From a virus (taxonomy: Duplodnaviria; Heunggongvirae; Uroviricota; Caudoviricetes), in IMG/VR virus record IMGVR_UViG_3300027710_000009: a stretch of 64,000 nucleotides of DNA; one strand, 5' to 3'. A program made the position numbers and the translations under genes. Shown piece after piece: positions 1-64,000 of this stretch; position 1 is the stretch's first letter, and each line of letters begins with the position of its first letter. Under the pieces are notes generated by a model. The model worked only from the letters and a program-made list of their open reading frames with translations, did not search any database and was not told the origin of the DNA.

Positions 1-207
1 GGTGTCTTTTTCATGGTAAGCACTGGAACCAGTAGGACGACCCATTTCAACAGGGCCTTGATCTTTGCTTGACAAGAACTGGTTAAAATCTTGAACAAAC
101 TGTTGTACGGTATCAAGAGTTACTTGGACCACACGTGGATTGATCACAGTGCCTTGTGTGACTGTGGTATCCCAGCCACCTTCAATCAAGAACTCGTAGC
201 TTTTCAT
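1..207 (-). CDS. Partial ORF running off the window; possible nucleotidyltransferase-like virion protein
   Basis: ATG at 205-207 directly after the upstream stop; hand translation MKSYEFLIEGGWDTTVTQG...GRPTGSSAYHEKD; N-terminal LIE-GG resembles the neighbour's LNE-GG. Confidence 0.6.
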   Translation of the reverse strand, partial: MKSYEFLIEGGWDTTVTQGTVINPRVVQVTLDTVQQFVQDFNQFLSSKDQGPVEMGRPTGSSAYHEKDT

Positions 208-978
208 TTATCTCACCAGTACTGATTGCATCTGGCGAAACCAGGTGGGAGATCCTTCTTCAAGTTTCTTGGGCAATGTGATCAAACCTTTTGCTTCATC
301 GCCACGAGCTTGTGCTAGTTTTTGTTCGCGTTCGGGATCGTTGGCCAATGCTTGAAGGATATTTTTCACACTGTTGAGATCATCACCAGTGGCTTTGGGA
401 TTTAACAAAATCTTGGCCACGCTGTCACGATCACGTGCTACCACTGTGTTGTCATCACGGCGCAATAGTTTGCCACCAAATGCATCAAACTTGAGTCCTA
501 GTGCTTTGCCAATTGAATTCATTACTATAAAGATTGGCTGTCCTGCAAACTCAGGATCCTTGTAGCTGCCACGTGGACCGTGTTGGTGATACGGAGCCAC
601 AATGCTGGCATCATGTATGACCATGACGTCGACTTGTGCCACTGCACCTTTGTAGGGAATGCCAATGCTGACATTGTTGCCGTTGGTTTTGGCTTCAATG
701 CCTTTGCCGCGGAAATAAGCTTCTAGTGCTTTTTTGGCAGCTAGTACAGGATTTTTTTCATCCTGTGTGCGAAACAGTGCCACAACATCTTCTGCTTCGA
801 CCATGACGTCAATGTCACCAGACTCAACCTTGTAGCCAGCTGAGCCAATGTCTGTTTGCAGTCTGCGTAGCAGTGCTTCAGGCATGATCTTTCGTGCTGT
901 GGCCACAATGGTTGCAACATCGTTTTTTGCAACAGGTATGCTGGATGGGATAGCGTTACCGCCTTCGTTCAAACGCAT
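208..978 (-). CDS. Pol-beta superfamily nucleotidyltransferase-like protein
   Basis: GS...GDIDV motif (IGSAGYKVESGDIDVMV) plus a third acidic strand QVDVM. Confidence 0.65.
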   Translation of the reverse strand: MRLNEGGNAIPSSIPVAKNDVATIVATARKIMPEALLRRLQTDIGSAGYKVESGDIDVMVEAEDVVALFRTQDEKNPVLAAKKALEAYFRGKGIEAKTNGNNVSIGIPYKGAVAQVDVMVIHDASIVAPYHQHGPRGSYKDPEFAGQPIFIVMNSIGKALGLKFDAFGGKLLRRDDNTVVARDRDSVAKILLNPKATGDDLNSVKNILQALANDPEREQKLAQARGDEAKGLITLPKKLEEGSPTWFRQMQSVLVR

Positions 979-981
979 TGT

Positions 982-3900
982 TTACTCCATTGCCAATACA
1001 AACTTTTCAAATTCACGTGCAATCTTGGCATCAGCTGATTCTTTGATGTATTTGCCGCCAAACACTTTGCGTGACTCGGCTACTCTAGATACCGGAGGAG
1101 CTTCGCCTCCGCCACCCGGAATAACTCTTGATGGTCCTAGTTCAGCAGGTGGTGCCGCTGTATCAGTGGCCGGTGCTGGTGCACCTGGCTTTTTCTTTTT
1201 CTTTGTACGTGTGATTATGTCTTGCGCTTTTTCACGTTGCTTGCCAGTGCTTGTTCCACGGAACTGTGCCATTTTTTCTCTGTAGGCAGTAGGAGCACTA
1301 CGTTGCAACACACTCAATGCTGTGTCAACAATAGTAATCAAGTCATCTGCATAAGCAGGGCCAGTCATGCGAGCCAGTTGTGGTAAAATGGTTGTGGTTG
1401 CGCTGGTAATCTGTCCATCGCCAGACGAGCCACCCGGTGCAGTTCCACCCACAGCGCCTGGTGCAGTTCCACCAGTCACGCCTGGTGCTGTGCCTCCAGC
1501 GGCACCTCCAGCGGCTCCGCCACCACCGGCAGCTGATGGGTCAGCAACTGGAGCATTCACTGGGCCAAGACCTTGACGCTTGCGAATTGCATCCAGTCTT
1601 ACTTTTTGTGCCGGTGTCAGTGCAGGACCGCCACTCATAGCGGCATTGGCTGCATCAATAATGTCATCGTCTGAAAACTCAGTTTTGGCTGGGGTAAGAT
1701 TTTGTGGAGCAGGTAATCCCATGGTGCTGAACAAGCTCATGATGTATTCTTGCGGAACACCATTACGTGCTAGGATTTGTCCAACGCTGTCAACATCTGT
1801 TGGACTGCCTGCGTCTTTCCACATACGCATGAGACGTTCTTTGTTGACCTTGGTTGTTCCTCGATTCCACCCTCTTGCAATTTGGGCACCAGCTGTGGAC
1901 AAACCTTTTTCAACCTTGTCCATGAACTTGTTGCCCACTTGTCCAGTATAGTTGGTCTGTGGCGGTGTGGCAGGTGCAGTGTCAGCTGTTGGAGCGGCAT
2001 CAGCTGGTTCGTCACCTGTTGGTGTAAACATTCGAGACAGATCCTGCCGTGCTTGTACCGATCCAGCTGGCTTGTTGGCCATGCTGTCACCAGGTTGTTG
2101 CATGCGATAGTCATTGCTGGTTGGGTTGGCTGTGGCCACTGCGGCGGCAGCTCTTGGGCTTGTTTGTGCAAACTGTTGTGCTGTTTGCCCAGTTCTACCA
2201 GCTTGCTGACCCATTGCAGTAGAAGTTTCACGACCGTAGTTGTTTCTGCGAGCTTCTGTAAAATCTCTTTCCCAGAGCTTTTCAATGTTGTCAAACAAAG
2301 TGTTGAGACCACGTTCACTTAGATACAGTGGACGACCTGAGCGGCCAAGACTTTCGTTTAGTGCCCACTTGTGTAGTGTTGTAGCTCTGTCAAACATCTC
2401 ACTCTTGGCAAGATAGCCCACAGTAATACCTTCAAGCACGCCGCGACCTTTTGTGACTTTGATTTTGCTAAATCCTTCAAATTCTTTGGTTTGCTTTTCT
2501 CTTTTGGCTTCGCCAGCTTTGTTTGTCTTGTCAATTAATGCCTTGGGAGTAATGTAACCATAGCTAACGTCAGACAGTTTTCCGGTAGTTGGATTTGATC
2601 TTGGAGGCATTATTGAAATAATCACATCCTGTACAACCCATTCCATTGAGGCTACTTCGCCTTTATTTGGACCAGCTACGTACCTCTCTTCTTTAGAAGG
2701 TTTTCCGTATTTTTTAGAAACAATACTTTCAAAGTCCATAACATTGCCGGGACCGGGGTATGTATTGATATTTACTAATCTTCCTTGCTCAAATTTTGCA
2801 AGCATTTTTATATCAGCAACATTAAACACATAACCAAAATCTCCAAATTTTTCAGTGCTTATTTTTTTGAAATCCTCTTCAGACATTCCAAATCTAATAG
2901 TTCCATTTTTCAAAGAAAATTTAGATAACTCACCTGGTGTATTTGGTTCAGCTGCCATGGGTTCAGCTGCCATGGGTTCAACAGCCTTTGGCTTAACCTG
3001 CGCAATGCTTCTGCCAATTGCACTACCACTGCTGGAATTATCTGCGCTAATTGGAGTAACTTTTTTAGTGTCTGTGTCTACCACAAACTTTTTAACCGCA
3101 TCAACTGGAATAGCTTTTTCGCTACTGACGGCTTTTATTTTGCCGGCACTGTCAACATAGGTGTATACCTTGTCTGCATAAGCGCCTGTGCTTGTTGCAA
3201 ATGCTAGTGCTGCCGCCGCTAGTTTGCTGGCCATGCCTTCATCTAGCTGGTCTTCATTCATGGCGGCTCTGGTGGCATCGGTGGCAATTCTGTTAGCAGC
3301 CATGCCTTGATCTGGTCCCAGCTGTCCAGCTTTCATCTTGTTATAGATATTCTGTGCTGTCATGGCATTGTCGCCTTGATATGCACCTTTATAGGCAGCG
3401 GCATCTATGTTTTTAGGCAACACAATTTTATCACCTGGATTCAAAATATTAGGATTGCCTTGAGGGCCAAATTTGTCTGGATTGAGTTTTGCTAGTTCGT
3501 CTGGGTTTACCTTGTACTTGTCAGCAAAGCCTGTCATGGTGTCGCCTTTTTTGGCAACTATAGTTTGTGTTTCGCCACCTGTCACTGCTGGTTTAGGTGG
3601 GGTTGTACCTCCGCCACCGCCTGGGTTAGTTTCGCCACCTGTCACTGCTGGCTTGGGTGGGGTTGTTGTGCCTCCGCCACCGCCTGTTGTGGCATCTGCC
3701 GCGCTGGCATCGGGAATTAGCCCCTTGGTAGTGTCTGCAAAATTCTGCGCACCTTGTGATATGGCACTGCCAAGTTTGTTGGCACCTGCTTGTGCCGCTT
3801 GACCTAGATTGCTTATGCCTTGACCAATTTTGTTTACCACAGGAGTTGCCGCATCAATAGCCGCACCAGCCGCAGTTTTTGCACCCACCATTGCTGCCGC

Positions 3901-4467
3901 CGCGCCACCTTGCATGGTACCAGCACCAACAGATCCTGACAATGATTTGTTCTTTAACAGGTCATCAGCTGTTTTTGTAGCACCCAACAAGATTGGTCCT
4001 GTAACGCCAGCAGAAGCATATCCAGTTAGCACTGTGAGCAAACCGTACATGAATTTGCCTGATACAGGGTACTTCTCCCAGAACTGTCTGTAGTGATCAA
4101 GTTTTTGTAGTACTTGTGCGCCACCTTCACTTTTGCCCATTTTTGCCGCAATCTTGGCCTTGGCATCGTCAAAGTGTTGATCCATGTTGCGAACTAGTGT
4201 GGTGTCTTGTAGCAGTCTACCAAGGCCCTTGACTTTGTCCACCACAGCACCTACGCCAGCACCCACTTTGCCCAAAAAGGTTTTGTTGTTACCGGTACTG
4301 GTCATGGTTTCTTCTGCGGCTGCAAACAGTTGTTCAATCTGTGCTGGTGTTAGTGCTTCAGCTTCTAATAGCAGATTAAACTGTTGGCCAATCATGTATG
4401 CTTCGTGATACAACGGGCTTGAAGCCAGGTCGTGATATGGTGTTTCTGTTAAATGCGTGGCTTTCAC
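982..4467 (-). CDS. Large low-complexity virion/internal protein with LysM domain
   Basis: LysM motif IVAKKGDTMTGFADKYKVNPDELAKLNP...LNPGDKIVLP; Gly/Pro/Thr-rich linkers; many L/I/V-x-E sites. Confidence 0.7.
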   Translation of the reverse strand: MKATHLTETPYHDLASSPLYHEAYMIGQQFNLLLEAEALTPAQIEQLFAAAEETMTSTGNNKTFLGKVGAGVGAVVDKVKGLGRLLQDTTLVRNMDQHFDDAKAKIAAKMGKSEGGAQVLQKLDHYRQFWEKYPVSGKFMYGLLTVLTGYASAGVTGPILLGATKTADDLLKNKSLSGSVGAGTMQGGAAAAMVGAKTAAGAAIDAATPVVNKIGQGISNLGQAAQAGANKLGSAISQGAQNFADTTKGLIPDASAADATTGGGGGTTTPPKPAVTGGETNPGGGGGTTPPKPAVTGGETQTIVAKKGDTMTGFADKYKVNPDELAKLNPDKFGPQGNPNILNPGDKIVLPKNIDAAAYKGAYQGDNAMTAQNIYNKMKAGQLGPDQGMAANRIATDATRAAMNEDQLDEGMASKLAAAALAFATSTGAYADKVYTYVDSAGKIKAVSSEKAIPVDAVKKFVVDTDTKKVTPISADNSSSGSAIGRSIAQVKPKAVEPMAAEPMAAEPNTPGELSKFSLKNGTIRFGMSEEDFKKISTEKFGDFGYVFNVADIKMLAKFEQGRLVNINTYPGPGNVMDFESIVSKKYGKPSKEERYVAGPNKGEVASMEWVVQDVIISIMPPRSNPTTGKLSDVSYGYITPKALIDKTNKAGEAKREKQTKEFEGFSKIKVTKGRGVLEGITVGYLAKSEMFDRATTLHKWALNESLGRSGRPLYLSERGLNTLFDNIEKLWERDFTEARRNNYGRETSTAMGQQAGRTGQTAQQFAQTSPRAAAAVATANPTSNDYRMQQPGDSMANKPAGSVQARQDLSRMFTPTGDEPADAAPTADTAPATPPQTNYTGQVGNKFMDKVEKGLSTAGAQIARGWNRGTTKVNKERLMRMWKDAGSPTDVDSVGQILARNGVPQEYIMSLFSTMGLPAPQNLTPAKTEFSDDDIIDAANAAMSGGPALTPAQKVRLDAIRKRQGLGPVNAPVADPSAAGGGGAAGGAAGGTAPGVTGGTAPGAVGGTAPGGSSGDGQITSATTTILPQLARMTGPAYADDLITIVDTALSVLQRSAPTAYREKMAQFRGTSTGKQREKAQDIITRTKKKKKPGAPAPATDTAAPPAELGPSRVIPGGGGEAPPVSRVAESRKVFGGKYIKESADAKIAREFEKFVLAME
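3569..3686. repeat. Tandem ~60-bp in-frame duplication (GGGGGTTPPKPAVTGGET x2)
   Basis: gtttcgccacctgtcactgctgg at 3569 and 3629. Confidence 0.85.
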
Positions 4468-4706
4468 TTGCGTATTCTCCTAATTCCTCTGATGAATTTA
4501 TTTGGATCCTGCGCACGAATGCTGTTTAACAGTCGTCGTTCAAGCTCTGACGCCATGTCTGGGTCGTAGCTTTCCCTTATGGTATTGATTAGATTAATTG
4601 CGCCCTGGATGACATGGTCAGCGCGGCTTTCTAGCACATTTTCTTTGTCTTTTTCAATGAAATGGCTATCAAGTTCTTCCAGGAGGCTACGTGTTTTTTT
4701 AAGCAA
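4464..4706 (-). CDS. Hypothetical phage protein
   Basis: TTG start with GGAG SD; upstream TAAATA at 4728-4733; stop overlaps the next start. Confidence 0.65.
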   Translation of the reverse strand: MLKKTRSLLEELDSHFIEKDKENVLESRADHVIQGAINLINTIRESYDPDMASELERRLLNSIRAQDPNKFIRGIRRIRK

Positions 4707-4761
4707 AATCAGGCTCCAATTCTGTATTATTTATCGAAACCTGCGGTAGGTCGTACTCAAG

Positions 4762-6159
4762 TTACCCTTGTCCAGTTTTGATAGCAGCCAGCATGCTTTT
4801 GAGCTTGTTGTTGCCTACTTCAGCGTGTATGGGTGCTGTGTCTTTTATTTCACCAGTGCTGACATCCACTGTGCTACGTGCTTTGATTTGATTCATGATG
4901 CTGGTTGCTTGTGGTTGGTAGCCACTGGCTTCTTCACCTTCATCTGTGATACGCATGGTTTCGATGTTGTAGGTTAGATCCACTTTCATGCCCACGCCTG
5001 TTGAGCTTCGACTTTTCATACACTGTATTTGATAGCGTCCACGTTCACGCATGGCTCTGCTAGTAAAGATACCAAACACATTATCTGCTGTGTTAATTTT
5101 ACTAATACCACCTGAAATATGACTGTGGTCAAATTCAATTTCATCCACAGCACCACGATTAAGCTGTGACGCTGTTACCATTAGTATGCCCAGCTCTTTG
5201 GCCAAGTTACGCAGTTCTTCACTCACATACTTGTCCTTCACAAACAAGTCGTTAGGACTGACCTTGGCACTCACTGGCATCAGCAGATCCAAGTAGTCAA
5301 TCATGATAAAGTCTACCCGGCGATTTGTCTGTATTTGATACTCTTTCAAAAATGCACGAATGTCATTGATATTGCTTTGCGCTGGCAAACCCTTGACCTG
5401 ATATGTGCCTGACTTCTTGCCCACCATCTTGACTTTGAGTGTTGTGGTATCAATGTCCTTGCGAATATCTTTTGTGCTCATGCTACTTAACATTGCATCA
5501 GTACGCAAGCTGGTTAGTTCTTCACTCAGTTCTAGTGTGACATACACACCATGCAATCCTGTTTGAATCCAGTTAAGAGCAATGTTCATCATCACAAGAG
5601 ATTTACCTGATCCTGACCCGCCTGCAAAGATGTTGAGTTCGCCGCGACTGAAGCCACCGTACAACAATTTGTCCAGCTGTGGCCATCCTGTTGACACTTG
5701 CCCGCCTGAGTTGAAATACTTGTTGATGCGTTCTGCAGGATCTGCAAAGTAGTCTGTGCCTAGGTCTTTTTGCAAACTGATCTGCACAGCATCTTTGATC
5801 AGTTTTTCTACAGGATTGAAATCACCGTTTTCAATTAGATCAGCGGCTTTGAGAATTGCACGTTCTAGTTCTTTTTGTTTGGTAAAGTTTTCAAACTCTT
5901 CCAGGAACCAGCTGGTGTGTCCTTCATTTAGATCCGGCACTGGTCTCAGTTCCACACCAGTTGTGGCACGTATTTGATCTAGGTTGGGTAGAGTCTTGTG
6001 TTTTTCGCTGTGTTCTTTGATAAACTTTGCCACTGCACGTAAACTGCGATCAAAGTTTTCTTCGTTGTAGATGTTCTGCACACGCACATAGCTACCTGCG
6101 TCATGCAACATCATTTCAAGAAATAACTTTTGTAAGTCTGGATTGTAGTCTTTTGTCAT
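4762..6159 (-). CDS. DnaB-like replicative helicase (T4 gp41-like)
   Basis: Walker A GGSGSGKS, Walker B IMIDYLDL, TASQLNR, KSR motifs. Confidence 0.93.
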   Translation of the reverse strand: MTKDYNPDLQKLFLEMMLHDAGSYVRVQNIYNEENFDRSLRAVAKFIKEHSEKHKTLPNLDQIRATTGVELRPVPDLNEGHTSWFLEEFENFTKQKELERAILKAADLIENGDFNPVEKLIKDAVQISLQKDLGTDYFADPAERINKYFNSGGQVSTGWPQLDKLLYGGFSRGELNIFAGGSGSGKSLVMMNIALNWIQTGLHGVYVTLELSEELTSLRTDAMLSSMSTKDIRKDIDTTTLKVKMVGKKSGTYQVKGLPAQSNINDIRAFLKEYQIQTNRRVDFIMIDYLDLLMPVSAKVSPNDLFVKDKYVSEELRNLAKELGILMVTASQLNRGAVDEIEFDHSHISGGISKINTADNVFGIFTSRAMRERGRYQIQCMKSRSSTGVGMKVDLTYNIETMRITDEGEEASGYQPQATSIMNQIKARSTVDVSTGEIKDTAPIHAEVGNNKLKSMLAAIKTGQG

Positions 6160-7223
6160 AGCTTATTATATAGTGTTTTGCTCTTGAGCTCAATCTTTAA
6201 GGCACTCGTCTCACGAGCGTCCAGTATGCTTTTGAGAACAAACAAAGGGCCAAGGTGTTCCACCGCAGAAGCTGTGTCTTTGTATTTTTCGCTCCACACC
6301 GGAAAGCTCACAGTCCATCCATAGCCTATTGCCGCATCAATAAGACTGCGCCCGGGCCAGACTTTTTTACCTGTGCGTTCGTTCACGTGTACATCAAAGT
6401 CGGGCACCACTATGACTTCTCTACCAAGGCTTTCAATGATGTCTGCTTGTGTATCATTTATTTCGTTGCTCAAGATAGCCACACCATCTATGCTCATGGC
6501 ATCAAATGGGCCTTCTACCACAATAACAAACTGCGAAGTTGGCCGCTGTTTGTCAACGTTGAACACAAAGTTTGGTTCGTGGCTGTTGTGATACTTGGGC
6601 TTTACTCCGTCTACTAGTGCTCTAGCAGTGTAACCAATGATTTGATTTTTCCAAGTAAACGGAATTATCACACGACGATCCAGGTTGTAACTGGACTCAT
6701 CAGTTATGTAAAAGTCATATTTGTTTGTGTTTATCTTGCGATTATAAACATACTCCACTGCATTGTTAAGCTGTTCGGGCACAACATAATCATCGTCAGT
6801 TAGACCTAGCATGGTTGCCCACTCGCTGAAGCTGGCGCTGTCCTCAGGCAAGGGTCTGGGCTTGAACGTTATTTCAACTTCGGGCACTGGCGCACGTTCG
6901 GCTACTGGTACCAGCTCTTTGATACGCAAGGCCTCCATGACCAGTCGCTGTACAGTGTTGTCATCTGCACCTAGCCATTTCAACAACTTGCGGAATTTGA
7001 ATCCAATTGGACGCCCAGGATAGAAGCCTGTTTTGAATCCGCAATTGAAACAATGATAGCTGACAGATCCATCTGCGTTTGGTCTGACGCCGCCGCGCTT
7101 GCGAGTGTCTACGCTTTCGCCGTTGTGCGGGCAACAAACTGCATTGAAGCTGATCCAGTCGTTGGATTGCTTACGCCGGGCTGGCAGTAGTTGCAGTAGC
7201 TCTTGTTGTACTATATCATACAT
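6156..7223 (-). CDS. DNA primase (T4 gp61-like)
   Basis: Zn ribbon CPH...YHCFNC; TOPRIM VVEGPFDA and VVPDFD; start at 7223 or 7226. Confidence 0.9.
   Translation of the reverse strand: MYDIVQQELLQLLPARRKQSNDWISFNAVCCPHNGESVDTRKRGGVRPNADGSVSYHCFNCGFKTGFYPGRPIGFKFRKLLKWLGADDNTVQRLVMEALRIKELVPVAERAPVPEVEITFKPRPLPEDSASFSEWATMLGLTDDDYVVPEQLNNAVEYVYNRKINTNKYDFYITDESSYNLDRRVIIPFTWKNQIIGYTARALVDGVKPKYHNSHEPNFVFNVDKQRPTSQFVIVVEGPFDAMSIDGVAILSNEINDTQADIIESLGREVIVVPDFDVHVNERTGKKVWPGRSLIDAAIGYGWTVSFPVWSEKYKDTASAVEHLGPLFVLKSILDARETSALKIELKSKTLYNKL
6165..6193 (-). promoter_or_regulatory. sigma70-type promoter, leaderless start of helicase
   Basis: TTGAGC-17-TATAAT, then 5 nt to ATG; no SD. Confidence 0.6.
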
Positions 7224-7307
7224 CATGCAAGTGTAACATCAGTCCAAAGAATAATCAAGCCTGATGGCCGATTGGTAAATAATTTGGAGACTAAACTCGG
7301 ACTATAC

Positions 7308-7682
7308 GTGGACGACATTCTAAAAGAATTCATTAAGAAGTACCCCTTTCTAAGCTACGTGGCTTATGGCGGAAACGAATATATTGGCATTGTACAAAAT
7401 GTTGACGATATCCTAACCACCGTGTATGACTACGGTTCCTTGCGAACAGAAACTGAAAAAATAAATTTCCTAGCACTTGGCGAGACCTGGTGGTGGGAAA
7501 GCAATCGCACTATTCCAATCAATGTATTTTTGAGAGCTGACTGGGGACCATTCCGCTACTGCCTTAAAACCATGAATAGCCGTGACGTGGAAATTAGACT
7601 TGGCCCTTATGTTAGCCTCAAAGAAATTGCAGCCAAAAAAACCAAACGTCGATCCATTGTTTTAGTTCGCAAAACTGAGTAA
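7308..7682 (+). CDS. Hypothetical protein, opposite strand to the replication cluster
   Basis: In-frame GTG at 7308 after TAAATA (7276-7281); LGETWWWESNRTIPINVFL motif. Confidence 0.65.
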   Translation: MDDILKEFIKKYPFLSYVAYGGNEYIGIVQNVDDILTTVYDYGSLRTETEKINFLALGETWWWESNRTIPINVFLRADWGPFRYCLKTMNSRDVEIRLGPYVSLKEIAAKKTKRRSIVLVRKTE

Positions 7683-8243
7683 GTTCATATTTACTACTAC
7701 CAATTGAGCATATGCTATGGCATGGCTTTTTTTGAAATAGTAGGAATCATCCTGTGGCTTTTCCCAAACTGTGACAGCAATATCACGCCAGGCCTGCCCT
7801 ATTAGGTGTCGTTTGGCAGGACGTATAACACTGAGCAACATGGCCAGGCGTGGAATTGAATCCACAGGTTCTGGCATTTTCTTCAATGTGTTCCAGTGAT
7901 TGTTCACATGTATCAGCTGTTCAAAGAACCCTTGATCTGTGTTGAAACGATTCCAATCTGGTGGCGCTTGCATGAGTTCTTGCAAATGTGCTTCATTGCG
8001 TATCTGCTGATAAAGAGTAACATTCAAGAAATCCAGTTTTAGATATCCACGACTTTCCGCAGTTTCATAGTCTAGGCTGGCAATGCCCAACACAGGATCC
8101 ACAGGAACGTCTGTGACATATACGCCTGTGTTGTGCGGTACCAGTTTTGTATCTTTGAGCTGGCTAGCAGGCACGTGTTTTACCAGTGCTAGAATCTTTT
8201 GCCTGTCAGCAAAGTCAATATCAATGTCTGATTGGAATTTCAT
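7662..8243 (-). CDS. Miniature DnaE (DNA polymerase III alpha) catalytic-core-like protein
   Basis: DIDIDF, HNTGVY, GYLKLDFL and YYFKKSHAIAYA motifs of C-family polymerases in ~193 aa; ATG 8243 overlaps the upstream stop. Confidence 0.8.
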   Translation of the reverse strand: MKFQSDIDIDFADRQKILALVKHVPASQLKDTKLVPHNTGVYVTDVPVDPVLGIASLDYETAESRGYLKLDFLNVTLYQQIRNEAHLQELMQAPPDWNRFNTDQGFFEQLIHVNNHWNTLKKMPEPVDSIPRLAMLLSVIRPAKRHLIGQAWRDIAVTVWEKPQDDSYYFKKSHAIAYAQLVVVNMNLLSFAN

Positions 8244-8941
8244 AGCCCTGCTTGCCCTAGCACATGCTTGCACCATTCAGTGTCAGCCACGTAGTCTTTG
8301 AATTTTCGTTGCCAAAAGTCTGGATCAATCCAGTCAATCAGTATGGCCACTTGACCTTCGTCCAGCCCGTCAAGAAACTCAACTCCAGTATCACAAGAGT
8401 ATATGATCCAAGGACTTATCCTGCCAGTGACCACATGATGACAAATGCGGTTGGCATTGGCATACCTGAAGTAATCCCTAAAGCCGTTTTTAAGTTCAGG
8501 ATGTTCGTCTGCATAACTCTGCATCTCATTGAGCGCACGTTCAAGCGCATCCTGTGGAGATTCTTTCTTTAGATACTCATGCAACCACTCTTCGTAAAAA
8601 CTGTCCTTGCACCAGTGATCTATTTTCTTGTTGTTCTTTAACAACCAGTCAGTAAAGTGCTGGCTGTTGATTGCTCTGATACCCACCATGTACCGCCCAA
8701 ACTTAACAAATGCATTGTAATAAGGACTGGTCACAAAGTCTTCATAGCTTTTGAGTCGAGCACTGCCTTGTGTGGTTTCATAAAAACGCAAGTATGCTCG
8801 TAGACCCAGTTGCACCCCTGTTTCTTTTTCCTGTTGCCACCTGCGCTTTTGCTCGCAAAGATGCGCCGCAAGTGTTGACTCCTTGCGAAACTCTTTTTCA
8901 CAATAACGACACTTAAAGGTCTGACTTGATTCGCTTGTCAT
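8240..8941 (-). CDS. Hypothetical protein with N-terminal C2H-C zinc finger
   Basis: FKCRYCEKEFRKESTLAAHLC. Confidence 0.7.
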   Translation of the reverse strand: MTSESSQTFKCRYCEKEFRKESTLAAHLCEQKRRWQQEKETGVQLGLRAYLRFYETTQGSARLKSYEDFVTSPYYNAFVKFGRYMVGIRAINSQHFTDWLLKNNKKIDHWCKDSFYEEWLHEYLKKESPQDALERALNEMQSYADEHPELKNGFRDYFRYANANRICHHVVTGRISPWIIYSCDTGVEFLDGLDEGQVAILIDWIDPDFWQRKFKDYVADTEWCKHVLGQAGL

Positions 8942-9377
8942 CCCACCCTAGTTCCTTTGCCGTGCGTTTGATATCTTCTTTGCTGTTGATGCTGGCAAGC
9001 AATTCAAGATCATCTCGCTTGAGATGTGGATACAACTGATTCAAAAACTTTAGATGCTTGTTTTCGTAGCCAGCATTTTTTTTCTTGTTTGGAATATACT
9101 GATGCTTGAATGTACCAATGCCAGGACTTACTGCCGTGGCACATAGCCATTGTAACTTTGGATGTTTGCTGATGTCAAAGTAGTTGGTGTTGAGATTTTC
9201 ATTACAACTCATCACATAGTAAGCCTGGATGTTGCTGGGCGCTTGCACTTGACTGCTCCAACGCAACATCAAATACAAACTAAATTTCTTCTTTTCTTCG
9301 TCAGTCAGCTCATCGTAGAAGTCTCGATTCTTACGATCCAGCTGTGCCATTTCGTTGTTGATGTTTAGCTTATCCAT
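8913..9377 (-). CDS. Hypothetical protein, possibly clamp-loader small subunit (gp62-like)
   Basis: Size, replication-cluster position, loose recalled similarity (LMLRWSS..NE..N..YF.ISKHPKLQW). Confidence 0.45.
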   Translation of the reverse strand: MDKLNINNEMAQLDRKNRDFYDELTDEEKKKFSLYLMLRWSSQVQAPSNIQAYYVMSCNENLNTNYFDISKHPKLQWLCATAVSPGIGTFKHQYIPNKKKNAGYENKHLKFLNQLYPHLKRDDLELLASINSKEDIKRTAKELGWDDKRIKSDL

Positions 9378-9567
9378 TTTGTTTCTTCAGCGTGTAGAGT
9401 ATTTTAGCACGTTCTAGACATTCTTGCAAGCCAGGATCATCCCGATAGCGAGCATCAAACATCATGTTGATAAAGTCGTTTAGATCGTACAAGGCATCTG
9501 CCACAACCATTTCTTGTAGATCTGGATGCTTGATGTACACAGTATCCGCACCATCTGTGTGATGCAT
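9370..9567 (-). CDS. Small hypothetical protein (start uncertain)
   Basis: ORF fills the gap; C-terminus DPGLQECLERAKILYTL. Confidence 0.5.
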   Translation of the reverse strand: MHHTDGADTVYIKHPDLQEMVVADALYDLNDFINMMFDARYRDDPGLQECLERAKILYTLKKQNG

Positions 9568-9589
9568 GATATTGATAGTTGTACAGTTC

Positions 9590-9928
9590 TTAATGGTTGC
9601 GTTTGCCATCGAACACACAGTTGAAAAGCAAATGCATTTCGCCGTCGTTGATCACCCGATGGAAAGCACCGTCTGGAATAAGCACAACGTCACCGCCTAC
9701 AACTGCAAACGGTTCTGAATCTTCTTCACCCACAATCATTTTGCCTGATCCCTGTACAAAGAAGTACACTTCTTCTTGGCCAGGATGTCTATGTCCTCTA
9801 GTGCTTTGATCACGATACAATTTTGTTGAACTTAGCACAAGATTGTTCAAGGTCTTGTTGTCTTTGAGCAGGTAAGTTTCATTGTCCTTGACAATTTCGC
9901 CACCAATATCATGTACATTGAGTTTCAT
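9590..9928 (-). CDS. Cupin domain protein
   Basis: GHRHPGQEEVYFFVQGSG...GDVVLIPDGAFHRVIN. Confidence 0.85.
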   Translation of the reverse strand: MKLNVHDIGGEIVKDNETYLLKDNKTLNNLVLSSTKLYRDQSTRGHRHPGQEEVYFFVQGSGKMIVGEEDSEPFAVVGGDVVLIPDGAFHRVINDGEMHLLFNCVFDGKRNH

Positions 9929-10429
9929 TTACCATACCTTTCCGTAGTCTACTACTTCACATTGTCTGCTGATCTCTTTCACAAAGTATGCACACACAGG
10001 ATTGTCTCCGGTGGTTAGTGGAATGGCCAACAGTTGTCCTGGGCGCAGTTTAGGAAAGTACCATTTGGTGTCATGATAGATGTCCATGATGTCCACTGGA
10101 AAAAACTCTGGCTTAAAACTCTTCAGCGGGTTGAATGTAAACACACTAAAGCCACGATCGTTGATACTGGTCAATGGCACAACTTCTAGGTCTCCAAAGT
10201 CAGGTTCGCCAATCAGGATCTGCCAGTCCACAGGCATTTTAATTGTGTGCGGTCCTATGCGTAATACCAAGGCCGGCGAGTTGAAACTTTCTAGGAATAT
10301 CAGTGGAATAAAAAAGTAGTCTGGGTCCTTGGGATTGCTGTTGTCAAAAACACAAAAGCGCAGATCATCTACTTCATCCGGTATTTCATCCATTTCAAAA
10401 CTTGTGTTGTCTAAGGTTAAAATTCTCAT
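9929..10429 (-). CDS. Hypothetical protein downstream of UvsW
   Basis: Intact 166-aa ORF in operon. Confidence 0.7.
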   Translation of the reverse strand: MRILTLDNTSFEMDEIPDEVDDLRFCVFDNSNPKDPDYFFIPLIFLESFNSPALVLRIGPHTIKMPVDWQILIGEPDFGDLEVVPLTSINDRGFSVFTFNPLKSFKPEFFPVDIMDIYHDTKWYFPKLRPGQLLAIPLTTGDNPVCAYFVKEISRQCEVVDYGKVW

Positions 10430-10442
10430 TTTTCTTCTTTCA

Positions 10443-11897
10443 TTATTGCCATTCTGTTTTTTCTACCGCAAAAGGATAGTTAGCTTCTTTATAAAATTGT
10501 TTACGTTTGGTCAAATGGCGTTTGGCAAACTTGCATGTGCTAGTAATGTCCCATATCTGCACAAAGTCTTTGTCTTCTGCTTTGCGAATACCACGTCCAA
10601 TACTTTGTATAACCCTAACAAAACTCTTTCCAGGTTCAACCAAAACCAAGTTAAAGATCCTGGGTATGTTGATACCCACAGCAGCCACACCGTATGTGGC
10701 CACAATGATTTTGCCTGTTGCTGTGGCCACGTCATCGTATTCATCTTGTCTGTCCTTTGCTTTGGTTGCACCCGACACAAATACTGCATTGTCGCCCAGG
10801 CGTTTGACCAGTTCTTGTCCTGCGGCCACACGGTCTACCAAGATAAGAGTATTGCCTGTGTCTTTGATGGTGCCTGCTAGCTTGGCAATGTAGTCCAATC
10901 GCTCAGGTGTGTCTAGTAGGTATTTGAGTTCGCTTTGATAGTTTGAGTATTCCACATGGTCCACAAGTTGCACCACGTTCACGTGACATTGACTAAGGTG
11001 TCCTGCTTCTTGTAGTGTTGCGGCCTTCAAACTGCCCACAACCTCGCCAAGAGCACACTTGATGCTCATCCACTCATATTGCTCTTTGGGTATGGTTCCT
11101 GTGAGTCCCCAGCGAATAGGAATGTGCCCCATCACTCCTGTCAGCAGAGTCTTTAATGCATCTGCTTTGGCCATGTGTACTTCATCTACAATAACACACA
11201 CAACATCTTCCAAAAACTCACCAATGGTGATATCTGCTTCTGCATTTTTTGTGTTCTTGAGCAAGATGTTTAGACTTTGCCAGGTGCAGATTGTGTGCTG
11301 GCGACCAAACTCTTTGAGATCTCCAAAGTACACACCAACGTCAAGCCCCATGTTGAGATAGTCTTTGTGTGTTTGTGTCACTAGACTCTTGTTGGGCACA
11401 ATAACAATACTACGACCATAGGGTGTGACTGCATCGCTTAGTGCGGCTGTGATAACAGTTTTACCTGCACCTGTTGCCACTTCTTGCACACTTTGCGGAT
11501 TCTCAAAGAAACGATTTATAATCTCCACCTGATAGTCACGCATGGCCATGGGCTGACCTTCCATTGGGTGACCCTTGGGCCAGGCAATGTGCCCGTAACT
11601 GTTTTCAGTTACTGCGGTAAAATCAAATGTGGTCTTGTAGTCGCGAGTGTCTTCAACATCAATATCATAACCTTGTTCGGTTAGATAAGGCAGAATCTCA
11701 GGCAGCAGATTGATGTAAGTGCTACCCCCTAATTGGAAAAAGCTAACCTTGCCATCCCAACGTCCCAGTCGCACTGCGGGCAAGTATCTTGCTCCAGGAA
11801 TATCAAACTTAAATTTATCTACTAGTGCTTTGCGTTCAGCAAGTTCTAGTCCTTCAATTTTTACGTTTACTTCGTCTTTAATAATCAATTTTGCCAT
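10443..11897 (-). CDS. uvsW: SF2 DNA helicase, UvsW-like
   Basis: RDYQ, ATGAGKT, DEVH, GLTGT, QSIGRGIR motifs. Confidence 0.88.
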   Translation of the reverse strand: MAKLIIKDEVNVKIEGLELAERKALVDKFKFDIPGARYLPAVRLGRWDGKVSFFQLGGSTYINLLPEILPYLTEQGYDIDVEDTRDYKTTFDFTAVTENSYGHIAWPKGHPMEGQPMAMRDYQVEIINRFFENPQSVQEVATGAGKTVITAALSDAVTPYGRSIVIVPNKSLVTQTHKDYLNMGLDVGVYFGDLKEFGRQHTICTWQSLNILLKNTKNAEADITIGEFLEDVVCVIVDEVHMAKADALKTLLTGVMGHIPIRWGLTGTIPKEQYEWMSIKCALGEVVGSLKAATLQEAGHLSQCHVNVVQLVDHVEYSNYQSELKYLLDTPERLDYIAKLAGTIKDTGNTLILVDRVAAGQELVKRLGDNAVFVSGATKAKDRQDEYDDVATATGKIIVATYGVAAVGINIPRIFNLVLVEPGKSFVRVIQSIGRGIRKAEDKDFVQIWDITSTCKFAKRHLTKRKQFYKEANYPFAVEKTEWQ

Positions 11898-11938
11898 AAT
11901 AGCACTATAACATGAACGTTAACAAAAAGCAATACCCC

Positions 11939-13069
11939 TTACCCAAGTTTATGGTTAAAATAAATAATCTTCCGGCTGTTCTGCACCATGAGTGATTTTT
12001 CTGCGCCGGCCAACAACCCAGCATGACTGATCAGTAACGGGATAGTGTCAAGCTCTCGCATGACCTTGTGTGTCCATATCACTGGTGCATCAGATACATT
12101 TGTTTTGTTTTTGTTGCCTTGAACTTCTACGTTTTCTGTGCCCAATAGCTCAAGGTATTTTTGATCACTGCCGCTGGCACTAGGGTCAAACACAATCATG
12201 GGCAATCTATTTACCAGCTGTGCATAGGCAAACAGCCTGGGTATTTGTCCAAAATCTCCAATGAGTTCGTAACTGGACTTGCGTATGAACACACTGATGT
12301 CTGGACCAGCAATGTGATCAACTTCTGCCCACACACTGTCACTGATAGTGTAGCCTAGCTCACTGCCTAGGTCAGCCAGTCGCAGTAGATTATCATCTGT
12401 AAAATCCACACCTTGTTCTGCCAAGTACTCTAGCAAACTTGATTCAGCGTTTTCAATTCTAAGTTGACCATTGATTCGTGTTAGTTCAATTGCATAAGTC
12501 TGTTGTTCTGCGGCTAGAATCTCATCCATGATCTCACTCAGCTCTTCGCTGATCTCAAACTGGTTGGCCTTGGCCCAGGCCACAACAAAATTTACATTGA
12601 ACTCGCTCAGTGCAATGTTCCAGCTTTTTTCTTCTTTGTCAAATTGTGCAAAGCCTTGTCGTTGTTGTAGCAACTCTCTCAACTGTTGAATCATTTTAGT
12701 GTCGTAAGGAAACTTCAACACCATATGGTCGCCGTCAACCCAACAACGTCGACTCCGGTCAAGCATGCGCAAGGGTTTACGATACTGTGGCGCCGCCATT
12801 GGCTCAATGTTGATTCCTTTGCTGGCCAGTTGTCGTTGATACTTGAATATCAACTTCAAGGCAAGGTCGGCTTGACGATCAGTTAGTGCGCCTGAGCCGA
12901 GTGTGTGGTCAGTAACACTGTCAAGAAAGGATGTGTCATAACGTGCTAGGCTTACAATAGGATCAAACTCATAGCCAAGCCAACCAGAGCTCTTGACATT
13001 GCCTTGTGCAATATCTCTTTTGCCGGCTATCACTTCTAAATAATCTTCGACCGTAGGAAAGGTTTTCAT
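11939..13069 (-). CDS. Hypothetical protein
   Basis: Long ORF; ATG 13069 lies 5 nt after TACAAT of a TTGACT-17-TACAAT promoter. Confidence 0.7.
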   Translation of the reverse strand: MKTFPTVEDYLEVIAGKRDIAQGNVKSSGWLGYEFDPIVSLARYDTSFLDSVTDHTLGSGALTDRQADLALKLIFKYQRQLASKGINIEPMAAPQYRKPLRMLDRSRRCWVDGDHMVLKFPYDTKMIQQLRELLQQRQGFAQFDKEEKSWNIALSEFNVNFVVAWAKANQFEISEELSEIMDEILAAEQQTYAIELTRINGQLRIENAESSLLEYLAEQGVDFTDDNLLRLADLGSELGYTISDSVWAEVDHIAGPDISVFIRKSSYELIGDFGQIPRLFAYAQLVNRLPMIVFDPSASGSDQKYLELLGTENVEVQGNKNKTNVSDAPVIWTHKVMRELDTIPLLISHAGLLAGAEKSLMVQNSRKIIYFNHKLG

Positions 13070-13101
13070 GCTGTATTGTAACACCTGCATAAACAGAAGT
13101 C

Positions 13102-13132
13102 AAAAAAAAGCCCTATCATTTCTGATAGGGCT
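13102..13132 (-). terminator. Rho-independent terminator
   Basis: AGCCCTATCA-gaaa-TGATAGGGCT followed by a T run on the minus strand. Confidence 0.8.
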
Positions 13133-13140
13133 GTTAAGGG

Positions 13141-13171
13141 GGTTGTGGAAAGGAGCTAACAAACCACAACC
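13141..13171 (-). ncRNA. Hairpin with an anti-SD-like loop in the 3' UTR of the AAA ATPase gene
   Basis: GGTTGTGG-[TTTGTTAGCTCCTTT]-CCACAACC, perfect 8-bp stem. Confidence 0.45.
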
Positions 13172-13200
13172 ATTAAACGGAATAGTATCCGCTTAATTCT

Positions 13201-14244
13201 TTACGCAACCTTCATACAGGTTGTACGTGCCATTTTTTCCCAGCTGTTAGGAAAGCTCTTGTACAGTTGAGCAATCTTGATTGCCATACGCAAGCTCATT
13301 TCACGCAATGCATTCTTGTTGGCATCCATGAACTCAATAATCATGTCTTGACCAACATCGCTGATGTCCATGTCTTCGAACAAAGCACCAGTCTTGGCAA
13401 TTTGCTTGATACGCAACAACTTGTCACGCATGGTGTCCAGAGTCAAGTCAAGATAGTGACAACGTGACTGCAATGCATCCAAGTGGTCCTTGAGCTTCTG
13501 GCTCTTCATCTTGTCAAACTTCATGTTGGTGATAAACACAACAGAGCCTTTGAACTCAAAGCTGTCTGGGATGCCTTCGCGGCGCAATGCACTTGACTCT
13601 GACAACCAAGAAATCTTACGCTTCTTGCCCGAGTCCAAGGCACCCTTTAACAGGTTCAAACTAACGTCATCTAACAAAATACTGTCGCAGTCGTCAAACA
13701 CAACCACACAATTCTCATCCGAGTACTTGTACAGAGTTTGGAACAAGCCAATAGGAGTAGCAGAGCCTTTGACAACTTCTGCGCGAAGCCTGCGGCCTGC
13801 GATAGTGTCAAACAGGGTAGCCTTTTCGATCTCTTGCTCTACACCGTATGACTTACCAACTCCAGGAGGGCCACTCACAATCATTGCACGGATGTCGCCA
13901 GCCACAGCGGCCTTGGTCATCTCTGTAAGCATTTCAAAACGCTCGGCAATATCAGCCATGCGTTCTTCGTCAGTTTGTGACGCTTGCACAACTGCTTCAA
14001 CATCTGAGTCCATGGGTGCAACAACACCTTCAAAATCGCCTTCACCGGCAAACTCGTAGTCTGTCATGCCTTCAACTTTGACACGGATTTCTTCTGGAAA
14101 GCCAGGAAACTTGCCACCGTTCTTCACAGTAACATAACCACCTTTGGCAGTCATCTTAAACTGCTCTACGAGCTGGAACACTTGTCCAGACACGTCTGTT
14201 GCACGATAAGCACCTGACTTGATACGGATGAATGCTGTTGACAT
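13201..14244 (-). CDS. AAA+ ATPase
   Basis: Walker A GPPGVGKS, Walker B VFDDCD, FITN sensor, ALQSR Arg finger. Confidence 0.85.
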   Translation of the reverse strand: MSTAFIRIKSGAYRATDVSGQVFQLVEQFKMTAKGGYVTVKNGGKFPGFPEEIRVKVEGMTDYEFAGEGDFEGVVAPMDSDVEAVVQASQTDEERMADIAERFEMLTEMTKAAVAGDIRAMIVSGPPGVGKSYGVEQEIEKATLFDTIAGRRLRAEVVKGSATPIGLFQTLYKYSDENCVVVFDDCDSILLDDVSLNLLKGALDSGKKRKISWLSESSALRREGIPDSFEFKGSVVFITNMKFDKMKSQKLKDHLDALQSRCHYLDLTLDTMRDKLLRIKQIAKTGALFEDMDISDVGQDMIIEFMDANKNALREMSLRMAIKIAQLYKSFPNSWEKMARTTCMKVA

Positions 14245-14286
14245 TTAAGGGCTCCTTTTTTATGTCGTTTGTTTAACTTAACCTAT

Positions 14287-14317
14287 AGTATAGCAAAAAC
14301 GGGCTTATTGGTCAACC
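14287..14317 (-). promoter_or_regulatory. Phage early promoter, copy 1
   Basis: GG-TTGACC-17(contains GCCC)-TATACT. Confidence 0.8.
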
Positions 14318-14451
14318 GTTTGTGTTGCTTGTTCTACAAGAATTTGTTGCGAAAAAACAACACCGCCGTTGGCTACTTTATACATCTCTGCTACATCTTT
14401 GACGTAAAATTGCATGATTTTACCTTGTGCAGTGATAAGAGTGTATTGCAT
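14305..14451 (-). CDS. 48-aa early protein (below ORF-track cutoff)
   Basis: MQYTLITAQGKIMQFYVKDVAEMYKVANGGVVFSQQILVEQATQTVDQ; GGAG SD; directly behind promoter copy 2. Confidence 0.65.
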   Translation of the reverse strand: MQYTLITAQGKIMQFYVKDVAEMYKVANGGVVFSQQILVEQATQTVDQ

Positions 14452-14483
14452 TTAGCGGCTCCGTTTGTTTAACTTATGCATAT

Positions 14484-14514
14484 ATTATAGCAAAACGGGC
14501 CATAATGGTCAACC
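14484..14514 (-). promoter_or_regulatory. Phage early promoter, copy 2
   Basis: GG-TTGACC-17(GCCC)-TATAAT. Confidence 0.8.
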
Positions 14515-14531
14515 ACTAAAAACCCCAGTGT

Positions 14532-15020
14532 TTATGCGGGTTCTGCAGGGGTGTTTTGGGCAGATAGCTTGCAAAGTAGCTGAAAATGCTCGTATGCAGC
14601 CTTAATACTTTCGTTTGCTAGCAGTTTCTGCGCTTCTTCTTGTAGTGCTACACCAGCGGCTTCTGCGGCTTCGCGGGCTGAAGGCCACTCCAACTGACGT
14701 GCATCCTCGCCAAATTCCTTGATCAAGTTAGCCCATGCTCGGCGTTGCCCAGGAGTCATTTCCTTTTGACGCATGCGATAGTTGGCACGAAGCTCTGTGG
14801 CTTCCATGATTTTTTTGCTCACAGCATCTTCGCAGTATTTGGCCGCGGCCATCATGGGCACGATATCAGGGTCCACACTGTAGCAACGACTGGTTATACC
14901 TTTTTGCTTGATAATAACAGTCGTGCCTAACGGAATGTAGTCCATCATCTCGTTGTCGTACTCGCCAATCTCAACGTATCGACGCCCAACTTTTTTGTAA
15001 ATTCCTGTTGGCTTTTTCAT
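14532..15020 (-). CDS. Hypothetical phage protein
   Basis: Intact ORF; ATGA overlap with upstream gene. Confidence 0.65.
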   Translation of the reverse strand: MKKPTGIYKKVGRRYVEIGEYDNEMMDYIPLGTTVIIKQKGITSRCYSVDPDIVPMMAAAKYCEDAVSKKIMEATELRANYRMRQKEMTPGQRRAWANLIKEFGEDARQLEWPSAREAAEAAGVALQEEAQKLLANESIKAAYEHFQLLCKLSAQNTPAEPA

Positions 15021-15847
15021 ACTCGTTCCAATAACTTTTTTACACCAAACATCTGCGATCTATCCATGCTCTGCGCCACGTGAATCATTGCAGTTGGTCG
15101 CAAATACAAGTGCTGGCACATGGCCATGTACCGATCATGAAAGTGAGTCCACACATGATCGGGCTGAACACATCTAATGTATCTCAATCCAGTTTTCAAC
15201 AATGCACTGGGTATCATACCATGTTGATTGTAAATGGTCACAGGGTTAGTGTCAACTTGTTTTTTGGTATAACGTATGCCAATTCTGTTCCACCAAAGAT
15301 CCATGCTCTTGCTTAGACTCATAAACACACTGGTCACAGCAGGATGTGAAAAATCAAACTTGATGCCACGGGCCGCACCCAACCAAGCACAATCCAAATG
15401 CACCTCACAGCCTTTGCTCAGTGCTTCGTCTAGAATTTCATACTGCTTTGGATGCAAGCCCAGATATCCAGGACTGGGCAAGGCCATTAGTATGGGTTTC
15501 CTGGGCACCAGATACCCTAACTCCGCATAGTCGATAACAGGATCCAGACGCTGATAGTACTTGTAATCGTGTTCAAATATTTGCAGTCCGTCCAATCCGT
15601 GTTGCATGATCAAACTGTCAATGGCATGATTACATCCCATGATTGCTTCGCGCACAGAGAACGTGTTCAGGCCTGTGATGGTGTTTAGTTTTGTGGCTTG
15701 GAAATAACGATCTGCTTCTTGTATGAACGTTTGCTGTAGTTGATCAAAATTTTGATCATATACCGAGCACTGGCCTGTGTGCAGATTCTTCAGCCACGGC
15801 GTGGATATGGTGGGCAGATCTGCAGTCAGTAGTTTTGCATCAAACAT
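15017..15847 (-). CDS. PLP-dependent aminotransferase-fold protein (compact)
   Basis: VHLDCAW and FMSLSKSMDLWWNRIGIRY resemble the D-x-A and S-x-S-K...R-I-G motifs of fold-type I enzymes. Confidence 0.5.
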   Translation of the reverse strand: MFDAKLLTADLPTISTPWLKNLHTGQCSVYDQNFDQLQQTFIQEADRYFQATKLNTITGLNTFSVREAIMGCNHAIDSLIMQHGLDGLQIFEHDYKYYQRLDPVIDYAELGYLVPRKPILMALPSPGYLGLHPKQYEILDEALSKGCEVHLDCAWLGAARGIKFDFSHPAVTSVFMSLSKSMDLWWNRIGIRYTKKQVDTNPVTIYNQHGMIPSALLKTGLRYIRCVQPDHVWTHFHDRYMAMCQHLYLRPTAMIHVAQSMDRSQMFGVKKLLERV

Positions 15848-16373
15848 AGGTATGTATCACAATGGCCTGCTTGTTTTGAAACTGATCAAACACTCCACCG
15901 CTGTGATACAGTCGTGTGTCCCACCATACCAAATCACCTCTATGCCACTGGTATCGTGCTTGCAATGTTGGATTTGTGGGTGGTGTACCACCTGTGTCTA
16001 GTTCACAAAAAACATCAGTGGTGGCAAGATTGCACAAGGCAGGATCATAATTCACACTTACCGGAATCAAACAACTGGCATATACTTCACCGTCTACTGG
16101 GCGTATGTCACTATGCACACCAAACGGCTGATCAAGATCAGCGTACATGCCAAACACCAGTTTCAGATCACGTTGAAAATACTCACACAGTCGTGTCATG
16201 AACTTTTGTTTGAACCAAAGATATCCTCGGTGTTGATGGTCAACGCCATAACAGAGTCCACTGGGGCGGGCGGGCTGACTAGGAAATCGTAGAAAAATGT
16301 CAACTGCTTGTTGCAGTTCTTGTTCAGGGTAAAAGTCTACTACTAGTCCTGTTTCATTTTTTACTTTTATCAT
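15840..16373 (-). CDS. 2OG-Fe(II) oxygenase-like protein
   Basis: HSD (HxD) and distal GDLVWWDTRLYHSG. Confidence 0.55.
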   Translation of the reverse strand: MIKVKNETGLVVDFYPEQELQQAVDIFLRFPSQPARPSGLCYGVDHQHRGYLWFKQKFMTRLCEYFQRDLKLVFGMYADLDQPFGVHSDIRPVDGEVYASCLIPVSVNYDPALCNLATTDVFCELDTGGTPPTNPTLQARYQWHRGDLVWWDTRLYHSGGVFDQFQNKQAIVIHTYV

Positions 16374-16484
16374 GTTTCACCTGGTTATGATAACCTGGTT
16401 TGCCGTCGATGTCTACTAAAAATTTGTATGCATGATAACCAGCAAACAACACTGTAAGCATCGCCGCCCACCCAAAAATTTCTC

Positions 16485-16868
16485 TCATGTTACATTAGCA
16501 ATCCACAGTACCATTGCAATGTACGTAAGGCAATGGGCAAGTTGGTCAGCGCCAAGCCACATCCAGAATTCATTGTCTTTGACAGACAACTTGCGCCAAC
16601 GGTTGATGTTCATTTTCAACCAGTCAATGTGATAATGTACTAGACTATCAAACAGTGCTGTGAATACTGCTATAAAGGTATTTTGGAAAACTGCGTACAT
16701 TATGATCCACGTCAACAGACCATGTATCAAACTGTGATGAATGCCACCCTCGGCACCATAGGTGCCTTTTTGTTCCACCATGTAGTTGAACTGCACCACA
16801 AAGTCTGCAAACCAGTGTTTGATAAACAATAAGGTCAGCACCAATAGTGCCAGTTGAACATCAGTCAT
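16485..16868 (-). CDS. Membrane protein, DUF3307-like
   Basis: KHWFADFVVQ, HSLIH, HYHIDWLK, GADQLAH; hydrophobic helices. Confidence 0.7.
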   Translation of the reverse strand: MTDVQLALLVLTLLFIKHWFADFVVQFNYMVEQKGTYGAEGGIHHSLIHGLLTWIIMYAVFQNTFIAVFTALFDSLVHYHIDWLKMNINRWRKLSVKDNEFWMWLGADQLAHCLTYIAMVLWIANVT

Positions 16869-17254
16869 AGTTGATCCTCTGGAATGGGCAGATCATCATA
16901 GTACATGTCGCCAATGTCTTTTGTATAGCTCAAGACCAGATCTTCTGCAATCATTGTGTATTTAACCGAGTCCCAGGCCACATTTGATTCAATTCCCCGT
17001 TCTGCACACTCAGCAACATACGCTGGTTCAAAGTCAGGATTGATCCATTTGAATGCCTGTTCCTGACCAGGCACATGCAGATTAACTTCATATACTATTT
17101 GTGTTCTGCAGTCAAATACCACAGAACAATAGTCTGAACTGGCGACGTCTACAAAATCAATGTATCGTGAATTTGGTCCATAGCAGTTCCAAAGATAATC
17201 TGATCCATCTGAAACACGTGCGCCTGTGGCAGTGATAATTTCAAGTAAGGTCAT
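16865..17254 (-). CDS. Hypothetical phage protein
   Basis: Intact ORF with coupled overlaps. Confidence 0.65.
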   Translation of the reverse strand: MTLLEIITATGARVSDGSDYLWNCYGPNSRYIDFVDVASSDYCSVVFDCRTQIVYEVNLHVPGQEQAFKWINPDFEPAYVAECAERGIESNVAWDSVKYTMIAEDLVLSYTKDIGDMYYDDLPIPEDQL

Positions 17255-17370
17255 GGGTTGTTCCGTTTGGTTGGGTCTGGTGTTTTGGGTGTGGGCACAA
17301 TAGGCTCCACTCGCCGTGGCTGTTTTGGCGGTGAGTAAACAGGAGGGGCAACAGGGGTAATGGGTATCAT
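17251..17370 (-). CDS. 39-aa proline-rich peptide
   Basis: MIPITPVAPPVYSPPKQPRRVEPIVPTPKTPDPTKRNNP; ATGA overlaps at both ends. Confidence 0.5.
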   Translation of the reverse strand: MIPITPVAPPVYSPPKQPRRVEPIVPTPKTPDPTKRNNP

Positions 17371-17573
17371 CTGATCAACATCAAATTCATTTTGCGCATG
17401 AGTTGAGATTCAACCTGGCGCCAAAAACGATGCGCCCAAGTGTCTGGGTACACCGTGTTTAATACACCACGCACATTGTCCAGTTTGCGTCCAATAGATT
17501 CGATATCGTCGCCCACTATAGTTGCTCCTCTAGTGAATTCTAACATTGAAATTTTACGATTTCTGTTGCGCAT
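17367..17573 (-). CDS. Small hypothetical protein
   Basis: ATG 17573 with GGAGG SD. Confidence 0.6.
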   Translation of the reverse strand: MRNRNRKISMLEFTRGATIVGDDIESIGRKLDNVRGVLNTVYPDTWAHRFWRQVESQLMRKMNLMLIR

Positions 17574-17575
17574 TG

Positions 17576-17746
17576 TCAAGCCTCCCAATCAGTGCTCCGG
17601 AGCTCAAACTCTTCCTGTATCTCTTCCTGCACCTGCTCCAGTTTTGCTAGTATAGCATCACGCACAGGCTCGGGCAAGAACAAACTAGGCACTTGATAAA
17701 TCAAATTATCAAAGTCCTCTAACCATTGTTCATTACGAGTTGCCAT
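17576..17746 (-). CDS. 56-aa acidic hypothetical protein
   Basis: MATRNEQWLEDFDNLIYQVPSL...; GGAG SD; fills the gap. Confidence 0.55.
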   Translation of the reverse strand: MATRNEQWLEDFDNLIYQVPSLFLPEPVRDAILAKLEQVQEEIQEEFELRSTDWEA

Positions 17747-17748
17747 GG

Positions 17749-17958
17749 TTAGGCTCCGTAGTAAGGACTGTAGATTTCGTCCACTTCAGGCACATCCACA
17801 ATGTCTTGATTGCTTACGCCAAATGTTTCTAGTGTAGCAAGTACATCTTTGAGCGGACAATTCAAAAGCTTCGCAATCATGCGAGCATCATGTCCATCAA
17901 TAAACATTTCTTGGATGTCATAATCCAGTTCAGCCATTTTGCTCATACATTTCTCCAA
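17749..17958 (-). CDS. Small hypothetical protein
   Basis: ORF track; probable start MSKMAEL. Confidence 0.6.
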   Translation of the reverse strand: MEKCMSKMAELDYDIQEMFIDGHDARMIAKLLNCPLKDVLATLETFGVSNQDIVDVPEVDEIYSPYYGA

Positions 17959-17965
17959 TTAAAAA

Positions 17966-18451
17966 TTAACGCCAAACACGATGCTTTTCAGCAACCCATT
18001 CGCTACCATCATACTCATCAATTTCCCAGTCTACATCTGCTGGAATCTCAACAACCTTTAGTTCTGCGTGACGTCCGTTTGCACGATCACCCAGTTCTTC
18101 TACCACTTGCACAAGATACGGATCATCACGTGCTAGATCGCGATCATGGAACACGGTGCGACTGTATGCGGCATTGTGTGCTTGGCGTTCTGCCAAAGTC
18201 ATCTCATGCCAGTTGTCAGGGTCACCCTTGATCTGTTCCTCTGGCGGTACTAGATAGTAGTTAAACGGAATCAAGCCGCCAAACTTCTCGTTGGCTTGTG
18301 TCCACACAGGGATGCCACACTTGTCAAGATATGCCAGGATACCTTCATGACTGAGTCCAAAGCCACCGTGACAACTATTGATCACCACCTTACGCACACC
18401 TTTGAGGTGTGCAATAAAGCGTTCTTGTTCTTGTACTGTCAACTGCGACAT
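17966..18451 (-). CDS. Hypothetical phage protein
   Basis: KVVINSCHGGFGLS...RDDPYLVQVVEELG...IDEYDGSEWV. Confidence 0.7.
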   Translation of the reverse strand: MSQLTVQEQERFIAHLKGVRKVVINSCHGGFGLSHEGILAYLDKCGIPVWTQANEKFGGLIPFNYYLVPPEEQIKGDPDNWHEMTLAERQAHNAAYSRTVFHDRDLARDDPYLVQVVEELGDRANGRHAELKVVEIPADVDWEIDEYDGSEWVAEKHRVWR

Positions 18452-18452
18452 A

Positions 18453-18779
18453 TCAATCTGCTCGTGAGCTCATGTATGCATCGATACCAAATTGGCGCAA
18501 GGTGTCGGCATAGGCTTGTGCGCCTGCTTCTTTGATGTCCATGCTCTGCGTGAAGCTACCACCTGGGTTCCACAAGCTCAGGCCACCACTGTATTCTTTG
18601 CGGAAGCCCACGCCTTTGAGCGCACGGCCTAGTTTGGTTGATGCTTTTTCACGCACCACTACCCAGGCAAAACCACAGTAGCCAGGCTCGCCGTGTTTGG
18701 CGCGGAACTCTGCTTCTGCCTTTTGTGCGGCCGCGGTTGCAGTATTGTGGATAGATTCGATGTTGTCAAGTGCAATCAT
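18453..18779 (-). CDS. Hypothetical phage protein
   Basis: ATG 18779 coupled to upstream stop; YCGFAWV motif. Confidence 0.65.
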   Translation of the reverse strand: MIALDNIESIHNTATAAAQKAEAEFRAKHGEPGYCGFAWVVVREKASTKLGRALKGVGFRKEYSGGLSLWNPGGSFTQSMDIKEAGAQAYADTLRQFGIDAYMSSRAD

Positions 18780-19150
18780 TATGCTACCTTTCTGAAATAA
18801 CCGTAGGGCAGGCCTACACAAAAACAAAAATATTCAAAGTCGCCTGTGGCGCCTTCGGCATCCATAAGCCATGCAATCACACGCTCACGGTTGGTACCAG
18901 GGTGCATGAGATTTGCCACACGGTCTTCAAACTCCACAATGGCACGAGCTTCGGCCTCTCGGCGAGCAATTTCTTCTTGCTCAATGGCACGACCCAGCAC
19001 CTTGAACTCAGCGTCAAAGTCCTCAAGGGTCCAAGCGGACGTATCAACACCACGTGGGCGAACGCCATAGGCATCCTTGTACATGTCCCAATACATGCAT
19101 TGGGCTTGCTCTAGTGCAGACAACTCTTCCCAACTTTTGAACTGTTCCAT
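18779..19150 (-). CDS. Hypothetical early phage protein
   Basis: AAGGAG SD; YWDMYKDAYGVRPRG; behind promoter copy 3. Confidence 0.7.
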   Translation of the reverse strand: MEQFKSWEELSALEQAQCMYWDMYKDAYGVRPRGVDTSAWTLEDFDAEFKVLGRAIEQEEIARREAEARAIVEFEDRVANLMHPGTNRERVIAWLMDAEGATGDFEYFCFCVGLPYGYFRKVA

Positions 19151-19180
19151 CTTGGCTCCTTATTACTTAATATACTTCGT

Positions 19181-19211
19181 ATTATAGGTGAAATGGGCTT
19201 TTTGGTCAACC
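19181..19211 (-). promoter_or_regulatory. Phage early promoter, copy 3
   Basis: GG-TTGACC-17(GCCC)-TATAAT. Confidence 0.8.
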
Positions 19212-19215
19212 GTTT

Positions 19216-19545
19216 TTATACCTTGGCAATCCTGTACGTAACCCCTTGATTTGTTAGTACTTTTGTAATACCTTGGGCTTCGTAGTCCTGCTCCAACAGG
19301 GCTAGATTCTTGCGATCCCGAACTGTGGGCTTGTCAATTTTGATTGCAATAAACTTGGTGCGAGGGTTGATGTAGATGCCTTTTGCAGAGTAGCAAAGTT
19401 CCAGGCCCAGCTTCATGCGTTCGGCACGAACACGCTCGGCGTCGGTGTAGTGACTCCACATTGCAGTGGCTCGCATGCGAGCGTCACGTGCGGCGGCGTA
19501 GGCATAGTAGCCTGCGCTTTGTGTGTCTAGCTCTTTTTCTTTCAT
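19216..19545 (-). CDS. Hypothetical early phage protein
   Basis: AAAGGAG SD; behind promoter copy 4. Confidence 0.7.
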   Translation of the reverse strand: MKEKELDTQSAGYYAYAAARDARMRATAMWSHYTDAERVRAERMKLGLELCYSAKGIYINPRTKFIAIKIDKPTVRDRKNLALLEQDYEAQGITKVLTNQGVTYRIAKV

Positions 19546-19574
19546 GCTGGGCTCCTTTGTTTAACTTAGCCTAC

Positions 19575-19605
19575 AGTATAGCAAAAGGGCAAATAATCGT
19601 CAACC
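19575..19605 (-). promoter_or_regulatory. Phage early promoter, copy 4
   Basis: GG-TTGACG-17(GCCC)-TATACT. Confidence 0.8.
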
Positions 19606-19630
19606 AAACTGTTGTTGCAAAAAACCCACA

Positions 19631-19659
19631 AAAAAACCCTAGCAAATACTAGGGTTTTT
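19631..19659. terminator. Rho-independent terminator ending the sugar operon (potentially bidirectional)
   Basis: AAAAAACCCTAG-caaata-CTAGGGTTTTT. Confidence 0.75.
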
Positions 19660-19662
19660 GTA

Positions 19663-20493
19663 CTACTTTTGTAATACTGCTAACAGTTCGGGTTTTCTGC
19701 TGAGTTGATGCTTGCTAACCAACTCAATGATGTCTGGCAGTAGCTCAGGCTGATTTGCTTTCAGCTTGTCTACTGCAAACTCCACTAGATCCATGTGCTT
19801 GCGTTGGAACAAGGCATTGATGATGTGATGCCAGTAATGGTAGTTCCATCCTGTCCATTTTAATTCTTTGCAGTAAAGTTCAGCAGTCTCGCGCTTGCTG
19901 AATCCAAGTACATTCCATATGCCATGAAAACCAAATGAGTTATTGTAGAAGCCAAGTTCGTAGCTGAAGTGACTTGCAACATGTGTGGGTGCGAACTCAA
20001 CGTTATATCGTTGTTCTAGCAAAGGACGAAAGTTGCGTCCAATGCTTGCATCTTCTTGTGCAAAATTATGTTCTGGCAACAACACAACTTCGGGATCTAA
20101 ACAAGCATTCAGTAGCTTGCGGCTACGCAAACTAAAGCCGCCGTTGCCTACATCTCGTCCTTGTGGTTCGTTGGGCCAAGGTGCGCCAATGTAATCGTAC
20201 TTTAAGAAATCGTCTGTCCAACGGTCAGGTTTGTTGGCCATACCGTCCCATTGTACATACAACGCATGATCTGTTTGAATTAAATCTGCAATACCTTTCA
20301 ACATGATCAAATTGTATTGGGTCATGTCATTCACAGGTGCAGTTTGTATCAGTCCTGCACCAGGTAGGATTTCTCTGTCACTAATGGTCAGTACATCTTT
20401 AACATCCACACATTTCATTGTTTGCTCAATGGCAAACTTTGTTAGTTCGTGATGCTGGTAATCAATGGCAACAATGGTTATGCTTTTGGTCAT
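19663..20493 (-). CDS. GT-A-like glycosyltransferase (DUF5672-like)
   Basis: QWDG, YDYIGAPW, VGNGGFSLRSRKLL, ED, FGFHG. Confidence 0.75.
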   Translation of the reverse strand: MTKSITIVAIDYQHHELTKFAIEQTMKCVDVKDVLTISDREILPGAGLIQTAPVNDMTQYNLIMLKGIADLIQTDHALYVQWDGMANKPDRWTDDFLKYDYIGAPWPNEPQGRDVGNGGFSLRSRKLLNACLDPEVVLLPEHNFAQEDASIGRNFRPLLEQRYNVEFAPTHVASHFSYELGFYNNSFGFHGIWNVLGFSKRETAELYCKELKWTGWNYHYWHHIINALFQRKHMDLVEFAVDKLKANQPELLPDIIELVSKHQLSRKPELLAVLQK

Positions 20494-21326
20494 GACAGTA
20501 GTTGTATGGTTCGTTGTTTGTTTGGAAACTCTTCTTGTTGCATCCAGTCCACAAGCTCTTGACGCACAGCACTTGCTTTGATGTGTTGCACTTGAGATTC
20601 TAGTAGATCCATGTAACCCATTGCGCTCATGGTAACAATAGTATGGTGAGCACGATGTACTTCATTCCAGGTGTTGGCAGGGGCATTGTTGACAAAATAC
20701 TCCACTGTGTCGCGAGGCATAAACTGTACAATGTTCCAGAAGCCATGATGCGCCATGGCATTGAATCCACCTTCGTTAAGTTCCATTGCAAATTGATCTG
20801 CAACAGGGGCCTGTGCAAACACAATACCTTGTGACTCTAGCCACGGACGATGCTTGATAGCAATGTAGTTGTCTTCTTGTACACCGTGTTCTGGATCGTT
20901 AGGGTCCAATTGAATGTGCGGTGCTTGTAGTGCTTCTAGCAGTCGACGGCTACGCAAACTAAAGCCACCATTGCCTACATTTTGGCCATGTGGTCTCCAA
21001 GGCCATGTTGCACCAATATAGTCGTTTAGTAAAAAGTAGTCGCGCCACTTGCTACCGTCATGCACCATTGCATCCCATTGTTGGAAGATAACAAACGGTG
21101 TTTCCACATGCTCCAACATGCCTTTGAGCAACAGATTGCAATAGCTGAGCATGTCGCCATGTTTGATTGGCACGTGTTTTGCGCCGGGCAAAAAGTCTTG
21201 ATCACTAAACACTAGGGCGTGTTTGAATGGCACACGAGCCAGAGTTTCCTCCATTGCTCGCTTGGCCAAGCCATGATACATGGTTTCGATTGTAACTAGA
21301 GTTACGTCATCGCGGGTGTATGTCAT
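20490..21326 (-). CDS. GT-A-like glycosyltransferase (DUF5672-like), paralog
   Basis: QWDA, DYIGATW, VGNGGFSLRSRRLL, QEDN. Confidence 0.75.
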   Translation of the reverse strand: MTYTRDDVTLVTIETMYHGLAKRAMEETLARVPFKHALVFSDQDFLPGAKHVPIKHGDMLSYCNLLLKGMLEHVETPFVIFQQWDAMVHDGSKWRDYFLLNDYIGATWPWRPHGQNVGNGGFSLRSRRLLEALQAPHIQLDPNDPEHGVQEDNYIAIKHRPWLESQGIVFAQAPVADQFAMELNEGGFNAMAHHGFWNIVQFMPRDTVEYFVNNAPANTWNEVHRAHHTIVTMSAMGYMDLLESQVQHIKASAVRQELVDWMQQEEFPNKQRTIQLLS

Positions 21327-22561
21327 TGAATATCTACTTTAGGAAAGTATTTTAGGAACTTGTCATTTGTGTTATGACGCCGATCAACGATCTTTTTCTT
21401 GATATCATCAAAGTAGTTCCATGCTAGAGGAATAAACAACACCTTGTCATCTGCACCGTACTTGTCCAAATAGCTGATAGGCACAACAGGAATACTCATG
21501 CCAGGTGAGAATGTGCCTTGCTTGAGTTCGTTGTCGTCAATGATAAAGTCTAGTTTGATCTTGCTGAAGTTCAGCAGAGTATTGCCTTTGGCGGCAGCAC
21601 CATATCCGCCCAGCACATAGCCCTTGCGTTTGTACAACTCAACAAAGGTTTTGAGTTCATCTACCAGGCGTAGGGTGTTTGCGGCCCAGGCCGCATACGT
21701 GTTGTCGTTGTACAAACCAATGGCATGTTCCATGGCCACAATGTTTTTCACACGCTCACGCTGTGGCCGGCGGCTTAGAATAAACACATAGCTGGTGCCA
21801 TGGATAGGTGTTTTGATTGCATCAACTAGATACAAGCCTGCACGTTCTGCCAGTGCGCTCATGCTCTTGACATTGAAGAAGCTGATGTGCTCATGATAGA
21901 TTGTGTCAAACTCTGAGTTAGGAACCATGTCTGCTTGACTGGTTGAAATAAACATCAAGCTGTGGTCACTCATGATACTGCGCACTGTTTTCAAGTATGC
22001 CAGTGGATCAGGAATGTGTGCAAACGCATTCTGGCTGGTGATAATATCCACTGTACCATCCACTGTACGTGCGGCAATTTGTCGAGCAGTATCGTCATTC
22101 CAGAAACTGACTTGCACATCATGTCCATTGCGACTGCTGGTCTTGTACAAGTTCTTGGCAGGATCGACACCGTAGGTCTTGACTCCAAGATCTGCAAAGA
22201 AGTTCAGCTGACTACCGTCGTTGCAACCAATGTCTAGTACAGTTGCAGGAAAGCGACTTGCTGTTGACACAAACGTTTCTTGTGCAAACTTGGCATACCA
22301 AGACATGTACTTCATGTAGCTTGGACTTGTGCCCGAAACATACAGATAGTGTTCGTAAATCAACTTGGGATTAACAGCATGTGTCAATTGCAAGTGATGG
22401 CATTCCTCACACATGTTAACAGCAAGCGGAAAATACGGCTCGCTGTCTGTGGCTTCTTCTTTGAACGCATTGGCCAATGGCTGATCGTTTAGATCAAGAA
22501 TGGGTACCAGTTCACCGCTACCGCATGCCAGGCAATTGCCTAGTTTGGTTGTATCTTTCAT
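21323..22561 (-). CDS. NDP-sugar C-methyltransferase
   Basis: Zn-binding CLACG...CEECHHLQL; LDIGCNDG; FDTIYHEH; YGAAAKGNTLLN. Confidence 0.85.
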   Translation of the reverse strand: MKDTTKLGNCLACGSGELVPILDLNDQPLANAFKEEATDSEPYFPLAVNMCEECHHLQLTHAVNPKLIYEHYLYVSGTSPSYMKYMSWYAKFAQETFVSTASRFPATVLDIGCNDGSQLNFFADLGVKTYGVDPAKNLYKTSSRNGHDVQVSFWNDDTARQIAARTVDGTVDIITSQNAFAHIPDPLAYLKTVRSIMSDHSLMFISTSQADMVPNSEFDTIYHEHISFFNVKSMSALAERAGLYLVDAIKTPIHGTSYVFILSRRPQRERVKNIVAMEHAIGLYNDNTYAAWAANTLRLVDELKTFVELYKRKGYVLGGYGAAAKGNTLLNFSKIKLDFIIDDNELKQGTFSPGMSIPVVPISYLDKYGADDKVLFIPLAWNYFDDIKKKIVDRRHNTNDKFLKYFPKVDIQ

Positions 22562-23481
22562 TTGTCTAATATCGCTTCCAGTGCGTTAAAAATTTTAAGG
22601 TTATCAAAACTCTTTGAGCAAGCCCATTGTGTTTCATTTTCGCAAGTGAGATTGTTCACTGGCGGTGTTTGTCTAGCATAGCACCCTGTACAAGAAACAT
22701 CGCTCAATACCACAGTGATGTCTTTACCAAATTCTCCACCACGCCATGGCAGGATCTGTTCAGGAAGTAGGTGGCTAATTAATGCCACAATGGGAGTGGT
22801 TGTGGTTCCAGCAATATGGAACGGTCCTGAATCTGGTCCAACAAATGCACGTGCGCGGCTAATAAGATATTGAATTTCTCCCACTGACAACTGACCAACC
22901 AAGTTGATAAACTCAGTGGTGTTGGGTGGAACAGTGTAATCATACTTGGCGCCAACTGATACAATTTTAACACCTGGATACTTGTTTTGCAACCTAGTGA
23001 ACAATGAACTCCAGATTTCTAAATCAATGTTTTTGTTTTCCCATGCCCAACGGCGCATGTGAACCACAATGTAATCGCTGCCAATTTCTGCCACAGCATC
23101 GTCTACTGCTTCTTTTTCTTCCGCAGTAGGAAACATCTCAGGACTGTGATCAATTGCATCAATGTTGGCGCCAAATGCACGATGTAAGTAGCTGTCTACA
23201 TAGTGGCTGGTCACTTGTTTTTCATATGCATCATTGAGATTTAGATATATGTCCCAGGGATCAGATTTCTGCATGTCAGCAGGCATGACCACACTGTCAA
23301 CATGTGGATTGTTTTTTAGAATGCCTGGTTCATCAGTTACCACTTGCATCCAGGCTTCGGGGTATCTCTTGCGCATCTCGCGAAGCACAGGAGTGATCAT
23401 CACAAGATCTCCCAGTGCCGCACGGCGGTCAATCAATACACGTGTTTGGTGTCCACCCTTATACGGTGCTGGTTTGTACAT
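22558..23481 (-). CDS. GT9 (heptosyltransferase-like) glycosyltransferase
   Basis: ALGDLVMITPVLR, NNPHVD, FVGPDSGPFHIA; start MYKPAPY. Confidence 0.8.
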   Translation of the reverse strand: MYKPAPYKGGHQTRVLIDRRAALGDLVMITPVLREMRKRYPEAWMQVVTDEPGILKNNPHVDSVVMPADMQKSDPWDIYLNLNDAYEKQVTSHYVDSYLHRAFGANIDAIDHSPEMFPTAEEKEAVDDAVAEIGSDYIVVHMRRWAWENKNIDLEIWSSLFTRLQNKYPGVKIVSVGAKYDYTVPPNTTEFINLVGQLSVGEIQYLISRARAFVGPDSGPFHIAGTTTTPIVALISHLLPEQILPWRGGEFGKDITVVLSDVSCTGCYARQTPPVNNLTCENETQWACSKSFDNLKIFNALEAILDK

Positions 23482-24190
23482 ATTCGCTTTCTGGGTAAAG
23501 ATTGTCAAAGTGCCAGCCTGGTGTGTGCTTGCCTGGTGTGCTGGCAATTTCAAACCAAGTTGGATTCTTGCTAGCAATCCAGGCTTCGTGATCATAACGG
23601 AAGTTGCCGCCATCATACACTGCACCTGTATAAGGACTTGGAGTGTTCCACGGCAGTTGTTCTGGTGCCACCAGTGCATCTAGTTTGGTAACATAGTCGC
23701 TGTGACTCCACCAAAAGTTGCCTGAACTGTGCAACCACGGTTGTTCAATAATGTTGGTGCCCACTAGGTCGTATCCTGAGTCTAGTTTTTCCACGCATTC
23801 TTGCCAACGGTCAATCATGTTGTATTCCATGAAGTTGCGCCAATCAATTACTCGTTGATCTCCTAGTCTACTCAAACCTTTAAGGTGAAAGTAAAGCATA
23901 TTAAAACTATCGCCATTGGCAGCATCGGCATTGCGTTTTACCAAATCCAAGGTAGGGTATTCCCACAGGTCTGTGCGGTTGCTGGTATGGTACCACTTGA
24001 CATTGCGGTATTCCGACATCACCTCTTGAGCTGGTACAAAATTATCTGGATTGCCATTGGAACACATGAGAACTGTGTGTGCTTGTTCCAACAGTCCGGT
24101 ATCTAGCAAACGTGTGAGTTGTTCGCCTAGTAGATCAAATGCACCTGGCATGTCGTTCAAGTGCATGAATATTTTAATAGGTTTTGTCAT
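23459..24190 (-). CDS. Hypothetical protein, probable glycosyltransferase-like
   Basis: WEYPTL, YFHLKG, WRNFMEY, SGNFWW; sugar-cluster context. Confidence 0.55.
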   Translation of the reverse strand: MTKPIKIFMHLNDMPGAFDLLGEQLTRLLDTGLLEQAHTVLMCSNGNPDNFVPAQEVMSEYRNVKWYHTSNRTDLWEYPTLDLVKRNADAANGDSFNMLYFHLKGLSRLGDQRVIDWRNFMEYNMIDRWQECVEKLDSGYDLVGTNIIEQPWLHSSGNFWWSHSDYVTKLDALVAPEQLPWNTPSPYTGAVYDGGNFRYDHEAWIASKNPTWFEIASTPGKHTPGWHFDNLYPESEYVQTSTV

Positions 24191-24981
24191 TTTAGTCCCT
24201 TGTACATTTTTTCTGCGGTAGCTTCTGCGCCACGCAATTTAATTAACTCTAATATTGCAGGATCATCTGCTTGAACACCATGTGGCACAAACAGCGCACG
24301 ACTACGTGTGTCAGCTGAATCAGCTGGTTCAGTCACATAGTACACTGCCATGCTTTGACGCATTGTACCTTGTGGGCAATTCAAATCTTTTGGTAAGCCG
24401 TGCCATGATTGTTGTGTGGTATCAAACAACACAGCGCGATTGAATTTGTTTTCAATTGTGTTTGCTAACACGCTTGGTGTACCATCTTCATTGTGATCCC
24501 AAACTTCCAGTCCGCCGCCCCAGCTTGATTGCCAATCAGGTGTGATGTACACAATCAAGTTGTAGTGACGTTCTAATTGTAGCTTGGGATGTATGCTGTA
24601 GTCAAGATGTACGTTCAGTTTTCCTGCTGTGGCATGGGCATGCCAACCGCCTCCGTGTAGGCCAACATCTGCTTGTACGCCTGGATTGCCTGTGATTTGT
24701 GATATGATGTTTTCAAACTCGAAGCTACAGAGATAGTGAAAAGTCGAGTAAGTAGTTCTTGGGAACTTGTCCCAGTGGTTACAGGCTTTTTTGTTTTCGA
24801 TGGGGTTGTTGTAGTGGGCATTCCAAATTCCTTCTGCTTCGTATGCAGGAAACTCTTTGACCAATTGTTCAACAACTTCTGGTGCAAAGAAGTCGTCCAT
24901 GACAATGTGATTGAATGGTTTGTTTGATAAGAACTGGCTTTGTAATGCTTTCCAGTCTCTGTCGTTTAGAAATTTAGTCAT
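24187..24981 (-). CDS. 2OG-Fe(II) oxygenase
   Basis: PFNHIVMDDF, HLD, WGGGLEVW, FNRAVLF, WHG, RQS. Confidence 0.8.
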   Translation of the reverse strand: MTKFLNDRDWKALQSQFLSNKPFNHIVMDDFFAPEVVEQLVKEFPAYEAEGIWNAHYNNPIENKKACNHWDKFPRTTYSTFHYLCSFEFENIISQITGNPGVQADVGLHGGGWHAHATAGKLNVHLDYSIHPKLQLERHYNLIVYITPDWQSSWGGGLEVWDHNEDGTPSVLANTIENKFNRAVLFDTTQQSWHGLPKDLNCPQGTMRQSMAVYYVTEPADSADTRSRALFVPHGVQADDPAILELIKLRGAEATAEKMYKGLK

Positions 24982-24988
24982 GCGTTCC

Positions 24989-25714
24989 TTAGTTGATAAT
25001 AGGTTGTCCGTTGGGTGCAATGTTGCCATACACACCAACTTCGTCAAGCTCATGCACAAGTTCTCTAGGAATGCCATGATACAAACAGTGTTCAATATCT
25101 GCATATCCGCCAACGGCCATGCGATTGACCATGTAGTTTCTACCAATGTTGTAGTATTCAATCATGTCCTGATGTCTTGAAGTTGGCCAACTGAGCAAAC
25201 GGCACATGTACTGCATGTGCATGCCCACTACTTCAAACGGAAACTGACTGCGTACACTTTTACCAATTACTACTTTGTCTTTGATTTCTTCTTGCTCGTA
25301 CATGGACAGATCAAATTTTTCGTTTAGTAAGTAACGTCCACTCATTTTGAAAATACGATCTTGATCTTGTATTTCACCTGCATCCCAAAGAGTTTGTAGA
25401 CTCTGTGGGAATGTTGTGAGCTCTGTGAGATTTTTAACAATGTCCCAGTTGTTGTAAAATTGCGGAGTACTGTAGATATATTGCACATCTGAATTTTTTG
25501 TAAAATCCAAAAATATATCCACAGCATCCATCAATGCGTTTTCAGTTTCGGGTGTGTAACCGCTACCACTGACTTCGTTGATTACAATTTTGCATTCTGG
25601 AACACGATCTCTAAGACATTTAATAGTGTCCAGAGTCTGTTGTAGTCGCTGGGTGTGATTGTACACACCAAAGCGAGTGTGAATGGCAGATGTTACAATA
25701 AACGTTGTTTTCAT
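24989..25714 (-). CDS. Hypothetical protein, probable glycosyltransferase-like
   Basis: FIVTSAI, IFKMSGRY, DIEH; sugar-cluster context. Confidence 0.55.
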   Translation of the reverse strand: MKTTFIVTSAIHTRFGVYNHTQRLQQTLDTIKCLRDRVPECKIVINEVSGSGYTPETENALMDAVDIFLDFTKNSDVQYIYSTPQFYNNWDIVKNLTELTTFPQSLQTLWDAGEIQDQDRIFKMSGRYLLNEKFDLSMYEQEEIKDKVVIGKSVRSQFPFEVVGMHMQYMCRLLSWPTSRHQDMIEYYNIGRNYMVNRMAVGGYADIEHCLYHGIPRELVHELDEVGVYGNIAPNGQPIIN

Positions 25715-26742
25715 TTGCGCAACCACCGATCATTGATCAATGTCCAATCCACAACTTCTTTCACACGCTCGCTGAGTTTGATCTTAGGAATCCAACCCAG
25801 AGTTTCCAGCAAGCCGCCGTCTAGTGCATAGCGCAGGTCATGTCCTGGACGACTGGTATGGAAGTCCACCATCTCGTGCTTGAGTGGTTTGCCTTGTGCA
25901 GTGGCAATAAGTTGTGCCAGCTGTAGGTTATCAATTTCTTCTGGCCCAACCAAGTTGAACTTGGGACACTTGGCGCCACCGTAGTCGCTTTCGTGTTTGT
26001 AGTTTTGTAGTTTTTCAAGAATAAACATCAAGCCATCTGCCACATCCTTGGCGTGGATGTAGTGGCGTGAACCTGCTTGAGTCTTGCTTGGATCGCTGTG
26101 TACAGTAACAACTTCACCGTCACGAACTTTCTGGATCACCATTGGAATATACTTTTCTGGGTGCTGGCGTTCGCCAAACACGTTCATGGTATGTGTGACC
26201 ACAATGGGCATCTTGTAGGTGTTTTCAAATGCCACGCACAGTTCTTCTGCGGCTGCTTTTGATGCTGAATACGGATTGGTTGAATTGTAACGATCGTATT
26301 CTTTGTAGTTCACACCAGGAGGTGCTGGGCCAAACACTTCGTCTGTTGAGAAGTTGATAAAGCGTTCCAGATTTGGAAGTGTACGTGCCCACTGTAGTAG
26401 ATTGACTGTGCCTACCACATTGTCCATGACAAATTCCATTGGATATTCGATTGAACGATCCACGTGTGATCCTGCCGCAAGGTGCAACACATAATGTATG
26501 TCACCAATCATGCCACTGGTGAGTGGGCTGATTTCTGCTTTGAGATCATGAAACACCGGACGCACACGTTTACGAGTTTCCGGATCATGTTCTTGCATCA
26601 TGTCTGCAAGACGATTTAGGTTACCACTGAAATCCAAACGATCTAGCGTGACTATGTTCCAGTCAGTAGTTGTTAGGATACGATCAATGATGTGATGGGC
26701 GATGAAACCGGCGCCGCCGGTAATTAGAACGTTCTTTGACAA
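25711..26742 (-). CDS. rfbB: dTDP-glucose 4,6-dehydratase-like extended SDR
   Basis: ITGGAGFI, HLAAGSHVDRSI, STDEVFG, PYSASKA, RPGHDLRYA. Confidence 0.85.
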   Translation of the reverse strand: MSKNVLITGGAGFIAHHIIDRILTTTDWNIVTLDRLDFSGNLNRLADMMQEHDPETRKRVRPVFHDLKAEISPLTSGMIGDIHYVLHLAAGSHVDRSIEYPMEFVMDNVVGTVNLLQWARTLPNLERFINFSTDEVFGPAPPGVNYKEYDRYNSTNPYSASKAAAEELCVAFENTYKMPIVVTHTMNVFGERQHPEKYIPMVIQKVRDGEVVTVHSDPSKTQAGSRHYIHAKDVADGLMFILEKLQNYKHESDYGGAKCPKFNLVGPEEIDNLQLAQLIATAQGKPLKHEMVDFHTSRPGHDLRYALDGGLLETLGWIPKIKLSERVKEVVDWTLINDRWLRK

Positions 26743-26773
26743 TTTGAATTCTCCAATGCGTAATTGATATCAA

Positions 26774-26838
26774 TATTTATAGGTGCAGTTTTAGCTGGCA
26801 TTGATTTCTCTAAGCACTTGCTCTACACACATTAAATA
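26774..26838. promoter_or_regulatory. Back-to-back T4-late-like promoters for the two sugar operons
   Basis: TATAAATA on minus (26774-26781); TAAATA on plus (26833-26838). Confidence 0.55.
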
Positions 26839-26879
26839 GCTATACTCAACACTATACATTATTTTTCAATGGAGCACAA

Positions 26880-27932
26880 GTGAAAAAGGCACTCATCACC
26901 GGTATTACCGGACAAGACGGATCATACCTAGCAGATCTACTGCTGGAAAAAGGCTACGAAGTTCATGGACTGGTACGCCGCAACTCAAATTTTGAGTTCA
27001 TACCCAACATCATGCACATACGTGATAAAATCACATTGCACTACAGTGATCTCACTGACGGAAGCAATCTACGCAACATCATGCTCAAGGTGCGCCCAAA
27101 CGAAGTTTACAATTTGGCCGCACAAAGTCACGTGCATGTGAGCTTTGATGTTCCGGTGTTCACTGCCGAAACCAACGCAGTGGGTGTGCTCAACATACTA
27201 GAAGCTGTTCGTGCGCTGGTTGAAGATCAGCGCCGAAACAACGAACCAGAAACACGTTTCTACCAGGCCAGCACAAGCGAAATGTTTGGTAAAGTGCAGG
27301 AGGTTCCACAAAAGGAAACCACTCCATTCTATCCACGATCACCATATGGTGTTGCTAAACTATACGCCTACTGGATCACAGTGAACTACCGTGAGAGCTA
27401 TGGTATTCATGCATCAAACGGCATCTTGTTCAATCATGAAAGTCCACGTCGTGGCGAAACATTTGTTACTAGAAAAATCACATCTGGACTGGGCAGGCTG
27501 TTTGCTGGTATCCAAAATGATCCAATCAAACTGGGCAACATGGATTCCATGCGTGACTGGGGACATGCCATGGACTTTGTGGAAGGCATGTGGCTGATGC
27601 TACAGCAAGATGAGCCCGACGACTATGTACTGGCCACAGGCGTACAACATTCAGTACGTGATTTCCTTAACATGTGTCTAAACTGGTACAAATGCACCTG
27701 GGGTTATTTTGGAAACGGCCCAACTGAATATGCAATTGACATGATTAGTAAACGGACTATTGTGCAAGTTGACCCAGCATTGTATCGACCTGCTGAAGTA
27801 AACACCTTGCTGGGTGACAGTACCAAGGCACGTGAAAAACTAGGATGGAGTCCAAAGTTTAATATTGAAAGTCTTGTACGTGACATGTGCTCGGCAGACT
27901 ATCGTGGTCTGCAGGATGGGTATCGCCCATGA
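26880..27932 (+). CDS. gmd: GDP-mannose 4,6-dehydratase
   Basis: [52 protein letters not shown]. Confidence 0.95.
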
Positions 27933-28699
27933 AAGTAGTTGTAGCCACAGGAGGCTTTGATCCTGTACACTCAGGGCACATCGCCTATTTCAAACATGCC
28001 GCTACCCTGGGAGATATCCTGCTGGTAGGGCTAAACTCAGATGCTTGGCTGCGCCGTAAAAAGGGTCGTGCATTCATGCCCTACACAGAACGTTCAGCAG
28101 TGATTGGCAATCTGGCCATGGTGCATCAGGTGTTGGAACTAGAAGACAGTTGTGGCACAGGTGCAGACGGTATTCGTCAGGCTCGTGCGCTGTATCCAGA
28201 CGCAGAGATTGTGTTTGCCAATGGCGGCGATCGCGGAGCAGGCAATGTACCTGAGCAAACAGAGTTTGCTGATGATACCAAAGTGCTATTTGAGTTTGGT
28301 ATCGGAGGAGACTGGAAGCAAAACAGTAGCCGTTGGATTCTAGACGAGTGGAAAGCACCACGCACAGAAAAGCCCTGGGGCGAGTTTCGCCTGCTACATG
28401 ACTACGGTGCAGAAACAAAACTAAAAGAACTCACTGTGCAACCTGGACAAAGACTCAGCATGCAGAAACATGCCAAGCGTTCGGAGTTCTGGTTTGTTGC
28501 AGAAGGACAAGCAACTGTGTATACTATCAACTCCCGCACCACTGATGCAGAGCTGGTAGGTGTATTTGGCAAGCATCAGAGCGTATGGATTAGCAAAGGC
28601 GAATGGCATCAATTAGTTAATGATACCGATAAGCCACTACAGCTGGTAGAAATACAGTACGGCGAAGACTGCGTCGAAGAAGATATTGAAAGGAAATAA
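27929..28699 (+). CDS. HIGH-type nucleotidyltransferase fused to mannose-6-phosphate-isomerase-type cupin
   Basis: [18 protein letters not shown]; C-terminal KPWG...LSMQKH..RSEFW...VEIQYG..C.EEDIER. Confidence 0.85.
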
Positions 28700-29875
28700 A
28701 TGTCACAACCACGTTGGCCCCTAATGAAGAATGCGATTACCTGGGGTGATCGCTTGAGCATGGTAAAGTTTTTGCTTACCAGTGAGAAATACACAAACGG
28801 ACCACGTGTTCGTGAATTTGAAGCGCAATGGGCAGACTGGGCAGGTAGCAAACATGCTCTCATGGTCAGTTCAGGTAGCACAGCAAACACCTTGATCATC
28901 AGTGCTGTTAAAGAGAAAATGGGTTGGAAAAACGGCGATAAGATTCTTGTGCCCGCTTGTACCTGGGTTACCAACATCAGCCCTGTGTTCCAATCAGGAC
29001 TAACACCAATCTTCTGTGATGTTAACTTGGACAACTTCAGCTTTGATGTTGAACACATGAAACAGATTGCAGTCAAGCATCCTGACATCAAGGGTATCTT
29101 TGTAACTCACTTGCTGGGCTTCTCGGCTGAGAATGAAAAGTATCAAGAAATCTTCCCCAAAGCAGTTATCCTAGATGACGTGTGTGAGAGTCACGGCTGT
29201 ACTGACACCAGTGGTGTTCGTCGTGGTGGTAAAACCACCACAGCAGGTAGCTTTAGCTTTTACTTTGGTCATCACATGACCACAATCGAAGGTGGTATGG
29301 TCAATGTAAACGACAGTGAACTATACGAACTAATGCGTATGAAACGCAGTCACGGCTTGGCACGTGAATCAGGCAACTTAAAAAAGTATGCAGATCAGCA
29401 CCCAGAGATTCACCCACAGTTCTTGTTCATGACAGACGGCTATAACCTACGCAGTTCAGAAATCAACGCTGTGCTGGGTATGAGCCAGTTACCACGCTTG
29501 GATGGCATGATTGAACAGCGCCGTGATAATTTTAGACAGTTCTGCTCTATCATGTGGAATCACCAAGACAAGTTCCATCCTGTTACATGGCAAGAAGGCA
29601 ACAGTAACTTTGCTTTCCCATTCATTTGCAAGACACCAGAAATGGCCAAACAAATGAAACAAGTGTTTACCCGCGAAGGTGTTGAGCATCGTCCTATTGT
29701 GGGCGGCAACTTGCTACGTCAACCATTCCTGGCAGGGCACAAGTTTGGTGTTCCTAAAAAGAACAGCAACGTTGACTTGCTGAACGACAACGGTGTTTAC
29801 ATTGGCAACAGTCACTTTGTCACAAGCAAGGATATGGATTGGCTAGAAGAGACCTTGGAGAAGATCAGTGCATAA
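28700..29875 (+). CDS. DegT-family PLP enzyme with His at the catalytic Lys position (ColD/E1-type 3-dehydratase)
   Basis: VSSGSTAN, DVCESHG, SFSFYFGHHMTTIEGG, GYNLR. Confidence 0.8.
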   Translation: MSQPRWPLMKNAITWGDRLSMVKFLLTSEKYTNGPRVREFEAQWADWAGSKHALMVSSGSTANTLIISAVKEKMGWKNGDKILVPACTWVTNISPVFQSGLTPIFCDVNLDNFSFDVEHMKQIAVKHPDIKGIFVTHLLGFSAENEKYQEIFPKAVILDDVCESHGCTDTSGVRRGGKTTTAGSFSFYFGHHMTTIEGGMVNVNDSELYELMRMKRSHGLARESGNLKKYADQHPEIHPQFLFMTDGYNLRSSEINAVLGMSQLPRLDGMIEQRRDNFRQFCSIMWNHQDKFHPVTWQEGNSNFAFPFICKTPEMAKQMKQVFTREGVEHRPIVGGNLLRQPFLAGHKFGVPKKNSNVDLLNDNGVYIGNSHFVTSKDMDWLEETLEKISA

Positions 29876-30275
29876 AGTAAACGAGTTACTTGCGCCTATT
29901 TCGGTAGGCGAGTTGTACGACAAGATCTCTATCTTGGAAATCAAACTCATGCACGTGGGCGACAACGAATCCAAGCGGGCAAACATTCAAAAAGAGCTTG
30001 ATAAACTAAACCGTATCAAGCATGACCTCAAGTTGCCAGACAGCTTGAACAAACGTGCCGAAGTTGAGGAAGTATACCAAGAGCTAAAGAACATCAATTT
30101 GGCTCTCTGGAAGATTGAAGACATGAAGCGCCGTCACGAAAAAGAACAGAATTTTGATCAGACATTTATTGCGCTGGCTCGTCAAGTTTACATCAACAAC
30201 GACCGCCGTGCAGAAGTCAAACGCAAGATTAATGAAATGTTGCACAGCGACATTGTAGAAGAAAAGATCTATTGA
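29868..30275 (+). CDS. Coiled-coil protein, DUF6165-like
   Basis: PISVGELYDKISILEIK...LWKIED...FIALARQVY..ND.R. Confidence 0.7.
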   Translation: MHKVNELLAPISVGELYDKISILEIKLMHVGDNESKRANIQKELDKLNRIKHDLKLPDSLNKRAEVEEVYQELKNINLALWKIEDMKRRHEKEQNFDQTFIALARQVYINNDRRAEVKRKINEMLHSDIVEEKIY

Positions 30276-31216
30276 TGATACATACTATTTGTTTTTTTAA
30301 TTACTGGCACAACGGTGATGTCTATGCAGGCAAAGGCTACATGCAAGACATCATTCGTCAAATGCCTACTGTGAAGTTCCAACATGCTCAACTCAACAGT
30401 TTGAAGACCATGAGTGATCTCAACTGTGAACACATTCACACTGACACGCTGGGCACAGGTGTGCCTAGTTCTGTTCGTTATGTTGACCTCAACGGTGTGC
30501 TATACATCAACACCTGGGTAGGCGCATACGGCAATGCTGTTATTCCGCAAGGACAACATCATGCCAACTGGGTCAGCTTATACAAGATGTGGATGCACAT
30601 CTATGATGTAATTGATCAGGTGTTTGGTATTGCACTTGAACGCACAGACGACATTACTCATTACATTCCAACCACTGACTGGTCAAAATTTGATATTGCT
30701 CCTGCGAATCGTTTCCTGGGCCAACACCAAAATATTGTCCTGATGTGTAACGGACTTGTTCGTAGTACCCAAAGCAATTTAGGTGCCATGGATGATGTTA
30801 TTATTCCACTTGCATTAGAAAATCCAGAAATTGACTTTGTTTGCACTAGTAAATTTGACACAACTGGAGTAGATGCCACCAACATCTATTTTACAGATGA
30901 TATTTTTAAGGATGTGCAAAACGGTGACATTAACGAAATTGCATATCTAAGTACCCGAGCATTTTTGATCATGGGTAAAAATTCAGGTCCGTTTATGTTT
31001 ACTCATATACAAGAAAACATCTTGGATCCAAACAAGATCTTCATGAGTATGAGTCATCGTAGCAGTGACAGCTATGCATGGGGTGTGCAAGGATTTGAAT
31101 GTCGTTATTACCATTACTCAGGTGACGATGCACCCAATGCGGCCGGTGTGTTGCGCGAGGCCATAAAAAACCGGAACGTGTTAGGTCCCGGTGCTATTGA
31201 AGAAGTTGGTATTTAA
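30272..31216 (+). CDS. Hypothetical protein, GT-B-like
   Basis: HNGD near N-terminus; GKNSGP motif resembling GT9. Confidence 0.5.
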   Translation: MMIHTICFFNYWHNGDVYAGKGYMQDIIRQMPTVKFQHAQLNSLKTMSDLNCEHIHTDTLGTGVPSSVRYVDLNGVLYINTWVGAYGNAVIPQGQHHANWVSLYKMWMHIYDVIDQVFGIALERTDDITHYIPTTDWSKFDIAPANRFLGQHQNIVLMCNGLVRSTQSNLGAMDDVIIPLALENPEIDFVCTSKFDTTGVDATNIYFTDDIFKDVQNGDINEIAYLSTRAFLIMGKNSGPFMFTHIQENILDPNKIFMSMSHRSSDSYAWGVQGFECRYYHYSGDDAPNAAGVLREAIKNRNVLGPGAIEEVGI

Positions 31217-31371
31217 CTTTCCTCAGTACCTTTGGCATCAAGGTACTGTTTCAACACACGCATGAGCTTGCGACTGGTATCGTACACATACTCACGTGTG
31301 TCACCATCTTCGCCAGTGATGCTCAAAATGTAGCCGTTTGCGGCTTTGCGAATTTCCATATTTTCAAACAT
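31213..31371 (-). CDS. 52-aa hypothetical protein
   Basis: MFENMEIRKAANGYILSITGEDGDTREYVY...; AAGG SD. Confidence 0.6.
   Translation of the reverse strand: MFENMEIRKAANGYILSITGEDGDTREYVYDTSRKLMRVLKQYLDAKGTEES
31224..31251 (+). terminator. Possible terminator of the plus-strand sugar operon
   Basis: CAGTACCTT-tggcatc-AAGGTACTG-TTT. Confidence 0.45.
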
Positions 31372-31425
31372 GTCAGCCTTTCAGTTTAGTTGGATAATGT
31401 ATTATACTACCTACTGAATTAAAAA

Positions 31426-32874
31426 TCAACCTTTGATATAGCCGTATTGTTGAGTGGCAAGCAATGCTCGCTGTATCTTCATGGTCATTGGGTGTCTAGG
31501 AAGTTCTTCGATGATTTCTACTATTCTTGGACGTTCGTGTGATTTTAGTTTGTTGGTATGGATTTTAATTTTTCTTTGTAACACTGATAAATCAATGGCA
31601 TCTAATAGGACTATACAGACTTTTACACAACTCAATCCGTTGCCATCTAAAGCATGAACTGCAACGACGTCATCAACTTCGGGCAGTTCTCGTATGGTAT
31701 CTTCAATCACAACAGGACTAACAAATAATCCATTGGTCTTAAAGGTATCTCTACTTCTGCCTTGCATGTAATAAAAGTCTTGTTTCTTTATAAACACGTC
31801 ATGTGTGGTTACCCATCCGTCAACAAAACTTGGCGCACCTTGTGTTATTTCTCTCACAGCATTGCATTTGGACCTGGTCCATACCTCGCCGGGTTCACCG
31901 TCTGCTACAACGTAGCCTTGTTGATCTCGAAGTTCAAGTTCTAATTCACTGTCAACCAATCTCAATGAGCCCAACGGGTTGCCAGGTAGTTGTACCATGG
32001 TTACTCCGTTTTGAGAGGCACCCACAAGATTGTATAGATGTTGATCATATTGGACCTGCCATTGTTGTTGTAATCTGATAGAGCAGATATCGCCAGCTAC
32101 TACACAAAACTCAGGTATTTCAGATTTTTGCAATGTTTTTCTTCGTAGCAGTATTGAATAGATTGGGGGACTAGAATAAAAATTCTTGACTTTGTATTTT
32201 ACAATATTGTTATGCACTACGCTGGGTGAGAATGATCGAGACTCCACCACTATGCTGGAACCTTTCATCAGCGCACCATGTAGCATCATCAATCCGTAAG
32301 AAGTTTCTATAGGAGCCACAGTGTACACTGTGCCTTTTCCAATGGTTTCTTTGTTAGGGAAGTCACTGAGACCAGTGGCATGGTAAAACATACTTCTATA
32401 TGATTGCACTAGTGCGTCTGCATTTCCACCTGTACCACTGCTCCAACAGATGCACGATTCGTTATCGGGTTGTGTATGAATAATGTCATAGACTTCAGAT
32501 TGAGCAAGGTATTCTGTGTAATTTTTAATCACTATGGTGTTTTGGTCAACAAGACTGTCGTATAGCTGGTCTGTAATTATTACATTGCACCCGGTTAGTA
32601 AACAACGTCTTTTCATCTCGTCTGGGGTTATCCTGCGAAGCAATTGAACATATGTTATACCAAGTTGTGCTAGAGCAAGTCTTACAGCCACTGCGGTTAT
32701 ACTGTCAGAAAATGTCACTCCTACAGATTTTTGGCCCAGCAAGTGCTTGAACGCAAAAGCCAACTTGGAAATCAGTATCATTAAATCTTGATATGTGATT
32801 GATTCGTTATTGTCATAGATTGCTACTTTATTAGGCACCTGAATTGAGATCAATTTTATTTGTTCAATGATCAT
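31426..32874 (-). CDS. Adenylate-forming (ANL/acyl-CoA ligase-like) protein, paralog 2
   Basis: WSSGTGG, GEVW, QGRSRDTFKTNG.FVSP..IED, TMKIQR. Confidence 0.75.
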   Translation of the reverse strand: MIIEQIKLISIQVPNKVAIYDNNESITYQDLMILISKLAFAFKHLLGQKSVGVTFSDSITAVAVRLALAQLGITYVQLLRRITPDEMKRRCLLTGCNVIITDQLYDSLVDQNTIVIKNYTEYLAQSEVYDIIHTQPDNESCICWSSGTGGNADALVQSYRSMFYHATGLSDFPNKETIGKGTVYTVAPIETSYGLMMLHGALMKGSSIVVESRSFSPSVVHNNIVKYKVKNFYSSPPIYSILLRRKTLQKSEIPEFCVVAGDICSIRLQQQWQVQYDQHLYNLVGASQNGVTMVQLPGNPLGSLRLVDSELELELRDQQGYVVADGEPGEVWTRSKCNAVREITQGAPSFVDGWVTTHDVFIKKQDFYYMQGRSRDTFKTNGLFVSPVVIEDTIRELPEVDDVVAVHALDGNGLSCVKVCIVLLDAIDLSVLQRKIKIHTNKLKSHERPRIVEIIEELPRHPMTMKIQRALLATQQYGYIKG

Positions 32875-32878
32875 ATGA

Positions 32879-34300
32879 TTAGGTTCTTAACAGCCCTCGC
32901 TGTACCTTCATGGTCACAGGGTGCATGGGTATTTTATCAATGATTTCTATTAGTTTAGGACGTTCGTGCGATTCTAGTTTACTGGTGTGAAATTTAATTT
33001 TGCTTTGTAATACTGATAGATCTATTGTGTGTGTTGGTACTATGCAAACTTTTACACAACTCAGTCCATTATCGTCAATGGCATGTACTGCAACAACCTC
33101 ATCAACTTCTGACAGTTCTCTAATGGTATCTTCAATCTTAATCGGGCTAACAAACTTACCCGAAGTTTTGAAAGTGTCTTTGCTACGACCTTGCATGTAA
33201 AAGTAATCTTGTTTCTTTATTAAAATATCGCGAGTGGTCAACCAACCATCTACAAGACTGGCAATGCCTTCAGTTATTTCTCTCACAGCATTACATTTGG
33301 TTTTCATCCAAATTTCACCAGGCTCGTTATCCTGCACAACATTACCTTGAGCATCGCGCAGTTCAAGTTCTAGTTCGCTGTCAAATATTTTCAATGCTCC
33401 CCACGGATCACCTGGCATTCTAGCAAGCGAAAGACCATTTTGACTACTTCCAAGGAAATTATGCAAGTGGGTGCCGTATTCTTCTTGCCATTGTTGTTGT
33501 AATCTAATAGAGCATAAATCACCAGACGAGGCACATACATTAGGTACCGCATGTTTTGGTAATGCTTTTCTTCTTAGCAACACAGAATATACCGGAGGAC
33601 TAGAAGCAAAATTTGTTACTTTGTATTTTACAATGTTGTTGGATACTATGCTTGGCGAAAATGGTCGAGACTCGACTACTAATCCTGCATCTCCTAACAG
33701 GGCCGCATGCAACATCATTAGACCAAAAGTGGTTTCTATCGGGGCCACAGTGTACACCACACCATTTTCAATTTGTTCGCCTTGGTGTTTGGCCAAGCGA
33801 ATACCAACATGAAACATACTGCGATGAGAATGTACTAGCCCATCTGCTTTACCGCCGGTGCCGCTTGACCAGCTGATGCATAATTCGTCATCAGGCTGTG
33901 CATGAATAGTGGTGTACATGTCCAAATTTTGGTCGTACTTGGATAGATTTTCAATTATGATAGTACGTAAGGTGCCCAACGACTCATAGTGTTCGTTGGT
34001 AATAATTGTATTGCATTGAGATAATCTACACCGTCTTTGTACTTCTTCTGCAGGAAGTCGACGTGGCAGTTGAACATACGTTATACCCAGTTGTGTTAGT
34101 GCTAGTCTTATTGCAACTCCAGCAATACTATCTGGATATACTATACCTACAGATTTTTGACCAATCAAATGTTTGAAATCAAATGCAAGTTTAGCAACTA
34201 GTATTGTTAAATTTTGATATGAGATTGATCCAGTTTCGTCATAAACTGCTATGCGATCAGGTGACGCAAGTGCAGTGGATTTTATTTGTTCAATAATCAT
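32879..34300 (-). CDS. Adenylate-forming (ANL/acyl-CoA ligase-like) protein, paralog 1
   Basis: WSSGTGG, GEIW, QGRSKDTFKTSGKFVSP..IED, TMKVQR; collinear with the neighbour. Confidence 0.75.
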   Translation of the reverse strand: MIIEQIKSTALASPDRIAVYDETGSISYQNLTILVAKLAFDFKHLIGQKSVGIVYPDSIAGVAIRLALTQLGITYVQLPRRLPAEEVQRRCRLSQCNTIITNEHYESLGTLRTIIIENLSKYDQNLDMYTTIHAQPDDELCISWSSGTGGKADGLVHSHRSMFHVGIRLAKHQGEQIENGVVYTVAPIETTFGLMMLHAALLGDAGLVVESRPFSPSIVSNNIVKYKVTNFASSPPVYSVLLRRKALPKHAVPNVCASSGDLCSIRLQQQWQEEYGTHLHNFLGSSQNGLSLARMPGDPWGALKIFDSELELELRDAQGNVVQDNEPGEIWMKTKCNAVREITEGIASLVDGWLTTRDILIKKQDYFYMQGRSKDTFKTSGKFVSPIKIEDTIRELSEVDEVVAVHAIDDNGLSCVKVCIVPTHTIDLSVLQSKIKFHTSKLESHERPKLIEIIDKIPMHPVTMKVQRGLLRT

Positions 34301-34301
34301 G

Positions 34302-35171
34302 TTAGTCTTTGCGTACCACGTTGGTTAGGTCATAGTGTGGTACTGCTGCCAGTGGTTTAGCATCAGCACACATGGTGCAGATTTTAGTGTTGGGTTTGCC
34401 AATGTCTTGCACAAAAGCTTCTATATCATCGTTGATTCCGTAGCCTTTGTAGCTCAAATAGTCTTGCCATGGTGCATTATCTAATAATCCTTGAAGTTCC
34501 AGGATATCTTTAAGATTGGCAATTGGTGCGCATTTATACAATCTGTTTTTGTACAACTGTGGATTGCGAGGAGATGAACAAATTGAATGTGCAGCCACTG
34601 GATCTTTTGATCTCCATGGACGTATTAACATTCCTGTGCCGTGATAGGTTCTAACAAACTCGCTGTACACAGCCATCTTTACACTGACACTGTCCTGTTC
34701 CATGTCTAGATATACATCATCAACAATTTGTGGATGCTTGTTTGTCCATTTACCATGTGCGTTGATTAATGCGTGTGTTCGATGTTGTAGTAAATCAAAT
34801 GACGGACCAATATTCCAATGACAACTGATCCATAATGTGGCATTGCCCACTTGTTTGAGCATGGCAATAGGATCAACAGTTTCAAAGTGCTCTCCATTGG
34901 TCACTAGCTTTATATGTGCATCTGGCCAATGATCACGAGCAGATTTAATAATTTCTGCTAGGTCAGGATTCAGTGTTGGCTCACCACCAGTTATTACCAA
35001 GGTGTCCATGGAGATTTTTTCACTCCAGGCTTGCATCCACTCAGTGGCATCAGACAACGTCACCGACCCTTCGGATCTATTGTGATCACTCATGCTGTTG
35101 CATCCTCTGCATTGCAGAGTGCATGCATGCTCAACAGTAAATTCCAGTAAGGGTAGGTGATGTTTTGTCAT
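34302..35171 (-). CDS. Radical SAM protein
   Basis: CTLQCRGC, TGGEPTLNP, VTNG, additional C-terminal Cys. Confidence 0.85.
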   Translation of the reverse strand: MTKHHLPLLEFTVEHACTLQCRGCNSMSDHNRSEGSVTLSDATEWMQAWSEKISMDTLVITGGEPTLNPDLAEIIKSARDHWPDAHIKLVTNGEHFETVDPIAMLKQVGNATLWISCHWNIGPSFDLLQHRTHALINAHGKWTNKHPQIVDDVYLDMEQDSVSVKMAVYSEFVRTYHGTGMLIRPWRSKDPVAAHSICSSPRNPQLYKNRLYKCAPIANLKDILELQGLLDNAPWQDYLSYKGYGINDDIEAFVQDIGKPNTKICTMCADAKPLAAVPHYDLTNVVRKD

Positions 35172-35186
35172 AGTTTATAATTGGAT

Positions 35187-35336
35187 TTATCGCCCTCGTC
35201 CTGTTGCTTTCATAATCTTTTGTGCTGGCGGTGCTGCCATCTTCATTGTCTGTTGTTTCTGTACCGCTTGTAACTGATGCGGTGCTTTGCTTTCTTTTGC
35301 TTTGGGCACTTTGGCCTTGGAACGTGGATCACCCAT
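35187..35336 (-). CDS. 49-aa basic peptide
   Basis: MGDPRSKAKVPKAKESKAPHQLQAVQKQQTMKMAAPPAQKIMKATGRGR; AGGAG SD; TAAATA at 35389-35394. Confidence 0.6.
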   Translation of the reverse strand: MGDPRSKAKVPKAKESKAPHQLQAVQKQQTMKMAAPPAQKIMKATGRGR

Positions 35337-35411
35337 TTTTTTCTCCTATAGTTGAAGTGGAGCAGAGGACACTCCTGCATCCACTAAGTATTTAATCTAC
35401 ATCAATATTGC

Positions 35412-36107
35412 CTAAACAGTTTTATTGTTCAGATAAATTTTTCTAAGATCCGTACCAGCCAAACTTACTGTTTCTCCTGGTTCCGTATTTCTCATGACCA
35501 TTAGCCCTTGCTGTACCACTGTGCCGCTGGCTATGGTCAAATAACTCTTGAGAATTCCACTACCAAGGCCCAAATAAACATTATCCTGAATGGTGGTGTT
35601 GCCTATCAAAAGAGAATTCCGTTGTAGTACACAGTTGTTACCTACCACACTGTGATCACCTATCCGAGCACCTGAGTACACTGATGTGTAATCACCAATG
35701 GTCAAATTACTAGAAATGTAACTGAAGTTGTCAATAAACACCCCTCGACCAATACGCACATTGTATGTGCATACATGTGCCCACTTGCCTATTACTGTGG
35801 CAACATCAAATTGTTGTTGCTCGCACAAAGCAATCAGCTTATGACGCTTCTGACGATTACGTGCTTGAGATATTTCATTGAATACAGGCGGTTGCCAATT
35901 GGTGGTGCAAAAATACTGATACTGTTTCCAGTGTTCAGGATTGTCAATGAGATCTTGCTCACGGGCAAGGATCGGTATGTCTTGAAACTGTCCTTGTCCG
36001 TGATAGTCATCATCAATGATACCAGCAATTTCAAATCCACTGTCTGTGGCAATGTCACAAAAGTCGTGGATGTTTGAACTGGTGCCCAGCAATAACAATG
36101 GTTTCAT
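35412..36107 (-). CDS. Hexapeptide-repeat acyltransferase (NeuD/PglD-like)
   Basis: Rossmann-like N-terminus (IAGIIDD) plus IGRGVFI/IGDYTSV/VGNNCVL repeats. Confidence 0.75.
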   Translation of the reverse strand: MKPLLLLGTSSNIHDFCDIATDSGFEIAGIIDDDYHGQGQFQDIPILAREQDLIDNPEHWKQYQYFCTTNWQPPVFNEISQARNRQKRHKLIALCEQQQFDVATVIGKWAHVCTYNVRIGRGVFIDNFSYISSNLTIGDYTSVYSGARIGDHSVVGNNCVLQRNSLLIGNTTIQDNVYLGLGSGILKSYLTIASGTVVQQGLMVMRNTEPGETVSLAGTDLRKIYLNNKTV

Positions 36108-36120
36108 TGGCAACAGCTTA

Positions 36121-36390
36121 TCAAGCGGTGCGTTTGATCAAGTGCCAACCAAATTGTGTTTGCACTGGCTGACTCAGGCCACCAACTTCAAGAGCAAAGG
36201 TAGCGTCTTGAAACTGTGGTACCATTTGTCCTGGCCCAAACTTGCCTAATGAACCGCCTGCGGCACGACTTGGACACGAACTGTGTTGCTGTGCCAACGT
36301 GGCAAAATCGTCGCCCGCAGTGATCTGCGTGTGTAATTGTTGTGCCTGTTCTAGGCTAGGCACCAGGATATGACTTGCTTCAACTAACAT
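36121..36390 (-). CDS. ppiC: Parvulin-type peptidyl-prolyl isomerase
   Basis: ASHILV, FATLAQQHSSCPS, GGSLG.F..GQMVPQF, TQFGWHLI. Confidence 0.92.
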   Translation of the reverse strand: MLVEASHILVPSLEQAQQLHTQITAGDDFATLAQQHSSCPSRAAGGSLGKFGPGQMVPQFQDATFALEVGGLSQPVQTQFGWHLIKRTA

Positions 36391-36417
36391 TTTGTTTTCC
36401 TTTGAAAAATTGGTTGG

Positions 36418-36852
36418 TTATACACCATTGACCGTTACTCTACCTATATTGAAACGATTAAATACTCGTTCAACAATATAATACAAAACCAGAAGCACCA
36501 CAAACTGTGAGACTGCAAATGCCGCGGCAGTTTGGTTGCTGTCCGACAAGATCAATTTGGACAAGATAATAGAAAGTACAAAGGTAATCAATCGATAACA
36601 CATAGTTTTGACTACACTACGACGAAGACTTTCTTTACCATGTTCATCTCTGTCCCAATTGACTCTATTCCACGCTCTGTCATGACCATAGTACAACACA
36701 AGGCCAATGCCCAAAATAACCAGTGCCATGAATCCAGACTGGGCCGCACTACCGCCCAGTGCAATGGCAATAGAATACGTTGCTATCAAACAAAGAAGTC
36801 GATAGGTAATGGTTTTTAATACTGTTCTACCATGTGTTTCGATAACTGTCAT
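36418..36852 (-). CDS. Membrane protein with tandem DUF2061-like repeats
   Basis: Two copies of ET..R.V.KT..YR....YY..(D/E)R.(W/F)N. Confidence 0.65.
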   Translation of the reverse strand: MTVIETHGRTVLKTITYRLLCLIATYSIAIALGGSAAQSGFMALVILGIGLVLYYGHDRAWNRVNWDRDEHGKESLRRSVVKTMCYRLITFVLSIILSKLILSDSNQTAAAFAVSQFVVLLVLYYIVERVFNRFNIGRVTVNGV

Positions 36853-36869
36853 AATATCCTCTAATATGT

Positions 36870-37075
36870 TAGTGTTGGGCTACCAGTCCTAGTTGGCCCC
36901 CAACTGAGCTGTTACTCTGTCCAGCTTGCTGTATATCTGGATGATCCAAGCCTTCATCCCAACGATTTCTCCAGGCTCCCAAAAAAAGGACTCTGAGGCA
37001 GATCGTGTGCGCCCGGCATTTATGGTGCTGCCTAACCCTCTTTGTATAACGTAAAAGAGTAAACCGAGGTTCTTG
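36870..37075 (-). ncRNA. Putative structured RNA or 5' leader (~205 nt)
   Basis: No ORF in the track; own promoter TTGACA-18-TATAAT (37082-37111); many hand-found helices. Confidence 0.55.
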
Positions 37076-37114
37076 TAACGTATTATATATGACTGCTCAA
37101 TGAGCTGTCAACAG

Positions 37115-37717
37115 TTACATGGTAGGACCGTTGCCGTTTGTGAAACCCACTGTGCCACCTTCTGCTTCGATACGTGCAATCACTTCTTCGAACAAGATGG
37201 GTGCAAAGTCAGTTTGCTCCACGCACACGCAATGATAACGTGGATCAATTTCGTCGCTGTACAAGATCTCTCCTGTTCTGGCGTCAACACCACGAGGCTT
37301 ACGCACACGGTTGGCATGTGTGTGTCCGTGAATGTTAACACCAAAGCGACCCATTGAATCTGAGTGCAACGGAATATGACTCAAGATCATGCCGTTCATC
37401 ACATGATATGCTCGCAACTCACGAAAGTACTGTCTGTACTCTGCATCTGGAAAGATGTCGTGGTTACCACGGATCAATACCTTGTCACCGTTCAAGCGAG
37501 CCAATGTGGGCAATGCACGTCTGTTGATCACAACGTCACCCAAATGGTACACCTTGTCAGTGGGCCGGACCCGTGCGTTCCACTTTGCAATCATGTCCTC
37601 GTCCATCTCCTCAGGAGTGGAGTAGGGCCTCAACTTTGTGACACCGTCGTTGCGAGTAAACTTGCACACGCCCATGTGACCAAAGTGAGTATCACTTACC
37701 AAAAATACACTAGGCAT
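37115..37717 (-). CDS. Calcineurin-like metallophosphoesterase
   Basis: SDTHFGH, HLGDV, GNHD, SH, HGHTH. Confidence 0.9.
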   Translation of the reverse strand: MPSVFLVSDTHFGHMGVCKFTRNDGVTKLRPYSTPEEMDEDMIAKWNARVRPTDKVYHLGDVVINRRALPTLARLNGDKVLIRGNHDIFPDAEYRQYFRELRAYHVMNGMILSHIPLHSDSMGRFGVNIHGHTHANRVRKPRGVDARTGEILYSDEIDPRYHCVCVEQTDFAPILFEEVIARIEAEGGTVGFTNGNGPTM

Positions 37718-37718
37718 A

Positions 37719-37952
37719 TTATACCCTTTCTTTTTTCATTCGTCCAATACGGCTGGCCTTGTTCCAGGTGTAGGGTACACCATCGGGTGTTTTACCATCA
37801 CGCACACTGTCTACACCAAACCGGCCACACGCTTCAAAGTCAGGTCCTTGTATTGTTACAAAGAAGCCCACTGCCTTTGCCGCTTGCATTGCAGAATCCA
37901 GAGTCTCAAACCCGTCTAGTTCTGCACCTGCTTTGTTAATTAATTTATACAT
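37719..37952 (-). CDS. Small hypothetical protein
   Basis: Intact ORF in operon. Confidence 0.6.
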   Translation of the reverse strand: MYKLINKAGAELDGFETLDSAMQAAKAVGFFVTIQGPDFEACGRFGVDSVRDGKTPDGVPYTWNKASRIGRMKKERV

Positions 37953-38412
37953 CTAAATTCCTAAAATTACGCCAATCATCAATGTTTGGCTTTTCGTTTT
38001 CATCATAGGTCCAACCCAGGACCCGCATCAATTTGTGTTTCACCAGCAGGTTTGGACTGCGAAACTTTTCAGTGTCTTGGAAACCCATCATTACACCAAT
38101 TTCACAGACTGCGCCACTACGGCACAACCCAGCCATACAGTGTACTATAACATCCATTTTTTGGTCAAGTGCATGTTGCAAAAGAGCCACAATGGATTCT
38201 GCTTGTGCATCAGTGATCTTGGCTTCGTCCGGAAAGTCATCTGTACGTTCTGCATCCAGGAATTCAAACCTATGCACTTCGCAAAACTTGTGCTTGGGCT
38301 CGGGCCACCAGGAACTGCACGGATCCATGATCTGGATCAGCATGGAGTTTTCCTTTACGGCAACGTGAAAGCCTTTAGGAATATCTGCCGCGGCTACATT
38401 CTGGATCCACAT
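37945..38412 (-). CDS. Cys-dependent (PTP/DSP-like) phosphatase
   Basis: HCxxGxxRS motif: VHCMAGLCRSGA. Confidence 0.8.
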   Translation of the reverse strand: MWIQNVAAADIPKGFHVAVKENSMLIQIMDPCSSWWPEPKHKFCEVHRFEFLDAERTDDFPDEAKITDAQAESIVALLQHALDQKMDVIVHCMAGLCRSGAVCEIGVMMGFQDTEKFRSPNLLVKHKLMRVLGWTYDENEKPNIDDWRNFRNLDV

Positions 38413-38441
38413 AAGAAAGCCCTTTATTACTGAATACCCAT

Positions 38442-38472
38442 AGTATACAGCAAAAGGGCTTTTTGGTCAACC
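38442..38472 (-). promoter_or_regulatory. Phage early promoter, copy 5
   Basis: GG-TTGACC-17(GCCC)-TATACT. Confidence 0.8.
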
Positions 38473-38495
38473 AAAAGAAAGCCCCTTGCGGGGCT
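38473..38495 (-). terminator. Terminator ending the fibre region
   Basis: AGCCCC-GCAA-GGGGCT-TTCTTTT on minus. Confidence 0.75.
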
Positions 38496-38518
38496 CCAAA
38501 AGTAGTACTTTTGTTAAC

Positions 38519-39364
38519 TTAGGACCCAGCGGCTGACAAGCGGGCCGCAAGCTGATTTAGGGCCGCACCAATGGTGCTTACGTTGCTGGTCCACTGCTGA
38601 TAATTGGCCATGGTAAAAGTGGCCGCTACACTTATGCTGTCTAGTAGCGAAGGACTCAGTGCAATATTGTTGATGGCCACGTTGGCCGCCGCAATGTTGG
38701 CTTGCAGTGAACTGATAGCAGAATTGGCCGCTGTGACGTTTGCTCTTACGTCTGCCACTGCCACGTTGGTAGCAAAGGTCACACCTTGTGTGCTGATAGC
38801 AGAGTTTACTGCTGTGATGTTGGCAGTGAGTTGTTCAATATTTGCAAATCCAGATCCTGTTACAAAACTAGCAATAGCCAAATTGGCGGCTGTGATGCTG
38901 GATTGTAGTGCTGTGATGTTGGCATTGGCCAACACAATGGCTTCGTTTTGAATTGTGGCGTTGCCAAACAACAGACCAATCTGTACATTTGCAGCCTCAA
39001 CGTTGGCACGAACTCCTGCAATGTTGGCAAAAATCACAGTGGCATTACTTGCCAAAGTAAATGCATCAATTGCCGCTTGTTGTACAACAGCATTGGATTG
39101 CAAGGCCACAATAGCATTGGACTGAGTGGCAGCATTGGCTTGTAACACTGTGATTGTTGTGGCTTGATTGGCAGCATTGGCAGTGAGTGAACTGATGCTG
39201 GCGTTTACTGCACTGGCGTTGGCAAGTGGAACACCGCCAGCTGTGACACCGTCGTGTACAACCACCACGTGCTTAACTGTGTCTACTGTGATTTCGCCGT
39301 TGGCGCCCACAAAATTTGCATGTTCTGCTGTGGTTCCTCTGCGGTATATTACTTGCTTGGCCAT
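38519..39364 (-). CDS. Fibre protein: Mtd_N-like anchor plus Asn/Ala coiled coil
   Basis: QVIYRRGTTAEH..FVG..GEITVDT...VHDG.TAGG; heptads with Asn at d. Confidence 0.75.
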   Translation of the reverse strand: MAKQVIYRRGTTAEHANFVGANGEITVDTVKHVVVVHDGVTAGGVPLANASAVNASISSLTANAANQATTITVLQANAATQSNAIVALQSNAVVQQAAIDAFTLASNATVIFANIAGVRANVEAANVQIGLLFGNATIQNEAIVLANANITALQSSITAANLAIASFVTGSGFANIEQLTANITAVNSAISTQGVTFATNVAVADVRANVTAANSAISSLQANIAAANVAINNIALSPSLLDSISVAATFTMANYQQWTSNVSTIGAALNQLAARLSAAGS

Positions 39365-39395
39365 TTTATATTATCCGTTTATCGTGTATTTATTG

Positions 39396-41579
39396 TCATG
39401 CGCCGCGCACCATAGCGCCGTTGAACCAGGTAATATTAGGGGAGTTCACTGCTGTAACAGTTACGTTTCCGCCGGACCCTTGTTGTACTCTGATTTCAAA
39501 ATAGTCTGTGGTGCCATTGGCGTACACCAATGAGCTCACTGTCATGGCCCAGAAGTTTGCGGCAATTTGTGTGCCTTGTTGGTTTGTGCCACGCTTGTGT
39601 TCTGTGGTATTTTTGTAGATCACAATCATCATTTCGCCTGTGCCGCTGACACCATCCAGTCGAACTTGTGCATTCAATTGATAGTAGCCTTCCACATTAG
39701 GAGTAAAGCGCGAGTTGGTGTAGCAATTATCTGTGTCAAATTCTTCTGTTTGGAATAGAACCTTTTGTTGGCTACCTGTTGTTATAGTTTGTAGTGTGGC
39801 ATTTGCATAGGCACTGAAGGCAGGACCGTTCACTGCTTTCTTACCGCCTATTGTGTACCCACCTGTGACATTCAAGTTGCCAGTATCGTACAAGGTCATC
39901 TTGGTTGATCCTGGGACGAACCAACGGAATGCTCCAGCATTGTTGTCAATCTGCCAGTTCTGTTGAGTGTTGCCGTTGAAGAATCCCACTCGTGGCGTTA
40001 CACCAGGTGCGGTGCCAGTGTTGCCCACAAACACACCACTCAAGATTGAGTTCTCGTCGTATGCACCACGGAACAGGCCAGACTGAGCAACAGTTAAGTT
40101 AGCCCCAACTTCTATGTTACCACCAGCGTACACATTGCCAGCAATGCCTGCGCCGCCTTTGACTACCAGAGCGCCGGTTGTTGTACTTGTACTGGATTGA
40201 TTGTTGTTGATTGTCACTTGCCCAGCAGAACTGAATGTAATATTCTGTCCACTTGCGTTAGTGCCACCAGTTGGGGTATTCTGACTGCGTAGAGTTGCTC
40301 CTAACCTAAATGTTATTTCAGCTGACGAGAACACTTGCAGTCCTGCACCACCGGCCCAGAGTCCGCCGCCAGAAGCTAATCCATTGGTTGCATTTTGGAA
40401 TACTTGATTCTGATCAACTGCTTCGTTGTAGATACCAAATTGATTTATAGTTGTGCCGCCGCCTGAGGTGTATCCAGGAACAAATACATTACCACCACTG
40501 AATTTTGCTACCCCACCAAAATTAAGATTTACAGAAGATGCCAAGTATGCAACTGTGTTTGCATTGGACTGTGTTACTAGATTACTGATGTTGGTTGTTG
40601 CTGTACCTAAGTTGGCATCAAGGGCGGTTATGTTTGTTGTAGCTGTACCCAGGTTGGCATCAAACGTGCTCAATGATGTTGATGAGCCAGGATATGCTGT
40701 GGTTTGTGTTGATCCATCTGGAAACAAGATCCAACTGCCAGGACCGCCAAAGGTATTCAATTGACTGAAAAATTGCCAGCTTTGTCTACCGTAGGCTGGA
40801 TGTGCCGCACCAGAGATGTTGGCAAAGTATCCGCCTGTGCGACTGTCTACTGTGAGTGGGCCTGTGGTGACAGAACTTGCCAACAACGCTGTGGTATTGG
40901 CATTGGCCTGTGTTACCAAGTTTGAAATATTTGTGGTTGCTGTGCCAAGATTGGCACTCAGCGTGGTAATGTTTGTTGTGGCTGTGCCAAGGTTGGCGTC
41001 ACGGCTGAAAATACTGGTATTGGCCCAGATTTGGTATGCGCCAATGTTGGCATCCAGTCTGTTGATGCTGGTGGCTTGTGTGCCTGCGTTGGAACTGAGT
41101 CCAGCAATGTTGGCATTGGCCCAGATCTGATATGCACCGATGTTGGCATCAATAGCAGTGATACGACTGTTGGCCGCTATCACATTGGCATTGCCTGTGG
41201 CCAGTGCCGCACTAGTAATGTAACCTTGTGTGGTCACAAATGTCTGTGTGGCATACGTGGCCAGTACCGCACCGCTTAGATAGTTTGAATCGTTTTCCAG
41301 CTGACTCACACGAGTTGGTTGTAGCACATCAATCAACGCACCTGCGGCAATGACGTTGGCGCCCAGTTGTACTCCACCCTTTACACTAGGAGTAGCAGTG
41401 GGTAGTGTGTAGGACCCACTTTGCCCTGTTACTATCTGCCCACCAGGTGTGTGGCCATCACTAACACGCATGGTGTTGGTGATGCTGTCATACCATAACC
41501 TGCCAGCAGAAACAACTCGTGTGTTTCCATCGCTGGCATTACGGCGTCGAGCAAAAAGGTCTTGCGTGAAGTCTGTCAT
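39396..41579 (-). CDS. Fibre protein with C-terminal C1q/TNF-like head
   Basis: DANLGTATTNI repeats; PAFSAY...VLFQTEEFD...FTPNVEGYY. Confidence 0.7.
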   Translation of the reverse strand: MTDFTQDLFARRRNASDGNTRVVSAGRLWYDSITNTMRVSDGHTPGGQIVTGQSGSYTLPTATPSVKGGVQLGANVIAAGALIDVLQPTRVSQLENDSNYLSGAVLATYATQTFVTTQGYITSAALATGNANVIAANSRITAIDANIGAYQIWANANIAGLSSNAGTQATSINRLDANIGAYQIWANTSIFSRDANLGTATTNITTLSANLGTATTNISNLVTQANANTTALLASSVTTGPLTVDSRTGGYFANISGAAHPAYGRQSWQFFSQLNTFGGPGSWILFPDGSTQTTAYPGSSTSLSTFDANLGTATTNITALDANLGTATTNISNLVTQSNANTVAYLASSVNLNFGGVAKFSGGNVFVPGYTSGGGTTINQFGIYNEAVDQNQVFQNATNGLASGGGLWAGGAGLQVFSSAEITFRLGATLRSQNTPTGGTNASGQNITFSSAGQVTINNNQSSTSTTTGALVVKGGAGIAGNVYAGGNIEVGANLTVAQSGLFRGAYDENSILSGVFVGNTGTAPGVTPRVGFFNGNTQQNWQIDNNAGAFRWFVPGSTKMTLYDTGNLNVTGGYTIGGKKAVNGPAFSAYANATLQTITTGSQQKVLFQTEEFDTDNCYTNSRFTPNVEGYYQLNAQVRLDGVSGTGEMMIVIYKNTTEHKRGTNQQGTQIAANFWAMTVSSLVYANGTTDYFEIRVQQGSGGNVTVTAVNSPNITWFNGAMVRGA

Positions 41580-41590
41580 TGATTAGTCAG

Positions 41591-42376
41591 TTAATCCCAA
41601 GTGCCACCGCTGGCCACCCAAGCACCTTCAATGTACATGAGATGCACTAGAGTTGCTCCAGGGGCGCCGCCGTCCAAACTTTCAAATGGGTACCAATCTA
41701 AATTGTCATATTCTGACACACTTTGACCGCCCCAGAGTCTGGCTCGTGCAATCGTAACCAAGCAGTGCTGTGGATCCCAAGCAGTGGCAGCTGACTGTTG
41801 TCTGGGAGTAAAGTACATGATCTGACCTTCGTAGCCATGATCCAAACTATACTGCCCAGCGTCAAGTTTTTGTACCTGGAATTCCAAGTCAAGAACCCTG
41901 GGGTTACTGGCCAATGTAGCAACTGAAAGCACAATGTTGTTGCCTTCTGTGCTGCCAAACTCTGCACCACTGAGTGTGACAGTGTCGTTTATCTTGTAGA
42001 ATTGGCCGCTGCCGGCGTATTGGACCTGTACGGTCGAGCCTTCATTGGTGATATCAACAACAAATGTGGCGCCAAAGCCGCGAGCACTGTTTGAACTCAG
42101 GTTGGGCACATCATAGTATGAGCCATCAGGGAGGCCTATGTTTGCGCCTGAGATGACGTTTACATTTCCAATTATACCAGCACCGTTGGTGGTAGGAGTA
42201 ATAGTCGAGATGCCGCCTATGTTTCGGCCAGTGTTACCGTCACGTTCATGTGATCGCAGTTGGCGAGTGTTGTAATCTCCGTCAACGGCTAAAAGTATGG
42301 TACCGTAGGCATGGCCAAGATCGTTATCGGGATTGGTGCTTAGTTGTGTTTCGCTGGTGTTTATTCTGTGTGTCAT
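41591..42376 (-). CDS. Putative virion structural protein
   Basis: G.GATF.V, GSG..Y..NDTVT..G...G beta motifs; fibre-cluster context. Confidence 0.55.
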   Translation of the reverse strand: MTHRINTSETQLSTNPDNDLGHAYGTILLAVDGDYNTRQLRSHERDGNTGRNIGGISTITPTTNGAGIIGNVNVISGANIGLPDGSYYDVPNLSSNSARGFGATFVVDITNEGSTVQVQYAGSGQFYKINDTVTLSGAEFGSTEGNNIVLSVATLASNPRVLDLEFQVQKLDAGQYSLDHGYEGQIMYFTPRQQSAATAWDPQHCLVTIARARLWGGQSVSEYDNLDWYPFESLDGGAPGATLVHLMYIEGAWVASGGTWD

Positions 42377-42395
42377 TGTTGTTACCTTTGTTTAA

Positions 42396-45188
42396 TTAGT
42401 CAAAATGATTCTTTGTTTCTGAACCATAAAACACCTTGGCGGTCCATTGAACAATCACAGTTTCATTGTCGAAATAGCTGCCTCGGTAGTACAGTTTGCG
42501 TTCTGAATTGTTGACGTTGTATGGTCTTTCCCAGAAGCTTTCGTCCTCAACGCTAAAACCACTTTGAGTTTCTGAGTGGGTGACTCTGTTGTCAGAATCG
42601 TCCTTGGCAATCATGATCTGTCCAATAAAATTACCGGCATCGTCACTGGCGAACGCATGGTAGTCAATTACAGCGCCGCGGAAATTGTATGGACCATTTG
42701 GCAGGTCTGCCGCGTCCCACCATAACACAGGTGCGGCAGGCACGCCTATTGTCATGGATACCGCACCCACATTGGCTGTGGGTCGGAACGGAGTGCTGTC
42801 ACTGGTGAAGTTTATGGTGCCAACATCGTTGGCTCTGTTGTAACCAGTTATGCGATACACAGTTGATGTATTGCTGAATCTCAAGGACGGCGGATTGTTT
42901 ACAAAATTGCTGTCATCGTCCCATCGAGCCAATGCCTCATCAAGCCCAGCGTAGGTGGCCGCATTAATGGTAACTGAATTGCCGCTGGCAATGTTGGCCG
43001 CTAATGCCACGCTGGTAAACTCGTCACCGCCGGGCCATTCAATCACCGCCATGCCCGACACTTGTTCACAACGCCATTCGTTTGCAGGATAGATACCAGC
43101 ATAGCCTGGGCTGGTGTGTCGTGCCAGTACCGGAGTGTAGGCTGTGATTTGTGTTGTGCCATCAGCAAAGCGAATGCCTGGCTGATAGTCAGGATTGATT
43201 TCTCTGCGTGTGTATTGTAAAAATGGTTCGTCACCGTTGTTGTAGCCTGTGAACTTGATGGCAAAGTAACGATCTGTGGCAATGTCTTTCATGACCAATA
43301 GTGCGCCAACAATGTTTTGTTGAAAGCTACTGTTTTCGTCGTAGGCAAGAGCACGATAAAAATTAGTGTATGATCTGTCTCTTACATTGCTAAAATCATC
43401 CCAGCCATCTGTGTTCCAAACTGTGCCCCGAGGAGCCACTCTGTCTTGATCATAATCAAGGTCAGCAGGTGTCTCCTGTGCGATGTTGTACAGATTTTCA
43501 CCTTCAACACGAGTCAACACCACATTGGCTGTGATTTCATCAGAGAGTTCGTCGCCTGCGTTCACAATAGTAAAGGTCACAGGATCGCCAATGTACCAGT
43601 CAGCCGCACCAGTCAGCTGAATATTGCCAGTTGCAGGCATGCTGCCTGCAACACTTGAGCCACGGTAGGCCACATCCACAAAGCCTGTCATGGTGATGTC
43701 GTTGTTGTCAACCACACGAGTCCAGGTCTGCAAGTCTGTTGATGTCAACAGGTCGTCGTCAAGGTTGCCCACAAAAGCCACATTGCCCACAATGGCCACG
43801 CCAGTGATTGGCCAACCATGACTCCATGTCAGTGTGGCATTGCCTGAGATTGCGCCCAGGTTGGCCCAGGCTTCAGCATTGGCCAAAGTGGTCATTGCAG
43901 GATTGGTATAGATGGTATATGTGTCTATTCCAGCGTTAGCGCCAAGATATTGTGTATAGTATGTGCCGTTGTAGCCAGACACTGATGCATTGGAAATGGT
44001 GATGCGTTCGGCTTCACTTTGGTCCCAGATCTGCCATTCACTGCTAGGAATTTCAATTGTTGACAAGGCAGCATCAATGGCCACAATGTTTGCAGTATAA
44101 GGAGCAGGCACAGATACAACATAACTGACACCGTTGTCACGAGTTGCAGCCACAGCACCTGTGTGGGCGCCAAACATGTGCCAGTTTGATGTATTGCCCT
44201 CAAAGGTGATTGGACCGCTGGCCTGTGCTACAAAGCCGTAACCTTCGTTGTCAGGTATGTACTTCAGTGTGTCATAAACCGCAGCCGCAACGTTGGAATT
44301 GGCGCTCCAGGTGGCAGTTGGTGTTGCAGTGATTGCCACATTGGCATTGCTGGAGAAGCGAGCACGGCCAAGGTTATTGTCGATTGACCCATCAAATGCC
44401 ACCCAGCTGTTGCCGGACCAGCCCACATGGTCAAGATCTAGGCCAAGTTCATCGGTCCAAGTGTCTTCTGCATATATCTGTGCAGTTGTGATGTCTGACA
44501 CAAAAAAACCGTCGCCGGGGCCTCCACCAAAATCTTTATTACCAAACAGCCAACCAGTGCCATTGTACGCCACTCGATTAAATTGCACCCCACCTTCTTG
44601 CTGGCCTCGTATGGTCCAGTTGTAGCCGTCCTCACTGTAGGCCCAGGCTGGTCCATTTGGACCTTCACCTATGAGATACCCACAGGCCACATAGTAGCCA
44701 CCGCCATAGATCACATCCAGCCAAAAGAGATAATAATCCTGGGCGTCAATGTTCACAGACAGGGTGTTGACCAGTTCAACTGGCTTGCTTTGGACATTTG
44801 GAGCATAGAACAAACATGGATCGCCGTTGCTGGTTTGACCAACATAGACCACTGCATCAGGTCCAATGGCCACGCTACGGCACAGTGTGCCGTTGTCTTC
44901 ACCCATGCCAATTTCATAAGTGGGTGTCCAGGTTTCAGCGTCATGACTGTAGCTGGTTCCGCCCGAGGAGTTCACGGCAATCCACAAGGGTTTGTTTGTG
45001 ATATCTGTTTCAGTCAACCCGCCTGCAGAAGCAGAGGAATATTCCAAACTGACCCATGGAGTAGAGCCATCACCGTATTTTACCCGGTTTGTGTTGGTTT
45101 CCAAGCCAGGTTCGCCCTGTGCTAGAGTAGGGTTGGTTGCTGTCCAGTTTGCCGCTGTGTCGCGTCGGATTTGTATTTTACTTGCCAT
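42396..45188 (-). CDS. Fibre/spike protein with Mtd_N-like anchor and possible beta-propeller
   Basis: KIQIRRDTAANWTATNPTLAQGEPGLET..RVKYGDG; Asp-box-like SxDGxxW repeats; acidic. Confidence 0.75.
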   Translation of the reverse strand: MASKIQIRRDTAANWTATNPTLAQGEPGLETNTNRVKYGDGSTPWVSLEYSSASAGGLTETDITNKPLWIAVNSSGGTSYSHDAETWTPTYEIGMGEDNGTLCRSVAIGPDAVVYVGQTSNGDPCLFYAPNVQSKPVELVNTLSVNIDAQDYYLFWLDVIYGGGYYVACGYLIGEGPNGPAWAYSEDGYNWTIRGQQEGGVQFNRVAYNGTGWLFGNKDFGGGPGDGFFVSDITTAQIYAEDTWTDELGLDLDHVGWSGNSWVAFDGSIDNNLGRARFSSNANVAITATPTATWSANSNVAAAVYDTLKYIPDNEGYGFVAQASGPITFEGNTSNWHMFGAHTGAVAATRDNGVSYVVSVPAPYTANIVAIDAALSTIEIPSSEWQIWDQSEAERITISNASVSGYNGTYYTQYLGANAGIDTYTIYTNPAMTTLANAEAWANLGAISGNATLTWSHGWPITGVAIVGNVAFVGNLDDDLLTSTDLQTWTRVVDNNDITMTGFVDVAYRGSSVAGSMPATGNIQLTGAADWYIGDPVTFTIVNAGDELSDEITANVVLTRVEGENLYNIAQETPADLDYDQDRVAPRGTVWNTDGWDDFSNVRDRSYTNFYRALAYDENSSFQQNIVGALLVMKDIATDRYFAIKFTGYNNGDEPFLQYTRREINPDYQPGIRFADGTTQITAYTPVLARHTSPGYAGIYPANEWRCEQVSGMAVIEWPGGDEFTSVALAANIASGNSVTINAATYAGLDEALARWDDDSNFVNNPPSLRFSNTSTVYRITGYNRANDVGTINFTSDSTPFRPTANVGAVSMTIGVPAAPVLWWDAADLPNGPYNFRGAVIDYHAFASDDAGNFIGQIMIAKDDSDNRVTHSETQSGFSVEDESFWERPYNVNNSERKLYYRGSYFDNETVIVQWTAKVFYGSETKNHFD

Positions 45189-45228
45189 TTTGGAATGTCC
45201 TTGTATCCTATCGTGTATTTATTGCTTT

Positions 45229-45912
45229 TTATATTCCCCAGCGTCCGCGGGTTGTTTGAAAGTTCTGTAGTACTTCTGCGTCTGACAGGGCTCGTGTGTA
45301 TAGCCTAAATTCCCCAAAATCTGCTGTGAGTGCGCTGCCGTTGCCAAAGTTGGTGACAGAAGCAGTAAACATGTCAAAAAACATGGGATTGACGCCGTAG
45401 TCTCTTGGGCTGACCTCTGGGCTAAAATTGGATGTGTTTACCAAGGCGCCGTTGTAATAGGTTTTGAGTGCGCCGTCTGTGACGTAGGTCACTACATAGT
45501 GTTGCCACGCATCTCTTGTGATTGCGGGATTACCGCCTTCGTAGCCAGCACTGCCGCCGGTCCAATAGCCAGGAACCAGTGTGGTTGCACTGATTTCAAC
45601 TGCACTCACTGTGTAGCCACCTGTAGCTTGTTTGATCAACAATGCGCCATTGTTGCTGCCTGTGGTACGCACCCAGAATTCGTAGGTGTAGTCGTTGTTG
45701 GTGAGTGTGGTGGTATCAATCGTATCTGTTGTCAATGACTGTGAGCCAGTAAACACCAGATAGTTGCCTGTCTGTGCGGGACTACCTGTGCGTGTGAGTC
45801 CTGCCCAGTTGTTGGTACTGGTGGCATCAAACAAGGGTGTGCTCACAATAGGGCCAGCGGCAGGCTGAGCCTTGACTGTGAGATTCTTGATGGTGGCGTT
45901 GGTTATCAACAT
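45229..45912 (-). CDS. LamG/concanavalin-A-like domain protein
   Basis: YTYEFWVR, WQHYVVTY, YYNG, FRLYTRALSDAEVLQNF. Confidence 0.8.
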   Translation of the reverse strand: MLITNATIKNLTVKAQPAAGPIVSTPLFDATSTNNWAGLTRTGSPAQTGNYLVFTGSQSLTTDTIDTTTLTNNDYTYEFWVRTTGSNNGALLIKQATGGYTVSAVEISATTLVPGYWTGGSAGYEGGNPAITRDAWQHYVVTYVTDGALKTYYNGALVNTSNFSPEVSPRDYGVNPMFFDMFTASVTNFGNGSALTADFGEFRLYTRALSDAEVLQNFQTTRGRWGI

Positions 45913-45922
45913 AAAATATTCT

Positions 45923-46870
45923 TTATAATGCACCCACTAGAGTTACTGTGACATAGCCATTGCCCAGGATGGTGTTTCCTGTTGCTGACACACTAGACAA
46001 GTTTAGAGTATAACTACCGCCGCCGGCGGCTGCGAAGGTTTGACCAGCATCGCCAGCACCACCACCGTTGTATCCGCCGCCGCCAGAGCCGCGAGCACTT
46101 CCGCCGCCGCCACCACCAAATCCGCCTACAGATTCGCTGCCGTTGCCAGGACCGCCATTGGCTCCAAATCTAAAACTGCGGCCGCCCAAGACTAATCCGC
46201 TGGATGCGCCACCGTTACCAAAAAAGCCGCCACCACCACCTGGATAGCCACTAGTGCTTTGATTCTCGCCGGCAGCACCATTCTGGCCACCATTTACGTT
46301 TGAGCCGCCACCGCCGCCACCGCCTGTGGCTTTATTATAACCTGGGATAAATCCCGGAGTTACTGCCACGTTGCCGCCGGCAGGAAATATGTTTGATGAG
46401 AGGCCATTTCTGCCGCCACCGCCACCTGCTATAGCTATGATACTGGCATTTGAGTTAAACGGAGCTCTAACAACAAATGATGCACCGCCACCTGATCCAT
46501 AACTGGCAATAGTATTAGCACCACGTTGTCCCACTACAATTTGAATGACTTCTCCACGAATGAGTGTGGTAGTGCCAGACACCAGCGCACCCAAGCCCAC
46601 ATTGGTTCCACCGCTGGCGCCAGCGGCTGTTATAGTATACGTACCAGTGGCAGGAACCGTCCAAGTTTGAATGCCAACTGGTGATGTAAAATACTCATCG
46701 CTGTTGATCCAGGTGTTGCCTGTGGTGTCGTAGATAGCACGTAGATTGGCAGTGGTAGGACCAAATCTACCCACGCTGTTGGCATTAGTAAATGTCCAGG
46801 TGGCGAAGGCATACAAGGGAGGATTACCCTGTATGTTTGCACCGTTGATGTTTCCGCCGTTAATATCCAT
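45923..46870 (-). CDS. Glycine-rich virion protein
   Basis: QTWTVPATGTYTITAAGASGG, many GGGGG tracts. Confidence 0.75.
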   Translation of the reverse strand: MDINGGNINGANIQGNPPLYAFATWTFTNANSVGRFGPTTANLRAIYDTTGNTWINSDEYFTSPVGIQTWTVPATGTYTITAAGASGGTNVGLGALVSGTTTLIRGEVIQIVVGQRGANTIASYGSGGGASFVVRAPFNSNASIIAIAGGGGGRNGLSSNIFPAGGNVAVTPGFIPGYNKATGGGGGGGSNVNGGQNGAAGENQSTSGYPGGGGGFFGNGGASSGLVLGGRSFRFGANGGPGNGSESVGGFGGGGGGSARGSGGGGYNGGGAGDAGQTFAAAGGGSYTLNLSSVSATGNTILGNGYVTVTLVGAL

Positions 46871-46871
46871 G

Positions 46872-48287
46872 TTAATACCCAAACCTGGTTTTGTAAGCCG
46901 CGTGTTGGGCTTGTATTTCAGTCAAGGTCAATTCTCCGTCCCAGACTTTGACAAATCCGATATCAGCATCTACTTGTTCACTGTTGGTAGTAGTATTGGC
47001 AAATCTACCCCACAATCTTAAACCATTAAATCCGCCATTGTCACTGCCGGTGCCGTTGGTACCTGTAGGTGCTGTGTTGGTAGCTATGTAGCTTTTGCTT
47101 CTAGTTGCGCTCACAGTACCAGTACAAGTAAACCAAATAAAGCGCCAGGCAGTATTTGCGGCAGTGGAACTAGAGCCAATGAATGAGCCAGCAAATGCAA
47201 TGTCCATTCGTGCGGCAGGTGCACCCCATAGGCCCATCAAAAAGTCCGGAGAAGCTGTGTTGGCATTTAGCAATCTACCAGCGGTAACGCCATTCCACTT
47301 GTAGGCCATGCCCACAGTGTAGGCTTGTGTGCTACTGGTAAAATCAGGACCAAAAGTCATAAAATTATTAGTAGATGCTGAGGTCACTCTAAACACACCA
47401 CCGTTATCACTGCTCCATGAAATCCTTGGTGTAGGATTTTGCACAGTTATAGGATAAGCACCAGTGGCATCATAAGAGGTAAACGGATACTGTAAAGAAA
47501 CACTGGTAGTGCCTACATTGGTCACTGTTAATGCGTTTGTTGAACTATCTGTAAACGGCACAGTGGTCAGTGGCAATAGTAACTGTGTTTGCCCAGCAGT
47601 GATGGCCGAAATATTTGTACCTGCGTTTTGTGTCAATGCCAGCGGACTTGTGGGTACCGTGAATGTGCCGGTGTACACAGCAACACCTCTAACCACACGA
47701 ACATTGGACAAGTTACCACTGCCGTTGGCACTGGCACCGTGGTCGCCCATAATACGAAGTTTCATATCAGCACCCATGTCTAGTACGTTAGCTGAGTATG
47801 TGCTACCTGCTTGTGTTCCATCAACCCACATTTTGATAGAACCCGACTGTCGGGTTATTGCTATGTGATGCCAAGCGTTGAGCAAGGATGCTATTGATGG
47901 GCCAGTAATTTTTGCACCGCTGCCTCCTGTGCCATCTGTGTATAGGTCAAGAGTGGTGCTGGTAATTCTACCAAAGTCAAATCTAGTAACGGGATAACTG
48001 CCTACACCCGGATCAGACCAAAAATCAAGCACATCGCTTCGTTGATTCACGGTGGGTCTCCACCAACATTCAATAGTAAAATCTGCTGTGCCAAAACCAA
48101 ATGCTGCGGTTGAGGCGATGTCAAAATATTGTGTGCTTCCATTAAAGTTAGCACTCAACCCCGTATAAGTGGCCGCATCTAGATCAAGTACCAGACTGGC
48201 TGAGGTTGTCAATGCGGCAGCTACCACAGGAGGTTTGTATACTCTCTGTGCGGGCTGGTGTAAAGCACTAAATCGTCCTAGTTTCAT
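46872..48287 (-). CDS. Double LamG-like domain virion protein
   Basis: DFTIECW, WHHIAITR, SNVRVVRGVAVYTG.FTVPTSPL. Confidence 0.75.
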   Translation of the reverse strand: MKLGRFSALHQPAQRVYKPPVVAAALTTSASLVLDLDAATYTGLSANFNGSTQYFDIASTAAFGFGTADFTIECWWRPTVNQRSDVLDFWSDPGVGSYPVTRFDFGRITSTTLDLYTDGTGGSGAKITGPSIASLLNAWHHIAITRQSGSIKMWVDGTQAGSTYSANVLDMGADMKLRIMGDHGASANGSGNLSNVRVVRGVAVYTGTFTVPTSPLALTQNAGTNISAITAGQTQLLLPLTTVPFTDSSTNALTVTNVGTTSVSLQYPFTSYDATGAYPITVQNPTPRISWSSDNGGVFRVTSASTNNFMTFGPDFTSSTQAYTVGMAYKWNGVTAGRLLNANTASPDFLMGLWGAPAARMDIAFAGSFIGSSSTAANTAWRFIWFTCTGTVSATRSKSYIATNTAPTGTNGTGSDNGGFNGLRLWGRFANTTTNSEQVDADIGFVKVWDGELTLTEIQAQHAAYKTRFGY

Positions 48288-48290
48288 TGA

Positions 48291-51200
48291 TTATCCATAA
48301 CTGCTTTGTTGTCCTAGCACACGATAAGTACCGTTGCCTAGGTTTATCAAACTGATACTGACAATGTCAGTGTTGCTGGCTGTGCCTGTTGGTACTGTTG
48401 TGCCTGCCCATCTGATTGTTTGTACGCTGCCACCATTTATTTGAAGATTGGCAATGCGATAAGGAGTAGCGCCTTGATCAATGATCACAGTAAAGCCAGT
48501 CACTGTTGATAGACTGTTTGCAATACCCACAATATTAGCTGTAACGTTGGCAGTGAGCGCGGCATAGAACACTGAACTGTTTGCAAAGTTGAATGTGATA
48601 TTGCCACCTGTGTTAGACACATTGCTGTATGTTTCGTAATAGGAAGCAGTCTGTATTATGTTGCCTGTGGTCATCACACCATTGCTGAGGAAGCTGGTTA
48701 CATAGGCACCTGCTGTGATTGTGGTGTTGCTGGTAGCACCAATGATGTTGCCCACACCTGAAATGTTACCAGCTGATGTGATTGCAATGTTAGCAGTACC
48801 AGAAATATAACCACCTGCAATAACTGCATTGGATGTGTATATGTTTGTGGTATTAACGTTACCTGTGGTTATCGAACCAGTGCCTGACCCAACACTCACT
48901 GCCACTGTGGATGCACCCATGTTGATTGTGGTTGCCGCACCACCCAAGTTGATAGTGGTTGCAGTGGTGTTAAACAATGCGCCAACAGACTGTGATGTTA
49001 TCAAACCACCAGCACCAGCAATGGTCATTGTACCTGCACTGGCAATACTAATACTGTTTTGTGTTGCAAAAGTACTGCCGTTCAAGCTCGCCCATAATCC
49101 AAATCCTTGGACTGAGCCTGCTGTTACAGCACCAGTTGTACCAGCCCAGCTAAAACTACCGCCGCTTATAGAGAACTGTGCGGCTCCGGTTTGTGTGTTT
49201 CTAGCATACATTGCACCATTGGCACCAAAGTAAGCATTGTTTAAGATATAGGTGCCGCCAAGTTGATTGCTACCTGCTCCAATTGTGGTTGTGTTACCAA
49301 TAAACGTTTGTGTAACGTTGGCCTGTAGCGCAGGTCTTGTGACAGGGTTACCAAGGTATATGGCTGTGTTGGCTGCTAGATACGCTGCTACATCTGCATT
49401 GGCATAACTACCTCCACCGCCTGCTACAGTTGATAATATGTTTACGCCATTAGCAAATACCACTGCTTTGTCGTTGGGTATAATCAAGTTGCCGGTTTTG
49501 ATTTCAAGGCCCGCGCTGGTTATCACTGTTCTCTGACCATTGTTGGTAAAGATTTCAACACTTCCAGCTTTGACACCGTATCCATCTTGGCCGTTGCGAT
49601 ACACAGTGATGTCGTTGTCAGCCCAGAGTCTAAACTCCCCGTTGTTGCTGATGGTAGCAGTATTTCCAAATGTGGTTACACCATTGGCTTGTAGCGCAAC
49701 TTCGCTGCCACCGTTGGTTAGTCTGGTGGTTGCATTTGCCGCTGTCTGGAACGCACTGAGTGGAACTGATTTCCAAATTGCAGGCTGAGTTGGATTGGTC
49801 AGTGTGGCGTTACCGCCTGTGGGCGAGCCGTACGGGGTACCAACCCAGGTAATCTGCCAACTGCCGTATCCATCATCGGATATGGTATCAATGGTAAAAT
49901 CGTACCCGCCTTGACTAACGATCCATCCCACTTGTGGAGTTGGGTATGCACCTTGTGTTATAAACAGCGTGTTACTAACTGCACCGCCCCAACCCACTAT
50001 GTAGACATTTGAAGCAAAGGTGCTGGTGCAATAGTAAATGTAGTTGCTGTCCACGCGAACCATGCCAGCTCGGTCGCCTGCGGATCCTGACAGTGTGCTG
50101 GGTGCAGGTCCTGACACTATCAAGTTGGCCACATTTGCTGTGCCAGTTGCTGTTACATTGCCAACATTGATGTCCACATTGCCAAACGCCAAGGGAGCAG
50201 AGTATCGTATTTCAAACGAATTGGTTACACCGTTGACTGCATAGCTGTATCCTAACAATCCGTAACTAAAATCACCAGTGGCATCACTATAGGTTTCAGT
50301 GGTAACTGATGTGCTGATACTGGTCACACCTGTGATTGTGTCAAATATGTTTACGCCATTGGCAAAGTTGTACTGTGTGGCAGTAACATTGCCGTTGGCA
50401 GTGATGCTGGTCACACCATCAATCACACTGGTGGCACTAGAATCAAATATTAAATTACCACCAGTTGGGAATGTTAATGTACCGTCTGCGTCAAAGATCC
50501 ATTCAATGAATGCTTCAGGACCGGTGGTGGCTCCAGTTTGAATAGCAACAGCACCAGTTGTGTCATTGAACGCAACCAAGGCTATGTTGCCTGGTTCAAA
50601 TTCAAACTCACTCCAGCCAATATAGGTAGCGGCATTGCCGGTTGTGGCCACTGTGATCTCAGCATTGGCCTGTGATATTATGGTGCCAGAACCAAGTGGG
50701 TTTGACCCTATTATTAAGTTGCTTGGGAATGTTAGGCTACCAGCATAATCAAAGTTCCATTGATTAGAGTAGTCATCGCCTGTGCGTAGAGTTACATTAC
50801 CACCGTTGTGTGCTATACCATTATATCCTAATCCACCAGATATTATGGTGTCACCACCCGGTATACTACAGCCCTGGGTGTGACCTGCGGTGATGTATAA
50901 ATCGGTTCCTGGACCATTGCCAAATCCGCGATTGGGCTGATCAAGGTTACCTGTGATTGTTAGGTTACCGGCAGTGATATTACCAGTGGCTGGGAATGTT
51001 GTTGTACCGTTGGAATAGAATACATAGTCTGTGGTGTCGGCTGTGATGGTTACATTGGTACCTAGGCCTGTGATATCACTGCCAGAAAATGTGATGTCGC
51101 CGGTGCTGGCTGCAAGATTGCTCAGTATGCTTACACCATTGCTGAATTGGTAAGCAGGACTTCGTATGGAGTCCGTCACTGTGATCACATCCACATTGCC

Positions 51201-51839
51201 AATTCGTGCTGTGCTTGAAGTAAATTCAATGTCCCCATCAAATTCTAACAGGTAACTGGCCACAGTGGCATTTGAGTATGTGCCAGCACCCACTGTGCTG
51301 AGTATGTTTACACCGTTGGCAAAGTTGATGTTGCCATCGGTAGGTAATGTCAAGGTGCCATCTGTGCCAAAGGTCCAAGAATATTGAGTGCTGTTACCTT
51401 GTGAGGCGATTTCAACTCCGCCTCCCCAAGGAAGTTTTACATAATTACTGTCATCACCTAAGAATAAATCAAGGGCCTGCTGTCCACCTTTCATTATATG
51501 GAAATGATCAGCTAGGCCAATTTCAGGACTGTTGCCCAGCAATATTGTACCACGGTCCGTGGTTATTGGTACACCAGAGAAAGTATCAGCATCTCCTATG
51601 GTAGAACCGTTTGGTAATGTTAATGCACCAGTTGATTCAAGACTAACTGTGTTTGCACCGTTGACCAATGTGCTGCCGCTGGTAGTGGCATAGGCCAGTG
51701 CAGTCCAGACTGTGTTGCCATCACCATACTTGACCCGGTTGGTGTCTATTTCTAAACCTGGTTCTCCATCCTCTAGAACAGGATTGACTCTGGTCCAGTT
51801 AGCGGCTGTGTCTCTTCGTAGTTGTATTCTATTTGCCAT
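48291..51839 (-). CDS. Long fibre protein with Mtd_N-like anchor
   Basis: RIQLRRDTAANWTRVNPVLEDGEPGLE; repeated F.NGV.I and W.F..DG.LTLP modules. Confidence 0.8.
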   Translation of the reverse strand: MANRIQLRRDTAANWTRVNPVLEDGEPGLEIDTNRVKYGDGNTVWTALAYATTSGSTLVNGANTVSLESTGALTLPNGSTIGDADTFSGVPITTDRGTILLGNSPEIGLADHFHIMKGGQQALDLFLGDDSNYVKLPWGGGVEIASQGNSTQYSWTFGTDGTLTLPTDGNINFANGVNILSTVGAGTYSNATVASYLLEFDGDIEFTSSTARIGNVDVITVTDSIRSPAYQFSNGVSILSNLAASTGDITFSGSDITGLGTNVTITADTTDYVFYSNGTTTFPATGNITAGNLTITGNLDQPNRGFGNGPGTDLYITAGHTQGCSIPGGDTIISGGLGYNGIAHNGGNVTLRTGDDYSNQWNFDYAGSLTFPSNLIIGSNPLGSGTIISQANAEITVATTGNAATYIGWSEFEFEPGNIALVAFNDTTGAVAIQTGATTGPEAFIEWIFDADGTLTFPTGGNLIFDSSATSVIDGVTSITANGNVTATQYNFANGVNIFDTITGVTSISTSVTTETYSDATGDFSYGLLGYSYAVNGVTNSFEIRYSAPLAFGNVDINVGNVTATGTANVANLIVSGPAPSTLSGSAGDRAGMVRVDSNYIYYCTSTFASNVYIVGWGGAVSNTLFITQGAYPTPQVGWIVSQGGYDFTIDTISDDGYGSWQITWVGTPYGSPTGGNATLTNPTQPAIWKSVPLSAFQTAANATTRLTNGGSEVALQANGVTTFGNTATISNNGEFRLWADNDITVYRNGQDGYGVKAGSVEIFTNNGQRTVITSAGLEIKTGNLIIPNDKAVVFANGVNILSTVAGGGGSYANADVAAYLAANTAIYLGNPVTRPALQANVTQTFIGNTTTIGAGSNQLGGTYILNNAYFGANGAMYARNTQTGAAQFSISGGSFSWAGTTGAVTAGSVQGFGLWASLNGSTFATQNSISIASAGTMTIAGAGGLITSQSVGALFNTTATTINLGGAATTINMGASTVAVSVGSGTGSITTGNVNTTNIYTSNAVIAGGYISGTANIAITSAGNISGVGNIIGATSNTTITAGAYVTSFLSNGVMTTGNIIQTASYYETYSNVSNTGGNITFNFANSSVFYAALTANVTANIVGIANSLSTVTGFTVIIDQGATPYRIANLQINGGSVQTIRWAGTTVPTGTASNTDIVSISLINLGNGTYRVLGQQSSYG

Positions 51840-51840
51840 G

Positions 51841-54800
51841 TTATGCTCCGCCCCCGTTTAATGTGTAATAGGTTGGTTCAGTTATTTCCGCGCCACCTCC
51901 ATTGAACGATGGTGTGTTTACTCCGTATCTTGTTGATGAGAATCCGCCTTCTGCGTAGTCCACTGTGACTTCATATATGGCAGCGGCTGCGCCACCATCC
52001 AGCATCAGGTTGTCCAGTCTTGTATAAGCTGTTTTCTGGAATGTGCCATCACTGAATGTAATGCCAACATTTGATGTTTGTGGCAGGGTCAAATTGCCTG
52101 TGTTTTCAAATGCCCAGGTGTTGGTGCCAACCACTAACTCTATTGGAAGGCGCTCAACTGTGCCATCGCCAATTTCAAAATCAGTTGTGAGTATCTTTAC
52201 ACCGTCACTGTCGGCTCCAGTTTCACCAAGATAACTAACACGATCAATGTCAGCATTCACTGCCACCATGGTGAACATGCCCACTTCAGTGTTGACCATG
52301 CTCACATAGTCGCCACCACCAAATGCCGGGCTGTTGTACTGCGGATCATTTATGCCATAGTATATGCCATTGGATGTGTAAACAGTGGCATTTGCTTGGT
52401 CATTGATGTCATCATAACCACCTAGAGCGTAAACGCCCGCTCCGCCTGGCGTGCCTGACACCTGATGCAGTATCATGTAATTGTGGTTGTCTTCGTTTTG
52501 TGACCAAAATGCCTGGAATGGAGCCAGTTCACCTGAGGTCACTGCGGACACAGTAATTCTCTCAGTTGCGGCATTGGCAGTGGCTGTGAACACACACTCA
52601 CTGAGGTCAGTGCCAATAAAGTTGCCTTGATCGTAGGCGTCGTTGTTGCCTTCAACGATAAAATGTTTTGCAAACAAGTTGTCAAATCTGACACTGGCCA
52701 TGCTGCCTGATCGTGTGAGATTGGTAATTCCGCCAGATCCATTGACCCCAGTCACAGTGATTGTCATGTTGTCATCAGGAGCAATACCACCTAGCACTGT
52801 GCCAGGAACTGTGATAGTGTCGTTGACTTGATATCCAGTGCCTGCAACCAAGATTTGTGTTTCTTCAGACCCACTGTAAGTACGGCCATCATTGTTGTAG
52901 TAGTACACAAAACCTGAGCCAGTGCCCGATGTGGTCATGCCTGCGGTGTTGATCACTGCTTGTATTTCATTGAAATCAAACGGAGTATGCAGAGTGTCGG
53001 CCGGCAAGCTGTCTATCAAATCTGCTTGTGCTGTGTCAAATGCTGTTTGTATGTCAGCAACATCTGTTCGTAAAGTATCGCCATCATACAGAACCAAATC
53101 AATGTAGGTTCGAACAAAAGTTTTGATGTGTTCCAAAGGTATTGGATCGCTGGTGTCGGCGCCGTAGAGGTTAATCACAGCCACATGACTGCTGCCAGTT
53201 ATACCATTGGCAAAGAATGTATCTTCATTGGTGTCATCAGACAGGTTATAGCCACGCATGGCGGCGCTACGACTCAATATGATTTGATTCAGTGATGGAT
53301 CGTCATCTGCGCCGCCATCTTGTTCTGATATTTGATTTACAGTGGCATAGAATCCGCGATAGGCCTTTGAGTTTGAAACGCCAGCAACGATTGCGCCGGG
53401 CACTACCACAGTACCGTTAGCACCAAATGTCCATGTGTGTTCTATGGATGTTGGATCACTTGGATCAAAAGAGCCAGTTATGAGTTGAACAGCACCGTTG
53501 GCAGCAAACGGACTGTTGATTATCATCCCTGCAACAGATGTTGGGTTGCTATAATCATTTACCCATTGTACACCAACACCACCAGCTGATCCTTGTGCCA
53601 AAATGCCTATGAAACTATTGGCAGTTGTTTCTATGACATCGCCGGCGCCTGTGTTTCCCATGGTCATGCCCGACGGGAATGTTAGCATGCCGCTGGTGTC
53701 AAATGTCCAATGCTTGGTATTTGTGTCAGTGCCAATAACAACATCACCGCCGTCTTTTTCAATCTTCACATACTGGTCATCGTCGCCTAGGTATATGTCA
53801 GTTGTTGCGGGATCACCTGCTACCAAGTGGATGTGACTGGTTTCAATAACACCATTGTCGGTGACTGTTATAAAGGCAGTGTTCCAAGGGTTGTCGCCGC
53901 CCACTGTCAATGTAAATGTGGTAGCACTGGTATATTCAGGAATTGGTAGTACTACCGTAGTTGTTTGAGGAAGTTCACCAGCTGGAGAAAAAGCAGGGAA
54001 TGTTCCTGTCAAACTGCCTATGCCCAACTGTTGCGCTGTTGCTCCAGTGATTTCATAAGTTACGCCTGTAATATCAAGACTGGCATCTATATTGTTTAGA
54101 GTAATTGTTAAATTTTGTCCAGGAACAATCGCACCGCTGGCAGTTAAAGTACCACCCGCAGTTGGACGAATAACCAGACTCTGTCCGGCAGCGGCCCCAG
54201 GTGGTGAAATAACTGTGGTGGTTTCTGTTTCACCTATTGTACTACCCAGTGGTAATGTTATGTTTCCATCTGCTTCAAGTACAACTTCATTGGCACCATT
54301 TGTTAATCTATCACTACTTCCGACTCCGTTGCCACCTAGCACACTCTCACCGTCGCTGTTGACAATGTCAGCACCTGCGGGTAGTTTTAGTTTTGGGGAA
54401 TCACCAACGTTATTAAATTCAAATGTTCCACTGCCCACTTGAATGTAAGCCGCACCCGTATCGCCATCACTACTCTCTGCCCATATATAAACGTTGCCGC
54501 TTTGTAGCTGTGCGTATGAACTGGCATTGATATTAACTACATTGCTTGTGGATCCAATCTCATCATCAGTAAATGTGATGTTGCCAGTGTTGGCACCGCC
54601 ACCTGCATCAAAATCGTATTCGCTTTCGCCTGCACGAGTTTCTGCACGGAATGGAATCTGTGTCCAGTCTCCAGCAACAAAGTTGTTGATGGGATCCGCT
54701 GTCTCAGTGGCCCACATGTTCTGTTCTGCCAAGTCTGCCACTTGGCCACTATATCCCGATCCTGCTGTGTCAACAGTGATGTTTCTAATGTATCCTTCGT

Positions 54801-57075
54801 CGTCAATGCCGCTGGATGAATAAGTTGCTGGAGTGAATGATAAATTGTCAGCGTTGCCATTCAAGAAGGCAAAGTGAGCATTGTCAATTATGGTTGGATT
54901 GGTTGCAAAGCTGTAGGACTGATCCCCAGTTTCTTCCACTTGTTCCACAAAGGCCGAACTGGCCACTGCACGAGTCACGCCTGGCAGAATCAAGTTGCCA
55001 GATACGGTGGACTTGATTGCGGCATTGCCAATATACACCGTGCCTGGGCCCACATACAAGTGACGGAAACGATAGAGTGAACTGCCTAGATCAAACACAT
55101 TGTCTGAGTTGGGCAGTATGCTACCAGGTACTGTGAGATTACCGGCGGTGTCTAGTACGGCATTGTACCCACTGTTGAACAGAACACTGATAGGTGCCTG
55201 TGTGTATGCTGTGCGTTGGAATGAGCCGTCACCAAACACAATACCTGTAGTGGATATTGCAGGACTGCTCATGAAATTCATGTTGTTTGGCAAGAACAGG
55301 TTACCGTCTTCTCTAAAGGTCCAAGGTTCTGCATTGGCTGTTATATAAACATTACCATTAGTTGACTTTAATTCAATATCGTTGATACTGCCTGTACCTG
55401 CATTGGATGCGTTGCCAAATACCAATTTGCCATCACCAGCGCCATTGAATAGATAAAACTCTTGAGTATCGCTGTCCAGTATCCAGGCGTTTGTGCCATT
55501 GCCAGTCTCTAATACCCACGAACCAAGTGTAGTTGTTAGTCCATTGTAATATAAAGTAGTTGTAGCACCACCAATCATTGGATCGTAAAAATGCCAATTG
55601 AATCCTTGACCGTTTGGTAGTGTGATGTTGTTGTTAAAGAATCTGGTGTTGTTAGCAAAAATCACGTTGCCAACTGTGATTGGTTTGTTGAATTCAAACG
55701 AGTCACTAACAGATGAATAAGAGATGTTGGCCAGCGCACCAGCCACACGCAGACCAGCACCGTTTGCTGCCGCGCTGTTGATTGCACCATTGGCCACTGT
55801 TATGTACAAATCAGCTACATTCAAAGTGGCTGTATTAACTGTGGTTTGAGTACCATTGACCTGAAGGTTACCAAGTACCACTGCATTGTATGACACAGTT
55901 AGATTGCCAGTGGTTACATTGCCTGCCAGGTACGCGGCTGTGTTAACATTACTATAGACCTGTGTTTGTAGTGTGGTAATAGCAGAGTTAGCCGCGGTGA
56001 TGTTTGCACGAAGCGCATTTATATCTGTAGCCTGTGTACCAGCATTAGCAGTCCATGCAGTGGTAACTGCATCAACATAGCTCTTCATGCCTGTGTTGGC
56101 AGTGACAATAGCTGAGTTGGCTGCTGACACGTTTGCGGTCAGTTGCTGTATTGTTGCAAATCCGGATCCAGTTTGCAAGGTAGCAATGGCTGCATTGGCC
56201 GCGGTAATATTAGCACGTAGGTCGTCAATCTCTGCGTGTGCGGCTGCGGCATTTGCTGTCCATGCAGTGGTAACTGCATCAACATAGCTCTGCATTCCTG
56301 TGTTGGCTGTGATAATAGCACCGTTGGCTGCGGCAACGTTTGCATTGATTGTGTTGATCTGTGTCGCCTGCGTGGCTGCATTGGCCACTGTGCTGTATGT
56401 TGCATTAGCATAGGTATAAAACGGAGCCATGTATGCCGCAACATTGGTGTTCGAGTATGTTCCGCTTTGTGGATTGGCCACTAGATAAGACGCAACATTG
56501 GCATTGCTATAGGTGCTGGCACCACTTACAGGTGCACCGTTTACCAACAATGATCCATCAGCAGTGATACTCAATGGAATGCTATTGATGTAAATGGTGT
56601 TGTTGCTGACCCAGAGATCTTTCCACTGACGTGTGGCACTGCCTAGGCTGTATACTACATTGGCAGAGGGAATAATGTTGCCAGCAACTGTGGTTAGGTA
56701 TGCAACCACATTGGCATTGCTGTAAGTACCTGCGCCGCCACCTGTAAATGTAGCATTGGCATAGGTTTGGAACGCACCAATATTGGCGTTAATGGAGTTG
56801 ATTGCTACTGCTTGAACGGCTGCGTTTGCATTTGCCGCTGTGATTTGTGCTGTGGTTGCATAACCACTTAGGTTAATGTTGCCCACTGCAACGTTGGCAA
56901 GTTCAGCATAGGTGGCCAATCGTGTACCACCCACAACAACTCCGTCATGCACACGTAGAGTTTTCAACGTTGTGTCCATGGTGATTTCACCACGCACGCC
57001 TGTGTAGGTACTGCTTACTGTGGTGTTGCCGCGACCTACTAGGATCTTTTTAATTTGTACGTTTGCTGTAGCCAT
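51841..57075 (-). CDS. Very long fibre protein (~1740 aa)
   Basis: Mtd_N-like GEITMDTTLKTLRVHDG..GG; YSNANV..YL repeats; coiled coil; beta modules. Confidence 0.8.
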   Translation of the reverse strand: MATANVQIKKILVGRGNTTVSSTYTGVRGEITMDTTLKTLRVHDGVVVGGTRLATYAELANVAVGNINLSGYATTAQITAANANAAVQAVAINSINANIGAFQTYANATFTGGGAGTYSNANVVAYLTTVAGNIIPSANVVYSLGSATRQWKDLWVSNNTIYINSIPLSITADGSLLVNGAPVSGASTYSNANVASYLVANPQSGTYSNTNVAAYMAPFYTYANATYSTVANAATQATQINTINANVAAANGAIITANTGMQSYVDAVTTAWTANAAAAHAEIDDLRANITAANAAIATLQTGSGFATIQQLTANVSAANSAIVTANTGMKSYVDAVTTAWTANAGTQATDINALRANITAANSAITTLQTQVYSNVNTAAYLAGNVTTGNLTVSYNAVVLGNLQVNGTQTTVNTATLNVADLYITVANGAINSAAANGAGLRVAGALANISYSSVSDSFEFNKPITVGNVIFANNTRFFNNNITLPNGQGFNWHFYDPMIGGATTTLYYNGLTTTLGSWVLETGNGTNAWILDSDTQEFYLFNGAGDGKLVFGNASNAGTGSINDIELKSTNGNVYITANAEPWTFREDGNLFLPNNMNFMSSPAISTTGIVFGDGSFQRTAYTQAPISVLFNSGYNAVLDTAGNLTVPGSILPNSDNVFDLGSSLYRFRHLYVGPGTVYIGNAAIKSTVSGNLILPGVTRAVASSAFVEQVEETGDQSYSFATNPTIIDNAHFAFLNGNADNLSFTPATYSSSGIDDEGYIRNITVDTAGSGYSGQVADLAEQNMWATETADPINNFVAGDWTQIPFRAETRAGESEYDFDAGGGANTGNITFTDDEIGSTSNVVNINASSYAQLQSGNVYIWAESSDGDTGAAYIQVGSGTFEFNNVGDSPKLKLPAGADIVNSDGESVLGGNGVGSSDRLTNGANEVVLEADGNITLPLGSTIGETETTTVISPPGAAAGQSLVIRPTAGGTLTASGAIVPGQNLTITLNNIDASLDITGVTYEITGATAQQLGIGSLTGTFPAFSPAGELPQTTTVVLPIPEYTSATTFTLTVGGDNPWNTAFITVTDNGVIETSHIHLVAGDPATTDIYLGDDDQYVKIEKDGGDVVIGTDTNTKHWTFDTSGMLTFPSGMTMGNTGAGDVIETTANSFIGILAQGSAGGVGVQWVNDYSNPTSVAGMIINSPFAANGAVQLITGSFDPSDPTSIEHTWTFGANGTVVVPGAIVAGVSNSKAYRGFYATVNQISEQDGGADDDPSLNQIILSRSAAMRGYNLSDDTNEDTFFANGITGSSHVAVINLYGADTSDPIPLEHIKTFVRTYIDLVLYDGDTLRTDVADIQTAFDTAQADLIDSLPADTLHTPFDFNEIQAVINTAGMTTSGTGSGFVYYYNNDGRTYSGSEETQILVAGTGYQVNDTITVPGTVLGGIAPDDNMTITVTGVNGSGGITNLTRSGSMASVRFDNLFAKHFIVEGNNDAYDQGNFIGTDLSECVFTATANAATERITVSAVTSGELAPFQAFWSQNEDNHNYMILHQVSGTPGGAGVYALGGYDDINDQANATVYTSNGIYYGINDPQYNSPAFGGGDYVSMVNTEVGMFTMVAVNADIDRVSYLGETGADSDGVKILTTDFEIGDGTVERLPIELVVGTNTWAFENTGNLTLPQTSNVGITFSDGTFQKTAYTRLDNLMLDGGAAAAIYEVTVDYAEGGFSSTRYGVNTPSFNGGGAEITEPTYYTLNGGGA
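56051..56290. repeat. In-frame duplication with 207-bp period
   Basis: Exact 33-mer gtccatgcagtggtaactgcatcaacatagctc at 56051 and 56258. Confidence 0.85.
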
Positions 57076-57079
57076 TTTA

Positions 57080-57577
57080 TTATAGTTCTCCGGCGTCAAC
57101 TACACCGTCATATATTGCGACTGGAAGTACAGGAGTATTTGAATAGTAGCCACTTAGTACCTGTACAGGTAATCTCACGCTGTAGTTGTCGTCAATGTAC
57201 AATGGCGTTTCGTCGTTGGAAGTCAAGTCAATCAACTTGACTGTGAATTCATAGTGTCTTTGATCTAGTGCATTAACCACTGAAGCTGGTATTGTGAACA
57301 CGCCTAGACCCTTGTTCTGAGTAACAAAATCCACAGTGAAAGTTTCTACTGTGAGTTTGTTTTCTGGATCTTGTATGTCAACTTGCACATCGTAACCAGT
57401 TAGATCAACAGCTTTTTGATCCTGATTTTTGGTCACAATGTGAATAGGGTTATCAATACCCTGGTAGATTTTTATTGTTCTGCTGTACACGATCCTGTTC
57501 CTCGTAGAGAAGATGGCTGGATCTATGACCTGAATTTCTAGGATATTTTTATAAAAAAACGCTTCAATTGTTTGCAT
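57080..57577 (-). CDS. Putative structural protein (Ig/BppU-like fibre adaptor)
   Basis: IKIYQGIDNPI..KNQDQK.VDLTG; first gene of the fibre operon; TAAATA at 57604-57609. Confidence 0.55.
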   Translation of the reverse strand: MQTIEAFFYKNILEIQVIDPAIFSTRNRIVYSRTIKIYQGIDNPIHIVTKNQDQKAVDLTGYDVQVDIQDPENKLTVETFTVDFVTQNKGLGVFTIPASVVNALDQRHYEFTVKLIDLTSNDETPLYIDDNYSVRLPVQVLSGYYSNTPVLPVAIYDGVVDAGEL

Positions 57578-57612
57578 AGGATACTTTTGCCATCTGTATC
57601 CAGTATTTATGG

Positions 57613-58170
57613 TTAAACGGTGTAACGGTAGTTGACCATAATTCCCCAGCTTTCGTCCTGGCGGATGTCGCTGGCGTCTGCGTCAAAGTTAACTGCATGT
57701 AGGCTAGCACCATTGCCCAAATGGAACTTGGCCACAGGATCTTTGCGTAGAGCAATAAACTCACGCACTTGTTCTTCAGTGGGCTGAGTATCAAAGTGCT
57801 TGCGCAAGCTGGGAATAGGGCTTAGTGTGTAGAAATTCTTCACACCTTGTGCGCTAAAATGATTCACAGCTTCTCTTAATGCTCTAGCACCCACGCCCAT
57901 TAGTGCGTCAGGCAAACGGAAGATGGTGTAGAACATGGCAGTCAAACCTTCTTCTTTGCTGTCTACAAAGATGTCTTTCATGCTTCGTACCAAATCGTCA
58001 CTTACCTTGGTGCAAATCATGCATTGGTGTTGCTCGTCTTCGTCGTACATGAGCACAGTACGTGTGCCCACTGCGCGAGATTCTTTGGCAATGGTTGGAT
58101 GAACAGGGTCATGGCTGATGAGTTCTAGCCATTGCTTGTCAAATTTTTCTGAGTTGGATGGGATGATCAT
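57613..58170 (-). CDS. Minimal malonyl-CoA decarboxylase catalytic domain
   Basis: AMFYTI, FYTLSPIP, DPVAKFHLGNGA, SWGIMVNYRY. Confidence 0.8.
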   Translation of the reverse strand: MIIPSNSEKFDKQWLELISHDPVHPTIAKESRAVGTRTVLMYDEDEQHQCMICTKVSDDLVRSMKDIFVDSKEEGLTAMFYTIFRLPDALMGVGARALREAVNHFSAQGVKNFYTLSPIPSLRKHFDTQPTEEQVREFIALRKDPVAKFHLGNGASLHAVNFDADASDIRQDESWGIMVNYRYTV

Positions 58171-58214
58171 GGAAATTTCCTAGTTGAGTTATATGCGTAT
58201 TTATTACAGTCGTG

Positions 58215-58237
58215 AAAAAAGGGGCCGTAGCCCCTTT
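58215..58237 (-). terminator. Terminator after tRNA-Ser
   Basis: AAAGGGGC-TACG-GCCCCTTTTTT on minus. Confidence 0.8.
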
Positions 58238-58247
58238 ATTCTATGTT

Positions 58248-58337
58248 TGGCGGAAGCGGTGAGATTCGAACTCACGGTGCCTTTCGACACGACAGTTTTC
58301 AAGACTGTTGCAATAAACCGGACTCTGCCACACTTCC
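58248..58337 (-). tRNA. tRNA-Ser(TGA)
   Basis: Cloverleaf, long variable arm, G73, encoded CCA. Confidence 0.93.
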
Positions 58338-58338
58338 A

Positions 58339-59508
58339 TTAGTTGTATAAATCTTGCAGGCGATATATGCCTGTGCGATCTAGATTTTTGTTCACGGCCA
58401 AATAGGCCAAGAGCCCGGCGTCATTGCGACGGACAAGCTCTTTTTGTATACTAGCATCAACGATGGCGTCAATTATATTTTTTTCGTCCAGCTCTAGTGT
58501 TAGTTTTAACAGTTGTATGTCCTTGAACGGCGTGAATGTAATAGTGCGTCCAAGATGCCAGTGCTGGTGATCGTTAATGCACATCCGCAGAATATGCTCC
58601 GCAGTTGTTTGTTTGCTTTGTATTACCTTTTGTATTTGTTCGTCCTGCTGTTGTCTTGCATAGATAGCAGATTTCTCTACACCTTGAAAGTACAGGTAAT
58701 GATAATGCTCAGGTTCTAACACCTGTTCCATATTTTTGCCTAGATGCATCAGCATGATATTTGCTGTTGCAGGCCCACGCAAAAAATACTCATCGCCACA
58801 GGCCCCAGTGACTAGAATAGTGGGCTTGCGGTAATGATGTATTTGGTTATAACCCCAGTGTTCACGCAACTGAGATTCAAAATTAATTGTGAACTGATCG
58901 TAGTCAGTGTGTTCAGCCATGATCAATTCATGTGGTATGTGCAGTGCTCGTAGATAACTGATACACAGCAAGGTATCGATGCCACCAGAGTAAAATACCT
59001 TGATGTTGTCTGCGTTTAGACCCAACCACGAAAACTTAGCAGTCAACAAGTTGTGCATTTCATCTACCACTTCAGTAAAACTGCGTGTGGACCCTGGCAC
59101 AGGAATCACTGTACAACGATGTTCATGTATGGTTTGATCAATAGTTACCCAGGCATCTGCCCATACGTTCACAGGATGTTGTACTTCAATGTTGCCAACT
59201 GCATGCTCGGCATCGTCACGAAACAGTGGTGTTGCTCTACTGGTATCATTGGTAACTGTCACTGTACCGTTTTTATGAGCTAGTACTGCTACAAAGTTAC
59301 CTTCAAATCTAGGCTGTGCATTTTCAAACAGTTCTTCTGCCAGCACATGATTGATGCCACGCTGAAAGCAATAGCCCTTGATGTATGCATAACCATACTG
59401 GGTGTGTATCTCTTGCCAACCTAGATCACAATTGAGCCAAAGTTCTTTGGTCAGCGGATACTGCGCAGGGAACTTGGTGTCTTGTGTGGGCTTGATACAA
59501 AAGAACAT
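58339..59508 (-). CDS. Asparagine-synthase-like protein (PP-loop ATP pyrophosphatase)
   Basis: VFYSGGIDT, TGACGDEYF, FTPF; degenerate N-terminal GATase-like region. Confidence 0.6.
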   Translation of the reverse strand: MFFCIKPTQDTKFPAQYPLTKELWLNCDLGWQEIHTQYGYAYIKGYCFQRGINHVLAEELFENAQPRFEGNFVAVLAHKNGTVTVTNDTSRATPLFRDDAEHAVGNIEVQHPVNVWADAWVTIDQTIHEHRCTVIPVPGSTRSFTEVVDEMHNLLTAKFSWLGLNADNIKVFYSGGIDTLLCISYLRALHIPHELIMAEHTDYDQFTINFESQLREHWGYNQIHHYRKPTILVTGACGDEYFLRGPATANIMLMHLGKNMEQVLEPEHYHYLYFQGVEKSAIYARQQQDEQIQKVIQSKQTTAEHILRMCINDHQHWHLGRTITFTPFKDIQLLKLTLELDEKNIIDAIVDASIQKELVRRNDAGLLAYLAVNKNLDRTGIYRLQDLYN

Positions 59509-59867
59509 TACTTTTGACTGTCGCCTTTTGCTACTCTGTAATTGTCTTCCACAGAGTCCGGTGTGCTGACTTCAATCACTGTGCCTGCTTCGACGCATTC
59601 CAGCTGATGAGGTTTGCAAGGTTCATTGTGCCATACACTACCATCACGCAGTTCTTTTTCGTGCAGTTCAGCAGTGGCAGTGTCAATCCAACGCACAATA
59701 AATCGTCCTGATTGCACATACCATGTTTCTTCTTTGAATTGATGAAAGTGCATACTGAACTTGGCGCCAGTATTAAAGTTCATCATCTTGCCGCAGTACT
59801 TGTCATTGGTAGCCCAGATAAATTCTGAACCCCACCCCTTGGGTACTAATCCTTTTAACTGTGTCAT
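59508..59867 (-). CDS. Cupin (sugar isomerase-like)
   Basis: KGWGSE, FSMHFH..KEETW, EVST.D...DNYR. Confidence 0.8.
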   Translation of the reverse strand: MTQLKGLVPKGWGSEFIWATNDKYCGKMMNFNTGAKFSMHFHQFKEETWYVQSGRFIVRWIDTATAELHEKELRDGSVWHNEPCKPHQLECVEAGTVIEVSTPDSVEDNYRVAKGDSQK

Positions 59868-60613
59868 CGTATTTCATCCAATCTTGGTGCATACACACCA
59901 GTGTGTTGTACAGTAACGGCGCTGGCACGAATAGCAAATAAAATTGCTTGACTCATGTCACCATCTGTATTTAGATATTCATATGCCAATGCTGCCAAGA
60001 ATGTATCACCGGCTCCACACACGTCAGTAACGTCTATTTCAGGCGCCGGATACATGACAAAATTGTGCAAAGCGCCTTCTTTACCCAGCGTTACAATCAT
60101 GTTTGTGCAATCGCTGTGTCTTGCCTTGTATTCAACTTCGTTGATCTTTACAATGCAACCTTCAAATCTTTTTAGATCCTGCTTTTTGGTGTCAATGAAA
60201 ATAGGACCCGGAAATTCTCTGCGTAGTTCTTCCACCAGCTCATATGTGATCAGGCCTTTGTTGTAGTCGCTGATCACAATGGCATGATACACTTGTGGTA
60301 TTGCTGTTTCAAACACTAGCGGATCGTTTTTGACATCAGCATCTATTCTAACAATCTGTTGCTTGCTACGACTGTCAATCAATCGTGTCTTGACACTTTG
60401 TTGCCCTGTGATAAAATTTGCATCTAGGCCAAGTGCTTTGAGATTTTCATATACATTGGCCGCCATGCCTGGGCGTTTTTCTTCTGTGGTGGGTGTGAAC
60501 ACAGGAACAGGTGCTTCTGGACTCATACGATCCACAACACCATATTGATAAACATCTAAACAACTGTCACCTAGTAACAATATGTTGAATTGCTTTTGTA
60601 CTGGAATACTCAT
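59864..60613 (-). CDS. HldE/RfaE domain I-like heptose-phosphate kinase (PfkB family)
   Basis: DRMSPEAPVPV, GMAANV, ISDYNKG, DVCGAGDTF. Confidence 0.85.
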   Translation of the reverse strand: MSIPVQKQFNILLLGDSCLDVYQYGVVDRMSPEAPVPVFTPTTEEKRPGMAANVYENLKALGLDANFITGQQSVKTRLIDSRSKQQIVRIDADVKNDPLVFETAIPQVYHAIVISDYNKGLITYELVEELRREFPGPIFIDTKKQDLKRFEGCIVKINEVEYKARHSDCTNMIVTLGKEGALHNFVMYPAPEIDVTDVCGAGDTFLAALAYEYLNTDGDMSQAILFAIRASAVTVQHTGVYAPRLDEIR

Positions 60614-60962
60614 CGAGTCTTTCAAAAAATTCAATGCGTGGCACATGTTCTTCACCAATGATTGGCCGACCACGATAGTCGCTGCCTTTGACCATGATGT
60701 CTGGCTCGCTTGTTTGGATCAGGTGTTCTAGTTCTTGATCTGTGTCAAAAGTACAAACCTTGTCCACGTACCTTAGAGCTTGCAACATTAGCCTGCGTTC
60801 ATCTTGATTGAAGAACGGACGGCCTGTGCCTTTTAGCTGTCGTACACGACGATCTGTATCTATAGCAACTGTTACCCTGCCAAGACTAGCCGCATACTGC
60901 AACAGCATCACATGCCCCGGATGCAGGATATCAAACGTACCATTGACGAACACTTTAATCAT
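60567..60962 (-). CDS. HldE/RfaE domain II-like nucleotidyltransferase
   Basis: FVNGTFDILHPGH, LKG.GRP, VKGSDY, SST; leaderless ATG 6 nt after TATAAT. Confidence 0.85.
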   Translation of the reverse strand: MIKVFVNGTFDILHPGHVMLLQYAASLGRVTVAIDTDRRVRQLKGTGRPFFNQDERRLMLQALRYVDKVCTFDTDQELEHLIQTSEPDIMVKGSDYRGRPIIGEEHVPRIEFFERLDEYSSTKAIQHIVTR

Positions 60963-61005
60963 TGTTACATTATATATTGTTGCACAAGCTTCGTCAATAG
61001 ATATT

Positions 61006-61079
61006 TGGTGCTCAAGTACAGAATCGAACTGTCGATTGCTCCTTACCATGGAGCCGTTATGCCACTTAACTACAAGAGC
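61006..61079 (-). tRNA. tRNA-Thr(GGT)
   Basis: Cloverleaf, CCA. Confidence 0.9.
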
Positions 61080-61080
61080 G

Positions 61081-61157
61081 TGGTACCCCTCCCCCGACTC
61101 GAACGGGGAACACACTCCTTTTGAGAGAGCCGCGTCTACCAATTGCGCCAGAGGGGT
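61081..61157 (-). tRNA. tRNA-Leu(CAA) with short variable loop
   Basis: Leu-type D-loop, A73, 5-nt variable region, CCA. Confidence 0.85.
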
Positions 61158-61163
61158 ATTGAG

Positions 61164-61239
61164 TGGTGGAAGTGGTGAGACTCGAACTCACGATAAACAC
61201 CGTATGAAGGTGGCGCATTAGCCACTATGCTACACTTCC
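61164..61239 (-). tRNA. tRNA-Met or Ile2 (CAT)
   Basis: Cloverleaf, anticodon loop TTCATAC, CCA. Confidence 0.85.
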
Positions 61240-61244
61240 TGAAA

Positions 61245-61321
61245 TGGCGACCCCGAAAGGATTTGAACCTCTGACATTTGGTTTTGGAGACCAACGTTCT
61301 GCCGGACTGAACTACGGAGCC
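61245..61321 (-). tRNA. tRNA-Trp(CCA)
   Basis: Cloverleaf, G73, CCA. Confidence 0.92.
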
Positions 61322-61326
61322 ATGTA

Positions 61327-61404
61327 TGGAGCAACGGGTGAGATTTGAACTCACGGTTTTCGGGATTTGCAATCCCGTGCATTGGGCCGCTCTGCCACCG
61401 TTGC
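61327..61404 (-). tRNA. tRNA-Cys(GCA)
   Basis: Cloverleaf, U73, CCA. Confidence 0.92.
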
Positions 61405-61408
61405 ATAT

Positions 61409-61482
61409 TGGTTGCGGGCCCAGGATTTGAACCTGGGATGCTCCTGGCTTATGAGACCGGAGTGGTGGCCGCCCTGCCCGCG
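61409..61482 (-). tRNA. Non-canonical initiator-type tRNA-fMet(CAT)
   Basis: C1:A72 mismatch, CGCGGG start, TTCAAAT T-loop, CTCATAA loop; reduced D-arm and bulged anticodon stem. Confidence 0.75.
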
Positions 61483-61489
61483 ATAATCT

Positions 61490-61581
61490 TGGCGGAAACG
61501 GAGAGATTCGAACTCTCGGTGCCAATTACTTGACACGACAGGTTAGCAACCTGCTGCCTTAGACCACTCGGCCACGTTTCC
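61490..61581 (-). tRNA. tRNA-Ser(GCT)
   Basis: Cloverleaf, long variable arm, CCA. Confidence 0.93.
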
Positions 61582-61591
61582 AGTTGTTTGT

Positions 61592-61620
61592 ATTATATAG
61601 TGATAGCACATTGCTGTCAA
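61592..61620 (-). promoter_or_regulatory. sigma70-type promoter inside the tRNA array
   Basis: TTGACA-17-TATAAT. Confidence 0.7.
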
Positions 61621-61629
61621 TGTTTATTT

Positions 61630-61705
61630 TGGTAGTTCCTAGCGGGCTTGAACCACTGACCTTTACGATGTCAACGTAACGCTCTACCAACTGAGCTAAG
61701 GAACT
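61630..61705 (-). tRNA. tRNA-Val(GAC)
   Basis: Cloverleaf, CCA. Confidence 0.92.
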
Positions 61706-61707
61706 GT

Positions 61708-61782
61708 TGGTACCGCTAGGAGGAATCGAACCTCCGTCTTAACCTTAGGAGTGTTTTGTTCTATCCACTGAACTATAGCGGT
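61708..61782 (-). tRNA. tRNA-Arg(CCT), weak anticodon stem
   Basis: Acceptor, D and T arms intact, A20; only 3 bp in the anticodon stem. Confidence 0.75.
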
Positions 61783-61988
61783 TTGTTTAGTTTTTTGATA
61801 TGCTCAATGTGGCGTTTGAATTCGCGCACATAGTAAGGATCTTTTTCCAGCATCTTGGCTAGATATCCTGCTAGAAAACCTGCATGATACAGCCTGTGCA
61901 TTCTTTCGTTGCCCTTGTATTCCACAGGACACACTGACTCTACACTTTGTTGTATAAACTTAACATAGTCTTCGTGTGAGTAGTCCAT
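61773..61988 (-). CDS. 71-aa hypothetical protein inside the tRNA array
   Basis: ATG 5 nt after TAAATA; stop lies within the 5' end of tRNA-Arg(CCT). Confidence 0.55.
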   Translation of the reverse strand: MDYSHEDYVKFIQQSVESVCPVEYKGNERMHRLYHAGFLAGYLAKMLEKDPYYVREFKRHIEHIKKLNKPL

Positions 61989-61999
61989 ACAAATATTTA

Positions 62000-62075
62000 T
62001 GGAGCCCCCTGAGGGATTCGAACCCCCGACTAACTGGTTCGAAGCCAGCTACTCTGTCCACTGAGTTAAAGGGGC
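62000..62075 (-). tRNA. tRNA-Arg(TCG)
   Basis: Cloverleaf, CCA. Confidence 0.9.
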
Positions 62076-62081
62076 AATGTG

Positions 62082-62157
62082 TGGTGCCAAGGACTGGACT
62101 CGAACCAGTAACACACGGATTTTCAATCTGCTGCTCTACCATTGGAGCTACCGAGGC
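62082..62157 (-). tRNA. tRNA-Phe(GAA)
   Basis: Cloverleaf, CCA. Confidence 0.9.
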
Positions 62158-62162
62158 ATGTT

Positions 62163-62237
62163 TGGGGAGAAGTACGGGAATCGAACCCGTGATAGCGGAA
62201 TCACAACCCGCGGTTTTGCCACTAAACTAACGACTCC
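62163..62237 (-). tRNA. tRNA-His(GTG)
   Basis: G-1:C73, CCA; two acceptor-stem mismatches. Confidence 0.85.
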
Positions 62238-62243
62238 ATTGAT

Positions 62244-62317
62244 TGGCACGGGAACTAGGGATCGAACCTAGGACGACAGAGTCAAAGTCTGTTGTGTTAC
62301 CGCTACACCATTCCCGA
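62244..62317 (-). tRNA. tRNA-Gln(TTG)
   Basis: Cloverleaf, G73, CCA. Confidence 0.9.
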
Positions 62318-62324
62318 ACAAAAC

Positions 62325-62401
62325 TGGCGCGACCAGCAGGATTCGAACCTACCACCCCAACGTTCGTAGCGTTGTACTCTATCCAAATGAGCTATGGTCG
62401 C
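62325..62401 (-). tRNA. tRNA-Arg(ACG)
   Basis: Cloverleaf, CCA. Confidence 0.92.
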
Positions 62402-62504
62402 ATAATTAGTGCTAGATTGTTTACTGCACAACCTAGCAAAGCAGGGGTCTGTAGACTGCATACAACTTGTCTCATTGTACTCCGTATGCAAGGGAGAGAT
62501 TGAA

Positions 62505-62722
62505 TTTGAGAGCCTACGCCGCGTTTATCGTAGATTTATTCAGGACTTACCGGCCGCCTAGCCTGACCTCGCTCGCGATGGATATCACTTGGGCGCCTGT
62601 CCAGTTAGCAACCAATCTGCACCGCTCTTCCGAGCAGCCGGGAGTTGAACCCGTCCCCTTTTACTATTTTGGTAGTTCGAACTTACCTAGATAGCGTGAC
62701 TGCGCTTGCTGACACTCTCAAA
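62505..62722 (-). ncRNA. Structured ~218-nt RNA with a permuted tRNA-like domain (YrlA-like)
   Basis: Terminal helix TTTGAGAG/CTCTCAAA; T-arm CGGG-TTCAACT-CCCG; GGAA-capped acceptor-like hairpin; D-like arm; second T-loop. Confidence 0.65.
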
Positions 62723-62725
62723 ACT

Positions 62726-62802
62726 TGGTCGGAGTACAAGGATTCGAACCTTGGACCCCCTGGTCCCAAACCAGGTGCGCTACCAGACTGCGCCACACTC
62801 CG
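62726..62802 (-). tRNA. tRNA-Pro(TGG)
   Basis: Cloverleaf, CCA. Confidence 0.93.
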
Positions 62803-62809
62803 AAATTGA

Positions 62810-62883
62810 TGGTGCCCCGTGACAGAATCGAACTGCCAACTACTGATTACAAAACAGTTGTTATACCACTTAACTAACAGGGC
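62810..62883 (-). tRNA. tRNA-Thr(TGT)
   Basis: Cloverleaf, CCA. Confidence 0.9.
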
Positions 62884-62890
62884 TTGAAAC

Positions 62891-62964
62891 TGGAGCGGGG
62901 TAGGAGAATCGAACTCCTCGCTTTAGCTTGGAAGGCTAAGGTATTACCACTATACGAACCCCGC
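62891..62964 (-). tRNA. tRNA-Gly(TCC)
   Basis: Cloverleaf, U73, CCA. Confidence 0.93.
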
Positions 62965-62973
62965 AATAAAATC

Positions 62974-63048
62974 TGGTGCATCGTGAGAGGGTCGAACTCC
63001 CGACATTCGCCGTGTAAAGGCGCTACTCTACCACTGAGTTAACGATGC
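62974..63048 (-). tRNA. tRNA-Val(TAC)
   Basis: Cloverleaf, CCA. Confidence 0.92.
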
Positions 63049-63053
63049 AATGT

Positions 63054-63128
63054 TGGTGGAGGATAGCGGGGTCGAACCGCTGACTGAAGCTTGCAAAGCT
63101 ACTGTGTTCCCAACTATACCAATCCCCC
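63054..63128 (-). tRNA. tRNA-Ala(TGC)
   Basis: G3:U70, CCA. Confidence 0.9.
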
Positions 63129-63135
63129 ATAACAC

Positions 63136-63211
63136 TGGCTCCACAGGGTGGGCTCGAACCACCGACCAAATGATTAACAGTCATCTACTCTACCAACTGA
63201 GCTACTGCGGA
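63136..63211 (-). tRNA. tRNA-Asn(GTT)
   Basis: Cloverleaf, G73, CCA. Confidence 0.93.
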
Positions 63212-63219
63212 ATAAAATC

Positions 63220-63295
63220 TGGAGCGGGCGAAGAGGTTCGAACTCTCGACATTTACCTTGGCAAGGTAATGCTCTACCAACTGAGCTACGCCCGC
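63220..63295 (-). tRNA. tRNA-Gly(GCC)
   Basis: Cloverleaf, U73, CCA. Confidence 0.93.
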
Positions 63296-63306
63296 ATGTG
63301 TTTTAC

Positions 63307-63528
63307 TTATTTGTCGCGAACTTTCTTCAAATATTCGCGACCTACTTTACCTTGTTCAATTTCTTCAAGCACTTGAATAATAGGACCATTTGTTGATACA
63401 ACTTTTGATCTATGTCCAGCTTTGATTTCTCTTAGTCTAGCTGATGCAATCAACACTAGGTCAAATTGATTACCTATCATTTGTGCTGCCTCTTGTGATG
63501 TTCTACCAGTGATGTATTCGTCGGACAT
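63307..63528 (-). CDS. rpoZ: RNA polymerase omega subunit homolog
   Basis: IGNQFDLVLIASARLREI...VLEEIEQGKVG matches the omega pattern (GNRFDLVL.AA.RAR...ALREI..G). Confidence 0.85.
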   Translation of the reverse strand: MSDEYITGRTSQEAAQMIGNQFDLVLIASARLREIKAGHRSKVVSTNGPIIQVLEEIEQGKVGREYLKKVRDK

Positions 63529-63552
63529 TAAGTTCCTTTGTTTTATTTACTT

Positions 63553-63581
63553 AGTATAACACACGATCATGCTAATTGCAA
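63553..63581 (-). promoter_or_regulatory. Promoter for rpoZ
   Basis: TTGCAA-17-TATACT, plus TAAATA at 63544-63549. Confidence 0.6.
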
Positions 63582-63656
63582 TGGTTGCCTATCTTGGGAA
63601 CGATCCAAGGACCCCCGCCTTATCAAGACGGTGCTCTACCACTGAGCTAATAGGCA
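63582..63656 (-). tRNA. tRNA-Ile(GAT), atypical T-loop
   Basis: Cloverleaf, T-loop ATCGTTC, CCA. Confidence 0.85.
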
Positions 63657-63660
63657 ATAA

Positions 63661-63824
63661 TACCATATGGAAACACACTAGTGAGCCAGTCTAACGCAGC
63701 CATCGCAACTTTGCAAGTCGTTTCCAACTTGTGTATCGTCTTTCTGGGCGAGCTGTATGTGTAGAGCTCCGCAAGTTCTCAATGCAATCGCTTGCAAGGA
63801 CAACTAGTATGTTTTCATATGGTA
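63661..63824 (-). ncRNA. Structured ~160-nt RNA with long terminal helix
   Basis: 22-nt imperfect terminal inverted repeat; internal GCGA- and GAAA-capped hairpins. Confidence 0.6.
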
Positions 63825-63895
63825 GAAGCAGTGGGACTCGAACCCACAACTATCCGGTTAAAAGCCGGGTACTCTAGCCATTGAGTTATGCTTCC
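63820..63895 (-). tRNA. tRNA-Lys(TTT)
   Basis: Cloverleaf, CCA. Confidence 0.92.
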
Positions 63896-63898
63896 ATA

Positions 63899-63974
63899 TG
63901 GTCCCTGCGGTCAGGCTCGAACTGACGACCAGCGGATTAAGAGTCCGTTGCGCTACCAACTGCGCCACACAGGG
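63899..63974 (-). tRNA. tRNA-Lys(CTT)
   Basis: Cloverleaf, CCA. Confidence 0.92.
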
Positions 63975-64000
63975 TTGTACGTATTGTTTGATTTTACGTG

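Follow-up and report, generated by a model that had tools for sequence, protein, structure and literature searches.

A conserved family of phage tRNA(CAU) genes that combines initiator identity marks with a remodelled tRNA core

The stretch of DNA analysed here (64,000 nucleotides, IMG/VR record IMGVR_UViG_3300027710_000009; hereafter the window) comes from a large phage genome. Its GC content is 45.7 %, and it includes genes for a DnaB-type helicase, Mtd_N tail fibres and sugar-nucleotide metabolism; no translation or tRNA enzymes are encoded within its 64 kb. Its minus strand also carries a 25-gene tRNA array, and one of these genes, lying 4 nt from a tRNA-Cys gene and 7 nt from a tRNA-Ser gene, departs strongly from the ordinary tRNA plan (Table 1). 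A 3′ CCA is encoded in all 22 window tRNAs whose sequences were listed. The neighbours in the array are normal tRNAs which score 46.7-70.5 bits against the Rfam tRNA model (RF00005), so that there is no general decay of the array. Among the 25 genes, the aberrant one is the only tRNA with an unpaired 1:72 position; the second CAU tRNA of the window, at 61164-61239, has G1:C72.

Table 1 Coordinates of the aberrant tRNA gene, its parts and the surrounding array.
Feature	Position in window	Strand	Evidence
Whole tRNA(CAU) gene, aberrant initiator-type, 74 nt with encoded CCA	61409..61482	minus	ARAGORN and sequence; identical or near-identical copies on other contigs
Acceptor stem 5′ strand CGCGGGC (RNA 1-7), C1 opposite A72 unpaired	61476..61482	minus	pairs 2:71 to 6:67 invariant in 57/57; 1:72 mismatched in 54/57
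A8, sole connector base replacing U8 and N9	61475..61475	minus	A in 57/57 (imposed by the metagenome pattern)
Reduced D arm (RNA 9-19): G9:C19, G10:C18, G11·A17, loop CGGCC with GG	61464..61474	minus	alignment and RNAalifold
A20 (alignment column 22), putative partner of C43 (column 45) in a 26·44-like non-Watson-Crick layer	61463..61463	minus	columns 22/45 correlated
Anticodon arm (RNA 21-42): 7-bp stem, bulged A38 (RNA numbering), loop CUCAUAA	61441..61462	minus	covariation and RNAalifold
Anticodon CAU (RNA positions 30-32)	61451..61453	minus	sequence and ARAGORN
Short variable region CAUC (RNA 43-46)	61437..61440	minus	alignment columns 45-48
T arm CCAGG-UUCAAAU-CCUGG	61420..61436	minus	3/5 T-stem pairs covary, 100 % of cells paired; T-loop sequence imposed by search patterns
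Acceptor 3′ strand GCCCGCA, discriminator A73, encoded CCA	61409..61419	minus	sequence
tRNA array, 25 genes, with the aberrant gene inside	58248..63974	minus	ARAGORN; Rfam

ARAGORN calls the gene tRNA-Met(cat), with the anticodon at position 30, the usual position being 33-35. Only 13 nt (A8-A20) separate the acceptor stem from the anticodon stem, and the latter, CUCCGGU/GCC(A)GGAG, carries one bulged A and a U:G pair next to the loop. The minimum-free-energy fold has the same helices (-29.8 kcal/mol, z = -1.98). Since 8 of 200 shuffles of the gene fold as well, the single-sequence fold is only mildly above shuffles; it is the conservation and covariation across many contigs that place the structure beyond chance. 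At its gathering score, RF00005 lists 23 of the 25 ARAGORN tRNAs of the window and misses this gene. A sub-search of 751 nt at E ≤ 10 returned six neighbours at 46.7-64.4 bits and no minus-strand tRNA match at the gene; tRNA-Leu(CAA), the other array gene absent from the gathering-score run, scores 47 bits in the same sub-search.

The window gene is a truly off-model tRNA, and its anatomy is that first described in a sequence-only reading of the window. C1:A72, A73, the CAU anticodon, the fMet T loop and the acceptor and T stems could each be located in the reverse complement of 61409-61482, as could the features that set the gene apart: no U8, a 13-nt D region, a 7-bp bulged anticodon stem and U:G as the third pair. 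That reading had given the D region about two base pairs, which we refine to G9:C19 and G10:C18 followed by a conserved G11·A17. Its view of the gene as an initiator-type tRNA, whose non-canonical fold is real, is likewise supported.

The gene belongs to a family. An exact 43-mer from it is present in two IMG/VR contigs (L001 and L002), in which the gene is identical except for a compensatory change of C7:G66 to U7:A66 in L001, and the flanks of the two do not align. Viral contigs searched with a pattern of CGCGGG, a shortened gap, CUCAUAA and the initiator T loop returned 53 loci, 45 of them with the family spacing. The same pattern run on 185,579 cellular species (one genome each) gave 28 matches, and the two with family spacing (L058 and L064) lie on short contigs of metagenome-assembled genomes (MAGs), of 3.5 and 11 kb; elsewhere in the MAG with the 11-kb contig there is a canonical initiator of its own. 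In the other 26, the 3′ half of an ordinary tRNA(fMet) follows 5′ sequence unrelated to it. These 26 are of the kind expected of integration (att) site remnants but are unrelated to the family, and an att-site origin was rejected for it.

Two further searches extended the family. In viral contigs, a pattern of U31:G39 and the T loop gave family spacing in 24 among the 120 matches listed (about 330 are estimated), these 24 including L099, a normal cloverleaf whose variable loop is longer, and L143, a degenerate copy in which A4·C69 is mismatched and the D region altered; 75 among the 120 matches listed have normal tRNA spacing. In metagenome contigs, a family-specific pattern detected at least 119 loci (about 140 estimated), all with family spacing by construction. 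The family comprises 59 distinct sequences in all, and the 74-nt form of the window occurs in 26 loci. Loci do not equate to independent genomes, as the viral and metagenome collections overlap.

GenBank phages contained no near match to the tRNA array, and a distant search of them with the gene returned five records only, all ordinary tRNA-Met genes at 47-52 % coverage. Standard tools fare poorly with the family: RF00005 fails on 10/10 members tested at its 29-bit gathering threshold, scoring L043 at 22.9 bits and L029 at 22.1 bits among nine members other than the window gene and giving no score to the remaining seven, and ARAGORN misses several members (e.g. L003, L004, L008, L009 and L011). 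Taken together, the loci constitute a conserved, previously unannotated phage tRNA family that is poorly seen by standard tRNA models. We found no description of a phage initiator tRNA of such architecture in the full-text literature outside subscription journals.

For covariation analysis we used an alignment (A3) of 57 distinct sequences over 76 columns, from which L223 and L110 (T-arm indels), L099 and L143 were left out. Standard pairs fill 98.2 % of its paired cells, compared with 82.1 % after shuffling (0/500 shuffles reach the observed value), although the aligned sequences are related and cell counts overstate the number of independent events. Sliding the partners against each other lowers pairing to 32-52 %. 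Changes on both sides are seen in 10 of the 20 pairs, compensatory changes are present in all four stems (acceptor, D, anticodon and T), and RNAalifold, run without a supplied structure, returns the same helices, including the 2-bp D stem.

Several of the conserved bases have to be read against the search patterns. The metagenome pattern imposed GCGGG, A8, G9 and G11, the U31:G39 viral and metagenome patterns imposed U31, G39 and the T loop, and the CAU in a 7-nt loop was imposed across the family. The first viral scan, that with 53 loci, imposed neither the D region nor the loop-adjacent stem, and its family members show the same bases; A8 was imposed by neither viral scan, and the family members found there also have A.

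In the acceptor stem, G2:C71 to G6:C67 are invariant in 57/57, the 3′ strand being imposed by no pattern, while pair 7:66 occurs as five types (AU 18, UA 16, GC 13, GU 6 and CG 4 of 57). The D stem consists of columns 9:21, which are GC in 57/57 (G9 imposed by the metagenome pattern), and columns 10:20, which are GC in 46, UA in 10 and AC in one, with the U:A pair found on four different D-loop backgrounds. An alternative register for this hairpin, which pairs columns 10-12 with 19-21, was rejected in favour of 9:21 plus 10:20, as it lacked compensatory changes and reached only 83.9 % pairing. Columns 11:19 are G·A and D-loop columns 15-16 are GG, both in 57/57; the loop is 5 nt long in the window class and elsewhere 6 or 7 nt, most often 7 nt (the main class). 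The D region is thus conserved beyond what pairing needs, with G·A, GG and A8 all invariant, A8 and G11 being partly pattern-imposed.

At the junction with the anticodon stem, columns 22 and 45 read A/C in 48 sequences and G/A in nine, with zero mixed combinations, and we infer that they pair, in the manner of the 26·44 layer of ordinary tRNAs. The pairs that extend the anticodon stem are always formed (columns 23:44, GC 38 and CG 19; columns 24:43, CG 38 and UA 19). Nearer the loop, columns 27:39 are GC in 47 and AU in 10, columns 28:38 are GC in 57/57 and columns 29:37 are U:G in all, both bases of the last being imposed by two of the patterns. In between are two pairs whose register slides between classes together with a one-base bulge (A, U or C); a fixed bulge, placed after either 5 bp or 3 bp, does not fit all sequences. 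The variable region is 4 nt long (column 46 A in 55/57, column 47 U in 54/57, column 48 C in 57/57).

The marks by which bacteria recognise an initiator tRNA are largely kept. An unpaired 1:72 position directs formylation in bacteria and keeps EF-Tu away. Position 1:72 is unpaired in 54/57 family members, as C·A (37), U·U (8), A·A (6) or C·U (3), and paired as U:A in three; with pairing absent in 54/57 and four different base combinations in its place, the unpaired state itself is kept. Position 73 is A in 49/57 and U in 8/57. Bacterial initiator tRNAs have a purine 11 : pyrimidine 24 pair in the D stem, A11:U24 in E. coli. Its putative equivalent here, by an inferred numbering, is columns 10:20, which are G:C in the window gene and 46/57 and U:A in 10/57.

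The anticodon stem departs from the three-G-C rule: pairs 29:41, 30:40 and 31:39 (canonical tRNA numbering) of the window gene are G:C, G:C and U:G. Across the family, 29:41 is GC in 47 and AU in 10, G30:C40 is present in 57/57 and 31:39 is UG in 57/57, the latter partly by pattern. The sequence-only reading was right that the third pair is U:G but gave the loss too much weight, since G30 of the middle pair is the sole essential part of the rule in E. coli as reported in PMC5389676, which also describes natural au/GC/gu initiators in mycoplasmas and α-proteobacteria. Pairs 29:41 and 30:40 are those contacted by 16S rRNA A1339 and G1338 (PMC5389676, PMC2528185). Because the family keeps G30:C40 throughout, loss of the third G-C pair is not disqualifying. 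Points that count against an initiator are the U:G at 31:39 in all members, A:U at 29:41 in 10/57, U1:A72 in 3/57 and U73 in 8/57.

Five genomes or genome fragments of relatives (G001-G005) place the gene in a wider setting. The most complete, G005, is a 356-kb genome (CheckV 96 %) that encodes a two-piece tmRNA and 29 tRNAs. Of the 29, the aberrant one alone has an unpaired 1:72, and two CAU tRNAs with G1:C72 are found at 1530-1607 and 274305-274379. G004, which carries locus L027, also encodes a normally shaped C1·A72 tRNA, which means that a second initiator can accompany the aberrant gene. Both G004 and G005 encode a peptide deformylase, as expected if phage proteins start with fMet. Searches for Formyl_trans_N, PIN and IF3_C returned none in G001-G005, four of which are fragments (6-86 % complete), and since no phage formyltransferase or IF3 was found, the tRNA would depend on host enzymes.

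Parts of the array are present in twenty public runs labelled as subsurface, lake and freshwater metagenomes, six of which are metatranscriptomes. Two contigs from RNA libraries cover the gene with 0 differences (X15 record 3, 61395-61574; X16 record 11, 61409-61478). They come from two studies and both run on into other flanks; being assembled contigs for which DNA carry-over is possible, they give a weak hint at expression.

The window gene is a conserved phage tRNA gene. We think it probable that it serves as the phage's own initiator tRNA(fMet) on a remodelled core, a role assigned by way of identity elements established in E. coli. The tRNA would mature from the array transcript in the way that its neighbours do. 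Host MetRS would then charge it by way of CAU and A73, and the unpaired 1:72 would allow the host formylase to accept it and lead EF-Tu to reject it. Its fMet and G30:C40 would make it acceptable to IF2, IF3 and the P site. Shortening of the D arm presumably offsets the lengthening of the anticodon stem to give an L shape of about the same length: counting stacked layers only, the three layers of the D stem, the putative 22·45 layer and 7 bp come close to the normal stack of 4 + 1 + 5. Contacts of formylase and IF3 with the tRNA extend to the D stem or the elbow, the latter being touched by the IF3 N-terminal domain (PMC9723500), so the reduced D arm might impair both steps.

A particular fit of this tRNA to leaderless mRNAs, which had been proposed from the sequence alone, is not supported by the window. 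A core Shine-Dalgarno motif is present at -20 to -4 of 19/57 window ORFs; two control windows gave 5 and 1. Of 51 same-strand neighbours, 28 lie at most 10 nt apart or overlap, and are thus internal cistrons.

Why the core was rebuilt is a separate matter. As a weak guess, the remodelling may set the phage tRNA apart from the host tRNA(fMet) for some enzyme that binds the D arm or anticodon stem. Taken further, this would make the tRNA an insulated initiator, one that works with host MetRS, formylase, initiation factors and ribosome and is invisible to an enzyme that disables the host tRNA(fMet), whether that enzyme is a host defence or a shut-off weapon of the phage. We regard this as speculative and rather unlikely; were it true, translation initiation in the infected cell would run on the phage tRNA alone. 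A closely allied explanation, raised first in the sequence-only reading, refines rather than contradicts initiator function: the D arm, anticodon stem and U31:G39 were selected for resistance to a nuclease or toxin that is deployed by host defence or by phage shut-off and inactivates canonical tRNA(fMet), which would let the phage go on initiating. We hold it possible yet doubtful. One argument for it is the distribution of U31:G39. Together with the initiator T loop, this pair is common in viral contigs (an estimated ~330 stretches), and in a sample of 401 genomes from the class of the family-bearing MAG it occurs once, on the MAG's own phage-like contig, compared with 317/401 for the canonical signature (a tally that includes four unpublished genomes): U31:G39 is a phage trait here. 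The family is itself nearly missing from cells (2/28 matches in the search of 185,579 species, each on a short MAG contig), and its odd D-region sequence is very strongly conserved. The enteric VapC toxin is reported to cut tRNA(fMet) at A38|C39 (PMC4105405), and the matching bond in the window gene reads A38|G39 (canonical numbering), which, with the phage enrichment of U31:G39, would be compatible with escape. However, U31:G39 cannot alone explain the rebuilt core, because many normally shaped phage initiator-like tRNAs share it (75 among the 120 matches listed). The acceptor end, target of acetyltransferase toxins, is unchanged, none of the loci examined links the tRNA to a gene for a nuclease, a toxin or defence, and no PIN domain was found in G001-G005 (four of the five being fragments).

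Three other explanations would deny the RNA an initiator role. It could be a non-translational, tRNA-like RNA which delivers no fMet and instead titrates a tRNA-binding enzyme or a toxin, as a decoy or sponge, or has some other tRNA-like function. A core so far from the tRNA consensus that RF00005 fails on all ten members would suit such a role, and the invariant G·A, GG and A8, which exceed pairing needs, would fit a protein-binding site. A decoy, however, has no need to combine an encoded CCA, CAU in CUCAUAA and G30:C40 with a 1:72 position that stays unpaired in four base combinations, nor would one expect it as the sole initiator-type gene in the otherwise near-complete tRNA set of G005; we consider it improbable. 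Decay of the gene as a pseudogene, or its origin as a tRNA(fMet) remnant at an integration site, might be suggested by low or absent tRNA model scores, by the bacterial tRNA(fMet) 3′ halves behind unrelated 5′ sequence (26/28 cellular matches) and by the one degenerate copy, L143. The sequence-only reading had allowed for a pseudogene unique to this genome and devoid of compensatory changes; instead, the odd fold recurs in well over 100 loci, and all four of its stems covary. Conservation extends to the 5′ half, whose bases covary with those of the 3′ half, identical genes lie under unrelated flanks, and spacing inside the tRNA arrays is precise, which contradicts decay and leaves it a very improbable origin. 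Still less credible is an elongator tRNA-Met, or a CAU tRNA modified in the manner of lysidine-type tRNA-Ile2, with an odd core. The paired U1:A72 of 3/57 members and the departure from the strict three-G-C rule would agree with it, but 1:72 is unpaired in 54/57, the T and anticodon loops are of the initiator type, and separate G1:C72 CAU tRNAs, one in the window and two in G005, fit both roles.

Bacterial initiator tRNA is among the most conserved RNAs, and its core is read by RNase P, MetRS, formylase, IF2 and the P site as well as, at the elbow, by the IF3 N-terminal domain. A natural and widespread family in which initiator identity persists although the junction of D and anticodon arms has been rebuilt would show how far the initiation machinery stretches, and would offer a natural scaffold for orthogonal initiator work. 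With Rfam failing on 10/10 members and ARAGORN missing several, phage initiator tRNAs are probably under-counted. If the remodelling is an escape from a tRNA-targeting enzyme, the theme of phage tRNAs against host defence would extend to the initiator tRNA.

Precedent for such escape is found in T5 and T4, whose tRNAs evade host tRNA-targeting defences through a few changes in the anticodon loop or stem, on a normal cloverleaf and with the cognate nuclease known. Like them, the family described here is a phage-encoded version of a host tRNA species which differs from that of the host at would-be nuclease recognition sites. Unlike them, it has its whole core rebuilt and no known nuclease. In the anticodon stem, a parallel is offered by the initiator variants of mycoplasmas and α-proteobacteria (au/GC/GC, GC/GC/gu and au/GC/gu), in which the outer G-C pair or pairs are replaced and G30:C40 is kept (PMC5389676), as in the phage family. 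Those variants are cellular and normal cloverleaves, and their third pair is G:U, with a 5′ purine, whereas that of the phage tRNA is U:G.

Set beside E. coli-type tRNA(fMet), the phage tRNA shares the CUCAUAA loop, C1·A72, A73, G2:C71, C3:G70, the UUCAAAU T loop and the encoded CCA, as well as, in the window gene, G29:C41 and G30:C40. Part of these initiator identity elements is documented in PMC5389676 and PMC2528185. The core is where the two differ. A8 is the sole connector base of the phage tRNA, with no U8 and no position 9; the D stem, of 4 bp in tRNA(fMet), is reduced to two Watson-Crick pairs plus G·A, and the D loop from 8-9 nt to 5-7 nt. The anticodon stem has 7 bp and a bulge instead of 5 bp, with U31:G39 in place of G31:C39, the variable region is 4 nt long, and the Rfam tRNA model fails.

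In this respect the phage family resembles the compact-core tRNAs, of which tRNA-Pyl and mammalian mt-tRNA-Ser(UCN/UGA) have a lengthened anticodon stem and a single connector base; tRNA-Pyl is without the D-loop GG and the standard T loop, both of which the phage family has. A 5-nt D loop, a 3-nt variable loop and a compact core are described for tRNA-Pyl (PMC11467909), which has been regarded as a model for mt-tRNA-Ser(UGA) (PMC4394434). The phage counterparts are a D loop of 5 nt in the window gene and 7 nt in the main class, a 4-nt variable region, an anticodon stem lengthened by covarying added pairs and A8 as sole connector. The likeness is one of design only, and implies no kinship or sequence relation. 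The compact-core tRNAs are elongator or suppressor tRNAs of archaea, a few bacteria and mitochondria, with a plain 6-bp anticodon stem and, in tRNA-Pyl and mt-tRNA-Ser, the anticodons CUA and UGA and PylRS and mitochondrial SerRS as cognate enzymes; the phage tRNA instead carries CAU on a bulged 7-bp stem, together with the marks of a bacterial initiator.

The U31:G39 pair, which takes the place of G31:C39 next to the anticodon loop of canonical initiator tRNA(fMet), is also present in phage initiator-like tRNAs of normal shape: 75 of the 120 loci (L084-L203) among the matches listed from the viral-contig scan for this signature are of that kind. In the sampled cellular genomes the U31:G39 signature was seen in 1/401, as against 317/401 for G31:C39.

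There are further CAU genes with the initiator T loop, putative tRNAs from their sequences, whose 5' halves are still more reduced. A 71-nt class (loci L005, L006, L016, L049 and L051) would have an 8-bp bulged anticodon stem and a D region of 11 nt, and the putative tRNA at L028, again with CAU and the initiator T loop, lacks a D loop. A 68-nt class of putative tRNAs (L007, L056, L057 and L081) has one member on a viral contig, and the other three each come from a separate alphaproteobacterial MAG.

The second CAU tRNA of the window, with G1:C72 and the loop UUCAUAC, is kept in the relatives represented by locus L001 and the near-complete genome G005, and is a candidate for either elongator tRNA-Met or lysidine-type tRNA-Ile2. 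The tRNA-Leu(CAA) gene is absent from the whole-window Rfam listing at gathering score but scores 47 bits in a 751-nt sub-search; the miss looks like a filter effect rather than the sign of another aberrant gene. Of different shape is the 'tRNA-Ile(tat)' of the relatives, in which a long variable arm goes together with the anticodon UAU, an unusual pairing of features; the L001 copy matches the tRNA-Sec model weakly (31.6 bits, below threshold).

Features of the window and its relatives
Feature	Record	Position	Strand
Two-piece (permuted) tmRNA	L001	5212-5631	
Two-piece (permuted) tmRNA	L029	2205-2603	
Two-piece (permuted) tmRNA	G005	278207-278623	
tRNA-Leu(CAA)	window	61081-61157	(-)
'tRNA-Ile(tat)', 92 nt, long extra arm	L001	2815-2906	
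'tRNA-Ile(tat)', 92 nt, long extra arm	G005	272895-272986	
Second CAU tRNA, G1:C72, loop UUCAUAC	window	61164-61239	(-)
Second CAU tRNA, G1:C72, loop UUCAUAC	L001	1700-1774	
Second CAU tRNA, G1:C72, loop UUCAUAC	G005	274305-274379	
Separate elongator-type Met tRNA, loop CUCAUAA	G005	1530-1607	
Tail-fibre-like protein, N-terminal Mtd_N domain	window	38519-39364	(-)
Tail-fibre-like protein, N-terminal Mtd_N domain	window	42396-45188	(-)
Tail-fibre-like protein, N-terminal Mtd_N domain	window	48291-51839	(-)
Sugar-nucleotide / modification gene cluster	window	25711-35171	
Peptide deformylase, phage-encoded	G005	174996-175445	(-)
Peptide deformylase, phage-encoded	G004	258302-258730	(-)

Both near-complete relatives (G004 and G005) encode a peptide deformylase. 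The window's sugar-nucleotide/modification cluster comprises an epimerase/dehydratase, a GDP-mannose 4,6-dehydratase and a DegT-type aminotransferase, along with two AMP-binding enzymes and one radical-SAM protein. Mtd (major tropism determinant), whose N-terminal domain is shared by the tail-fibre-like proteins, is familiar from the targets of diversity-generating retroelements.

A clue to the hosts comes from the tmRNAs of the relatives, which score 94.6 and 98.2 bits against the Rfam Betaproteobacteria tmRNA model, above its gathering score of 84, and whose tags start with ANANTF. Because of this fit and the ANANTF-type tags, the hosts may be betaproteobacteria-like.
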